Source: Takakia lepidozioides
Lineage: Eukaryota; Plantae; Bryophyta
NCBI GenBank assembly: GCA_030704615.1
Contig: CM060734.1
Span: forward strand, 60,326,001 to 60,390,000
Reading direction: 5' to 3'
Length of the DNA: 64,000 nt
Notes under the pieces: model-generated
What the model was told of the DNA's origin: nothing
Databases searched by the model: none
What the model saw: the letters and a program-made list of their open reading frames with translations, nothing else
In this document: positions 1 through 64,000 of the stretch, one piece after another
Layout of the letters: each line of letters opens with the position of its first letter
Position numbering within the stretch: the first letter of the stretch is position 1
Position numbers and translations under genes: made by a program

Positions 1-528
1 TGCAATCACCGCATTCTCCTCCTCTCCTGACGGTACAAAGGCCTCTACCCAGGCTTGTTGCACTCGTCTATCAACAGCCCGCTGCAAATCCTTGCTCGTA
101 CCCCACAATGGAGTGTGAGCAACCATGGCAGGCAACTCCGCCGTACCATGCATGTCATCCTGCTCTGTTGGAGGTGGCACATCCTCTGCATGGGCATTGC
201 CCTCCAGCAACTCTCCAGGCCAATTAACTGCAGCTGTGAAGGCGGCTAGTGTTGGCATCTTGCCCCGCTGGGCAGCAGCAACACCCCCAATGAATGTCAC
301 AGGGAGCTGTACATGACGACTATCCCCTGACTGCCATCCAGGCCTGTAGGATGCTGACTCCTCCCAAAAATCCAGGGTGAAGCCCATGGGATATAACACT
401 GCCCCACCAACGAGGACATCGTAAGAGACCGCATCTGTCACGATGGCCTTGGCTCGCATCACTGAGCCATCTATATGATGATCTGGCTGTAGTCTAATGG
501 CCAACTCACGCCGTGTCATGCCCTGAGC

Positions 529-1800
529 CTACTCTGATCCTCCCAGAGATGTCTGTATGTGGAAAGGACAAGGCTCCATATCCGCCTCCATGAGGCCCAA
601 ACCTGCAATAGCAGCTCTGCCCAACATCAGTGGCTGAGCTCCCGAGTCCAACAAGACCCGCAGTGGCCGGTACCTCTTGCTTGCCGGTCCACTCAAAGAG
701 AAAATGCTATCCTGGATGTCTAACAAGACAACTCCAGGTGTCACCATGGCGCGCTCAAAGGCTGGCCTAGCTGGCAGCTCCGTCAACCTGGCAGCTGCAA
801 CTTGCCATGGCGCAGCCGTGGCAGTCTTGACCCTCAAATCCGAGAATTCCTCTGCCACTACACCTTCCACCAACTCCGCAGAAGATGAAGTGACCTCCCC
901 ACTCTCGTAGAGTGTTGCTGCTAGTTTGAACACTACAGCTGGTCTTACCCCCGGCGTCGCGATCATGGTTGCCGAGAACAGTGGGGCTTGACACACAGAG
1001 GTGGCTGCCCCCAACAACATACTGGCTGCACTAGCCTTGGCAGCAGGTGTCAGTGCTGCACGTGTAGCTCTCCCCAATGGCACAATAACGGCCTCTGTAT
1101 CTGTCGGGCGAGAACTAGGTGCCATGGATGTCGTCGACACTGTCTCCCCTAAGATAAATGATTGAGGCAACCTAGCCTGACGGCTTGCCTCCCCACGTTG
1201 TGAATCTAACTCCACCTCTGCACCTCGTGGCTCAGGAACTCGTGCTGCTCCTCGAGTGACGGCTGCAGCAGACTCCACCTGCACTAGTGGTAGTGCTGCC
1301 CCACACATAAATCCCATGCCTCCCATGTCTCCTCCGTCAAGATGACGCTGCTGAGGAGGAACAGGAGGTGGACCCTTAGGTCTTGGAGCTGGTACCACCT
1401 GAGCTGTGGCCATGGTAGCAAGCCTTTGCTCTAGTTGCTGAAGCCAGTTGGCCATGCCTTGGTCAACGCCCTGACCTCCATGTCCTTGGTCATACTGTGC
1501 TTGCCCTCATCCTACACCTAGTGCCTGACCACCTCGTCCTCTCTGAGGTGCTCCAGCTCGCCCTCGGCCACCATTGTTCCCTTGGAACTGACCTTGCCGC
1601 AACTCAGGGTGCAAGTCATAACATTGGGCATCTCCATGCCCATACTTGTCACAATGCCCACACTGCAACTGTGCAGGCTGTGCTTGTGCCGGCCTTTTGC
1701 CACTCTCTAGGCAATCTTTCTTGATATGGGGTCCTCCACATGTCCAACATATCATCCTTGGTTGTTGTTGGCTTGCAAAAGATGCTACTGGCCTCTGCAC
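529..1800 (-). pseudogene. gag C-terminus (two zinc knuckles) and aspartic protease of copy A, with in-frame stops
   Basis: CWTCGGPHIKKDC, CGHCDKYGHGDAQC, VLLDSGAQPL. TAG at 529 where copy B has CAG. Confidence 0.85.
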
Positions 1801-1969
1801 CTGAGGTCGAGGTTTACTATTTCATGAGCGCATGAGCGCATGAGCCCATGAGCCTATGAGCTCATGAGCGGACATCCGCGGAATTGGAATTTTCCTGCCT
1901 TTATTGACGGTGTTATGTCCTCTTACCTCGGTAATAGGGTCTGTTTCTCCTGGTCCTGGATGCGGAATG

Positions 1970-2255
1970 AGGTATTTCGGCGCCGTTATTCCCAAGAGCA
2001 GTGTGCTAAAATGGTGTTTTGAAGACATCCACCGGGGTATTTCGGCACCGAAATTACCTCTTAAAATGTGATATAGTGCGGTATTTAATGGCGCAGAACG
2101 GGCTATTTGGGCGCCAAAATACCCAAGTGGAATGTGCTGAAGTGCCTTGTGCTGAAGGCTTCCATCGCGATATTTTGGTACAGTAATTCATCCGCGGAAT
2201 TTTTGAGGCCCATATAACGAAGGCGCACATTGGGCTATTTCGGCGCCAAATTTCC
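1970..2255. repeat. Phased palindrome array 1 (5 degenerate copies, ~64 bp period)
   Basis: ATTTCGGCGCCG-like cores at about 1974, 2039, 2105, 2170 and 2236. Confidence 0.75.
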
Positions 2256-2500
2256 CAATAGGAATGTTAGAAACGGTAGGGTTTTCATGGCTTCAAGTTC
2301 TCGGCTCGATGGTGTGCATAAATTATTTGTAGGGTTCTTCACTGAAGTTTGCGTCTCTTCTGCTTTTATTATACATTTTGGTTGGCGGAAGAAATGTAGG
2401 GAATCGGACAAGCAGTCTGAACACAATGATTTTTCAAATCGTCAATATTTTCATTAAGTGTTTCAGAACTGTACAACAAAAGGATCCAAATGAGACTTTG

Positions 2501-4188
2501 CTATGGTGAGGATCCGCTATCACTGTCCGATGCATCCCCGGCCTCATGCAAGGATGGCTGCCTTCCACCTGCCTCCGAACCTGCATTGTCGCTACCGCTG
2601 TTACTCTGAGAAGCCCTCCCCTCAAAAATACCATCCTCACCAGCCGGAACTGTCCACCTGGGTGCGGAAGTGTCCTCAACATTCCCCTCGCTCTCGGACG
2701 CGGATTCTATTACGAACTTCCCTACTCTGCCTTTCACAATTCTATGTTTGGCCTCACGCCTCATTATAATTCTCTGCTCATTCCCGTATGTCAATTGCTC
2801 TAACCGAGTAGGCCTATCCTCCCTCCTGATGGCTTCTCTGGCAGCCGTGTCTGCATAGGCTGGTAGAAAAAAAGGCTTCTGGGGACTCGCGAGAAACGAT
2901 TTTCTGGCAAAGAATGGCCAATGCGATTCTGTCTCCTCCTCTGCAACAGGGTCCGATTCGGGCAAGTCTCCCAGCTTCTCCTCGTCGGACGACTCTGCAA
3001 GGCTGAGTGTACGCACAAACATAGAATGAAGTACATTAGAGAATTCAAACAGGGAATCATCGGCAGGTTGCATGGTCCCTACAACCGAAACCAATACACT
3101 TACTATGGTGCAACTCACTCGAAGACAGGCATTGGGGGAAGCGGCTTCGGGCGCCCCTGCATCGAACGAATTTCCTGGACTTCCTCCTCTTCATCTTCCT
3201 CCTCCCCTTCCACGTCATCTTCTGCGTTTTTGGGATCCTCAGTCGGAGGCAAACGCTGAAGGCCCGCCAAATTGTAATCGTACAAGGCCGTATCCCCCTC
3301 AAATGAGAACACAAATCGGTTCGACATCCTTCCCGCCCACATACAGGCACCTGCAAATTCATACGACACAACCACAACCAAACTCAAGAATGAGTCGCTT
3401 CCTCGCACAAGCAAACATACACAAACGGAAATGGTGTCAATTTTGGTGCCGCATTCAATTAACGTTCTCACCTGTATTTGCAGTGATGTCGAGGACCCTG
3501 CCTTCAACATCCGTACATGTTTCCATGAGCGTCTGGGATGAATGCAGGACTCCTGGTCCTGCCATACCTCCATGGCTTGCCCGACAAATCACAAAGAATG
3601 TCCTTCTCTCCCACATGGTTGAACAGGACGTTATACTCCAGTGGATCAACTGTGGAATCAACAAGTCTTCCTGTTTCACGTAATTTGAATTTCTAATGTT
3701 TCTTCACGAAGCAAAATGCCTGAAAGATAAGAGTCTGCAGAGAAGGAAATGTCCTGGAGGTTTTGCTTCTCCGCAAGCTCCAGCAGGTTCTAATCGTCGC
3801 CAAGTCGTACCACGTTGTCGTCCTCTCCTTCTGTCAGCTCAATGGGCCGCCCTTCTGCAGATCCAACTCCCACATCTCCAGCGGCCTCCACCGCATTCGT
3901 GTTTTTTGAAATTGACTGCAAACCCAATATCTCCGCTTCCAGTCTCCCTAGGGGTTTTACTGGCGAAGCCATGGGCTCCTTCTGCTTCCTCGACTTCTGA
4001 ACTCTAGGTGGGCTTTTCTGAGGCGATATCTGAGGTGTTGAATGAGGACTCGCCTGCCTCGATGCACTTCCACCTTGCGAGCGCAGCACCCGGGCAGGAG
4101 TATCCAAAGTTGACTGTGTTGCTTCGCCCCCCTGCGATCCCTCCCCAGCTCCCATGTCAAACAAACAGGAAAACATGAGACACTGCAC
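2501..4188 (-). pseudogene. Uncharacterised, probably spliced MULE accessory gene (acidic, low complexity)
   Basis: Consecutive same-strand ORF segments (3790-4188, 3115-3573, 2501-3118) with acidic runs. No recognisable domain. Confidence 0.35.
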
Positions 4189-4649
4189 GCAAAAAAAAAG
4201 GTGTAAAAGGAATATTGCGTATGGAGTGCTTCATATCCGCAAAGCACGAATCTCTCACTGGTGGGCGATCCGAGTCTCCGGAGCATTTCATGCATGAGAC
4301 GGAGCTTAAGTCGTGTCGTCGGCGGCTTCCCAAAATCCCGCGTCCTCCTTCTCTTTGCCGGAGTTGCCTGACCTTCCACAAACTCTATGCTACCACTATG
4401 CCGCATAAGGAGAGGAAACGCAGGAGAATGTCACTGCAGAAGGGCAAGGAGCGAGAGAGCGAAGCGGTGGAACATGCAACCACTATGCACGAGCAGATGT
4501 GTAAGCAGCCACGTCTTCCGAAGCGTTGCCACCGTCCACCACTTTCTGCCGTATGAGTGATGAAGAGATTGTGACCCCTGACACGTTCGCACGGATGAAG
4601 TCGACTGGAACACGACGCGTGCCAGTTCCAGCCACCAGTACAAGACGGT

Positions 4650-6460
4650 TTATCCGAATTGCGGCACCGAAATACCTTCCGTTCACCGAATGCTGTTCCC
4701 GGAGCAGCCGACATTGAATGAAATATCTGCACATCATGAAACCCAACCGCCATGAAAATCCCCTGCCTATGACATTCAACAGTCAGATCGGTACGTTTCA
4801 TCAGCGGACGGATAAATTTCGGCGCCAAAATTCATCCTATTCAAGTGCTTTCGTACACAAACTTACAAATTTCGGCGCCGCAATTCATCGCTTCCCAAGT
4901 CCTCATTCGTCATGAGCAAACCTGTCAGTAGGATATCGGAGCCGGAATTAATTCCGGGACAGTGGAAACGGCTGCACTTGGGCACATTTCATCCATATTT
5001 TGGCGCCGAAATTCATTACGAATATCTCCGTCCGCGCGTAGACGAGGTGAAATCATCCATATTTCGGCGCCGAAATTCATCCAGAGCGAAGACTAAATCG
5101 GCACCATGCTATGCTTTGCCGCCATCATTGCCCCTGACGGATGCTGTCCATGCCTGTTGGACTTGCCATTTCTGGACATTTAACTATAATTTCGGCGCCG
5201 AAATTATACTTTATGTGCGGCAACGTCCCGTGCGAAAAAGACCACTTAATGGATACTGTCGGTTTCAAAGGAAAAAAACGGCTAAAATGCAATTAATTTT
5301 GACAGAAGGGGTTCAATATGCCGATTTCTCCATTAAATGCAGAATATTCCTGTTATCTTCGTTGGAACGGGGTATTTCCAACGATTTACCGAAAATTATA
5401 TCATCTAGAAGCAAATAGTAAGTGTCGGGTTTGGACGAATTTCGGCGCCAAAATTCATTCGTCGCATAGAAAATGTAATATTAGAGTTACTCATTGCGGA
5501 CAGTAAGGATGAATTTTGGCGCCGAAATTCATCCATTTCAAAGAAAAATAAATATTGGAGGGAGGGCATTGGATGAATTTCGGCGCCGAAATCCGGCGCT
5601 CAAACCCTGAAAAGAATTTGGAGGGATGGAGTCGGTTGAATTTCGGCGCCGAAATTCATTGCTCGCGAAGAAAAATTTTTTTTTTCGGGAGGACTTCGGA
5701 TGAATTTCGGCGTCGAAATTCATTGCTCCCGAAGAAAAAAAATAAAATCGGGAGGACTTCGGATGAATTTCGGCGCCGCAATTCATTGCTCGCGAAGAAA
5801 AAAAAAATTTCGGGAGGACTTCGGATGAATGTCGGCGCCGAAATTCATTGCTCGCAAAGAAAAAAAAAAATTCGGGAGGATTTCGGATGAATTTCGGCGC
5901 CGAAATTCATTGCTCGCGAAGAAAAAGGAAAATTAGAAGGGAGTACTTGGATGAGATTCGGCGCCGAAGTTCATTTGTCGCAAAGAAAAAAAAAAAAACT
6001 TCAGATGAATTTGGCACTGAAATCCATCCGCAGGGCAGCAGAATTAGGGTCGGAAAAGGAGATGAAGAATGAATTTCGGGGCCGAAATACATCCATTCTG
6101 CCGATTCAAGATTACTGTCATTCGGATGTCAGCACCGATATCCGGACACGTGGTGAATCACGACTGTAATCAGGAACACATTCATCCGTATTTTGGCATC
6201 CAAATTCAACCCTCATGTGCAGAAACAATTTGATGAAGAAGATGTTCATCCGAATTTCGGCACCGAAATCCATCCGTTGGGTGCTTGGTTAGTTTCATGA
6301 GGTGAACAAATTACTATTTCTGTCGCCGGAATTCATCCTATGGCTTCCAAAGTTGTTACATGACAGAGATGTTCATCCAGATTTCGGTGCCGAAATTCAT
6401 GGGAAGGCCTGATTTATTGTAGCCCAAGTGGTTGTACATTACAATTCAGGCACCAAATAT
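4650..6460. repeat. Phased palindrome array 2 (>20 copies of ATGAATTTCGGCGCCGAAATTCAT, ~63 bp period; homogenised tandem core at 5630-5930)
   Basis: Copies at about 4814, 4868, 4933, 4996, 5060, 5187, 5436, 5509, 5573, 5637, 5700, 5763, 5825, 5887, 5951, 6005, 6069, 6251, 6316, 6379 and 6442. Confidence 0.9.
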
Positions 6461-6775
6461 CCGATGTGAACTTGCTGTTGTCGTCCGTTTTTGTAACGTA
6501 CGTTACATACCTTCATCTTTACGTGCACCGATCACCCATCCTGTTGGATGCGGAATCCTCCAGAAAATCATTTGTGTTATTAGGTAGGACACACTCTTCT
6601 CACTGCAGGACTTCGCTGCGGAGCGTACCGAGAGGTCCCGTCTTCAACATGGACTCCCGTGTTTGGGTAAACGTGTACTTCCATCCTGATTATCTGAAAG
6701 CTAAAATACGTTCCACGAAATCCAGTTCCCAGTCGTCATCCTCCTCCCACGAGAAGCTCTTCGCCCCGCATACCG

Positions 6776-7195
6776 GTGGGTGACACCGCAGCTTGGCCCA
6801 CCCATCGGTGGGGGAAACTGAAAAGACGACGGCCACCAACAAAGGCGAACGACACCGGGATGGCCAACGCTCTTGCAATGCCCTGCATAGTGCAAGGTTG
6901 CAGGGATGTTCCTCACCCCAGGATGGGGCGCATATTTCAGTTGTCAACAGCCGGGTCTGCTGCGCGCAGTGTCGTGTATACAATCACGGTTTCACAGTAC
7001 CCAGCTTGCAACTGTGAGGACTTCCTTGTTATGGAATCGAAGAATGCAGCATACGTCCCTTGCAAACACCTTTATTACATTTTTCTGAAGCGCATGAGTT
7101 GCATATCCGCAGTGGACGTCTTCATCCATGCTCCAACACTAAGTTTCAACGAGCTGCACAAGGCCCTACGGCAGGACACTGGTCGGACTGCTTGA
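6776..7195 (+). CDS. SWIM zinc-finger protein fragment (C-terminal part of a MULE transposase-like protein)
   Basis: YTITVSQYPACNCEDF...YVPCKHLYYIF (CxC-xn-CxH). Homologous to 23881-24765. Confidence 0.75.
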   Translation: MGDTAAWPTHRWGKLKRRRPPTKANDTGMANALAMPCIVQGCRDVPHPRMGRIFQLSTAGSAARSVVYTITVSQYPACNCEDFLVMESKNAAYVPCKHLYYIFLKRMSCISAVDVFIHAPTLSFNELHKALRQDTGRTA

Positions 7196-8544
7196 CATTC
7201 CACATTCGGGAAGGAGAAAGTGGCAATTATATTACATTCATCTTCTTGCACCCTTTTTTCTGTGAGGAATTATACACTTGGTGGTGCCGCATCGCCATGG
7301 CTACATGTGAATTTCGGTGCCGCAATACATGAGAATGTGGTTTTTGGCCATGAATGGCATGCGCATGTTTTTTTTATTTTGGTTGTGTACAAATGGATCC
7401 GAGTAAAGCATACATTGTGTGGAGATTAACGGGCATTGAGGCCTATTTCAGCGCCGTTTATGGTCTATGTACTGCATAGTGCTTCCTTGTTACTGCTCTT
7501 CATTCAATTTGTAGTGATTTCGCAGCCCATCCTAGCGTTTTCGTCCACCTTTATGAGAAGACTCCAATTTGCTACAAATACATTGTTACTGTTCTGCAAA
7601 TGTGATGCCTTTACAAGATTGCTAGTTCTGTGTCCCAGTGGGAAGGGTCCTACTGCACATTCCAGCATTTGCATACTGCACCTTGTGCAAACAGCAATCC
7701 ATACGACAAAGGACACGTCCCAGCATACTGGCAGTGAATTGCAAAAAACCTTAACAGAAGATTATCCAAGCATGTATATTCCCCATATGGCACAGGGAAG
7801 CTGCTTGATTTCTGAATGAAAATGTATGTGCCATGAGTGTCGGTGAGTCGAAACATGTCTACTCTAGCATGCAAGACCTATGGTCCCCTCGCCCAAGAAG
7901 AAGGAACTCTAACTGGCCTCTCAAGGACCTCCTGAGTGACCGGGTGCCTATATTTGAACAAAATGTCAGTGGTTTCTGTCGCCCGGTTGAAACTAACGAG
8001 GATGTCGTGTTTATCGATAGCACCCCCTTGGTATAAGGACATTTTCACAGTGGGCCCTGTGTTCCCCTCCTCCTCATCCTCATAACTGAAGAGAATGTCC
8101 CCACTTTCCGAGCCAGTCCGTCCACGCGTAAAGTTTTCACCTATGCACTCATGATACGTTCACTCGCAACAATTCCAGCGATACAGCAACGCTGTGCGTG
8201 ATCTGTTCGGCTCCCACTCATGCGGAAAGTCCAGGTCCATGATGCGTAGAAACCACCTGCTCCCCAGCCGGGGTCCAGGAGAATCGTGCAATCCTGGAAG
8301 AAACTCCATTGCTCTCAGCTGGACAAGACGAGGATCGTCCCTGTAAACATCCAGGAAAACAATGATGTCGTGTGCTTTCGGGAAAATGACTCCCGTCTGG
8401 CGTCGATAGATGTGATTCGGGCACGACATGGCCTCACGACATAGCACAAACTCAAAGCAGGGAGGAGATGGGCACAACAGAGAAGAGTGAAGAGCAAAAT
8501 GAGAGCAATGCCTCCCTTACCGTAAGGCGGGTATTTGCTCTCCG

Positions 8545-9005
8545 GAGCCCAATTTTGGCGCCGTTATTGGATGGAGTGCGGAAGCTTCAGCCGAGAATTT
8601 TGTTTCCGCAGGTCAATTTCGGCGCCGATATTGGTTGCAATCCCTAGCCTTCAGCCGGGTATTTGGTTTCTGGACCCAATTTCGGCGCCGTTATCGGCTG
8701 CACTCCGGTGGCTTCAACCGAGTATTTGGTTTTCGGGGCCCATTTCGGCGCCGTTATCGCCTGCACTCCGGGTATTTGGTTGGTGGAGCCCAATTACTTT
8801 CACCGTTGTTGGCTTCACTCCTGAGCCTTCAGCCGGCTATTTCTTTTCCTGTGCCCAATTACGGCGCCGTTATACCCAACCATCATGCACTTCTGCAACA
8901 GTACTATCCACGGTTATAGGTCGCCATTGCGTTTTCGGAGTCTGCAAACCTGGATCCTAATTCCGCTTGCGTCTCTGCCTCTGGGATAATTTCGGTGCCG
9001 TTATT
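8545..9005. repeat. Phased palindrome array 3 (AATTTCGGCGCCGTTAT variants, ~64 bp period)
   Basis: Copies at about 8551, 8615, 8678, 8742, 8857 and 8988. Confidence 0.8.
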
Positions 9006-9242
9006 GCCCAGAATTCAGTTTTTCTATGACCTGGCCTAGCGGTCCATGAGCCTGGGCTCCAAGTCATGAGCGTACACTGGTACTCATGAGCGGAGTGCTT
9101 CCAGCATGAGCGCGGAAATCTTCGATTTTTGATTATTTTATAGTTTTGGGCCTGAAAAAAATCTGCCGAAATTCGAAGTGTGTTACTTTGCGGCTCATAG
9201 GTGAGCCATGCCCGCTCATGAGCTCATGGAATAGCAACCCCC

Positions 9243-10332
9243 ACCTGAGGTCCCCTGTAAGCTCCATGGAATTTGGGTTGGAAAACCTTGCCCCCTTGAC
9301 CACGCTGTTGGGCAGTCTTTTGTGCCTGTGGGCTGGCAGCTGCGCCTCGTGCAGGCATGTCCTTGCCAAATCCAATGGTAACAACTCGCTCTTCCACCAT
9401 GTTGAGCTCAATCCGCTCAGCCAGCAGAAACACATCTGCTAATGTGGGTTGGGCTGCTTGTAACAGGTTTGCATCCTGCACCCTTCTCCTGAGCTCCTTG
9501 TCCAAAATTCCATACCAGAACTGGATTGCCTGAGCTTCAGTAACCCCTTGGGTCACACTTATCAAGCGCCTCATACGAGTGTAGGCCTCTCGCTAGCTCT
9601 CACTGGATTTGCGCTGGAAGTCTTGCAAACTTCGCAGCTTCTCTATCCGTACACCTTGGTAGTTCCTCCGCAACTCCTGGAAGAACTCCACCACCGGGCT
9701 GAATCTAGGCACATGTGTTGTAGTCGTGGCAGGAGGAGTAGTAGCACCTTCTGCAAAAGTACCGGCACTACTTGTTCCACTACTAGTGCTGGCTGTGGGA
9801 GGTATTGGTGGTGATGCCGCTACTGGTCGAGTTGTTCCTCGAGTAATGGAGATGTAGTCAGGTGACCAATATATCCTCCACTCCTCAATCTCTGCTTATG
9901 TCCTCACCTGAACTCATGGTAATCGTCTATAGGCGGGCCTTCCAAATGCTGGAACAATCCCTTCCACGCCATGAATATAGTGAACAGTTGTGGATTGTGC
10001 ATCTGCTGCAAATCACACCAGCTGTTGAACTCCTGGATAAAGTCATCCAGCTCGATTGTGCCCACAGCTCCAGAGTACCTACGAGGCCCCTTAGTAGCTC
10101 CATACATCTCCTCCATGTCGTCCCACAATAATGGCAAAGAAAACCGCACACCTGTTGATGAAGCCTCCGGGTCTGTGTCAGACTCTACAGTAGTTGAGGG
10201 TGGAAGTGGAGGTGGTATGAACCGAATACCTCGTCTTATGAACCCACTCTCACTATTACTGCTTGTAGCCGTACTCCCCTCAGAACCCTTGGGTAACTCC
10301 GTGATGACACTTACAACATGCACCTCCCCCAT
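9243..10332 (-). pseudogene. gag N-terminal/capsid region of copy A
   Basis: RRYSGAVGTIELDDFIQEFNSWC... and QAIQFWYGILDKELRRRV resemble retrotransposon gag. Joins 1800 in frame across the MULE. Confidence 0.75.
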
Positions 10333-11844
10333 GTGACACTATAAGGCTCTAGTACTAATTCTAATAGTGACACGGGTGGGCACCTGTTGCAGTTTAAGGG
10401 TCATATCCCAGTGGCTCAGGGCACCTGCACCTGCATCCACTGCAAGAACTCATATGGTTGGCTGGTCATCAACCCAATCTCACCATAGAAGAAACATTGG
10501 TGGTCTTGTTGGTCATCACTCCAGCCTCACCACCGACAGCATACTCTAGGATTGACCGGTGATCAAATCCGGCCTAATCCCTATGAAAGCAAGCGCCCAC
10601 ACAAAACCAACGTGGCGCACAGTCAAGCATGCAGGCATTGGGGGGGATCCAAACACAAGAAATCAAAACATCAACACCCCCACACCAAAATCCATCTGCA
10701 GTGCTGATCCTGCAGAATATCCCAGCCCAAAACCCCGGACTGACTGGCATCCACCAAGAGAGGCTTTGGCAACTACAAGTACAAAGTAATGAAAATAGTA
10801 AAAAGAATGAGGGGAAGAATAGAGGCCCGACCAAGCAAGATCTAATCCTGATCTATGCTATCAACTGTCAGACTTCTCTCAAAGTGCCTCGCTCTGCATG
10901 ATGGTAAGGTGTAGGAGATATATCTATGTCCAGAAACCTGTTACTAACCTTATCCCAAGCTACAGTAGCTCGCTCTAACCAACCCTCCTCCTCTCTCTGC
11001 CAGGTAGAGACAAAGCAATACTCCCCTATCTCCCGCTCACTGAACACTAAAGAAAATAAAGGTAGGGTCTGACAGTCTCTCAACTCGAAAGCTTTGAGGC
11101 GGTTGTGGGTGTCCTCTTTACGAATGACTGCATATCCTTCAAGCAGAACAAACTTTTCATTGCTAATGAACCCCTGCTCGTGGTTGCCCCGTGTAGAGCG
11201 TGTCCGGCTGCAACCATGTCTGATTGCAAAAACTTGTGTAGCTCCTGCTCCTTTGCTCTAGTACACTACGACCTTGTGGCTGAACACCTTGGTCCCCGGG
11301 GCTGTCTTTGGCTGTGTTCCAAGCCTAGCTTCCACCCACTTTGGTATTTCACCTACAGCTGCAGAACTACTTGCTCCAACAGAGTTCTGACTGTCCAAAG
11401 CATATTGAGGCCCTCAACGCCAACTACTGCAGTTTGTTGTCTATTGCTAATGCCTGATTCCCAGTATGCAATCAACTCGTCCAACTGCTCTCCACTCAAA
11501 TCAGTCTGAGCCCCTTGAGAAACATAAATCTTGTCCCCTTGTGTGCACAAGCTAAGAGAAGAGACCTGCCCTTCAATTACATCCTCATTTCCCCCAGCCA
11601 TACAAGGAGGACATCCACAGATTTGTCTCTCATGTAAACCACAACAGGTTCTAGAAATAGAATGTGGACACTCACACTCAAAAAATTCCATAGATTTTTA
11701 GCAGAGTAGAAAAAAACTAAAATCACGTCTAGATAGATAGATTTCCCCTTTCTGCAGCTATCCCCCCAAAAACTGAGTCAAACGAAGTCCATTTGACAAA
11801 GTTATGACCAATTAGGCTCTAAATCATTTAAATTAGATCAAAAG

Positions 11845-11846
<2 letters not shown>

Positions 11847-11881
<35 letters not shown>
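11847..11881. repeat. poly(T) tract, 35 nt
   Basis: Directly visible. Confidence 0.95.
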
Positions 11882-11989
11882 CAAATTTAAAAATTCAAAG
11901 GAAGGTGAAAAGTTCTTTGGAAACTTCCCCTATCCTTACATGAATGGACTTCTCCACCAGGGTCATGCTTTCTCTCTGTGTAAGGTGGG

Positions 11990-12769
11990 GTTTGCATCTG
12001 CTTATCAGCGTCTGAGAGAGCGGCAAGAAGCAGGGCAGGAGAAGCAGCGAGTCGCAACGGCGGTGGCTGGAAGGAACAGTGCACTCCGTGCGCTAGCCAA
12101 GCGAGTGCGTGATGCACAGCAGGTGCTGGAGGCGAGTGTGGAGGAGATGTCGGAGTTCAAGCGCGGCCGGCTTGGCAGCAGCTTGGATATACAGGAGTTG
12201 GTCTCATATGCACACAAAATCAGCTATACTACATTTGCCCACCTGAATTTGCGTCAGGTTTAGTCCCGATGCGAAGTGCCTTGCCTCCTGCCCCCCAAGA
12301 TGAGCAAATGCGTGCCTCTATGCTGTATCAAGCCAATGGCCTGGATTTGGGTCTTTCCAAATTGGTAGCTCCTGTACCCTCCCCGCTTGTACCCACTAAA
12401 GATGCGGTAGTTGTGAAAGTGGAAGGGTCTGTCACAACACTGGAACCTGTGGTGCCTGCGGGATGGCAGCCTGGGATGCCTGTTCAGCTGCTGTCAGAGC
12501 TACCGCCAATGCCAGCAGGTTGGAAGATTGGTGATCCCATTCCATTATCCCTGGGTTTGGATATGCTCCCTTTGCCTCCAGGGTGGAAGGCTGGGGATGC
12601 TGCTCCAGTTTTTGCAGGCTTGCGGCCCAAAGCTCCCGCTGCCCCCGCTCCTGCACTAGGAGTCATTCACATGCCATTTGTCCAGCTCGACCTCAACCCT
12701 GAGCTGGAAGATGACTTTGGCAGTGATTATGGCAGTGACGAAAGCAATTCAAAAGAAGACGATGAGTGA
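11990..12769 (+). pseudogene. MED4: Mediator subunit 4 fragment (5'-truncated, 1-bp frameshift near 12240)
   Basis: [15 protein letters not shown](P)PEF...LPPAPQDEQMRAS and the Pro-rich PAGWQPGMPV / VQLDLNP acidic tail match plant MED4. Confidence 0.8.
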
Positions 12770-12963
12770 TTTGCGTTTTTCTACTGCTGCATATCAAATG
12801 TTACTCGAGAAGGCAGAAGCTGAATCCTAGCACCACCCTGCCCATTCCAGCCTGTACATCCTCGTCAGTAGCTATCTTGGCATCTGCCGCTTGCTGCTAC
12901 CTACGGTGCTTCTCCGTTATCAAGCCATGGTTTGTTCACAGTCCCGCTCAATCCATTGCCCGA

Positions 12964-13275
12964 TTAATGCGGCTGCTGCTTCTGAGCCTTGTTGACTCGT
13001 ATGTGTGAAATGACGAGCATGTCGACAGCAAGACCCTTCACCTCAACATTGCTCTCTATTTTCTTCAACAATCCAAGCAAGAAAGTAACATACTTCACAG
13101 GCCATAGTCCCTGTCCATTAGAATGTCGCGACTTCGCTTGAGCTGTGCGACGAACACCGCCACAGAAATGGCGGAAATGAATCGCTTGTTTGTAGGCGAG
13201 CACATCTTCCAAGTACCGCTTGGCCTTCGCAAGCTCAAAGTGCTTGATTGCTTGTGCTGCTTCTTCGGTGTTCTA
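12964..13275 (-). pseudogene. RPL17: 60S ribosomal protein L17 (uL22) internal fragment, intronless, diverged
   Basis: [44 protein letters not shown]...[25 protein letters not shown]. Lacks both termini. Confidence 0.85.
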
Positions 13276-13576
13276 ATGCATTGCTGCTGCGGCTGACGAG
13301 TTGGCAGATCACATGAACAAAAATGCCAGAGCCTGCACAATGAAGAAAGTTGAACAAAGTCCGCACTGGAACTCTACTGTTGATGATGCACTTGACATCT
13401 TTCTAACTAAAGATTACATGAACACATATAATCACTTCTCTGTCTCCAACCAGCTTGTCACAAACATAATCTACAAACCACCATAATTTTCTTCTCTCAC
13501 TATCAAAACAAAAACCACAAGTGCTAAAACTAAACTCACCTCTGGCACTCATAGATGCAAGCTCATCTCTCTCGAG

Positions 13577-13926
13577 TGATTGAAAACTAAAATCACATTG
13601 TTGACACAGAAACACTCAATACAACACAATCACTCATTAAAATAGTAGTCGAGCCAGGGGCACCCCAAGCTATAGGGACTCCACCCCACAACATCATATT
13701 CTCCCTTCATAAATACACTCAGATTCTAAGCAGTGAAGGAGTTCGGTCGTGCAGGCTCAACTCGAGAGAGATGAGCCGCACGACTGACGCGCTCGTGAGG
13801 ATAAGATGGTTCAGGTGTCAAACTAAACTTGACACCTGACTTAACACTTGAACTAAATCCAAGTGTTAAATACAAATAACTAGATTTATTCTAGTTAGTT
13901 TCACACTGTGTTTATTTAACTTGACA
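13577..13926 (-). repeat. LTR segment homologous to the central part of the copy-B LTR (possible 5' terminus of copy A)
   Basis: Aligns end to end with 58200-58548 in the same orientation. Begins TGTCAAG on the minus strand. Confidence 0.8.
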
Positions 13927-14856
13927 ACCCATTTTCCAGGGTATAGGTCTCATTTGTTATTGATGACATGGTGTGAGCCCGGACAAGACAAGCATGAGTC
14001 TAGCTGGGCTCAAGCTCACAGCCTAAGCCCACGATATAGCTTCATGGACAAGGTAAGTGTGCTTCGACAAGAGGTTTTTTTAAAAAGAAATATATATTTA
14101 TAAGATAATATATATTTATAATGGTTTAATTTTTATTTGAAATTTTAAATAAAATATAAAATCATGGAAAAATTTAAAACATAAAATATGAACAATTTTA
14201 AAATAAAATTATATTCAACCAATTAATTATATAATATATTACAAAGACGATAAATAGTCTGACTCAACTCCATGTTAAAGGTAGGTTCTACAAGAGTTTT
14301 TTCTAAGTCAATTTTTTATAAATTCAAAATATTTATATATAGAGGCTAAAAAGATGTACGTTCATGTAATATCTATCAAAAGTTTGTTGATGTGTATTTA
14401 TAGATTTATTCAAATTTTTAATCATCCCAAATATAGACAAGGAAAAATTCCAATATTAGGAGGTTTTATCATATTTATAATATATATGTACTCTCATAAT
14501 GTACGAATAATTTGAAACACAAAACCAATAGATTGATCTTCTAAGGTTTTGAAAAACTAAGCAAACCATTGCTTTTTGTTTACTGATTTTATCATAATTA
14601 ATATGTAGAAGTGCTGTATTTTTATATTGAATATGTGAAGAAAACAAAAGAAAGATAGAAAGTCATAGAGCAGATTTGAAAAAAAAATCCATATAATCAT
14701 TTTTTTCTGCTTTTTCTCGGGCAGCTTAAAAAAGCTCGATGGTTGATGTGGCTGATGACAACAATTTAGCACTATGGCACCCTATTCCTGCTCTACACTA
14801 AAAGTACAAGGCGCCATGGGCTGCCCCATACACCCCTACATGAATCGCCCCAAGGG

Positions 14857-14972
14857 TTAAGTATAGGGTAATGTCCTGAGTGGAGGGCATTCCTGGATTT
14901 AAGGGCCTGACGCCGAGGGGAAGGCCCGAAAATCCGGGAATGTCCGACACGAGGGGCATTACCCTGCGTTAA
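14857..14972. repeat. Imperfect ~100-bp fold-back (MITE-like hairpin)
   Basis: AGGGTAATG...GGGCCT pairs with AGGCCC...CATTACCCT. TTAA at both outer ends. Confidence 0.6.
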
Positions 14973-16183
14973 GAAATGCCAAAGAATTTTTAAAAAAAAA
15001 TCTAATTATGGCCAGTGCATTCTGCATTTCGGATGCACTCGAGGGAGCTGATGGGGTGCATTCCGCCAGGTGGAATGCACCCCGACGAATTCAGCTTTTT
15101 AACGGCACGATAAATACAAACAATTTTTTTTGGCAGTGCTTTAGTCATTAAAGAGGCGTTACTGGCTTAGATAGAATATTTGTAAGGGCCGCCCCCACGG
15201 AATTACTCCTTGCTAGGATAAGGGCGCCAAAAAAGGAGAGGGCCATCGAATTTTGCATCGCCCCTAATTGCCACGTTTGTCTTTTCCTATAGCAAGGCCG
15301 GCAGCCTTACGGAATGCTATTGATTTTCATACAAAGCAAGTTCGATAAGTTTAGGAGATAAGATAAAGTTTCTTTAACGTCCAGTGAATGAATTTTGACA
15401 TCTTCTTATAATAATAATTATTTACTATGTCATGGGCCCACATGGCAATTTGTGCCATGATTTTAGGGGGTGAATGGAAAGGTCTCCGTGGGACCACCAT
15501 TTCTCATTTTTAAGGGGTGATTCTTTATAGGGGGGAGGTTGCTTCGGGCCGATTGGGAGTGCTCATGTGCTCATGGAACCTAGCACTTAAACTAGTCTTT
15601 GACCTTCAGTCTAAAATAAATACATGCCGACAGGCGAGATGGGAGCAGCAGGGGTGGGGGATCCCGGCCTTGCCAAAATTTAGGGCCAGGCAGCTAGGGG
15701 GCAGAATGGCCCGGCCTTAACCCTTCCATAGAACGCAGTCTTCTCCCAAATCTACAGCAAATTAGACCAATATTTTGTTTTCCATAAATTTTCCTCCTTC
15801 CTAGTCTGATTTTGAGTCATTATTATTTATTTGCCCTCCCATTGTAATTGAAGGAAATGGAAAACTTATTGTTATTTATTGAAAATGATATTATATTGAG
15901 CTGCATCGCCATTGTTTTCCTGCTTCCTAAGCAACTATTGTTTCTTTTACATAATTTATAAGTCATCCACTTAAGATCAAGGAGTACGGTTTTCAGCAAA
16001 CCTGATCTGAGACAGCCATAAATTTGGCCATCATGGATCCGATGCCCACCTTTCCATAAGTGAAGAGGCTATATTATTTTAAAAGACTCAAGAAATCATT
16101 TGACAAAGACATCATTCATTATAAATTTTTATACCACAGCTTTAGGATTAACCAGAAGGGGATTCACGCCCCTTCTTTTCACA

Positions 16184-16519
16184 CTACAGGGTATGAAATG
16201 TTGGTCTCTTCGAAGCAATGGCATGTCCCAAAGGCCCTCTCGCAAGGCCGCCGCCCACTTTCGAGGATTCTTCGATCTGGTGGCAGTCCGCATCAGCATT
16301 TCTTGCCTGTCCGGCCCCAAGCCCCACTATTTCCCTTTCAAGAACTCGTTGTACCTGCTTTGCTACATAATTGACCTCACAATGTCCTCCGTTGTGGGCA
16401 GTGAGGATGTCCACCAGATGCGCCGCAGAGGAGGCACGCCATGAAGAATGCACTGATTCGGCCATGTTTGTCGTGGGCATGTCAGTGTCAGAGTCGAGAC
16501 ACATTTCCTGCACAAGCAC
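16184..16519 (-). pseudogene. MULE transposase fragment (catalytic E region)
   Basis: MPTTNMAESVHSSW resembles the T(T/N)NxxESx(H/N) motif of Mutator DDE transposases. Confidence 0.6.
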
Positions 16520-17780
16520 ATGTTGAGGTTACAAGCAAGTTACAAATAATGCCATGATGTATAGGCAATTTGTTATAATGGAATTTCTACACTTATTTCA
16601 AAGTATTTCCTCATAGTCATCTAAGCTCTCTGGCACAAAATTCACTCATGCTACAACTTGCTTGTCTATTATCTTGCCATGATTCCTCTTTAATTCAGAA
16701 CCTCTCCTCCTCTTCAGTCTTTGATCTGTTTTTTTTTTTTTTTTTCCTCCCCATTCCTTTTCCAACTTTGGTGGCCTTCAGGTTGTTTGAGAGACACCCT
16801 CTCATTCACACCCACTCATTGGTTGATCCACAACGTCCAGCCTGACACCTTTTGATTTCCAGGTCACAATCAATATTTCCTCCGAATACACTCTTGGGAG
16901 CCTTAGGGAATATCAAATATTGGGACATAGAAATGCCATTTTTAAATGAAATTGTTCAGCATCATTAATTCTGACTAGTAGCAATCACGAGTATTGATAA
17001 GAGTAGATCTCCAGTTCAATTTCATATTTATTGAAGGAATTTCATATTAACAATCTTTCAACTTATATTTCACTTAACATCAAAATTACCATTAAAACCA
17101 AAAGCATCCATGTGTTTGACAACATGCTATACATTGACTCAACAATCTTACTACATCCAGAACATGTAAGTAATGTCCAGTTGCCGACCGCCACCCATCA
17201 CCGCAATTATCCTCCTACACAACCAGAATTTATTTTTTTATTTTTATTTTTTAAATTCTAAGGAGGGGAGGGGGGACGGTGTCCTCAAAAACCTTTACTA
17301 ATATAGTGGGGGATTTTTGGAAAACCCCAAGGAGATAACCAGCATAGTGGCAAATATTTACCATGTTAAAACAAAGAGATATAGATAAAGATAAAGTTTC
17401 TTTAACATACAAACGAGACAAACATTAGTAAATAATGTTCTATTTCCAATAAAGCGCTGTAATTAGGCAGTAGGAATAGCTACCCCGTATCGACTAAGTC
17501 GCGGACGTACTCTGACACCGATGTGGGGTTTTTGTTTTTTTTTAAAGAAATTTTCTTGTTAATATGCCGGATCTTATGAGCTGTCTTTGAAGTGCTAAGA
17601 ATTGTTTGTCATATAATGGTTTGCCATGTGGGGCTACATTCCAAGCATGCTAGCGGGTATTCCAATGCTTACGCATGAGCGCATAAACTTTCCCTCCTTT
17701 TTCTCCTTCTCCCTCCTCTAGCCTTCTCTTCACGAGGAGATGACTCGATCATCAATGCTTGTACCAACCTTGATGCCCAA

Positions 17781-19826
17781 ATGGCAATCTTGCAATTGCG
17801 ATTATGTTTGGAGTGGATACGGATAGTGAGTTTTGCACTTCTCATGGCATCCAGCTTGGTTGCCTGCAGTCCTAATACCAGCTTTTCATTTACCACTTTT
17901 TCCTCAGTTGATCAGATTGTCACTATTTCTGATGCCAATGTGATGCAGGGAGGTATAGTGATGAATCTTGACGGATTTGCGCATGTTGCACCAACTAGTG
18001 GTAGGGCTTTATACGGAAATGCAGTTCGATTACGGAATAGTTCTATGGCGGCCTCCTTCAGTACCTCCTTCACTTTCTCGATAGACACTTCGCAAAGCAG
18101 TGCGGGAGCCCATGGCATGGCGTTCATTATCGTGCCTGACAATGCAAGTGTGGGGGATCCCGACAAGTATTTAGGTATTCTGACTGCATCAAACAATAAT
18201 CGGCCTGACAACCATGTTTTCGCAGTCGAGTTTGATAACTGGATGGACAAAGAATTTGATGATCCAAGTTTTTCTCATATAGGTGTTAACCTCAATAGTA
18301 TGAATTCATCTCACAGCCTTAGTTTGTGTGCTTCCAACAATATAAATTGTAGATATTTTGTAAATTCAGATAATTTTACTGCCTCTATTCATTACGATGG
18401 GGCAAACAAGACGCTTCTAGTGCTCATGGGATCAAACAAGGAAGATAGTGTATCTCTAGGGCCATTGGACTTGGACTTGTTCAGTATCTTCCAAGACTAC
18501 ATGTTTGTGGGCTTCTCCGGAGCCACTGGGGGTTACGTCGAGAGACACACAATTCACGCTTGGAACTTTAGTAGCAGTATGCCAGAAAGCTCACGTGGCC
18601 CATCGCTGAGTCCAAAATCCAAACACTCTAATGTCATTGAAAATGTAATTATCATCACATGTGTCAGTTCTGTACTTGGTATTCTCCTAGTAGGAGGTCT
18701 CATATTATGGATCATGCGCCGACGGATAAAGCATGTCAGTAAGATATATAGTAGTAGGAAAGCTTTGGATCCAGTGGGACCACTGGACGACCTATATGAA
18801 CAATTTCAAGTCAGTGCCCGACGGTTTACTTACAAGGAGCTCAGAATTGCCACAAAAGATTTCAATCCTCAGGAGGTGCTAGGGCGAGGGGCATTTGGGA
18901 TTGTGTACAAGGGCACTTTGCCCGACACAGGCACTGTGGTAGCGGTGAAACAGATAGCTGAAGATTCTCGGCAAGGAGAACGTGAGTTCTTGGCGGAACT
19001 GTCAATCATCAGCAGAATCCGACACCGTAACTTGGTGAGCCTAAGAGGATGGTGCCATGCGAAAGGCAAACTAATTCTCGTGTATGAATACATGCCAAAT
19101 GGAAGCCTCGAAAAGTTGTTGCGATATGAAGGGAATGGCAATGACGCTAAAGTCTTGCCATGGGACATCCGGCACAAAATTGTGACAGGCGTTGCAGCTG
19201 GTCTAGCGTACTTGCATGAAGAGTGGGAGGAGTGTATCCTTCATAGAGATGTGAAGGCAAGCAACGTGTTGTTAGATGCCAACTTCACTGCCCACCTTGG
19301 GGATTTTGGTCTAGCGCGGTTGATGGACCACAACAAGACAGCCCAGACCACCACTGCTGCTGGAACATTGGGATACCTAGCCCCGGAAACTTTTCAAACA
19401 GGAAGAGCGACCACGAAATCTGATGTTTTCAGCTTTGGGATTCTGGCCCTTGAGGTGGCATGTGGAAGGCGTCCTGTGGATTGGAATTTGCCCGAAACAC
19501 AATTGATTTTACTAGATAACGTGTGGAAAGCACATGAAGAGAATAATTTAGTCGCAATGGTGGACCCTAACTTAGGAAGTGCGTTTGATGCTGAACAGAT
19601 GATATCTCTCTTACGAATTGGTCTACTTTGCTCTCATCCTGATCCGCTTGCAAGGCCTACGATGAGGTTTGTTCGGCAGATTTGTTCAGGCGATGCTTCT
19701 CTTCCTCCCCTTCCGGTCTCACAACCAATAGTCCAGTACTCCGCACGTTATGAGGATAGCACATGGACAGAGTTTGTGTCCACAAGCAGCAAGCGACTCC
19801 AACCGCCTGTATTGCATGAGAGTTAA
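17781..19826 (+). CDS. L-type (legume) lectin receptor-like kinase, intronless
   Basis: Signal peptide, lectin domain (ASFSTSFTF, FAVEFD, MFVGFSGATG), TM helix, and kinase motifs GRGAFGIVY, VAVK, HRDVKASN, DFG, GTLGYLAPE. Intact 681 aa. Confidence 0.96.
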   Translation: MAILQLRLCLEWIRIVSFALLMASSLVACSPNTSFSFTTFSSVDQIVTISDANVMQGGIVMNLDGFAHVAPTSGRALYGNAVRLRNSSMAASFSTSFTFSIDTSQSSAGAHGMAFIIVPDNASVGDPDKYLGILTASNNNRPDNHVFAVEFDNWMDKEFDDPSFSHIGVNLNSMNSSHSLSLCASNNINCRYFVNSDNFTASIHYDGANKTLLVLMGSNKEDSVSLGPLDLDLFSIFQDYMFVGFSGATGGYVERHTIHAWNFSSSMPESSRGPSLSPKSKHSNVIENVIIITCVSSVLGILLVGGLILWIMRRRIKHVSKIYSSRKALDPVGPLDDLYEQFQVSARRFTYKELRIATKDFNPQEVLGRGAFGIVYKGTLPDTGTVVAVKQIAEDSRQGEREFLAELSIISRIRHRNLVSLRGWCHAKGKLILVYEYMPNGSLEKLLRYEGNGNDAKVLPWDIRHKIVTGVAAGLAYLHEEWEECILHRDVKASNVLLDANFTAHLGDFGLARLMDHNKTAQTTTAAGTLGYLAPETFQTGRATTKSDVFSFGILALEVACGRRPVDWNLPETQLILLDNVWKAHEENNLVAMVDPNLGSAFDAEQMISLLRIGLLCSHPDPLARPTMRFVRQICSGDASLPPLPVSQPIVQYSARYEDSTWTEFVSTSSKRLQPPVLHES

Positions 19827-20842
19827 GAAGTGTCAAGTCTTGAATCCGCCGGCCATCGTCTCTTTCTCTTTATACCACGTACTGTAAGACGATCTAATAC
19901 CAAATCTTCAAACACCAGACTCTTGACAACTTCCAAGTCTTTGAGCACCACTTCACTCTTGATTGAATCCCAATATTGACGGTTGCATCATGCCTGCTAG
20001 TTACTACCTTTGCCTTCCGTCAAGGCCATAGGGAGGAGGTAGCGGACTTAGAGATGAGATTCCGGGAGCTGATGCGGCTCCAAAATCCATTGACCAAGTG
20101 TGACGCAAATATGACGGTGAGAAAATGTTTCTTCACATATGCAAATAAAGTGACAGTTACAAAAGATGGCTACAAAGTTATTTTCAGGGACAGTTTCAGG
20201 AGTGTTTGAAAGAAAATTGTCATTGCGAGCCTATGAGGATGTGCCCATGGACCTTAAGGTATCTATCTGGAAGAGGCGTATGCATACCCACTGAACTAGA
20301 CGAGAACATTATAATAAAACCCCTCAATTGCCATTGATAAATCAAGCAGGTAGGGGTTACTCTAAAGATGAGAACCCATCTTTATTTGACTAGTGTCGCC
20401 TGTGCCATTGAACACATATTGTACAGTCATTTTATATTCCAGAAAAACCCAATTGGCTATGTTTCACAAATTCCAATGAGAAAAAACACTAACATTCAAT
20501 ATCTTCCACACCACATGTCTAAAAATTATAGAATGGCCTCAATGCACCCATCATACTCATTGAGGGCTTTCCAGCAGTAGCAAGAGCCAGGGTGGGGGCC
20601 TTGCGGTTTGGGAGATGTCCATTACGCTACAAACAATATTGTGAACATCGATATTCCACAAAAACCCAATTTACATTTATGACCATGTGCACGCAAGACA
20701 AATGAAGCTTTAGGGTGAATAATTGTTCCAAAAAAACCCAATTAACTGTTTTTCATGAATTTTATGACCAAAAGTACTTGAAATTCCATATCTCTCACAC
20801 AATAGGTCCAAAAATTATGAAAGTGCCTCATTGCACCCCTAC

Positions 20843-21931
20843 TCATTGAGGGCTTTCTAGGGGTACAAAGCACCAGGGCAGGGGCCTTGCGGTTTGAAAA
20901 TTCTTGATAGCCTCTGCTATCTTCTGATCCAAGGTGGTTTTGTCAATCACTTCTTTCTTCTTTTGCTTGGGCTTTTCTTCATCATCAGAGTCTTCTTCTT
21001 CCAAGAGATCCTTGGAATCTTTGCTTATGCTCTGATGGAATCCCAACTTCTTTGCGGCCCCTACTGCTTCAACCAAAGTGTTGTTAGGCATGACTGTAAC
21101 CATGGTTACGTATTCAGGACGAAGTCCATTGATGAACCATGATTTTTGCAAATCATCCCCTGGTGCTTGAGGTAGTTTCCTGATCAGAGTCTTCATTCTC
21201 TCCAGGTAGTCGACTACCAATTCTTTCGTTTTCTGTCTTAGGTACTGTAATCCTGTGAAGATTTCAGACGTGGATTTGTTGGATCTATATCTTTCTTGAA
21301 ACGCGGCTCTCATATCTGCCCAATTCGCAAAGTGATTGGCTGGGAAAGTTGCCAACCATTCAATGCATTTTCAGGCCATTGAACAAGGAAATAGTCGGAT
21401 CTTCTCTTGGTCTGTTGCTTCATTGTAAATGGTGCACATGTTTTCAAATTGATTAAGATGGATATTTGGATCAGATTTCCCATCATATAAAGGAAATGGT
21501 GGTCTGGTTTTGCTTGCTGCTAAAGCCATCGGTGTAGCTGGTGCAACTGGTGCTGCTGGTGCAACTGATTGTCCAAACTGGGATGGTCCCGCTGCTGCTG
21601 GCTGTGGTGGTGTTGGTGTTTGTCTTCCAAACAGTGATTCAAAGCTAGAAGGTCCTTGTCCCAATGATAGTCGTCTCCCAGCTGCTGTCCCTACTAAGCT
21701 TAATGAATCTTTAAAAGCTTTGAGTGCAGTTCTGGTTATCCTTTCTGGAGAAGTGCTTTCACTTCTTTCACCTTCTTCACTCAAAATGTTCTCAAATCTT
21801 TCTTCTAATATTTCAGCAAAACCTCTATTTGGGCTTGTTAATGTAGAAGGTCCTTCAGATCTTTCTTGTGGTAACCATTCACCAAGTACATTACTGGCAA
21901 CTTCTTCTGGTGTAGTGTTTTCACTTCCCAC
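20843..21931 (-). pseudogene. gypsy gag fragment (diverged relative of the 24-46 kb family), frameshifted
   Basis: PPFPLYDGKSDPNIHLNQFENMC...KIRLFPCS and SWFINGLRPE. Paralogous to 37401-37736 and 35768-36523. Confidence 0.85.
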
Positions 21932-22188
21932 CGATCCGATTTCCTGATCTTCTGGTTATCACTGTTTAATGTCTCACCTTGAATAATTTTCAAGTTCTGT
22001 AATTCTGGGAACTCTTCTCTTAACCGAGCTCATATGTAGAATTCCTTTTCAGTACCCTTTAAAACAGTCTTGGTATGTTAGTAAAGAAAATTTATAGTGT
22101 CTCTACCCTTTCTTCAAGACTCATCCTATCTTGCAAGAATCCGTATTACAACTTAATTTTCTTTTTTACTGATTGATCACCAAACTTT

Positions 22189-22428
22189 TTAATGGGCACA
22201 ATAATACCATCTGTCTTTTTCAGTGTATCTGACTTGCAATAAGTCTTTGGGTATCCAGTACTCCACTGCTTCTATGATCGTGTGACAATATTCATAATTT
22301 GAACATCCTTCTCTGAAAATATAACTAGTGTAACAAACTTTTCTGATTGGGATTAGAGTAATCAATAGAGCTAGACGAGACAACCACTCTTCACTTCTAA
22401 TCCTACATTCCCAAGGTGCTCGTATAAT
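22189..22428 (-). pseudogene. Fragment of the pre-gag ORF of the diverged gypsy copy
   Basis: WLSRLALLITLIPIRKV...VEYWIPKDLL aligns with WLPTLVYVIALLSIKRV...VKNWIPKDIL of 38587-39282. Confidence 0.6.
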
Positions 22429-22506
22429 TTAGAGATATCCAACTCTTCTATCTTGGAGTTTCCCCCTCGGATAGTGAAAGGATGGGTGAGTAAAAGCTGC
22501 TCGACA
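22429..22506 (+). repeat. 3' end fragment of a G2-type LTR
   Basis: Matches 30182-30259 and ends in ...CGACA. Confidence 0.8.
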
Positions 22507-23460
22507 CCGCACTAACAACTGATCTGGAGCAAACTGCTTTAGAAGTTAACAGACAATGAGAGAGATGTATGATAGCAGAGGCTGAGACAGTAGAGCAAGG
22601 GAAACTCATTGCTGATTTGAAGGCTACAATCCGTCGCGATGAGGATACTTTCCAACAATACAGTTAGGTTGAGGCTGAGAATGAAAGGTACATCCTGCAG
22701 TTGCAGCAAACACTCACGAGCCACAAAAATGAACTCTTTGTGGCTAACAAGGCTTGGAAGGAAGCCAATAATCTGACTGCTGCCTATGTGGCCTTGGTTG
22801 AACCTCATGCAAAGCGCATGCAGGCTTTACAGCAACAATTAGATATGTACAAACTGAAAGAGGGGCGGGCTCTCAGGGGTGCTACACAGGACTTGGTGGA
22901 TAATTATCTCATGCAAGTATGGTTAACATAAGGGCCGGTGGAAAGGAAGACACCAAGAAAGCTCACCCAGGGGGAGATGGATGATCTCAGATTACAGGTG
23001 CAGAACATTGTCACAACTATTATAGACAATGTCTATAGTAGAATAGCAGAGTTACAGGATGATGTGGAAGGGCTGCAGACTCAAGTAGATGACTTGAGTT
23101 CCAACATTGACAAACGAGTTTTTATTCTTGACAAGCAGTTGGTGGCTACTTATTTGCATGCTTGGACTCTGATTTTTCAGTCTTCTTCACAGGGGGTACA
23201 GGAGTTGCCGGTAGTAGGAGGGACAATGGCCGCAATATCACAGCCCCCACAGCAGGTGGCTGACACTATTGATACCATGCCAATGCCACAGTCTGAGGTT
23301 TGGGGGGATGCTGCTTTTCACCCACCTAGGACTCCTGCTGCACTTGACTATGATTATGCCCTTCAACCAAATTCCCATTGTGATGGATTTGGCTTGGAAG
23401 GAATTCAGTCCTCCACAGTCTTTGGCACACTATTACCAAATCATGCGCATTTGGCTGCCA
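22507..23460 (+). pseudogene. Diverged, decayed homologue of G2 extra ORF-B
   Basis: NKAWKEANNL, PRKLTQ.EM..LRLQVQNI and IMPFNQIPI.DLAWKEFSPPQS are shared with 26311-29217. Confidence 0.85.
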
Positions 23461-24853
23461 GGAGCGTAGCTACGGCGTGAGCCCAGCCCCATGAGCCTGG
23501 GAGCTGAGCTCACGTTCAAGCTACAAAGCGTGAGCTGAGCTCACGCTTCAGGGAAGCGTGAGCGGCACGAATCTGCTGGAGAAGCAGGTCCTATAGGCGA
23601 GGATTGCAGGAAGAGGGCATATTACCGTGGACAAAACAAAGGGGGCCACCACACACCATGTCTGCAATGCCCGCACAAAAAGAGGAATATGAAAACATGG
23701 CAGATTTGAGCTCAGAATGATTGTCACAGTTTATTTCAATTCACAGATAGACGCTTACAATGAATCGCATGTGCATTTGCCCTGGTTCCGTGAACGAAAT
23801 CTATATGTTTGTCATAAATGCAAAGTCTTCACACGGCAACCTGAAAACCAGCATGGGAAGCGGGCATGGCTCGTATGTGTTCAAAGAGAAGTTGGCGGAG
23901 CTCCACGCGAGGTGTCCCACTGCAGAAGGGTGTTCACTTCTCCGTAGCCTAGTGTGGCTTGGTGGATGAATTGGTCTCTCTTACCGTCGCAACACATAAT
24001 TACAAGGTATATGTAATATTGATGCTTGTAGGGGACCCACTTCCCTCTCATGCCGAGAGCGCCCTCACGCATCGTTACAAAGTCCGGACAAGTGCACGAA
24101 GGGAAATTCCCGATGGTAACCTAATATTCTTTGCCATGAAGAACTAACCCAATTGAAAGCACTGTGTAAATCCGTCCATACCCCGGGGAAGGGACTTCGG
24201 TGATACGAGACACCCGAGCCTGCAAAATTCTAGTAGATTCCATCTTGCATTCGGGATCTGCACCCGAAGCGAAACGGCGCACTGTTTTTCCATCTTTTTT
24301 TGTTGGGTGGGAGTCGGCACCGGGTGGCGGCATTGCCGGAGCATGTGGCACATCTGTGCCGACAGTGCATGAGGGCACCACCCGGGTCCGTGCAAGACAG
24401 AACCCTCCCTCCTCCAGCATGCTTATCTCGGTTGATGACAGCGACGTCCCAATTTTCACAGGCCAAATTGCGGGGGGAGGGGGTTTCATTATCACCGAAG
24501 GACGAACTGTTCCCTTCACGCATCGTGCCATATCGTCTGGGCAGAACCAAAATTTGTGGTCCTTTGACTCCCCACTATGATAAGGTCGGAACAACCCTGT
24601 GAATGTTGGAGCCGGAGTCCCCCTGGAGCCTTTGCATATTTTTGATTTGCATTTCTTGAATGAGGGGGTCCGAATTGCCATGCAAGCCACTCTAGATCCT
24701 GGTGGGGTGCGTTCTATATGCCAGTCACTATCAATGCAATCGGATTCCTGCACCATGGCCACCACCTCCTATGCAAATTGCTATGGAGAGCATATGCTGG
24801 TACGCCGGATCATACACATGGCACGCCATGGTTGTCCAACCCTTCACCCGTTT
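23461..24853 (-). mobile_element. Truncated MULE end with SWIM-domain pseudogene
   Basis: (C)ATGAGC/GTGAGC terminal repeats at 23475-23565. EVPSPGYGRIY...VTIGNFPSCTCPDF...VPYKHQYY is homologous to 6776-7195. Confidence 0.7.
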
Positions 24854-25449
24854 GCAACACAGCCTATCACAACCTACCACAGCGTGTCACAGCCTATCAC
24901 AGCTTACCACAGTGCATCACAGCCTATCACAGCGTAACACAGTATGACACAGCCTGTCACAGCTCAACACAGCCTACTAAAGTTACACGATCCATAGAAT
25001 CAGTGACAAGTGGACACATAATAACTTCAGGAAAATGGCTGACGGAAGAGGAAACGGAAATTACTTTAAAAATGGACACGTGGAGGTCGGGGCGCGACAC
25101 ACAGTCGAGAAGGAAATGCAAGAACAGGTGTCAAAAAGAAAGAGGACAAGAACGGCCGTCAAAAGGGATGAAAGGCGGGCCCATTAATGAGTACGGAAAA
25201 AGGGAAACGGAACGAACGGCAAGTACAGAAAAGCGGAATTCTTGTCACATGTGTGATCCTAGTGGACTATCCAACAGGGAAAGTCCACTAAAGAAGATAA
25301 AATCTAAAATCCAGTCACAGCGGATACAGCCAATAGAAAACCAGAGAAAGGATCAAGAAAATGGAGGGAAATTGAGCGCAAGAGGCGGCGTCGTTCTGAG
25401 TAACAGGCGTCTCGACAGGACAGACCATCAATGCTATACCTTGGAAACT

Positions 25450-26298
25450 ATGGAGGAACTAACAGACTATACGCTCGCAATATTACTTACGCAGTGGCAT
25501 AGACACGAAAGGACAGAGCGGAGCTTTTCTCTTGAGCGATGCTTGCAAGCCCCGCAGGCTTACAAGAAATTACCCATAGCTTTCTGCGACAACCATACGT
25601 TTATGCTTTGTGCACTACAGGCATTCCTGCAGTTGTTACAGCCAAAACAGTTCTGTGAGTCTAAAATGAAGAGAGTGAGAGGAATGGAGGAAATCAGGGT
25701 GAAGAGCACCACAATTCTGCAGAAACAAACGATTGCTACCCCACAGGCGATACAGATACTGGAGGAGCTGAGATTGCAAGGATTGCAAAGCCTAGATTGG
25801 ACACTACACCATAGACAGTACATGTTACAATTTTTGCAGAACTTTGAGCCAAGGACAGGAACAACAACGGTGAAGGGAGTTGAATTAATGATTACTCCCC
25901 TATACCTCCAGCAATTGTTTCGATTGCCAGCAGGTCAAGTGCATGTGGAGCAACACAGGGCAAGACTGCAAATAGAGGACTTATTCCAAGAAGGGAGTTT
26001 CTTTAAAACTCAGGGTTATGATTGTACCAAGGCTGTGTACCCAGGGTTAAAAGAGGTAGGCCAGGTATTGAACGTTCTAATTGCCATGAAACAGAACCAA
26101 CAGTATTTGAGCAGATCCTTCACGGAGGAAATACTCAAAGGCCTGAAGGGACGAGAGGTACAATGGGCGGACATAATGTACAACGCACTGGTAGAGGAGA
26201 TGAAAAGATTACAAGGTACTACCGCAAAGTCTCCTATAATAGTGTCTGGCCCAATCATTGCTCAAATAATCCTTGATTCTGGCATACTTAATGCGTAA
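25450..26298 (+). CDS. G2 extra ORF-A, resembles Athila env-like / plant transposon accessory domain (start uncertain)
   Basis: MLQFLQNF...TVKGVELMITPLYLQQLFRLP...GREVQWADIM...GPIIAQII pattern. Located 3' of integrase and intact in two copies. Confidence 0.6.
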   Translation: MEELTDYTLAILLTQWHRHERTERSFSLERCLQAPQAYKKLPIAFCDNHTFMLCALQAFLQLLQPKQFCESKMKRVRGMEEIRVKSTTILQKQTIATPQAIQILEELRLQGLQSLDWTLHHRQYMLQFLQNFEPRTGTTTVKGVELMITPLYLQQLFRLPAGQVHVEQHRARLQIEDLFQEGSFFKTQGYDCTKAVYPGLKEVGQVLNVLIAMKQNQQYLSRSFTEEILKGLKGREVQWADIMYNALVEEMKRLQGTTAKSPIIVSGPIIAQIILDSGILNA

Positions 26299-26310
26299 GA
26301 AAGAAAGGAA

Positions 26311-29217
26311 ATGGGAGTGTTTGAGCCAGCAACAACTGCAATGGAAGAGCAAGGCTCTTCACACAGTGAGGGTGGACTAGCAGGGCAACCTGAGACTAAG
26401 AAGCAGAGACGGGGAAAGAATGTGGTGGCGAATCCACTGGCTTCACGGATTCCGCATAATAATGTTTCCCAAGCTCATGGCCAGGAAGGGGCACAGCAGC
26501 ACAGAGAAATGCTATTACTGGAAGCAGGACCTTCAGAGAGGGAGGAGGAAGTTACTTCTGCATCACAACCATCACAGCCACTTGAACGACTTGTCACAAG
26601 GTCACAAGTTATCCATGCAGCTCAACCAAAAATAATTGATTTGGAAAGTGAAGGGTTAGATATTCCAACTACAGAACAGATAGTGGCAGAAATAGAGAAG
26701 GGGGACCTTCTCTATGAATATTTTGGTCTGGTCAAGGAGACAGAAATCCCAGAGGTGCAACAGTTGCCCAAGGGAGATCCTGAGGTGCATATAATACACA
26801 CACCTGTGTCGGAGGTACCACAGGCGGAAGGTCATGACACTGTAGCACCGGTGATAGATGAAGTAGTTCAGGAAGAAAATCCGGTGGGACAATGGCCTGA
26901 ATGGTTAGTGAGACATCACACTGTTGAAGATCAGGAGGAACAGCAGCAACCTCACCATGATGACCCTCAACAGGCAATGCTGATGAGTTCCATAGGCAGG
27001 ACACTTAATTTGTTGGGGACTTATGTCAAATCCCATGTTCCAATTACCCAATTGACAGCCTTGAGAGAGGAACTCAGGAAGGAGTTTGAGGCTCGACTTG
27101 CCACTGAGTGTGCAAACAAGGTCGATGAAGAGGTCACTCTCAAGATGAAGCAGGACTTGGGAAATACAGAAATGGCTTTGCAATTGGCCAAGGAACAATT
27201 GATTGAGGCAGGCCTCGCGCAAGACCAGTTGCACGAAGCACATAAGCAACAGCTATACCAAATGCAGGTGCAGCATGAAAGCAAGTTGCAAGAACTGAAT
27301 GCACTACATACGGAGTTGCAGACAGTGCATAACAGGATGGCGATACAATGTGCTACATTTACAACTATGCTTGACCAATCTACAAAAGAAATAAACAGTC
27401 AAGCAGAAAAATGTACGAAGGCAGAAAAAGAGAATGTTGAGCAAATGAAGCTCATTGTCGATATGAAGAATACAATCTGTCGCAATGAAGAAACTTTCAA
27501 GCAATACAGGCAGATTGAAGCTGATCAAGAGAAACACATCGTGGAGTTGCAACAAACCATCATGGCCAATAGAAATGAAATCGCGGTCAATAACAAGGCT
27601 TGGAAGGAAGCCAATAATCTACTTGCTGCTTATGCGCAATTGGTTGAACCTCAGGCGAAGCGCATGGAAGCTTTACAACAGCAATTGGAATTGTACAAGC
27701 TAAGAGAGGAGCAAACTCTCAGGGGAACCACAAGCAACTTGGTGGATAACAGCCTTATGCAGGTCTGGTTAGCACAAGGGCCAGTAGAGGGCAAAGCACC
27801 ACGGAAGCTCACCCAAAGCGAGATGAATGAGCTCAGGCTGCAGGTGCAGAACATTGCCACAACTACTATAGACAATGTCTATAGTAGGATAGCAGAGTTA
27901 CAAGAGGATGTAGACGGACTGCAGACTCAAGTGGAAGAACTCACTTCAAACATCGACCAAAGAGTCTATATCCCTCAGGAACAGCTAATGGCTTCTTATT
28001 TACAAGCCAGAACTTTGGCTTTTCAGTCTTCACAGGAGGTGCAGGAGATGCCAATGATACAAGAGCCAGTACCACCACCACCACAACAAGTCACTGTACC
28101 AGTAGTTGAACCTGTGGTTACTACAACCACACCACAGCCACCACAGCCGGAGGTATGGGGCAATGCCGCTTTTAACCCACCTAAAACTCCAGCTGCAAGG
28201 GAGTACAGTAGGGCTATGATTATGCCCTTCAACCAAATTCCCATCATGTTGGATTTGGCTTGGAAAGAATTTAGTCCTCCGCAGTCATTCGCACATTACT
28301 ACCAAATTATGCGTATTTGGCTGCCAGTGGCAACTAGGACTAAAGTTCTTCCGAACAATCGACATATTGAAGATCATCACTTTGCACAATACTGGCACGA
28401 GGCAGGTACCATGTTGAGGGAATTGATTGCTTTCCAGGTTGTACATGGACTCATTTATACCAAGACCAAGGAGATAGCAAGTATTGTCATGGGGTGCGGG
28501 TTATACTACGCTGCTTGTTTTCTGGTACGTTACCACATTGAGCAACAAAAGATGCAAACACGCTTTCTGAGTTATTCCAGTGGAGATCATTGGGTATTAC
28601 CTTCGGTGCCACCTCATATGTACCTATATGACCCAAAAGTTATGATGCAAAAGGATTCTCAAATTCGTTCATGGTTTCAAGCGGCCTGGAACCATTTGTC
28701 AACACAGAAATTCGGCATTGATGACATTTTCTATAAGGGACATGTGGCATGGAAGTACTTGCACGTTGCACCAGTAATTGGTACCCCACTCACCTGGACA
28801 GACAAGGAGCTCAGTGTCTACACCAATTTTGCTGTTCAGCGGTTACACCAAGTTGTAAAATACAAACTTCCAGACATGGTAGGACAACATTGTATGCCCC
28901 AGATGATTCCACAAAAAGTTCAAAAATTAAAACACCTGAGAGGCGATGAGGATTCTGATACAACTGTTTCTTCACCGAATTCTTTTGACATGGGAGAAGA
29001 CTATGCAGTTCAGATGGCAGAGAAGAAGCGAAGGGGATCTCCTATGCCGGAAAGGTTACCTCGATATCAGCCTCCAGAGGGCCTCACTTATCCAGGTAGT
29101 CATCAACCATCTCCGTCAACCAGAGACAGACCTCGGGCTCGTACACACAGTCCGCCACGAAACTCTCAACGTCAAGAAGGTGCTCACTCACAAAGGTTTG
29201 CTAGTCGAAATCAGTAA
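26311..29217 (+). CDS. G2 extra ORF-B, 968 aa, long coiled coil plus uncharacterised C-terminal domain
   Basis: Uninterrupted ORF ending just before the PPT. Q/E-rich heptad-like region. Protein-level conservation with 22507-23460. Confidence 0.8.
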   Translation: MGVFEPATTAMEEQGSSHSEGGLAGQPETKKQRRGKNVVANPLASRIPHNNVSQAHGQEGAQQHREMLLLEAGPSEREEEVTSASQPSQPLERLVTRSQVIHAAQPKIIDLESEGLDIPTTEQIVAEIEKGDLLYEYFGLVKETEIPEVQQLPKGDPEVHIIHTPVSEVPQAEGHDTVAPVIDEVVQEENPVGQWPEWLVRHHTVEDQEEQQQPHHDDPQQAMLMSSIGRTLNLLGTYVKSHVPITQLTALREELRKEFEARLATECANKVDEEVTLKMKQDLGNTEMALQLAKEQLIEAGLAQDQLHEAHKQQLYQMQVQHESKLQELNALHTELQTVHNRMAIQCATFTTMLDQSTKEINSQAEKCTKAEKENVEQMKLIVDMKNTICRNEETFKQYRQIEADQEKHIVELQQTIMANRNEIAVNNKAWKEANNLLAAYAQLVEPQAKRMEALQQQLELYKLREEQTLRGTTSNLVDNSLMQVWLAQGPVEGKAPRKLTQSEMNELRLQVQNIATTTIDNVYSRIAELQEDVDGLQTQVEELTSNIDQRVYIPQEQLMASYLQARTLAFQSSQEVQEMPMIQEPVPPPPQQVTVPVVEPVVTTTTPQPPQPEVWGNAAFNPPKTPAAREYSRAMIMPFNQIPIMLDLAWKEFSPPQSFAHYYQIMRIWLPVATRTKVLPNNRHIEDHHFAQYWHEAGTMLRELIAFQVVHGLIYTKTKEIASIVMGCGLYYAACFLVRYHIEQQKMQTRFLSYSSGDHWVLPSVPPHMYLYDPKVMMQKDSQIRSWFQAAWNHLSTQKFGIDDIFYKGHVAWKYLHVAPVIGTPLTWTDKELSVYTNFAVQRLHQVVKYKLPDMVGQHCMPQMIPQKVQKLKHLRGDEDSDTTVSSPNSFDMGEDYAVQMAEKKRRGSPMPERLPRYQPPEGLTYPGSHQPSPSTRDRPRARTHSPPRNSQRQEGAHSQRFASRNQ

Positions 29218-29256
29218 ACCGTGAGGACACGGCTTTTTGAGGGGGGAAGGGGTAAA

Positions 29257-30259
29257 TGTTAGAGGACTGTCGGGGACTTAGACACTTATACGGGATCTGT
29301 AGGGTACCCTTAATTTTTGCACAGACTGAGACCAAGAGGAACCTTAGGGGTGACAACAGCGCATTGTAGAGGGGGGTTACACAGCCCAACACAGTCGTCA
29401 CAGTCGTCACAGCCAACACAGCCAACACAGCCCGTCACAGTCGTCACAGCCAACACAGCCCGTCACAGCCGACACAGCCAACACAGCCCGTCACAGTCGT
29501 CACAGCCAACACAGCCAACACAGCCCGTCACAGTCGTCACAGCAGAACACAGCCGACACAGCCCGGCACAGCCCGGCACAGTCACACAGCCAAACACAGT
29601 CGCACAGCCAGTCACAGCTTGACATAGCTGTCACGATCATAGGGAACGAAGAGTAGGACAGGGAACGACTGTGGGGAACAACACCTGCGAAGGGAACATG
29701 TTAGTTCACAGACGACGGTTAGTGAGGGAAACGGTTAGAACCGCGGATAGGAAGATAAAGGGAGAAACGGGGAATTGAACGGGGGATTTTCGGAGGAGGA
29801 CTTCTTGGTGATAGAGGAGAGGGGATCGGGTAGAGATGAGGAACGGAAGTGAAGATAGAGAGATGATGAGTAGATGCTTGATATAGGCAAGGCTGTAATG
29901 ATATTGTAGAGCAGATTAAAGACACAATGGCTTCGGCCTGATACCTGATAAATCATAATCGGATACTTTTACGATACAATCACACTGTGTAGAGAGATCT
30001 GAGTGAAGCTGTGAAATGAATGGATGAGCTGATGGAATCCTATAGATTGATAAAGCAAACTGATACTTAATTATCAATGGTAAGATAGCTAACATGAATA
30101 CCAAAAGGAAAACAAATAGGAAACACCCCCATGATACACTAGCTGTAGGTCATGACTGATTGTTCTGTGCGGGCTGAGTACTTAGAGATTTCCAACTCTT
30201 CTATCTTGGAGTTAACGCCTCGAATAGCGAAGGGATGGGTGAGTAAAAGCCGCGCGACA
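29257..30259 (+). repeat. G2 LTR (1003 bp) with ACAGCC/GTCACAG minisatellite
   Basis: TGTTAGAGG...CGCGACA. Other copies at 39175-40273 and 43419-44433. Confidence 0.93.
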
Positions 30260-30769
30260 CACAGGTGTGTGTATTATATGCACCTCAGGATTTCCCTTGG
30301 GCAACTGTTGCACCTCTGGGATTTCTATCTCCTTGACCAGACCAAAATATTCATAGAGAAGGTCCCCCTTCTCTATTTCTGTCACTATCTGTTCTATAGT
30401 TGGAATATCTAACCCTTCACTTTCCAAATCAATTATTTTTGGTTGAGCTGCATGGATAACTTGTGACCTTGTGACAAGTCGTTCAAGTGGCTGTGATGGT
30501 TGTGATGCAGAAGTAACTTCCTCCTCCCTCTCTGAAGGTCCTGCTTCCAGTAATAGCATTTCTCTGTGCTGCTGTGCCCCTTCCTGGCCATGAGCTTGGG
30601 AAACATTATTATGCGGAATCCGTGAAGCCAGTGGATTCGCCACCACATTCTTTCCCCGTCTCTGCTTCTTAGTCTCAGGTTGCCCTGCTAGTCCACCCTC
30701 ACTGTGTGAAGAGCCTTGCTCTTCCATTGCAGTTGTTGCTGGCTCAAACACTCCCATTTCCTTTCTTTC

Positions 30770-31618
30770 TTACGCATTAAGTATGCCAGAATCAAGGATT
30801 ATTTGAGCAATGATTGGGCCAGACACTATTATAGGAGACTTTGCGGTAGTACCTTGTAATCTTTTCATCTCCTCTACCAGTGCGTTGTACATTATGTCCG
30901 CCCATTGTACCTCTCGTCCCTTCAGGCCTTTGAGTATTTCCTCCGTGAAGGATCTGCTCAAATACTGTTGGTTCTGTTTCATGGCAATTAGAACGTTCAA
31001 TACCTGGCCTACCTCTTTTAACCCTGGGTACACAGCCTTGGTACAATCATAACCCTGAGTTTTAAAGAAACTCCCTTCTTGGAATAAGTCCTCTATTTGC
31101 AGTCTTGCCCTGTGTTGCTCCACATGCACTTGACCTGCTGGCAATCGAAACAATTGCTGGAGGTATAGGGGAGTAATCATTAATTCAACTCCCTTCACCG
31201 TTGTTGTTCCTGTCCTTGGCTCAAAGTTCTGCAAAAATTGTAACATGTACTGTCTATGGTGTAGTGTCCAATCTAGGCTTTGCAATCCTTGCAATCTCAG
31301 CTCCTCCAGTATCTGTATCGCCTGTGGGGTAGCAATCGTTTGTTTCTGCAGAATTGTGGTGCTCTTCACCCTGATTTCCTCCATTCCTCTCACTCTCTTC
31401 ATTTTAGACTCACAGAACTGTTTTGGCTGTAACAACTGCAGGAATGCCTGTAGTGCACAAAGCATAAACGTATGGTTGTCGCAGAAAGCTATGGGTAATT
31501 TCTTGTAAGCCTGCGGGGCTTGCAAGCATCGCTCAAGAGAAAAGCTCCGCTCTGTCCTTTCGTGTCTATGCCACTGCGTAAGTAATATTGCGAGCGTATA
31601 GTCTGTTAGTTCCTCCAT
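30770..31618 (-). CDS. G2 extra ORF-A (second copy; frame is open upstream to 32578)
   Basis: Same translation as 25450-26298. Confidence 0.6.
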   Translation of the reverse strand: MEELTDYTLAILLTQWHRHERTERSFSLERCLQAPQAYKKLPIAFCDNHTFMLCALQAFLQLLQPKQFCESKMKRVRGMEEIRVKSTTILQKQTIATPQAIQILEELRLQGLQSLDWTLHHRQYMLQFLQNFEPRTGTTTVKGVELMITPLYLQQLFRLPAGQVHVEQHRARLQIEDLFQEGSFFKTQGYDCTKAVYPGLKEVGQVLNVLIAMKQNQQYLSRSFTEEILKGLKGREVQWADIMYNALVEEMKRLQGTTAKSPIIVSGPIIAQIILDSGILNA

Positions 31619-32139
31619 AGTTTCCAAGGTATAGCATTGATGGTCTGTCCTGTCGAGACGCCCGTTACTCAGAACGACGCCGCCTCTTGCGCTCAATTTC
31701 CCTCCATTTTCTTGATCCTTTCTCTGGTTTTCTATTGGCTGTATCCGCTGTGACTGGATTTTAGATTTTATCTTCTTTAGTGGACTTTCCCTGTTGGATA
31801 GTCCACTAGGATCACACATGTGACAAGAATTCCGCTTTTCTGTACTTGCCGTTCGTTCCGTTTCCCTTTTTCCGTACTCATTAATGGGCCCGCCTTTCAT
31901 CCCTTTTGACGGCCGTTCTTGTCCTCTTTCTTTTTGACACCTATTCTTGCACTTCCTTCTCGGCTGTGTGTCGCGCCCCGACCTCCACGTGTCCATTTTT
32001 AAAGTAATTTCCGTTTCCTCTTCCGTCAGCCATTTTCCTGAAGTTATTATGTGTCCACTTGTCACTGATTCTATGGATCGTGTAACTTTAGTAGGCTGTG
32101 TTGAGCTGTGACAGGCTGTGTCATACTGTGTTACGCTAT

Positions 32140-32425
32140 GATAGGCTGTGATGCACTGTGGTAAGCTGTGATAGGCTGTGACACGCTGTGGTAGGTTGTG
32201 ATAGGCTGTGTTGCGCCGTGCTGGGCTGTGATAGGCTGTGTCACGTCGTGATGGGCTGTGATAGGCTGTGTTGCGCCGTGCTGGGCTGTGATAGGCTGTG
32301 TCACGTCGTGATGGGCTGTGATAGGCTGTGTTGCGCCTTGCTGGGCTGTGATAGGTTGTGTCACGTCGTGATGGGATGTGATAGGCTGTGCTTTGCCTTG
32401 ATGGGCTGTGATAGGATGTGTCACG
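32140..32425. repeat. 30-bp tandem repeat with alternating A/B units downstream of integrase
   Basis: GGGCTGTGATAGGCTGTGTTGCGCCGTGCT / GGGCTGTGATAGGCTGTGTCACGTCGTGAT. Confidence 0.9.
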
Positions 32426-32574
32426 TTTGTTTTGCCCACCCTGGTCATATATGCTGGGCCTAGCGACAAGTGTTCCATACTCCGTTCGTAACACTGGTGC
32501 AGCCCGTGACTGCTCTTGCGGTTCAACATGCAAATCATGCTGCAAGGGTTTGTCATGGATACCACTGTACCCCT

Positions 32575-35330
32575 TCAACTTATTTGCATGACTCTTCCCA
32601 GCATTTCCTTGTTAATGGTTTGTAACATGGCGGTGTTGTTATCATACATCTTTTGTATGACATAAGGTCCTTTCCACGGTGATTTAAGCTTAGAAGCTTG
32701 AATCTTTCCTTTCTTTTGCAACCATAGAACCAAATCCCCCGTCTTAAAAGTCTTTAACTTGCCTTCATCAAACTGTTCCTTTCGCTTCATCTGAATTCTG
32801 GTCATATTATCAGCTGCATCAGCACGTACTTCTTCCACATGGTATAATTCATGTTTCCTGACCTTGATGGAGTCTTGCAATTCCATTCTTTTTCCCCACT
32901 CCGTTCTCATGGTAGGTAACAGGAATTCCACTGGAAGTAAGGCTTCCATACCATAAACTAATTGGAATGGTGTATACTTAGTGGTGACTTTATATGAAGT
33001 CCTGTATGACCACAAAGCTGCCAGCAGCTTTGTATCCCAATCCGTTCTGTTTGCATTGACTATCTTAGCCAAGATAGTACATAGTATTTTGTTGGTAGCC
33101 TCTGCCTGCCCATTACCCTGTGGGTAATATGTTGTACTCTTTCTATGCACAATCATAAACTCTTTAGTCAACAACTCAATGGTCGCATTCATGAAGTGAC
33201 TTCCTTGATCACTGATAAATTCTAAGGGACAGCCAAATCTTGTAAGTATGTTCTCGTACAGGAACCTTGCTGTGGACTTGGCTGTGTTGTCCCTCAAAGC
33301 TTTAGCTTCCACCCACTTTGTAGTATAATCAGTGGCTGTAATTATGTACCTGTTTCGTGTATTCTTGGATGGTGGGTTAATTGGTCCAACAAAGTCTAGT
33401 CCCCATTTCTGAAATGGTTCCGTAGGCATTGTAGGATGCAAGGCCATCCTTCCAGATCTCTGCAAAGGTCCTAGCCTCTGACATTCATCACACTTCTGAC
33501 AATACTCGTGTACATCTTTGAACAAAGTAGGCCACCAGTATCTTGCGAGTAGTATCTTTCTACTGGTAGTCTCTTCTCCAAAATGACCTCCAGCCACTCC
33601 TTTATGAACTTCCGCCAAAACTTTATTTACTTCATGGTGGTACAAGCATCGTTTTAGTACTCCATCAGGTCCTAACTTATACATTCTGCTTCCTACCATA
33701 GTATAAGGTAAAGCTCTGATAGCAATTCTCTTCCTCTGCTCCTTACCATAACTAGGTGGGCACTGACCATGAGCAAGGTAGTATCTGATTGGCCACTGCC
33801 AATCTAACCATTCATCTGCACTTCCTTGCACCTCCATTACAAATAAACTCGCATCAGGTAACTGATCGTCCACTCCTGTGGCGGCCTCTCCTGTTGTTAG
33901 TCGTGACAAATGATCTGCCACAAGATGCAAACGGCCAGGCTTGTAAATAACCTCGAACTCAAACTCATGCAAGATTATTAACCACCTCGCTATCCTTCCA
34001 CTTATCAAAGGTTTGTTCACCAGATATATCAGAGCCTGGTGATCCACATAAAACATAAACTTTCTTCCCAATAGGTAATGCCTGAATTTCTTGACTGCAT
34101 AAATCATTGCCAATGCTTCTCTTTCCGTTGTACTATAGTTCCTCTCAGCACTGTTCATCAATCGGCTAGCATAGTACACAGGTGAATCTATATTCCCTGT
34201 AACATTCTGGGCTAACACCGCACCCAACGCTTCTCCTGATGCATCGCAGTGAACATGAAATACTACATGCCAGTGAGGGTTAATCAGCACAGGTGTAGTT
34301 GTTACTGACAGTGTAAGTTCCTCAAACGCCTATTGACATTCAGCTGTCCAGGCAAACACTGCATCTTTCTTCAGAAGCTTGCTCAATGGTGCTGCTATTT
34401 GTGCATACCTTTTGACAAATCTTCTGTAATAACTGGTTTGCCCAAGGAATCTCCTTAAACTCTTAACATTCACTGGTGATGGAGAGACTTTAATGGACTC
34501 TGTCTTCCTGGGATCCACAAGACGTCCCTTCTTACACACAATGTGTCCCAGAAGCACCCCTGAGTTCACACAGAAAGTACACTTCTCTGGATTCAAGCCC
34601 AGACCTCTCATCCTGCATCTGGCCAGGCATAACTCCAATTTATGCAAGTGCTCATTCTTAGAGCTGTACACACTGAAATCATCCAAGAATACCTGCATGA
34701 AATCATCCAGATACTCATGAAAAGATTCACTTATCACTCTCTGAAAGGTCGCTGGTGCATTACAAAGTCCAAAGGGCATGACTTTGTATGCATAAGCCCC
34801 CCAGTCTGTGATGAAAGCTGTTTTCCCTTGGTCTTCTTCTGCCACTTGCACTTGATTATAACCACTGAAGCCATCCATGAATGAGTATATCTCATGGCCT
34901 GCCACAGTGTCTAATACTGCTTCTGTGAATGGCAAAGGGAAAGGATCTTTCTTCGTACAAGCATTCAGCTTCTTATAGTTCACACATACTCTCAGTTTGC
35001 CATTCTTCTTGGGAACTATAACAATGGGTGACAACCAAGTTGTATACTCTATTGGGTATATAAACTTAGCCTCAGCCAACTTCTTTATCTCTTCTCCAAC
35101 CTTCTGTGCGTAGTTGGGATTCATTCTATACCTCGCCTGCTTGATTGGTACTGACCCTGGTTCCAGTTCAATCTTATGCTGACAGACTTCAGGTGGTATC
35201 CCTTTTAGATCCTCATAGCTCCAAGCAAATACATCTCTGTATTTGATGAACAAGCTTTTAGCTTCTTCGAAGAATTCCGGCTCCAAATCAGCTCCTACTT
35301 TCACCATCCTCGGCTCCTCCTGAGTTCCCC
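32575..35330 (-). pseudogene. pol: G2 pol (RT, RNase H, integrase) with a stop at 34330 and frameshifts
   Basis: VFLDDF, MPFGLCNAPATFQR, HCDASG, H..GHF..C..C, WGLDFVGP, SDQGSHF, QAEATN, WKGPY. Confidence 0.93.
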
Positions 35331-35727
35331 ATTTACTTCTCTCACCTGCTCATCAGCTGTGATTGTCCAACCAGTCACCACTTCATCCTTTAAGCTCACA
35401 GTGGCTGGTTCTTCTAGGATTTCTATCTCTCCCTCCTTTTCTTCATAGAAATGTGGTGGGTAACTGCTGGTTTCCTCTTCAATTGGTGTTGCCGACACTA
35501 CACCACAGCAGATACCTCTTAAACAACTTAGGCTTTCCAGCCGCATCTCCGCAACCTGCTCCCACTCTGGGTGTGCAGCAAATAGGGTAGCTTCCTGCTC
35601 CTCATCCAGTCCTCCTCTCCAGTCATACTCTCTGACTCCTCGAGGTCTTCTTGTAGCAGGTAATCTACTAGATTTCTTTGTGGTAATTTGTATCTCGTGC
35701 ATCCCATTATGCACAGTTAGTAACTGA

Positions 35728-37452
35728 ACAGCTGAAGCAGAAGAAGCATGAAACTGTTGAAGAGTATATGGAGAAGATGGAATTGATGATGAAAAAGCTG
35801 GCTGCAGTACCAGCGCCCGGTTTACAGAAGACTTGGTTTGTGAGTGGATTAAGACCAGAGTTGCAAAAGAAAGTGGATATGTTACCCCATAATACAGTGG
35901 AGGAGGCATTTGAAACTGCGAACAGAATTGAGCAATTGGGAATGCTCAGGAGAGAGAAAAAAGAAGATGAGGACTCTGAGGATGAGTCAGATGAAGAAGA
36001 AGAGCAAGAACTTAAAAGAAAGAGTAAGAGAAAGGAGAAGTTGAAGAGGGATAACTATGAAAAAAAATTGGAAGAAATCTTGAAGAAGTATGCCACAGAG
36101 GCTGCAACACATTGGAGGAAGGGTGTATGGTGTGCAAAGTGCCAGAATGAAGGCCATACCACCACAGAATGCCACATGAAGGAGAAACACTGTACTATCT
36201 GTAAAATGGATAACCATTCTACTGAGAATTGTTACTACAACAGAAGGACAACTGCAAGAGAACCTAGGCAAGTAAGGGTGCATCAGGTGCAGCCCCAGCC
36301 AAGAAGAAATAATGATCAGGACCACTATGGTAGGTCTGGTGGTTATAACAATGGCATGGAAGGGAGAGGTAATTCAAGAGGGAATTACCAAGGAAATTCC
36401 AGAGGCAACTATCAGGGTAATCCAAGGGGGAATTACCAGCCCGGGAATCAGGATTATAGAAATAATCCAAGAACAGACCAAGGGCGAGGACCCAATGGTG
36501 AAGAGCTATGTTACTATTGTTAATCAGCCAGGACATCGCAAGGCAGCCTGTTCATTCTGGATAAGACACCAGAATGAGATGAGAGCTCCTGTGAATGAGG
36601 GCCCAGTGGTGGCAGCTCACATGGTTAGGCCATGTGTTGTACCAGAAGTAAGTACAATGATAGTAACAAGAAGTAAAGCCAAACTAATACCTCCAGTAGA
36701 AGAGGAAGAAGATGAGAATGGAAGTGGCAATGATATGCCTGAAGATGAAGAGACTTGGAAAGATGAGAAGGAACTGCACAAGGAGGAAGTGGCAGATACT
36801 ATAAGGGAAATGCAAAAGAGTACCGATATTCCTGTGGCAGATTCCTCTGATTCGGATGGAGAAAAAGAAGGGAGTGAGGAGAAAGGAAAAAAAAAGATGC
36901 AGACATGCAAAGTAATGAAGAGACTTTGGCTGCAGTAATATGTCAGACCAAAGCAGAAATTACCATTGGACAGCTATTAGCTGTGGCACCTTATTGTAGG
37001 CACAGGCTTGTATCAGGCAATCAATCGAATTGCCCAAGAGACAGGAAACACAGACCTGAACAGCAAGGTGACCAGTTATAATGTGAAGCCGGAAGGGCGA
37101 GAACCAGTCATGGACTTTGATGATTCTATGCCAGTAATCCAATTGAGAATTGGAAGCACAGAACTAACTGATGTACTGATAGATGGTGGTTCTGGAGTAA
37201 ATATCATGACAGACCAATTAAGGAAGAAGCTTGGTCTAAGTAACATGAAACCAGCCCCATTTACAGTAACAATGGCAGATCAAAGAAGTGTACAGCCATT
37301 GGGATTAATAAGAGGAGTTAAGATACAGATACAGAAAATGATCTTTATGATCACAGTAACTGTATTAAAAATGGATGAAGTCATGGAGGCTTACTCCTTA
37401 TTATTGGGACGTCCGTGGCTGAAACAGGCCAGGGTATTCCATGACTGGAATT
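35728..37452 (+). other. Internally inverted gag C-terminus and protease segment of G2
   Basis: Zinc knuckles and LIDGGSG on + inside a minus-strand element. Junctions rejoin as in 41231-41260 and 41711-41730. Confidence 0.88.
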
Positions 37453-38586
37453 TGTAAACTTCCATACACTTCATCCTCAGTTTTACTTGTCCTGAACCTA
37501 TTTCGAAATGCTGTATTCAAGCCATTCCAGGTTAGGAAATGATTATCAGGGAATCTTGCATACCATTCACTTGCTTTCTTGATAAGTGAACAAGGAAACA
37601 GTCTCATCTTGGCATCATCGCCATTCTCATTGTTCACTATACACATGTGCTCAAATTGGCTAATGTGTACATCGGGATCCCCTTTTCCTGAATATATTGG
37701 AAAGGGTGGTTTTGCCCGTGTTGGTTGTAACGCCATCTGTGGCCCTACCTTCTACCTACTGACAGGTGCTGGCACCCTTGCCGGTGCTCGTCCTTCTGGA
37801 CCTGTTGTTTTTGTGGTGGATCTTCCACCAAGTGGTGGCCCTTGAGCACTCATTGCTTCGGGTCCCACGATATTCACAGTATTCCCAGCTTCAGTTGCAC
37901 TACTTCCCACACTCCCTGTCCCCCAGAGCCAGATCCAGGCAGCCCGCCTGATCCCCCTGAGCCGACACCTTCGTTGGCCTGTGATCCAAGTGCTCCACTT
38001 GATCCAGGTCCAACGGGTTGGGATGTCCTGGTTGTAGTCTCAACCTCAGCTGTTGAGTCTACTTCTTCATATTCTTCCTCTTCTAATTTCTTCTCTCTGT
38101 TTTCATCCTCCAAGTTCTGCCCTTGGGTTTCTTCTTCACTCATGTAACTCAACTGTAATGGTGTTGGAGAGTCTGAACTCTCCGTTGGCTCTGCCACATC
38201 CTCTTCTCCTTCTTCATCTTCTGCTTCAGAAACTGGAGTTCCTGCTTTTGGTGTTCCATGCCAACTCTTATCAAAGATTTCTGTCAAGTCTTTTATCCAA
38301 GGATGTACCTCAGATCTTTCACCTCGTGATTGATCTTCTTCTTGTACCAATTCCCTTAATCTTTCTTGCAACGAAACAGAAGGAGTGGCATCCAACTCTA
38401 GTTCTTCCGGTATAGGTGATGCACTTTTTGATCTTGATGGTGTGAGAGGTCCAGATGATTCCCCTATGTCTATTCCTCTCTCCCAAAGATATGGATAATT
38501 AGCTTTCAGATAGCTTTTCTTTTTGATGAATATCTCTGTCGTCTAGCTTCTCTTTCATCACTCATGTCCCATGTCTTTCATTTCTT

Positions 38587-39282
38587 TTAATGTGGCAATA
38601 ACCAAAACTCTCTTCTGTAATATCTCTCGTATATGCCTGGGTTTCTTTCAAGCTTCAATGCACCCTTGGCTATACTTGAAGTCTCCGTTACCATATAACC
38701 ATATGGCAAACAAGTCTGAAAAGCTGTTCTTGGTGTGAGTTTGATCCACAAAATATCCTTTGGAATCCAATTCTTTACCAGTACAAGCTCTTCATGCATA
38801 TGAGTATAAACATTCACCTTTCTTTCTTCCCAGCCTTCAAACTCTACTCGTTTAATGGATAGCAACGCTATCACATAAACCAATGTTGGTAACCAACGTG
38901 CTCTTCCTCTACAGGCTACCTTATAAATCTTTATCACTCCTTTCTCCAGACCCCATTCTGGATCGGCATCATGCACTCGTTTAAGAATATTTTCTTTACA
39001 TCCGTCTGGCAATTCCAAGAACCTTTGAAAGAATCGTTTGGACAATCTTTCTTCCTTCGTTCCACAGGGAATTTGATTCACTTCAAATTCTTTAATGGTC
39101 CAACCACCATGATCCCACCAGATGCCTGTCACATCTGGTTGTTCATGTCTCAGGTCCCCAGTATGGTCGCCAAATGTCGCGCGGCTTTTACTCACCCATC
39201 CCTTCGCTATCCGAGGCGGAAACTCCAAGATAGAAGAGTTGGAAATCTCTAAGTACTCAGCCCGCGCAGAACAATCAGTCAT
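38587..39282 (-). CDS. G2 pre-gag ORF0 (231 aa, starts in the LTR, spans the PBS)
   Basis: Open frame with a protein-level homologue at 22189-22428. Confidence 0.55.
   Translation of the reverse strand: MTDCSARAEYLEISNSSILEFPPRIAKGWVSKSRATFGDHTGDLRHEQPDVTGIWWDHGGWTIKEFEVNQIPCGTKEERLSKRFFQRFLELPDGCKENILKRVHDADPEWGLEKGVIKIYKVACRGRARWLPTLVYVIALLSIKRVEFEGWEERKVNVYTHMHEELVLVKNWIPKDILWIKLTPRTAFQTCLPYGYMVTETSSIAKGALKLERNPGIYERYYRREFWLLPH
39155..39172 (-). promoter_or_regulatory. Primer-binding site, probably tRNA-Arg type
   Basis: TGGCGACCATACTGGGGA 2 nt downstream of the LTR end. Resembles Ogre/Tat Arg PBS. Confidence 0.7.
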
Positions 39283-40273
39283 GACCTACAGCTAGTGTAT
39301 CATGGGGGTGTTTCCTATGCGTTTCCCTTTCCGCATTCATCTTAGCTACCTTTGGCATTGATAATTAAGTATCAGTTTGCTTCATCAATCTATCGGTTTC
39401 CTTCACTCATCCTTCAATCCACAGCTTCTCTCAGATCTCTCTACACAGTGTGATTGTATCGTATAAGTATCAGATTATGATTTATCAGGTATCAGGCCGA
39501 AGCCATTATGTCTCTAATCTGCTCTCCAATATCACTACAGCTTTGCATATAACAAGCATCTACTAATCCTCTTTTCTCCTTCATCGTGCTCTCCATCTCT
39601 TGCCTCCCGATCTCCGCTCCTGCCTGACTCCGAAGTCCTCCTCCGAATAATGATCATCCCCCTTCATTCCCCGTTTCTCCCTTTATCCTCCTATCCGCGG
39701 TTCTAACCGTTTCCCTCTCTAACCGTCGTCTGTGAACTAACATGCTCCCTTCACAGGTGTTGTTCCCCACAGTCGTTCCCTGTCCTACTCTTCGTTCCCT
39801 ATTATCGTGACAGCTCTGTCAAGCGGTGACTGGCTGTGTTTGGCTGTGTCGGGCTGGACTGGCTGTGTGGCTGTGCCGGGCTGTGACTGGCTGTGTGGGC
39901 TGTGCCGGGCTGTGACTGGCTGTGTGGGCTGTGTCTGCTGTGACGACTGTGACGGGCTGTGTGGGCTGTGTGTCTGCTGTGTAACGACTGTGACGGGCTG
40001 TGTTGGCTGTGTGGGGCTGTGACGACTGTGACGGCTGTGTGGGCTGTGTGGGCTGTGTGGTCTGTGACGACTTTGACGGGCTGTGTGTCGGCTGTGTGGC
40101 CTGTGTGGGCTGTGACGACTGTGACGGGCTCTGTCGGCTGTGACGACTGTGTAACCCCCCTCTACAGTGCGCTGCTGTCACCCCTAAGGCTCCTGTTGGT
40201 CTCAGTCTGTGCAAAATTAAGGGTACCCTACAGATCCCGTATAAGTGTCTAAGTCCCCTACAGTCCTCTAACA
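39175..40273 (-). repeat. G2 LTR (5' LTR, diverged U3)
   Basis: Reverse-complement homologue of 29257-30259. Confidence 0.92.
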
Positions 40274-43200
40274 GTGCATTACAAAGTCCAAAGGGCATGA
40301 CTTTGTATGCATAAGCCCCCCAGTCTGTGATGAAAGCTGTTTTCCCTTGGTCTTCTTCGCCACTTGCACTTGATTATAACCACTGAAGCCATCCATGAAT
40401 GAGTACATCTCATGGCCTGCCACAGTGTCTAATACTGCTTCTGTGAATGGCAAAGGGAAAGGATCTTTCTTCGTACAAGCATTCAGCTTCTTATAGTTCA
40501 CACATACTCTCAATTTGCCATTCTTCTTGGGAACTATAACAATGGGTGACAACCACGTTGTATACTCTATTGGGTATATAAACTTAGCCTCAGCCAACTT
40601 CTTTATCTCTTCTCCAACCTTCTGTGCGTAGTTGGGATTCATTCTATACCTCGCCTGCTTGATTGGTACTGACCCTGGTTCCAGTTCAATCTTATGCTGA
40701 CAGACTTCAGGTGGTATCCCTTTTAGATCCTCATAGCTCCAAGCAAATACATCTCTGTATTTGATGAACAAGCTTTTAGCTTCTTCGAAGAATTCCGGCT
40801 CCAAATCAGTCCTACTTTCACCATCCTCGGTTCCTCTTTAGTTCCCACATTTAGTTCTCTCACCTGCTCATCAGCTGTGATTGTCCAACCAGTCACCACT
40901 TCATCCTGTAAGCTCACAGTGGCTGGTTCTTCTAGGATTTCTATTTCTCCTTCTCTTTCTTCATAGAAATGTGATGGGTAATTGCTGGTTTCTTCTTCAG
41001 TTGGTGTGGCTGTCACTACACCACAGCAGATACCTCTCAAACAACTTAGGCTTTCCAGCCGCATCTCTGCAACCTGCTCCACACTTGGGTGTGCAGCAAA
41101 TAGGGTAGCTTCCTGCTCCTCATCCAGTCCTCCTCTCCAGTCATACTCTCTGACTCCTCGGGGTCTTCTTGTAGCGGTAATCTACTAGATTTCTTTGTGG
41201 TAATTTGTATCTCGTGTATCCCATTATGCACGGTTAGTAACTGAGAATTCCAGTCATGGAATACCCTGGCCTGTTTCAACCACGGACGTCCCAATAATAA
41301 GGAGTAAGCCTCCATGACTTCATCCATTTTTAATACAGTTACTGTGATCATAAAGATCATTTTCTGTATCTGTATCTTAACTCCTCTTATTAATCCCAAT
41401 GGCTGCACACTTCTTTGATCTGCCATTGTTACTGTAAATGGGGCTGGTTTCATGTTACTTAGACCAAGCTTCTTCCTTAATTGGTCTGTCATGATATTTA
41501 CTCAGAACCACCATCTATCAGTACATCAGTTAGTTCTGTACTTCCATTCTCCAAATGGATTACTGGCATAACTTTCTTTTGCAAACCTGGTCTTAGTCCA
41601 CTCACAAACCAAGTCTTCTGTAACCCGGGCGCTGGTACTGCAGCCAGCTTTTTCATCATCAATTCCATCTTCTCCATATACTCTTCAACAGTTTCATGCT
41701 TCTTCTGCTTCAGCTGTTGTAAACTTCCATACACTTCATCCTCAGTTTTACTTGTCCGAACCTATTTCGAAATGCTGTATTCAAAGCCATTCCAGGTTAG
41801 GAATGATATCAGGGAATCTTGCATACCATTCACTTGCTTTCTTGATAAGTGAAAAGGAAACAGTCTCATCTTGGCATCATCGCCATTCCATTGTTCCCAC
41901 TATACACATGTGCTCAAATTGGCTAATGTGTACATCGGGATCCCTTTCCTGAATAATTGGAAAGGGTGGTTTTGCCCGTGTTGGTTTGTAACGCCATCTG
42001 TGGCCCTACTTCTGCCCACTGACAGGTGCTGGCACCTTGCTGTGCTGGTCCTTCTGGACCTGTTGTTGTGGGATCTTCCACCAAGTGGTGGCCCTTGAGC
42101 ACTCCTGCTTCGGGCCCAACGATATTCACAGTATTCCCAGATTCAGTTGCACTACTTTCCACAATCCCTGTCCCCCAGAGCCAGATCCAGGCAGCCCGCC
42201 TGATCCCCCGAGCCGACACCTTCGTTGGGCCTGTGATCCAAGTGCTCCACTTGATCCAGGTCCAACGGGTTGGGATATCCTGGTGGAGTCTCAACCTCAG
42301 CTGTTGGGTCTACTTCTTCATATTTCCTCTTCTAATTTCTTCTCTCTGTTTTCATCCTCCAAGTTCTGCCCTTGGGTTCTTCTTCACTCATGTAACTCAA
42401 CTGTAATGGTGTTGGAGAGAGTTGAACTCTCCGTTGGCTTGCCACATCCTCTTCTCCTTCTTCACCCTCTGCTTCAGAAACTGGAGTTCCTGCTTTTGGT
42501 GTTCCATCTGCCAACTCTTATCAAGATTTATGTCAAGTCTTTTATCCAAGATGTACCTCAGATCTTTAACCTCGTGATTGATCTTCTTCATGTACCAATT
42601 CCCTAATTTTCTGCAAAGAAACAGAAGGAGTGGCATCCAACTCAGTAGTTCTTCTGGTATAGGTGATGCACTCTTGATCTCAATGGTGTGAGAGGTCCAG
42701 ATGATTCCCCTATGTCTATTCCTCTCCCAAAGATATGGATAATTAGCTTTCAGATAGCTTTATTTTTGCTGAATATCTCTGTCGTCTAGCTTCTCTTTCA
42801 TCAATATGTCCCATGTCTTTCATTTCTTTTAATGTGGCAATAACCAAACTCTCTTTTGTAATATCTCTCGTATATGCCTGGGTTTCTTTCAAGCTTCAAT
42901 GCAACCATGGCTATACTTGAAGTCTCGTTACCAAATAAACCATATGGCAAACAAGTCTGAAAAGCTGTTCTTGCGTGTGAGTTTGATCCACAAAATATCC
43001 TTTGGAATCCAATTCTTTACCAGTACAAGCTCTTCATGCATATGAGTATAAACATTCACACTTTCTTTTCCAGCCTTCAAACTCTACTCGTTTTTAATGG
43101 ATAAACAATGCTATCACATAAACCAATGTTGGTAACCAACGTGCTCTTCCTCTACAGGCTACCTGATAAATCTTTATCAATCCTTTCTCCAGACCCCATT

Positions 43201-44433
43201 CTGGATCGGAATCATGCACTCGTTTAAGAATATTTTCTTTACAACCGTCTGGCAATTCCAAGAACCTTTGAAGAAAATTGTTTGGACAATCTTTCTTTCC
43301 TTCGTTCCACAGGGAATTTGATTCACTTCAAATTATTTAATGGTCCAACCACCATGATCCCACCAGATGCCTGTCACATCTGGTTGTTCATGTCTCAGTT
43401 CCCCCAGTGGTCGCCAAATGTCGCGCGGCTTTTACTCACCCATCCCTTCGCTATTCGAGGCGGAAACTCCAGATAGAAGAGTTGGAAACTCTAAGTACTA
43501 GCCGCGACAGAACAATCAGTCATGACCTACAGCTAGTGTATCATGGGGGTGTTCCTATTTGTTTCCCTTTGGTATTCATGTTAGCTATCTTACCATTGAT
43601 AATTAAGTATCAGTTTGCTTTATCAATCATTGGATTCCATCAGCTCATCCCTCATTTCACGCTTCACTCAGATCTCTCTAAACTGTGATTGTATCGTAAA
43701 AGTATCGATTATGATTTATCAGGTATCAGGTATCAGGTATCTTCACTTCGGTCCTCATCTCTACCCGATCCCCTCTCCTCTATCACCAAGAAGTCCCCTC
43801 GAAAATCCCCCGTTCAATTCCCCGTTTCTCCCTTTATCTTCCTATCCGCGGTTCTAACCGTTTCCCTTACTCTAACGTCGTCTGTGAACTAACATGTTCC
43901 TTTGCAGGTGTTGTTTCCCCACAGTCGTTCCCTGTCATACTCTTCGTCCCTATGATCGTGCAGCTGTGTCAAGCTGGACTGGCTGTGTGAAACTGTGACG
44001 GGCTGTGTGTTGTGCTGTGCGAATGGTGTGAGACTGTGTTTGGCCTGTGTGGGGCTGGAATGGCTGTTGGCTGTGCCCGGGCTGTGAAGGCTGTGTCGGT
44101 TGTGTTTCGATGATTGTGACGAACTGTGAGGGCTGGTGGGGGATGTGACGATGTGACGGCTGCTGTGTTGGCTGTGTCGGCTGTGAAGGGCTGTGGTGCT
44201 GTGACGACTGTGACGGGGCTGTGTCGGCTGTGACAGTCGAAGTGACGACTGTGACGGGCTGTGTTGGCTGTGTTGGCGGTGTGTGACGTGTGACGACTGT
44301 GTTGGGCTGTGTAACCCCCCTCTACAATGCGCTGCTGTCACCCCTAAGGTTCCTCTGATCTCAGTCTGTGCAAAAATTAAGGTTACCCTACAGATCCCGT
44401 ATAAGTGTCTAAGTCCCCGACAGTCCTCTAACA
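40274..44433 (-). mobile_element. G2 copy (LTR 43419-44433, ORF0, gag/PR with ~1.2-kb deletion, 5' part of RT)
   Basis: Homologous to 34755-40273. GLQKKV|MPVI fusion marks the deletion. Many indels. Confidence 0.88.
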
Positions 44434-46638
44434 ATACCATAAACTAATGGAATGGTGTATACTTAGTGGGTGACTTTTATGAAGTCCGTATGACCACAAA
44501 GCTGTCAGCAGCTTTGTATCCCAATCCGTTCTGTTGGCATTGGACTATCTTAGCCAAGATAGTACATTATATTTGTTGGTAGCCTATGCCTGCCATTACC
44601 CTGTAGGTAATTGTTGTACTCTTTCTACGCACAATCATAAATTCTTTAGTCAACAACTCACAATGGTCTCATTCATGAAGTGACTTCCTTGATCACTGAT
44701 AAATTTAAGGGACAGCCAAATCGTGTTGTAAGATGTTCTAGTACAGGGAAACCTTGTGGGACTTGGCGGTGTGTTGCTCCTCAAAGCTTTAGCTTCCACC
44801 CACTTTGTAGTATAATCAAGTGGCGGTAATTATGTACTGTTTTCGTGTATCTTGGATAGTGGGTTAATTGGTCCAACAAAGTCTAGTCCCCATTTCTGAA
44901 ATGGTTCCGTAGGCATTGTGATGCAAGTATCCTTCCAGATCTCTGCAAAGGTCTTAGCCTCTGACTTCATTCACACTTATGACAATACTCGTGACATCTT
45001 TGAACAAAAGTTAGGCCACCAGTATCCTGCTAGTAGTAGTATCTTCTACTGGTAGTCTCTTCTCCAAACGACCTCCAGGCCACTTCTTTTTATGAACTTC
45101 CGCCAAAACTTATTTACTTCATGTGGTTACAAGCATCGTTTTAGTTACTTCAATCAGGTCCTAACTTATACATTCTGCTTCCTACCATGTATAAGGTAAA
45201 GCTTGATAGCGATTCTCTTCCTTGCTCCTTACCAAACTAGGTGGGACACTGACCTGAGCCAATGGTAGTATCTGATTGGCCACTTGCCACCAATCTAACC
45301 ATCATCTGCACTTCCCTGCACCCTCCACTGCAAAGAGACTCGATCTGGTAATGATCATCTATTCCTGTGGCGGTTCTCCTGTTGACAAATCGTGAACAAA
45401 TGAGTCCGCCACAAGAGACAGGTCTCCCGGCTTGTAAACAACCTCAAACTTCAACGCGTGCAAGATTATCAACCATCTTGCTATTCTTACGCTTTTATCA
45501 GCGGTTTGTTTACCGGTATATCAGAGCCCGGTTGATCCACATAGAACATAAAAAACTTCTTGCCCAACAGGTAATGCCTGAATTTTTTCACTGCATAGAT
45601 CATTGCCAAGCTTCTCTTTCCGTTGTGCTATATTCCTTCCTCGCACTGTTCATCAAACCGGCTAGCATATAGGACACAACGTGAATCTATATGTCCCTGT
45701 AACATTTTGGGCTAAACACCGCTCCCAACGCTTCTCCTGATGCATCGCAGTGAACATGAATACTACATGCCAGTGGGGTTAATCAGCACAGGTGTATTTG
45801 TTACTGACAGTGTAAGTTCCTCAAATGCCTGTGACATTCAGCTGTCCAGGCAAACACTGCATTTTCTTCTCAGTAGTTTGCTCAATGGTGCTGCTATTTG
45901 TGCATACCTTTTGACAATCTCCTGTAATAACTGGTTTGCCCAAGAATCTCCGTGAGACTTTTAACATTCACTGGTGGGTGAGAGGCTTTAATGGACTCTG
46001 TCTTTCTGGGATCCACAAGGGAGTCCATTCTTACACACAATGTGTCCCAGAAGCACCCCTGAGTTCACACAGAAAGAAACGTCTCTGGATTCAGCCCAGA
46101 CCTCTCATCCTGCATGCTGGCCAAACGGAACGCAAATTTATGAAGTGCTCATTCTTAGAGTTGACACACTGAATCATCCAAGAAACCTGATGTGAAAATC
46201 ATCCAGAAATCATGAAAAGCTTCACTTATCAATCTCTGAAAGGTCGCTGTTGCATTACAAAGTCCAAAGGGCATGAGTTGTCCATGCATAAGCCCCCCAG
46301 TCTGTGAATGAAAGCTGTTTTTCCCTTGGTCTTCTTCTGCCACTTGCACTTGATTATAACCACTGAAAGCCATCCCATGAATATGAGTACATCTCATGGA
46401 CTTGCCACAGTGTCTAATACTGCTTCTGTGAATGGCAAAGGGAAAGGATCTTTCTTCGTACAAGCATTCAGCTTCTTATAGTTAACCCATACTTTAGTTT
46501 TGCCATTTCTTCTGGGAACTATAACAATGGTGGTGCAACAATGTATACTCTATTGGGTATATAAACTTAGCCTCAGCCAACTCTTGATCTCTTCTCCCAA
46601 CCTTCTGTGCTATGTTGGGAATTCATTCTATACCTCGC
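44434..46638 (-). pseudogene. G2 pol fragment, indel-rich, ends at the gap
   Basis: Colinear with about 32948-35136. Confidence 0.85.
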
Positions 46639-47138
46639 NNNNNNNNNNNNNNNNNNNNNNNNNNNNNNNNNNNNNNNNNNNNNNNNNNNNNNNNNNNNNN
46701 NNNNNNNNNNNNNNNNNNNNNNNNNNNNNNNNNNNNNNNNNNNNNNNNNNNNNNNNNNNNNNNNNNNNNNNNNNNNNNNNNNNNNNNNNNNNNNNNNNNN
46801 NNNNNNNNNNNNNNNNNNNNNNNNNNNNNNNNNNNNNNNNNNNNNNNNNNNNNNNNNNNNNNNNNNNNNNNNNNNNNNNNNNNNNNNNNNNNNNNNNNNN
46901 NNNNNNNNNNNNNNNNNNNNNNNNNNNNNNNNNNNNNNNNNNNNNNNNNNNNNNNNNNNNNNNNNNNNNNNNNNNNNNNNNNNNNNNNNNNNNNNNNNNN
47001 NNNNNNNNNNNNNNNNNNNNNNNNNNNNNNNNNNNNNNNNNNNNNNNNNNNNNNNNNNNNNNNNNNNNNNNNNNNNNNNNNNNNNNNNNNNNNNNNNNNN
47101 NNNNNNNNNNNNNNNNNNNNNNNNNNNNNNNNNNNNNN
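46639..47138. other. Assembly gap (500 N)
   Basis: Run of N. Confidence 1.
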
Positions 47139-48919
47139 TTGGTGCACGTTGCGCCCGTTCTTGGTATAGCTAAGTCCCTTTTCATTGAGGCAACCACTTT
47201 TTGGGAATTATAAACGTGATAAGGAGATTCTGATTACATGTTCCAAACGCTGGGCTGAATGGGAAGATGCAGGTTTGGCCCACCTCTTGCATTTCTGGGA
47301 TGGTAACTCTATGTCTCTGATCTCTCCACAATCTGTTGCGCAACAGCTATCAAAGAGAAGGGTTAATTTGGGTTGGAATGCGGTCATGGGGGATCTCCCT
47401 GACAATTGGAATAGGCTTATTGCTGATCCCAATTCATGTTTCTGTCGGGCTGGCTGGGTTTTGTTGTTGACTCCCAACCCATAGCCATTTACGCGATTGC
47501 CAGAGATAGCTCCGGTATGCATGGTACTGGTTTTGAGGTAAGCAAGGACGGAATCTTGCTCTCCCCTAAGGCAGTACTGTCCCTGCAGACTGTCAATTCT
47601 TTGAGATTAGGGTCTATTGTAAGCTTTCAGGAAACACAAACCATCTGCCTCCCTTGGACCTGCAACATTATGAGGGGAACTTTTGCTGGTTTCTTTCTGC
47701 CCATCTTAAACTACTTCAATTTGACCCTGGGGAGTGGATTTGGATGTCCAAGGGACACGACCCATTTTTCAATTATTCGGTTAAGCTTGGGTACAGGTTG
47801 TTGATGCCTAAAAGAGGATTCGATCGAAAATGGTCTAATAAGTGGGCATCATCTGCCTGGGCCTGCGGTCCCTTGGGAAGCTGGCTTGGCGTGATATTTG
47901 GAAAAAACATAGGTCTTCAAAAGTTACGGCCTTTCTATGGAAGGTGATCAATAGGATCTTGTCGGTGGCGGCAAACTTTGAAGATTCATCCTTCAACTGT
48001 ATCTCTTGTATCCTGGCTGCATAGGAAAATTTGGAACGTGCCTTGGTGTTTTGCCCATTCGCCCATGTTGTTTGGGAAAATGCCCTTCATCTGTACTCAT
48101 TCTGGTCCTCTAACTTGGACTCCTCTCCTTCAGTTTTACTTCTCAATGTCAAGAATGGCATAATTCATTGTTCTTGCCCAGTTTGGGAGTCACTGAGAGG
48201 TATCATATTGTGGCAGATTTGGAAAATGAGATGTTGTGTGGTGTATCAAAAAGAGAGGCCGTGTTTGAACAAAGTTCTTTTTCTGGCTCACTCATACCTT
48301 AAGTCTGAGGCTCGCAAAGCTTGGTCTGTTTTGGTTGCAGCTCTTTCCAAGTGTCACAGCAGTCGAAGACCTCAACTCTTTGCGGCCTTCGACAAATCCT
48401 GGGGAAAAGATCTCGTGTTCTGCAAGAGAATTGATGACACTAGGATTGTGTGGGAAGACTCCCCCCTTTCCTGTTGGAAGCTCAACTAGTACTAAACAGA
48501 CTTCCTTGGAGAACGAAAACATAGAAATAAATTGGAGACACAAGCGTAGTGGCTCTATGAAGGCAAAGTCAAAGATACAGCTTTCGATTGATGGGGCCAA
48601 AAGAAAAATGGGTAGTATGTAGATGGTTTTTTTAAGTCAACCAGTATCATACTTCTCTTGCTTTCCTTATGGGACAGATGGTCCTGTTTTCTTAGTTCTT
48701 CTTCTCATTTCTCTTCACCCCCTCTCTAATTTCCTTGGTTAGGAATTTACTTCCAGCTGAGGCCAAATTTATCTCCCCTGATATCTGACATGTTGGTCCG
48801 GAGTGGTACCTCTGTAATCTGCCTTATGGCTCTCTGTAAGGTTATTTTTTCCTTACCAACCTCTTAATAAATTTACAAGGCTACATCCCCCCTGTTAAAA
48901 AATTATTATTAAAAAAAAA
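47139..48919 (+). mobile_element. LINE (L1-like) 3' end, degenerate
   Basis: zf-RVT-like WRDIWK...KVTAFLWKVINRIL...CISC...ENLERALVFCPFAHVVW, IILWQIWKMRC. AATAAA and A-rich tail at about 48866-48919. Confidence 0.8.
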
Positions 48920-51900
48920 TCAATAGAGGTATACATAAAAAATTTGCATATGCCAATTACAATGTGAGACACAGAAGAATTAGGACTACCAAAAGTTTAT
49001 AATAGAGTTAAAAGGTGACCTCTGTGCGTGACGCCAGGATTGATATGACCTTCTCAACCCCATCTGTTGGAGCAACCAATACTGAAATCGGTACATTCAC
49101 CTCTGCATTGACATCCACATACTTGGATTCAACAGTGGAATGCAGTGTGTGTGTGTGTTAGAGGGACAAAAATGAGCCAAGTCCACCGTGGAAATTGTGA
49201 GAATATAGCGTTGGCCCGGACCTCAAATATCAGGTCCCAAAGAAAAAGTGAGAAAGAAATTGGTTTGACCAAATCAAAACCTAGCTTTATCCAATTTTGC
49301 TTGCCCTAAGACCCACCATTTCCAAATCAACAGTGGAGTGGCTATGACCCCACTAAATTGCAGGTCCAACTGATTTTTTCACCTATGGTTGCTATGCATG
49401 CAATTACATGGGGGTTGAAATCTCAAAATTGACAAAAAAAAATGTGCCTCCAATTGAAGTACTTTTTTCTACAAAAAATTTAAAAGCCAACAGTGGATGT
49501 GTGTATGTAATGCTCACACACCACAAGGTGAAGCCCTTTTTCCAAAATTGCTAATTTTCTGCCAAAAATGGCCTTTGGAGTGCAATCTGTTTTGGGCTTG
49601 TTTACCTGCCACGTCAGCGGTCAACAAGCCCTTTTCAGGCCCAAAACGTAAATCAGAAATCTAAGATATTTTTTGTAGGTCGTAGCTTTTGTTTTTTCTT
49701 AATTTTGTTTTTTGCATCATACTCCAGACAAATCCCTTGTCATTAAAGCTTCAGGAGTGGGCCCCATCAGATTAGATCTGCAAAAATTAGGTCCAACTGC
49801 AAATTCAAAGTGACCGGATTCAGGTCGCTTGGGACCTTACGGGTTAAATCTTCAATTGGCGCCTTTTCTTTGGAGGTGATTGACCTTCCCCAGCTATTCT
49901 TCCCTCGTAGCTCTCTGGGAGCATCAGTTTTGCCTATTCCAGCAGCGCTGTATCCTCATTTTCATTTAGCATATCTCACCTTCTTTAAATCTGATATAAC
50001 CGTTATCAAATCACATGAGAATGGCAAGCTCGGTACTTTCATACAACGAACAAACAGAGATTTTGCACAATTAGACTGACTCAACCCATGTGAGTACCTA
50101 TCGCATGACAATAAGCGAATCCACACCATACAACAAATGCTCAAGCGGAAAACGGAGAGATTTTTTTAAGGACAGAGAAGAGAGGCGTATCAGCTCAACA
50201 TAACGGAGGAAGAGCATTGACGTACCGAAAGCGTCGGCGACGAGGATCACAGCAGCCGATGACGACGCCGAGCCAGTGATGTACACAGCGAGCCCGGCTA
50301 TGGTGTCCTCTTTCCCCACAGAGCTTTCCACCGCTGGGTTTGCAACCGAAACTAAGTGCACAAGCTTCCTTTTAACTCACAAAACAACGCCATTGATCCC
50401 TATGGTGACTAACCAAACATGGTTGACTTCCAACCCTTGTAGGCACTCATTCACGTGCTTTTCTTGACCATAGCATGCCCTTCGCACCTAATCCAGCCCC
50501 TGCACCTGCTGCTTCAAGAATTGTGCTCCCTTCAAGCTTGAAGTTGAAACCCCAACTCACATAGGCCCTACAAATGCTTTTCTTTCACCTGAAGGCTGTT
50601 TAGTAGTCCCCATTCTATGCTCTCTTCTGCCCCGGTGTAGAATGTCAACAGACTCCGATATTACACATTAGATATGAAAATTCTGTTGTGATACCTTTTC
50701 CATCCTGCGGTAGATGATCAAGAGTGAGAGGTGGGTTGGAGGATGAAAGTATTGAATGTAGTGGTTCACTGAAAGGGAACACACATAACACAAAACAAAC
50801 AAATGAATAGTGCAATCAAGAATAGCATTATAGAGCCAAATCAAAAGTTTGTTTGAGGATAAACTTTAAATTTAGTAGTATGCTGCAGGGCGCCAATAAA
50901 ACTATTTCAGAGATCCTTGAACAATCTGTTCTAAGGTGCCCTTTGTAGTGCAGTAGTTTCAAAAGATACTGTGAACCCAGGTCTACGTACCAGTCAAGGC
51001 ATTGAATCACTTGTTGCTCCAAAGTAAGTTGCAAAGTTCCTTCATTGAGGCACTGAAAGCTTTAGTCTGTCCAAGAGAAGCACAGTAAGGGTACAAATCT
51101 AATCCCTCCTCTTATATATGTCCAACAGTAACACTAGGGGTATTGGCTGAACTAGTGACAATTGTTCACTAATCTACAATTGTTTCATATAAGCATGTTG
51201 CAGTTCAAGGCAACCTTGAACTGCAACATGCACATGCCACTGCGATAGTGTGAGGGAGTCACTCGAATCCAATTCATGGGGCATCAATCAATAACAGAAT
51301 ACCCAGTAAAATTACAATCACTGGCCCGACACGGATTAGATTGTGGTGGGTTCATGCTAGCTTTTGACAACATTCCTGCAAGTTAGTCAAGGGCTCTGTC
51401 TCATGCAGCACCATGAGAACATCCAAACTTGTCCAAATCTAAGGGCCGCTTTACATGAGGCGCCAACCTGCCACCAAGCTGCTGCTTCCTGAGAATTGTT
51501 TTTAGCGAGGGGCACCAATTGCTCAAAATCTTCACCCAGACTTCTTCGAGTAGATCGGCACGACAGCCATGAACTATTCTCTAAGAAAGCGTGGAATTCA
51601 AGGGCAATGCCACGAAGTGCTTTTAAGGTTTTGGCCTGTGGTTTGGTCCCTGGTGGGTTTACAAAACGTTACATTCCTTTGAAGTTCAGATACCAAGGAC
51701 TTGGCACCTTATGTAAAGCGGCCGCTGAACAACCTTGTGCACAAGGCTGCCCCTTCAATCAAGTTCATCACGAATCGTTTTGACCTTCATCTTCAAGCTT
51801 CGAAGGACCTCCACAATACACACCAGAATTTGAACAGTTTCCTTCCACTATCACCAGAGTCAGTCGAAATACCCCTTCACTTCCTACCTGCTCCACTCAT

Positions 51901-52094
51901 GTGCAATTACGGGCTGACTTTCCATCTATGCTGGGTAGACCCCATTGTCGAATCTTGGAAGGTTGACATGCCAGAGGAAATGCCCTCAACAGTACATCAT
52001 AGCCAATATTCTCAGGAAATGGTGGATGAACTAAGAAGCTACGCTGATCACAGAATGTAGCAATAGACTCCCACCTTTCCAGAAGAACATCATT

Positions 52095-55028
52095 TCACCA
52101 GTAATCCCCACAAGAACACACCCCATCTTTGAAGTGGTGAAAGCGACTAGCATCCCGTACAACAATTGCTCGGCCAACAATCTTTGAGATGAACTTGGTG
52201 GCAGTGTGGCAGTCACCACACACTCGAAGATTCTTGATGATACGGAGAGGGGTCCCAGGGGCTGTGCTGATCAGCCCAAAACCAATGGCCAGCTTCTCAC
52301 TGTGATGGGAAAGAGAAAATTCCTTTTGCTCCTCCCCCACATCATGCAATACAAAGCGCGTGTCAGGCACATACCCTTCCTCCTTCATCTGCCTAGACAA
52401 TCTTCTCAGCTCAGCATGGATTTCCTCAATTTTTGGATGCCATTTATCATCTACAACAAAGGAGTGCACCCTGTTGCTGACCTCAATGCAACAGCGACCT
52501 GGCTCCTTTCTAACCCCTCTGACCTTCATCATTTTTCTCACCTTTGCAGTGTCGTCCCACCTGCCAGCTGCGGCATAGATGTTTGATAGCAACACATAAG
52601 TCGCAGCATCCTGTTCATCCCACTTGAGAATAGATGTTGCTGCACGTTCAGCCATCTTCACATTGCAATGAATTCTGCAGGCACCAAGCAAGGGCTTCCA
52701 CACCGCAGCATTTGATTTCATTGACATTTTGTTAATGAACTCCTCTGCCTCATCCAATCGCCCCGCACGACCAAGAAGGTCCACCATGCAGGCAAAGTGC
52801 TCGACTGCTGGAGTGATGCCATGATCTCGACTCAGGTAGTCAAAGTAGTATCTGCCTTCATCCACTAGGCCAGCATGGCTACATGCAGAGAGAACACACA
52901 AAAAGGTAATGCTGTCCAGCTTCAAGCCATGACCTTCCATCTGTTCCAATAGTTGCAGGGCCTCCATATCACAACCATGCTGGGCATATCCTGCGATCAT
53001 CGCATTCCAGGACACCAAATTTCGTTCACCCATATTGTCGAACACTCCCTTTGCATCCTTGATGCTCCCGCCTTTGGCATACATGTCCACCAGGGTATTG
53101 TTCAGAATGACATCTGGTACAATTCCCGCTTTGATGATTTCACCATGGACCTCTTTGCCCATTTCCAGGGCTGCCAGGCTTGCACATGCATTGCAAACGC
53201 AAACAAACGTGACCCGGTCCGGCTTCATCCCTTCCCGCATCATTTGCTCATAGGTCTCCAAAGCCTCCATGCCACACCCATGCTTCGCATATCCTGCAAT
53301 CATCGCATTCCATGACACCACATTTCGTTCGGCCATATTGTCAAATACTCCCTTTGCATCCTCGATGCTCCCTCCTTTCGCGTACATATCCACGAGGGCA
53401 GTGTTCAGAATGACATCTGGTACAATTTGTGCTTTGATGATGTCACCATGGACCTCTTTGCCTTTTCCCAGGGCTGCGAGACTTGCACAGGCGTTGCAAA
53501 TGCATATGAACGTGACCTGGTTGGGCTTCACCCCTTCCTGCATCATCTGCTTATAGGTCTCAAAAGCCTCCATCCCACACCCATGCTGGGTATATCCTGC
53601 AATCATTGCGGTCCAGGACACAACATCTCGTTCAGCCATATTGTCGAACACTACCTTTGCATCCTCAATGCTGCCACATTGAGCATACATTTTCATCAAG
53701 GCAGTGTTCAGTATGACATCTGGTACAATTCCTGCCTTGATGATGTCATTATGGACCTCTTTGCCCTTTTCCAGGGATGCCAGGCTCGCACATGCATTGC
53801 AAACGCAAACATACGTGATGTGATTGGGCTTCACCCCTTCCCCCATCATTTGCTCATAGGTCTCCAAAGCCTTCATCCCCCACCCATGGTGCATATATCC
53901 TGCAATCATAGCACTCCAGGACACCACATTTTGTTCAACCATACTGTGGAACACTTTCTTTGCATCTTCAATGCTACCTCCTTTGGCATACATATCCACC
54001 AGGGCATTGTTCAGAATGACATCTGGTACAATTCCAGCTTTGATAATGTCACCATGGACCTCTTTGCCCTTTTCCAGAGCTGCCAGGCTTGCACACACAT
54101 TGCAAATGCAAACAAACGTGACCCGGTTGGCCTTCACCCCTTCCTGCATCATTTGCTCATAGGTATCCAAAGCCTCCATCCCGCACCCATGCTGGGCATA
54201 TCCTGTGATCATCACATTCCACGACACCACATCTCGTTCAGCCATATTGTTGAACACTCTCTTTGCATCCTCAATGCTGCCGCATTTGGCATACATGTCC
54301 ACCAGTGTGTTGATCAGAATGACATCAGGTGCAAGTCCTGCTTTGATGATGTCACCATGGACCTCTCTGCCCTTTTCCAGGGCTTCCTGACTTGCACACG
54401 CATTGCAAACGCAAACAAACGTGATGTGGTTGGGCTTCACCCCTTCCTGCATCATTTGCTCATATGTCTCTAAAGCATTCTTACCACACCCATGCTTGAT
54501 AAATCCTGTTATCATTATATTCCACGTGATCACACCTCGTTTACACATTTTGTTGAACACTTCGTGTGCATCCATGATGCTCCCGCATTTAACATACATG
54601 TTGACCAGGGTGTTGTGTAGAAAAATGTTTGGCTTGAGTTCTGTTTGGATCATGTGAAGGTGCACCTGCTTTCCGAGCTCCAGGTCTTTCATCTTGATGC
54701 ACCTACGCAAGAGACAGACATAAGTATCTGAATCTGCTGAAATGCCTGCTTGGTTCAGAATCTGTAGAGCCTCTTTTAGCTGCCCAGCCTCACATAGTGT
54801 TCTCACATGCCCAGGAGTGCCAGAAGAGGTCTTGTGGACTGCCTCCCTTGGTCCTCTTTTGGAAGCTGTGTTCATGGTGGAGGTGCCTAATTTTATCGAC
54901 TGTGCTGCTGCTACTGCTTCCACTTGACCATGTACCCATGCAGGTTTCTTGTAGCTAAACATCCACAGGGACTCATAGGTAAGCTTGTGCTTGAAATCCG
55001 GCCCTCTCACTGGAATCTGGACCCACAC
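52095..55028 (-). CDS. PLS-class PPR protein with E1/E2 and DYW cytidine deaminase (organellar C-to-U editing factor type); true 5' end uncertain
   Basis: Six L-S-P triplets plus L2-S2, PG box, HSEKLA...CGDCH, terminal DYW. Confidence 0.95.
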   Translation of the reverse strand: MWVQIPVRGPDFKHKLTYESLWMFSYKKPAWVHGQVEAVAAAQSIKLGTSTMNTASKRGPREAVHKTSSGTPGHVRTLCEAGQLKEALQILNQAGISADSDTYVCLLRRCIKMKDLELGKQVHLHMIQTELKPNIFLHNTLVNMYVKCGSIMDAHEVFNKMCKRGVITWNIMITGFIKHGCGKNALETYEQMMQEGVKPNHITFVCVCNACASQEALEKGREVHGDIIKAGLAPDVILINTLVDMYAKCGSIEDAKRVFNNMAERDVVSWNVMITGYAQHGCGMEALDTYEQMMQEGVKANRVTFVCICNVCASLAALEKGKEVHGDIIKAGIVPDVILNNALVDMYAKGGSIEDAKKVFHSMVEQNVVSWSAMIAGYMHHGWGMKALETYEQMMGEGVKPNHITYVCVCNACASLASLEKGKEVHNDIIKAGIVPDVILNTALMKMYAQCGSIEDAKVVFDNMAERDVVSWTAMIAGYTQHGCGMEAFETYKQMMQEGVKPNQVTFICICNACASLAALGKGKEVHGDIIKAQIVPDVILNTALVDMYAKGGSIEDAKGVFDNMAERNVVSWNAMIAGYAKHGCGMEALETYEQMMREGMKPDRVTFVCVCNACASLAALEMGKEVHGEIIKAGIVPDVILNNTLVDMYAKGGSIKDAKGVFDNMGERNLVSWNAMIAGYAQHGCDMEALQLLEQMEGHGLKLDSITFLCVLSACSHAGLVDEGRYYFDYLSRDHGITPAVEHFACMVDLLGRAGRLDEAEEFINKMSMKSNAAVWKPLLGACRIHCNVKMAERAATSILKWDEQDAATYVLLSNIYAAAGRWDDTAKVRKMMKVRGVRKEPGRCCIEVSNRVHSFVVDDKWHPKIEEIHAELRRLSRQMKEEGYVPDTRFVLHDVGEEQKEFSLSHHSEKLAIGFGLISTAPGTPLRIIKNLRVCGDCHTATKFISKIVGRAIVVRDASRFHHFKDGVCSCGDYW

Positions 55029-55257
55029 TCCATCCCTGCTCCTTCAGCTGTCCCTGCCTTGGTACCAATAATGCTCCCTTGCTGCTATGAACAAGCTTTT
55101 CTAGCAAACACCCAACCCTACAAATCACACACTAGTTCCTATTCAGAATCGCTAACGAGACTAAAGAACGAACTGGGGAGAGAGAGAGATGACACTTTCC
55201 AAGAAAGCTTTATGCATCTTGTTGCCTGCTTCTCTCTTAGATTTGACAGGCATTCAC

Positions 55258-56486
55258 CTTTCTGCCTTGATTGTCCCACCATTCAGGGATCGGAAAAATA
55301 TTCCTTCCAAAGCTTCTCCTCATCTCTGTTTTCTGTTTTTCGATATTTTCCTGGTGCCACATTGGCAAATGGCAAAATTACCTACCATATCCACATGATG
55401 AGCTAACTTACAGAATTCAAGACGAAAAATTAGGGACAACTCTACTAAGAGGACAAAACAGGCCAAAATGTGTTGAAGAAGAAGGTGGCCTTACCACATT
55501 GCCCTTGACCTTGTGTCATGAAAGCAGCTAGCCTTTCTCTCATCCAACCATCAACACAAGGAACGTCGTGTGTGCACTGCTTGTGTCTGCAGTCGGGTGA
55601 TCTCGGACTGGTCCATGAGAACCACACTGTGCAGCAGAGCAGCCATAGATTTAAACACGGCCCCCTCACAAGAAGCTGACCCTCCCAAGTACCTTGTAGA
55701 CACCAGGAAATTAACAAATCATGATACTAACAGCAATCACTTTTGCGACTGTACAAATTTCTTCACATTGTACATGAAAAAAGCCACACCTTGTGACTGT
55801 GGTAGTCCCACCATTGCAAAGGATCTTTTAAGAACTCATGCCAGTGCTGCTCCATGCTACACGGTAGACGTTCATGCCTTCATCCCTGGAACTCCAACAG
55901 CATCAAAACTTTGACCAGTTCCTCTATGGAAGAGTGATAGTGTAGCTTTCACGCAAGTCACTGTGGGCTCCTTTGGACTATACAAAATGAGGAACATGTC
56001 CAAACTTACACCGATGCTAAACAAGCTGCTGCATGACAAGGCTGCCTTAATCAGGTCACTTTGAGTCATACTCACTTTCATCTGCAAGTTTTGAAGGAGC
56101 TCCACCATATACACCAGAATCAGAACTGCAGTCTGGTATCTTTCCACCATCCACAATCTTTTGAGATGGCAATTAGTTTTCTTTTCACCCAAGGAGGATT
56201 GAACCAACCCTCAATCCACAAGCCCTCTTGTGTGTGCTCCTTATGTCTGTAGTCTGGAGATTTTGGAGTGGTCTGTGAAATTGACCAGGGAAGCCACAGT
56301 CTCAACCCTCCCAAGTACCTTTCAATTCGGGAAAAGACCTTGAGCATCCTACTTCTTTTCATCCCAGAGTTCAACTAAACTCCCTCACACTCCTTCACGT
56401 CCTACACGAAAAAAGCTCACCTTGTCAACACTGCAGTCCCACCATTGTGACGGATGTTTAAGGAAGTCCTGCCAGCGCTGTTCCAT
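55258..56486 (-). pseudogene. Upstream exons encoding OSB-type PDF motifs (three repeats, decayed), colinear with the PPR-DYW ORF
   Basis: MEQRWQDFLKHPSQWWDCSVDK|TTPKSPDYRHK..EGLWIEGWFNPPWV; MEQHWHEFLKDPLQWWDYHSHK|TSPRSPDCRHK; EKLWKEYFSDP/EWWDNQGRK|IPVRGPDFKHKLTYESLW..PAWV. A GT donor follows the same K each time. Confidence 0.75.
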
Positions 56487-58113
56487 GCTCCAGCCTTGAC
56501 CTACGTGCGAGATACGCCAATTGTCAGCCTTATCGGACTATCCCGTGTGCTTTCTTGCCTCTTTGCCCAGAGTGCATTCGTTTGTGCTGAATTGCTCAAA
56601 ACATAATGCCAAGCCTGGATCCCACGGCACATACAACAAAGGGACCGCCAAGTGTTTTGCGTCATCACCTAATTTGAATGGAATCCCTAAAGGTTGGCCA
56701 GGCGGCATGGCAGCCGCATGCTCAATGTTGAAATGAGAAGGGAAACGCAGACGGATAGAGCTCCAGAGTCTGACCGGAGCTACCCTGTTGCTCTTGCGTC
56801 CATTTTATTGGTGTCATGTCTTTGATGTGAGATAGTAAGCAAATTGGCATTATGAATGTTGTTTTGGATTTTTGGTTGTTTGTGCAATCTCTTGCTGGCT
56901 GAACTTGCCTATGCATGTGGTCAAACTTCTTCCATGCATTGATAGTGTTTGCTAATGTTACAAGTCTTTGCTACAAAACATGGGGGGTGTAGATTCTGAG
57001 AGAGAGAAGAAGACTCCTACCAGAGCCGGCGTAACTAAGAGCCACTTCGCCTTACACCTGGAGTACTCTCTCATAAACCACTCAAAAAACAATCCTTGAG
57101 TATATCATCGTCCAAAGGATCAACGGATTTTGGAGGCGCCTCAGCTCCCGAGTCTAATCTCAAAGTACGCCATCGACGGATTCTCCCTAGCGCCATCATC
57201 ATAACACCAATAAATTAGTGCATTGTTGAAAATGGTTTGGTAGTTGATGTACATGTGTCAATTGGTGAGACCTAAGGGTTGTAGGGGTGATAGGTGTGGG
57301 GGCAACCTTCTACATATAAGGCATCATCACTGCTTAAAGGGTTGGGCCCACCACCGGAGAGGGTATATGAAGGAGATCGTTCTCCTCCCATTTCTACCGA
57401 CTACTTATTTATTAAGTTACTTCTAGCTACTGACTACTTACTCAGTTACCAACGTGATCTCCATACCACTATCTTTGGGAGATACCGAATTTCAAGTATT
57501 TTTTGTGAGGCGTTGCAGTTTGGGAGATCTCAACAATGCTACAAAACTAAACTAAACTAAACTAACTAACTACTTTGTATTTTCATACAAACTAGTGTAC
57601 CCATTGAGCACATATTCCAAAAGAAGTAGGTAGATGATGTTGGCATGTGCCAATGAGCACATATTGTAAGTATATACGTATTTCAACTATAAAAAGAGGT
57701 CTTAAACGATATTGGAAATGCCAATATTCCAGAAAGAATCTGATTATATGGACCTTCCCCGGGATCCAAAACTAATGGCAATGGAAAAAAAAACAAATAA
57801 ATAGTTTCCGGTACTTACGGAAGGTCCCTCGTAAGTTTAAAATTCATTTTTCTGGAGCCAGTTTTTTTTCTTTCCCATAAGTTCTAATTTCTTTTACGAT
57901 TTCTTTTGAGGAAAGGGCTTTGAATTTTTCAAGAATTCATCACAACAAACATTCAAATCCTGAATTGTGGGCTGTCGCTCCAAGGTTTCCTTTAAAAAAT
58001 TAAATAAATAAATAAAACATTGAATTGAGTCTTTCCAAGAATTTACACAACAAATGTTGAATTTACATACCTTTTGTTTTTAGTTTTGTTCAATTCGAGC
58101 TCATTTGCAGATA

Positions 58114-58635
58114 TGTCGTGCGCATACATATCGCTACACAACTACATCGCTGTCCAAACCACACCACACATATATGCACAATAAAGTAGTCTGCCACAAT
58201 GATAGAAAATCTTCGAACACACTGTTTACACAAAACATGAAAACCAAACCATCACTCTTAGAAATAGTAGTCGAGCCAGGGGCACCCCAAGCTATGGGGA
58301 CTCCACCCCACAACAACCTACACTCCCATCATGAGTACACTCAGATCTAAACGCATGCAGGAGCTCGGTCGCGCAGGCTCAACTCGAGAAAGATGAGCCG
58401 CGCGACTGCCGCTCTCGTGAAGATAAGACGGACCAGGTGTCAAACTAAACTTGACACCTGATTTAACACTTGACCTAAATCCAAGTGTTAAATACAAATA
58501 ACTAGTTTTATTCTAGCTGTTTTCACACTGTGCTTATTTAACTTGACAGCTGTCGTGCGCATACATATCGCTACACAACTACATCGCTGTCCAAACCACA
58601 CCACACATATATGCACAATAAAGTAGTCTGCCACA
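58114..58635 (-). repeat. 3' LTR of DNMT-gypsy copy B (522 bp, with identical 85-bp terminal direct repeats)
   Basis: TG...CA ends. PPT-like AGGGGGGCGAT adjacent at 58636-58646. 58114-58198 equals 58551-58635. Confidence 0.8.
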
Positions 58636-58895
58636 ATCGCCCCCCTAGCTGGTGGATAGGTCCCTCTACCTCCAGATAGCTACAAGATGTAATAGCCACA
58701 GCCGTACTAAGTCCTCTATCACTGTCCCTATTGTACTCAAACTCTATAGACCAAGAGGCCGGGTACAAGAGTAGCCCCATCGTTAGTCGCCATCTTGCAA
58801 TCTGTGAACTTGAGCCAGGACCGCGTGTGTTCAAGGTCTCCTAGTAGCTGGGCCTTGCGTTGCTTGTTAGCCTCCCATGGTTGTATCCACTCCCA

Positions 58896-59380
58896 CTATC
58901 CAATGCATTGTGGACATAACCAATCCCCATCTGGAACCATCTCAAGAGGTGGAGTCAAGCACCCCATATACCAACCTCTAGAGCATCGATCACACACCAG
59001 CATGGTGGCTGCCCCTTTAGCAGACCCACACAACATGCACCTCAAACCTGCAGATACCACTGCCAGGTTTGGGTCAATCCTGCCATCGACATTCGGAAGG
59101 TGACATGGCGCACAATTACGCACACGGTCCTTCCAAGTTATGCCATCCCGACCCTCCAAGACCAAGACGCCTGAGGGCAAGACCTCTCGAACCCTCAAAA
59201 TAACACGTCCTGCAGTCACATCCAGGGTCGTAGGAGCAGTCTGCTGCAGATAGACATAGTCACCAGGGTTGAATCTCCGAACCCCAGGACGATAGCCCCC
59301 ACCACGTATGGTAGCATACCTCAACGTATCACGGTGTTGTGCAATGGCAAGGTTCTCGAAAGCCATGGGCATGAATCTCT
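58896..59380 (-). CDS. Integrase C-terminus with PHD finger (frameshifted from pol)
   Basis: CMLCGSAKGAATMLVCDRCSRGWYMGCLTPPLEMVPDGDWLCPQC (C4HC3 pattern, with Tyr at the His position in this copy). Confidence 0.88.
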
Positions 59381-61872
59381 TTGAACAACTCTGCACGCTG
59401 CTCACATGCACGTGCCCATACGTCCGGATCGTCAAGGTTAAGAACTGTAGCAGCTTCTCTGCGAATGGATGTAGGCAAATCCGGCTCTCGGCCAAAGAGA
59501 AGAAAGTATGGTGAGAAGGAGGCAAGTGATGCTTGCTTGCTGAACCTGTAGCCCATGGCTAACCAGGGTAACTGAAGGTCCCAATCTCCTAGGTGTCCCT
59601 TCTGCAAGCCATACTTGCGCAAACCCCTCTTTACTGTCTGAACAACTCTCTCTGCCAAGCCATCGGCCTCAGGATGATCCCGAGAAGTGGTGCGGTGGTC
59701 TATCAAGGCCTTGTCACACAAAGCCTGAAACTCCCCCAAGAACTCTCTCCCTTGGTCCGTGAGTACCTCAGCTGGAGCACCGAATCGGCTAAGCACACAA
59801 TCCAATAATGCATACGCAGCTCCCTCACTAGCCTTATCAGGCAATGGAACCAATTCAATCCACTTGGAGAAGTGCTCCACCATCACCAACACGTACTTGT
59901 TGTGGCGCATGGTCAGTGGCAACGGCCCTGCGAAGTCAAGACTCCACCTGTAGCCCAATCCCATGATCGGAAGAGGGTGCAATTGTGGAGTAGGGGCGTT
60001 GAATGAAGCACGCACCCTGTCACACACCATGCACCTAGCCACAAATTGTTGCACCTCTGTGTGCATACCACGCCACCAATACTGCCCCTGCAGTAGACTA
60101 TGAGTGCGTCGCACCCCAAAATGCCCCAACTCCTCATGGGCATGCCGCACTAACCGTGCCCGCTGTGTTGGGTGAGGCACAATCCTCACTCGACCATCCT
60201 CCCACACTCGGAGCAGGTGTGTCCCCTCCCACCTGAACCTCTTGGCTCGTTGTAGGATCCGATCCCTCTCCTTGGCAGTCATAATGGCTGCCGTGTCTCC
60301 ACTGCGGAGGTAGTCCAACACAACTGAATCCTCATGTATATCTTTGGCGCCACCCTGCTCATTGCTGGCCTCAGGGTCCTCAGACACTTGATCTACAGTC
60401 ATCCCTGTTGTAGGTCCAACCTGGCCTTCCGCTGCCAAGATACACAGAAATGCAGATGCATGCCATCCGGGCACCATCTCCTCGTCTGTCTCACCATGCC
60501 ACCGAGCTCCAGTGTCATCCTGCTGGCTCGTGCATGGATTGCGACTCAACCCATCTGCATTTCGATTGACCAAACCCGGTCGATGCACCACCTGAAAGTC
60601 ATACTCTTGAAGGATGAGTGCCCACCGTGCAAGCTTCCCCGTAAGCTTGTCTGACTCCATCAACCACTTGAGTGGTTGGTGATCCTTGACAAGGGTGAAG
60701 AGATTGCCGTATAGATAGCACCTGAAGTGTGCCACGGCCCACACTGCAGCTAAGCATTCTCCCTCATATGAGCTATACTTAGACTCTGCAGCATTGTTCG
60801 AGCGGCTAGCATAAGCCACTACGAACTCTCTTCCCTCATCATCCACCTGTGTGAGCACCGCTCCAAGCCCTAGCATGCTCCAATCTGTATGCAGCTGAAA
60901 AGGACGCCCCCTGATAGGTCGTCTCAAGATGGGCGCCGAGGTCAACCTCGCCTTGAGCTCTTGAAAAGCTTGTTCTTGCTCATCTTCCCACTGCCACTCC
61001 TGGTCCACCTTGGTCAGCTTGGTTAGAGCCTTTGCAATGGCACTAAATCCCTTAACAAACCGTCTGTAATAGTTTGCTAACCCCATGAAAGCTCGAACTC
61101 GGCTCACATCCGTGGGGCGTGGAACCTGTGCAATGGACTCTACCTTAGTCTGCTGTACCCCCAATCCTCCAGGATATATCATGTGACCCAGATACTCAAT
61201 CTGGTTGTGGAAAAACTTGCACTTGCCCGGATGTAACTTCAATCCTTGCGTCCTCAAGCGCTCAAATACCCCCTGAAGGTGTCTCTCATGCTCCTCCACC
61301 GTAGCACTAAAGATGATGATGTCATCTATGTAGCACCGAGCAAACTCCACCCCTGCTAGAATCCTGTCCATGACTCTTTGAAACTCAGCGGGAGCGTTTT
61401 TAAGCCCAAATGGTAAGAACCGCCACTGGTATAGGCAATCCTTCCCGTGCTCATTGATCCCCCAGAATGCCGTCTTTTGCTTATCCGCCTCCTTGATCGG
61501 CAACTGGTGATATCCGGATCGTAAATCCAACGTGCTAAAGACCTTGGAATGCCCAATGGCATCAAAGATCTCCTCTGGTGTTGGCATGGCATACCTATCG
61601 GACTTGGTCTGACGATTTACAGGCCGGTAATCACCGCACATACGTCTCTCCGTCCAATTGCCATAGACATCCTTCTTAGCTGGCATCACTGTGGCTGAAG
61701 CATACTCTCCACCAGAGAGCTCCACCAAACCTGCCTCCCAGAGATCTTGAGTCCTCATCTGAATCAAAGACCTCTCCATGTCACTGTATCTATAGGGTCT
61801 CCGAAAGATTGGCGTGTCAGTGGCCAACTCAATACGGATCTCTTGACCCTTCAGTGCTCCCAAGTCCTTCAA
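59329..61872 (-). CDS. pol: pol: RT, RNase H, integrase
   Basis: LDLRSGYHQ, LPFGLKNAP, CYIDD, LHTDWS, HEELGH..CMVC, WSLDFAGP, TDQGREF, LAERVV. Confidence 0.95.
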   Translation of the reverse strand: MKDLGALKGQEIRIELATDTPIFRRPYRYSDMERSLIQMRTQDLWEAGLVELSGGEYASATVMPAKKDVYGNWTERRMCGDYRPVNRQTKSDRYAMPTPEEIFDAIGHSKVFSTLDLRSGYHQLPIKEADKQKTAFWGINEHGKDCLYQWRFLPFGLKNAPAEFQRVMDRILAGVEFARCYIDDIIIFSATVEEHERHLQGVFERLRTQGLKLHPGKCKFFHNQIEYLGHMIYPGGLGVQQTKVESIAQVPRPTDVSRVRAFMGLANYYRRFVKGFSAIAKALTKLTKVDQEWQWEDEQEQAFQELKARLTSAPILRRPIRGRPFQLHTDWSMLGLGAVLTQVDDEGREFVVAYASRSNNAAESKYSSYEGECLAAVWAVAHFRCYLYGNLFTLVKDHQPLKWLMESDKLTGKLARWALILQEYDFQVVHRPGLVNRNADGLSRNPCTSQQDDTGARWHGETDEEMVPGWHASAFLCILAAEGQVGPTTGMTVDQVSEDPEASNEQGGAKDIHEDSVVLDYLRSGDTAAIMTAKERDRILQRAKRFRWEGTHLLRVWEDGRVRIVPHPTQRARLVRHAHEELGHFGVRRTHSLLQGQYWWRGMHTEVQQFVARCMVCDRVRASFNAPTPQLHPLPIMGLGYRWSLDFAGPLPLTMRHNKYVLVMVEHFSKWIELVPLPDKASEGAAYALLDCVLSRFGAPAEVLTDQGREFLGEFQALCDKALIDHRTTSRDHPEADGLAERVVQTVKRGLRKYGLQKGHLGDWDLQLPWLAMGYRFSKQASLASFSPYFLLFGREPDLPTSIRREAATVLNLDDPDVWARACEQRAELFKEIHAHGFREPCHCTTP

Positions 61873-62389
61873 ACTGAAGGCAAAGCAATTCCTGTAAGCC
61901 CTCAGGAACCGCCGTATACGTCGTCTCTCTCCTCCGGTGACAATGGGTCCAATGTCAGGCTCCCAATTGTCCTCCGTAACTGCAACCTTAAGTCCAGTGG
62001 GCTTAGAGGTAGAGGACGCGTCCCGTGGTTGCTACGCTGCAACCTCTTGAGCAGTACCCCCTTCCTGCTCAGTCAATGACAAGGCCTCATCCTGCCCCAT
62101 CATCTCATCATTGAGAACCTCCTCATCCCGAGAAGAATCCCCAACCTCATCCATCACAGCTGCCTTCGCTGCCAACTCCCTCTGAACCTCGAGCACCTTC
62201 GTACATCACCTGAGTTATCAATTGTCTAGTCGTCCAAAAAATAGATAAGTTCTGTCGAACCCACGTGTGCCATGGATGTCTACACCTCGTGGTCCTCACC
62301 GGCTCGCCCCCACTTGCTGCCTGTACCGTCTCGGTAGGCAGAGAGACTGTCAAGGGAAGTGCACTCCGCACTCTACGTTGCTCAGCCAT

Positions 62390-63345
62390 AGCCAAGCTGA
62401 CAATCCAGGTCAAGCAATTGAGATCCATTGCTTGCCCCAACACCTGACGACGTGATGCCTCAGAAAGAGAAGGCACCGCCGTGGTCCCAGTGGAAAACCC
62501 CATAGCCCGCTCTCGCTCGTCGGCATTAGGCTCCACTAACTGCTGCAACTGAGCATCCCACAAGAGGCCAGGTCCACCATCCCGAAAAGCATGGGATCCT
62601 GGGAAGCTGAGCAGTGTAGGTAATGCTGCTCGTGGTTGACCCACCCTGTTGACCACTGCCAAAGGCGAACGGTCATCGTGTCTCACACGTTGAGACTGCC
62701 TTCCTGTGTCCAAAATGCCATCCACGGTGAGGTGTGCTGGCCGCTACACCCCATCAAATGCACGCTTGAGCAGTGCGGGTGGCATCAAGTTAGTCCACCA
62801 TAGTCGTGGACGATGAGCCCGTGACCCCACTGCAGCTGCATCCAGCAATACTGCTGACCCAAGCCACGACCGGACTTGATGCACACTGGCCATCACCCTG
62901 GCCCGAGAATCACCCATCAGTGGTACATTCTCCAAGATGTATGCTGGAGATACAGCTTGATAAAGCTGCAAGCAGTGCAAAATCCGCACCATCTCCCAAA
63001 ACAGACCCGTCCTCGAGTCTCGCAATCCATTGCCATGCCCGGCTGATGAATGCCCTTGGCAGGGCCAACCTGCCACTATCAGATCAATGGAGCCAACCTG
63101 CTCCAAATCTTGCGCCCCCAACAAGGAAATGTCTGCTGGCAAGGCTTGTTGGTATCCACGAACTGCAGACACAGGCAACAAGTCAGGGTACTGCTGTACC
63201 AACTGAGCCACATGGCGCAGTGAGACGCGTCGTGCAGTCTCATCCCTCTCCACATACAGGTAACGCCTTACCCGCACACCTGCCTGTAGCACAGCAGCCA
63301 ATCCGGTGCTGATCCCGCCAAACAAGTCCAGAAGGCAAATGCCTT
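62390..63345 (-). CDS. DNMT3-like cytosine-5 DNA methyltransferase domain within the polyprotein (one in-frame TAG at 62744)
   Basis: Motif I LDLFGGISTG, II YVERD, IV AGWPCQGHS, VI YILENV, VIII AHRPRLWWTNL, IX ERERAMGF, X RRQVLGQAMD. Confidence 0.93.
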
Positions 63346-64000
63346 CATCCGGCCGCTGCCACACAAGAGGTGTGGTGTCCAATGGCGACAACTGAGGTGG
63401 CCCTGGTGCAATCACCGCACTCTCCTCCTCTCCTGACGGTACAAAAGCTTCTACCCAAGCTTGTTGCACCCGTCCATCAGCAGCTTGCTGCAAATCCTTG
63501 CTCGTACCCCACAACGGAGTGTGAGCAACCATGGCAAGCAACTCCGCCGTACCATGCATGTCATCCTGCTCTACTGGAGGTGGCACATCCTCTGCATGGG
63601 CATTGCCTTCCAGCAACTCTCCAGGCCAACTAACTGCAGCTGTGAAGGCGGCTAGTGTTGGCATCTTGCCCCGCTGGGCAGCTGCAATACCCCCAATGAA
63701 TGTCACAGGGAGCTGTGCACGGCGACCATCCCCTGACTGCCATCCAGGCCTGTAGGATGCTGACTCCTCCCAAAAATCCAGGGTGAAGCCCATGGGGTAT
63801 AACACTGCCCCACCAACGAGGACATCGTAAGAGACCGCGTCTGTCACAATGGCCTTGGCTCGCATCACTGAGCCATCTACAGGATGATCCGGCTGCAGTC
63901 TAATAGCCAACTGATGTCGTGTCATGCCACGAGCCTGCTCTGATCCTCCCAGAGATGTCTGTATCTGGAAAGGACAAGGCTCCATATCCGCCTCCATGAG

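Follow-up and report, generated by a model that had tools for sequence, protein, structure and literature searches.

Herein, we describe a land-plant retrotransposon that carries its own DNMT3-like C5 cytosine methyltransferase (DNMT) domain. The element lies on the minus strand of the window (the whole stretch of 64,000 nucleotides of Takakia lepidozioides DNA that was analysed) and has the order gag-protease-DNMT-RT-RNaseH-integrase-PHD, which is the order of its Ty3/gypsy family. DNA methylation is the main tool with which plants silence transposons. Despite this, the family keeps a methyltransferase of its own, apparently under selection as strong as that on the reverse transcriptase (RT). 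On balance we lean, by a modest degree, towards a model in which a conserved UAG between DNMT and RT is read through, the DNMT is packaged in bulk and the cDNA is methylated before integration.

Structure of the element and its split terminal repeats

Two copies of the element, B and A, are present in the window, and their features are given below in the direction of the minus strand.

63686..64000, minus strand: C-half of the aspartic protease of copy B, from the open frame and similarity to Marchantia P0003; the window edge cuts off the N-half and gag
63350..63685, minus strand: in-frame linker between protease and DNMT, the least conserved part (dN 0.56 to relatives)
62378..63349, minus strand: DNMT3-like C5 cytosine methyltransferase domain (PF00145, E 4.7e-13; DNMT3A as best PDB match; model)
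62199..62259, no strand: 61-bp frame-shifting stretch in the DNMT-RT linker, absent from the contigs of 4/4 runs
62026..62034, minus strand: in-frame stop TAG-CAA-CCA (TAG at 62034-62032) at the DNMT/RT boundary; a stop in 28/28 testable subfamily-1 loci
61177..61647, minus strand: reverse transcriptase (RVT_1; PF00078, E 4.7e-32)
60601..60990, minus strand: RNase H (PF17917 and PF17919, E <= 3e-33)
59671..60171, minus strand: integrase zinc-binding and core domains (PF17921, PF00665)
58905..59039, minus strand: PHD finger at the Pol C-terminus (PF00628, E 1.8e-9)
58637..58646, minus strand: G-rich polypurine-tract-like run abutting repeat B1, from the sequence; same place in related loci
58551..58637, minus strand: terminal repeat B1, 87 bp, ending in GACA and followed by GC and then TGTC; 100% identical to 58114-58200
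58201..58548, minus strand: terminal repeat A2, about 350 bp, starting with TGTC; 86% identical to 13577-13926
58114..58200, minus strand: terminal repeat B2, the right end of the element (GACA), where contig depth drops to flank level
13577..13926, minus strand: repeat A1, likely the left end of copy A, from comparison with A2 and related loci
9242..10116, minus strand: N-terminal part of the copy A gag (tblastn to Marchantia P0003 residues 1-302, E 9e-86)
1..1822, minus strand: C-part of the copy A gag (CCHC knuckle), protease (DSG at 648) and linker, from sequence comparison

In copy B, one open frame (64000->62747, minus strand) carries the C-half of the protease, a 112-aa linker and the methyltransferase, whose motifs follow in I-to-X order: LDLFGGISTG, GWPCQ (Cys at 63061), ENV (at 62932), AHRPRLWWTNL, ERAMGF and LGQAMD. 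Motifs I-VIII precede a premature TAG (62746-62744), and ERAMGF and LGQAMD follow it in the same frame. Besides the DNA_methylase match, Pfam placed RVT_1, RT_RNaseH, Integrase_H2C2 and rve all within the ORF 62031->59332 (minus strand) and a PHD finger at the C-terminus, in the ORF 59558->58899 (minus strand); this finger occupies the same position in relatives. The protease of copy B was not detected by Pfam. A preliminary description of this DNA, made from the letters alone, had placed a methyltransferase in the protease frame ahead of RT, RNase H and integrase and had named DNA_methylase, RVT_1 and rve as the profiles to look for. That arrangement was found as described, on the minus strand, and all three profiles were detected. 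The suspicion that the copy is inactive was likewise borne out. In addition to the premature TAG, copy B contains the 61-bp stretch at 62199-62259, which the contigs of all four runs compared skip and which has no second match within the window, and a 1-bp frameshift near 59380, where a 1-bp difference was seen in 4/4 runs compared. Copy B is thus a dead copy.

Window positions 1-594 are 93.9% identical to 63407-64000, with a dN of 0.043 and a dS of 0.124 between the two copies. Copy A gives the linker but not the enzyme, because the window edge cuts it 58 bases before the DNMT domain. The earlier claim that it shares the protease-to-methyltransferase arrangement therefore stands for the linker alone. 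The LLDSG protease active site of copy A, at 648, lies upstream of the sequence common to copy B, its gag is split by nested insertions (pieces 10116-9242 and 1822 onward), and it probably starts at 13926.

Several further observations concern the surroundings of the copies. Two other genes of the window, one for a PLS-type PPR-DYW protein and one for an L-type lectin receptor kinase, mark the host as a land plant. Among the ten matches listed for the kinase, the best was the clubmoss (Lycopodiaceae) Diphasiastrum complanatum (71%), with Selaginella at 41% and Sphagnum at 41-45%; the ESM Atlas placed the kinase no more narrowly than in Streptophyta. A 500-N gap separates the kinase gene from copy B, and copy A lies on the kinase side. 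A contig of a second organism (run X9) spans 58631-63651 in one piece at about 95% identity. In run X1 (67,291 contigs), the summed contig depth was about 10^6 across the element, including DNMT, versus 130-210 in the flank, which suggests many element copies, the depth itself being no copy number. The CpG observed/expected ratio was uninformative (0.53 in the element versus 0.30-0.63 in other window sequence), and a search of viral contigs returned six weak matches only, of 30-50% identity, which were set aside.

The 3' end of the element in the window consists, in order, of the polypurine-tract-like run, B (87 bp), GC, A (about 350 bp) and B (58637-58114). In related loci, A alone stands 5' of the coding region (33 loci), and a same-strand B never precedes it. 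The full A-coding-B-A-B form was seen in 6 loci and an A-coding-B form in 9; the latter may represent B1-B2 recombinants or assembly collapse, and two loci (L049 and L064) have common flanks and different forms. The ends of the element read TGTC...GACA. Among 14 loci with both ends (L076, a duplicate of L075, being left out), the 4-bp target duplication was perfect in nine, had one mismatch in one, was absent in two and was eroded in two. The flank after B2 starts with TATC, the expected 4-bp duplication, and the left end of copy B lies outside the window.

The order of protease (PR), RT, RNase H (RH) and integrase (IN), with a DDE integrase, places the element in Ty3/gypsy, as do the TG...CA ends and 4-bp duplications of related loci. 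The two identical flanking LTRs of a canonical LTR retrotransposon were not found, the 5' end having A only and the 3' end B-A-B or B, and the label of LTR retrotransposon originally given to the element has to be amended to one with split repeats. The TGTC...GACA ends and the 4-bp duplications therefore indicate that an integrase inserts an element with DIRS-like split repeats. The internal GACA-GC-TGTC junction would likely serve as the template from which both integrase ends are rebuilt. Inspection by eye revealed no evident tRNA primer-binding site after A1. Tools that search for LTR pairs would likely overlook or misclassify elements with such split termini, which may consequently be under-counted in the genomes of seed-free plants.

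Identity, conservation and selection of the methyltransferase domain

The best PDB match of the domain was DNMT3A (E 2e-11 with the single sequence and 2e-21 with a profile), followed by DNMT3B/C. In the profile search, DRM (E 2e-9), M.HhaI (7e-7) and M.HaeIII matched far more weakly than DNMT3A, and DNMT2 was weaker still (E 0.002-0.1). The predicted model of the domain had a pLDDT of 96.5, and Foldseek with this model gave DNMT3A/B as top matches, with a TM of about 0.7 over the whole domain. Judged by sequence and predicted fold, the domain is DNMT3-like and unpermuted, an assignment made by similarity. An origin from DRM was rejected, since DNMT3A matched far better and the motifs are in unpermuted order.

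Relatives that aligned over 250 aa numbered 156. All of them have the ENV Glu, 152 have the catalytic Cys, each Arg of the motif-VIII pair is likewise conserved in 152, and 73 read WECQ instead of WPCQ at motif IV. This change from Pro to Glu could mean that the domain has been kept for nucleic-acid binding or for a non-DNA substrate such as RNA, rather than for DNA C5 methylation, and the Klebsormidium enzyme was inactive in yeast according to the available text of PMC5890265. We regard such a role as improbable, considering how rarely the catalytic Cys, the Glu or either Arg is replaced and that the fold matches DNMT3, with DNMT2 far weaker.

Relatives of the domain formed 262 clusters (50% identity) at E<=1e-30, and named DNMT-bearing relatives were found in Marchantia (54-75%), Sphagnum fallax, Calypogeia, Scenedesmus and Tetraselmis. 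In the RT-RH-IN region, identity reaches 77-78% with the best Calypogeia and Riccia proteins; with Klebsormidium it is 41-45% over most of the length. The best 80 of the 220 metagenome loci found were analysed, comprising 34 of subfamily 1 (54% identity or more), 45 of subfamily 2 (about 40%) and one of algal type. Wherever the contigs extend far enough, the order in both plant-type subfamilies is gag-PR-DNMT-RT-RH-IN-PHD. When 185 DNMT-bearing proteins were compared, RT or RNase H preceded DNMT in 64 (e.g. Scenedesmus), and DNMT followed PR or preceded RT in 44; the domain therefore occupies two positions within one broad RT clade. This clade includes the Klebsormidium RTs and had a support of 0.957 in the FastTree tree from which the grouping is taken. 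In the RT tree, the window copy grouped with Calypogeia, Marchantia and the subfamily-1 loci (support 0.98), and the DNMT tree broadly repeated the close groupings of the RT tree.

Between the window and subfamily-1 loci, dN and dS were 0.23 and about 2.6 for DNMT (19 loci) and 0.20 and 2.8 for RT (15 loci), and dN was 0.12 for RNase H, 0.14 for integrase and 0.56 for the linker. The dN/dS of DNMT against distant relatives was about 0.09, like that of RT and below the 0.2 taken as the mark of purifying selection in the KnitGypsy-Dnmt3 kind, with dS near saturation. Among close, decayed copies, dN/dS was 0.38-0.41 for DNMT and 0.26-0.34 for RT, decay inflating both values. These ratios argue that DNMT is under purifying selection as a trait of the family. 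The preliminary description had anticipated the DNMT3-like, unpermuted domain, the family trait and a dN/dS below one, and all three expectations were realised: two subfamilies hold the domain at a fixed position, and the catalytic residues are nearly invariant among the aligned relatives.

The same data bear on the idea that DNMT is a passenger, namely a piece of a host gene or a separate insertion that was captured once and has drifted neutrally. Every plant-type copy examined is decayed, as that idea would have it. We nevertheless consider it extremely unlikely in view of the unchanging in-frame position of DNMT in two subfamilies that share about 40% identity, the low dN/dS, the number of clusters and the echo of RT groupings in the DNMT tree; a separate insertion was rejected on the in-frame position and the purifying selection. 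As a separate matter, synonymous sites are close to saturation (pS about 0.72), and on this ground a recent horizontal transfer linking this host with those of the related loci was rejected.

A conserved stop codon between DNMT and RT

In the window, the TAG-CAA-CCA at 62034-62026 is in the RT frame. All 28 testable subfamily-1 loci have a stop at this site (22 TAG, 6 TAA, 0 sense), which is followed by CAA in 27, and the other six of the 34 loci end before it. The 28 loci include the redundant pairs L026/L027, L029/L031, L043/L044 and L080/L081 and, because many loci are near-duplicates, they represent about four independent lineages (the window, L008, the L011 group and L032). The window, L008, L011 and L032 have TAGCAACC in common, letter for letter, within a linker that otherwise barely aligns; identical runs of at least 8 bases also occur within conserved domains (8 in DNMT, 3 in RT and 5 in RNase H). 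TAG-CAA-CCA is found in the window, L008 and L032, CAA-CTA in L080/L081 and CAA-CCC in most others. The largest locus group has CAA-CCC and then ATG, with a match of 5 of 6 to the readthrough consensus.

As given in the accessible part of PMC5397192, the readthrough consensus in plants is Stop-CARYYA, with C at +4 as the key base; the TAG-CAA-CCA of the window fits it in full. In-frame stops of retroelements are described for MuLV, SIRE1 and Tca2 in the available portion of PMC2194720, where the Tca2 stop, which looks similar, gave no measurable readthrough in baker's yeast. Stops upstream of DNMT have no shared context in either subfamily, and RNA folds downstream of the stop, computed for three sequences with no shuffle control, revealed no shared structure.

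In L008 and L055, gag-PR-DNMT occupies one frame, in which each locus has one stop, and Marchantia P0003, P0005 and P0006 and JGI P0008 end 73-77 aa past DNMT, which is the matching place. The conservation of the stop in every testable subfamily locus makes Gag-PR-DNMT the likely main product, and thus the methyltransferase, initially read as part of Pol, is assigned to the Gag-PR product. There is no stop at the site in subfamily 2 or in five full-length relatives (P0177, P0307, P0308, P0314 and P0315), indicating that bulk DNMT is not required across the clade. DNMT and RT share one ORF in subfamily 2, P0177 and P0308 and not in the window's subfamily, so that the uninterrupted gag-PR-DNMT-RT frame that had been looked for exists in the second subfamily and several metagenome relatives, but not in the subfamily to which the window copy belongs.

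From the conserved stop and its context, we consider that readthrough probably occurs at this site. With the same anatomy, the downstream enzymes could instead arise by re-initiation, from an internal promoter or from a spliced RNA. Three Marchantia gene models (P0009, P0010 and P0015) run from DNMT into RT across this site, the records of close relatives include separate proteins of about 1,030-1,040 aa that begin with RT, and the ATG of the largest locus group lies two codons past the stop. However, those gene models were predicted from copies in decay, the window, L008, L080 and L032 keep TAGCAAC yet have no such ATG, and the frame continues across the stop wherever the linker is intact. 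We therefore judge this route unlikely, though it deserves to be borne in mind, and readthrough remains our preferred reading of the stop.

Proposed mechanism and comparison with known systems

The readthrough model predicts the following course. The long RNA would be translated mostly into Gag-PR-DNMT, as ribosomes likely stop at the conserved UAG, and occasional readthrough would add RT-RH-IN-PHD. The protease would then free the domains inside the particle; that this processing and the packaging take place is probable in our estimation. The abundant packaged DNMT could methylate newly made cDNA ahead of integration, with CG as the probable context if SymbioDIRS-Dnmt3 is a guide; to this role we give an even chance. 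The integrase would insert the pre-methylated copy, with the PHD finger as a predicted chromatin tether. A copy arriving methylated would look like resident heterochromatin, and host MET1 would keep the methylation.

The enzyme might act at a different stage, once the element is integrated or in trans, with the insertion site, the element promoter or host DNA as its target, and so be self-limiting or chromatin-shaping. Bulk production with Gag would presumably leave much free enzyme, and algal relatives place DNMT beside integrase, RT or RNase H coming first in 64/185 DNMT-bearing proteins. De Mendoza et al. raise both this option and cDNA methylation in the accessible text of PMC5890265. On the other side, the element has a catalytic domain without a targeting domain of its own, and fusion to Gag would put DNMT in the particle. 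Action after integration or in trans accordingly appears to us a minority prospect, and we retain cDNA methylation within the particle as the favoured role.

A broader proposal, which we put forward only tentatively and would not yet back, is that a clade of integrase retrotransposons spanning the green lineage, with split, DIRS-like ends, brought an active DNMT3 from algae into liverworts, mosses and other land plants. Its land-plant branch would have evolved a leaky stop that loads DNMT at Gag level, each new copy being pre-methylated on insertion. If the model is true and the family abundant, such elements would supply de novo methylation from a transposon gene, with no need of RdDM or host DNMT3. 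The conserved stop predicts that the methyltransferase is an abundant component of the particle. Why retrotransposons carry DNMTs has been an open question since 2018, and algal hosts are hard to work with; with close relatives in Marchantia polymorpha (54-75% identity), the question comes within reach of plant genetics in a model species.

Compared with host DNMT3 (human DNMT3A/B and, in the available text of PMC6453930, moss PpDNMT3b), the element domain has the same catalytic fold and motif order, but it is about 20% identical, lacks PWWP/ADD or a plant accessory domain and is encoded inside a mobile polyprotein. As regards the stop, TMV, MuLV gag-pol and soybean SIRE1 likewise have an in-frame UAG with CAR-YYA (TMV type) in the accessible parts of PMC2194720 and PMC5397192. 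There the stop divides an abundant from a rare product, which is the arrangement proposed here; in those systems it follows gag or pol, and in the window element it follows protease and DNMT. The REXdb lineages Phygy, Selgy, Chlamyvir and Tcn1 (PMC6317226) are Ty3/gypsy elements of algae, mosses and lycophytes and likewise have duplications of 4-5 bp. The words 'methyltransferase' and 'PHD' appear nowhere in the accessible text of that paper, with which the window family was compared by description only.

The preliminary description knew of no land-plant family. None was found described in the literature covered (most subscription papers and Repbase lay outside the search), nor do the accessible parts of PMC2864245, PMC10952607, PMC6673714, PMC9940879 and PMC6453930 contain a land-plant DNMT element; relatives are, however, present in public protein sets, unannotated as such. 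A 2025 survey (PMC12344493), in its available text, cites only 'streptophytes and dinoflagellates' for DNMT retrotransposons, from PMC5890265.

In the accessible text of PMC5890265 (de Mendoza et al. 2018), KnitGypsy-Dnmt3 of Klebsormidium nitens and dinoflagellate DNMT retroelements are described. SymbioDIRS-Dnmt3 of Symbiodinium shares with the window element a DNMT3-clade domain in a retroelement and the split-repeat layout, and it is the only tested case there with shown de novo CG methylation, the assay having been made in yeast. It has a tyrosine recombinase, whereas the window element has a DDE integrase and its family makes 4-bp duplications. KnitGypsy-Dnmt3, the closest tested enzyme, had no activity in yeast, a result its authors call inconclusive. 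It resembles the window element: it is gypsy-type, has an intronless, unpermuted DNMT3-like domain in the polyprotein region under purifying selection, and shows DIRS-like A-coding-B-A-B repeats (Fig. 4c legend). The differences are the land-plant host and the conserved stop between DNMT and RT; a PHD finger, target duplication and end sequences go without mention in the accessible text. The Klebsormidium RTs, 41-45% identical, form a separate subclade within the broad RT clade (0.957), and their protein records are without DNMT. The land-plant family is a variant of the algal DNMT retrotransposon kind, with KnitGypsy-Dnmt3 as its closest known member, to which it adds a conserved, predicted leaky stop and defined integrase ends.

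Foreign sequence within the left-hand copy of the element

Two features lie within the second copy of the DNMT-bearing family (copy A) in the window.

1823-9240: insertion of about 7.4 kb that splits gag of copy A
~11800-13400, minus strand: uL22/RPL17-like fragment with a poly-A run, within the 5ʹ region of copy A

The insertion has CATGAG-rich repeats at both of its borders. The name uL22/RPL17 is our presumption from reading the translation; the fragment looks like a retrocopy.

Other features of the window

32578-35349 and ~39000-46600, minus strand: copies of a second, unrelated gypsy element
17679-19823, plus strand: L-type lectin receptor kinase
52098-55043, minus strand: intronless PLS-E-DYW pentatricopeptide gene

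The Pol of the unrelated gypsy element is about 30% identical, and its copies had no DNMT-like match nearby. As for the host-type genes, the top match of the receptor kinase was from Diphasiastrum (71%) and served for placing the host, and the pentatricopeptide gene, which contains internal repeats of about 303 bp, likely encodes an organellar RNA-editing factor.

Related DNMT-bearing elements

A second plant-type lineage, subfamily 2 (L034-L086), is about 40% identical and has RT relatives in Calypogeia; its domains follow the order of the main element, and its repeats are likewise split. Its DNMT-RT junction is without a stop, and its motif IV, which holds the catalytic Cys, mostly reads WECQ. 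P0332 (P0184 cluster) is a close relative comprising RT-RH-IN-PHD; its source label, uncultured cyanobacterium, probably reflects eukaryotic DNA within a metagenome bin.

In an algal branch (locus L063; proteins P0043, P0020, P0035, and others), which includes Scenedesmus, the DNMT lies between RNase H and integrase, within intact ORFs at least 2,000 aa long. No description of the arrangement was found in the literature examined. Finally, the metagenome protein P0022 (1,417 aa) reads RT, C5-DNMT, RNase H, and a Dam-like domain, with the domains PF00145 and PF05869; it reads as a DIRS-like element that apparently bears two methyltransferases, one for cytosine and one for adenine.
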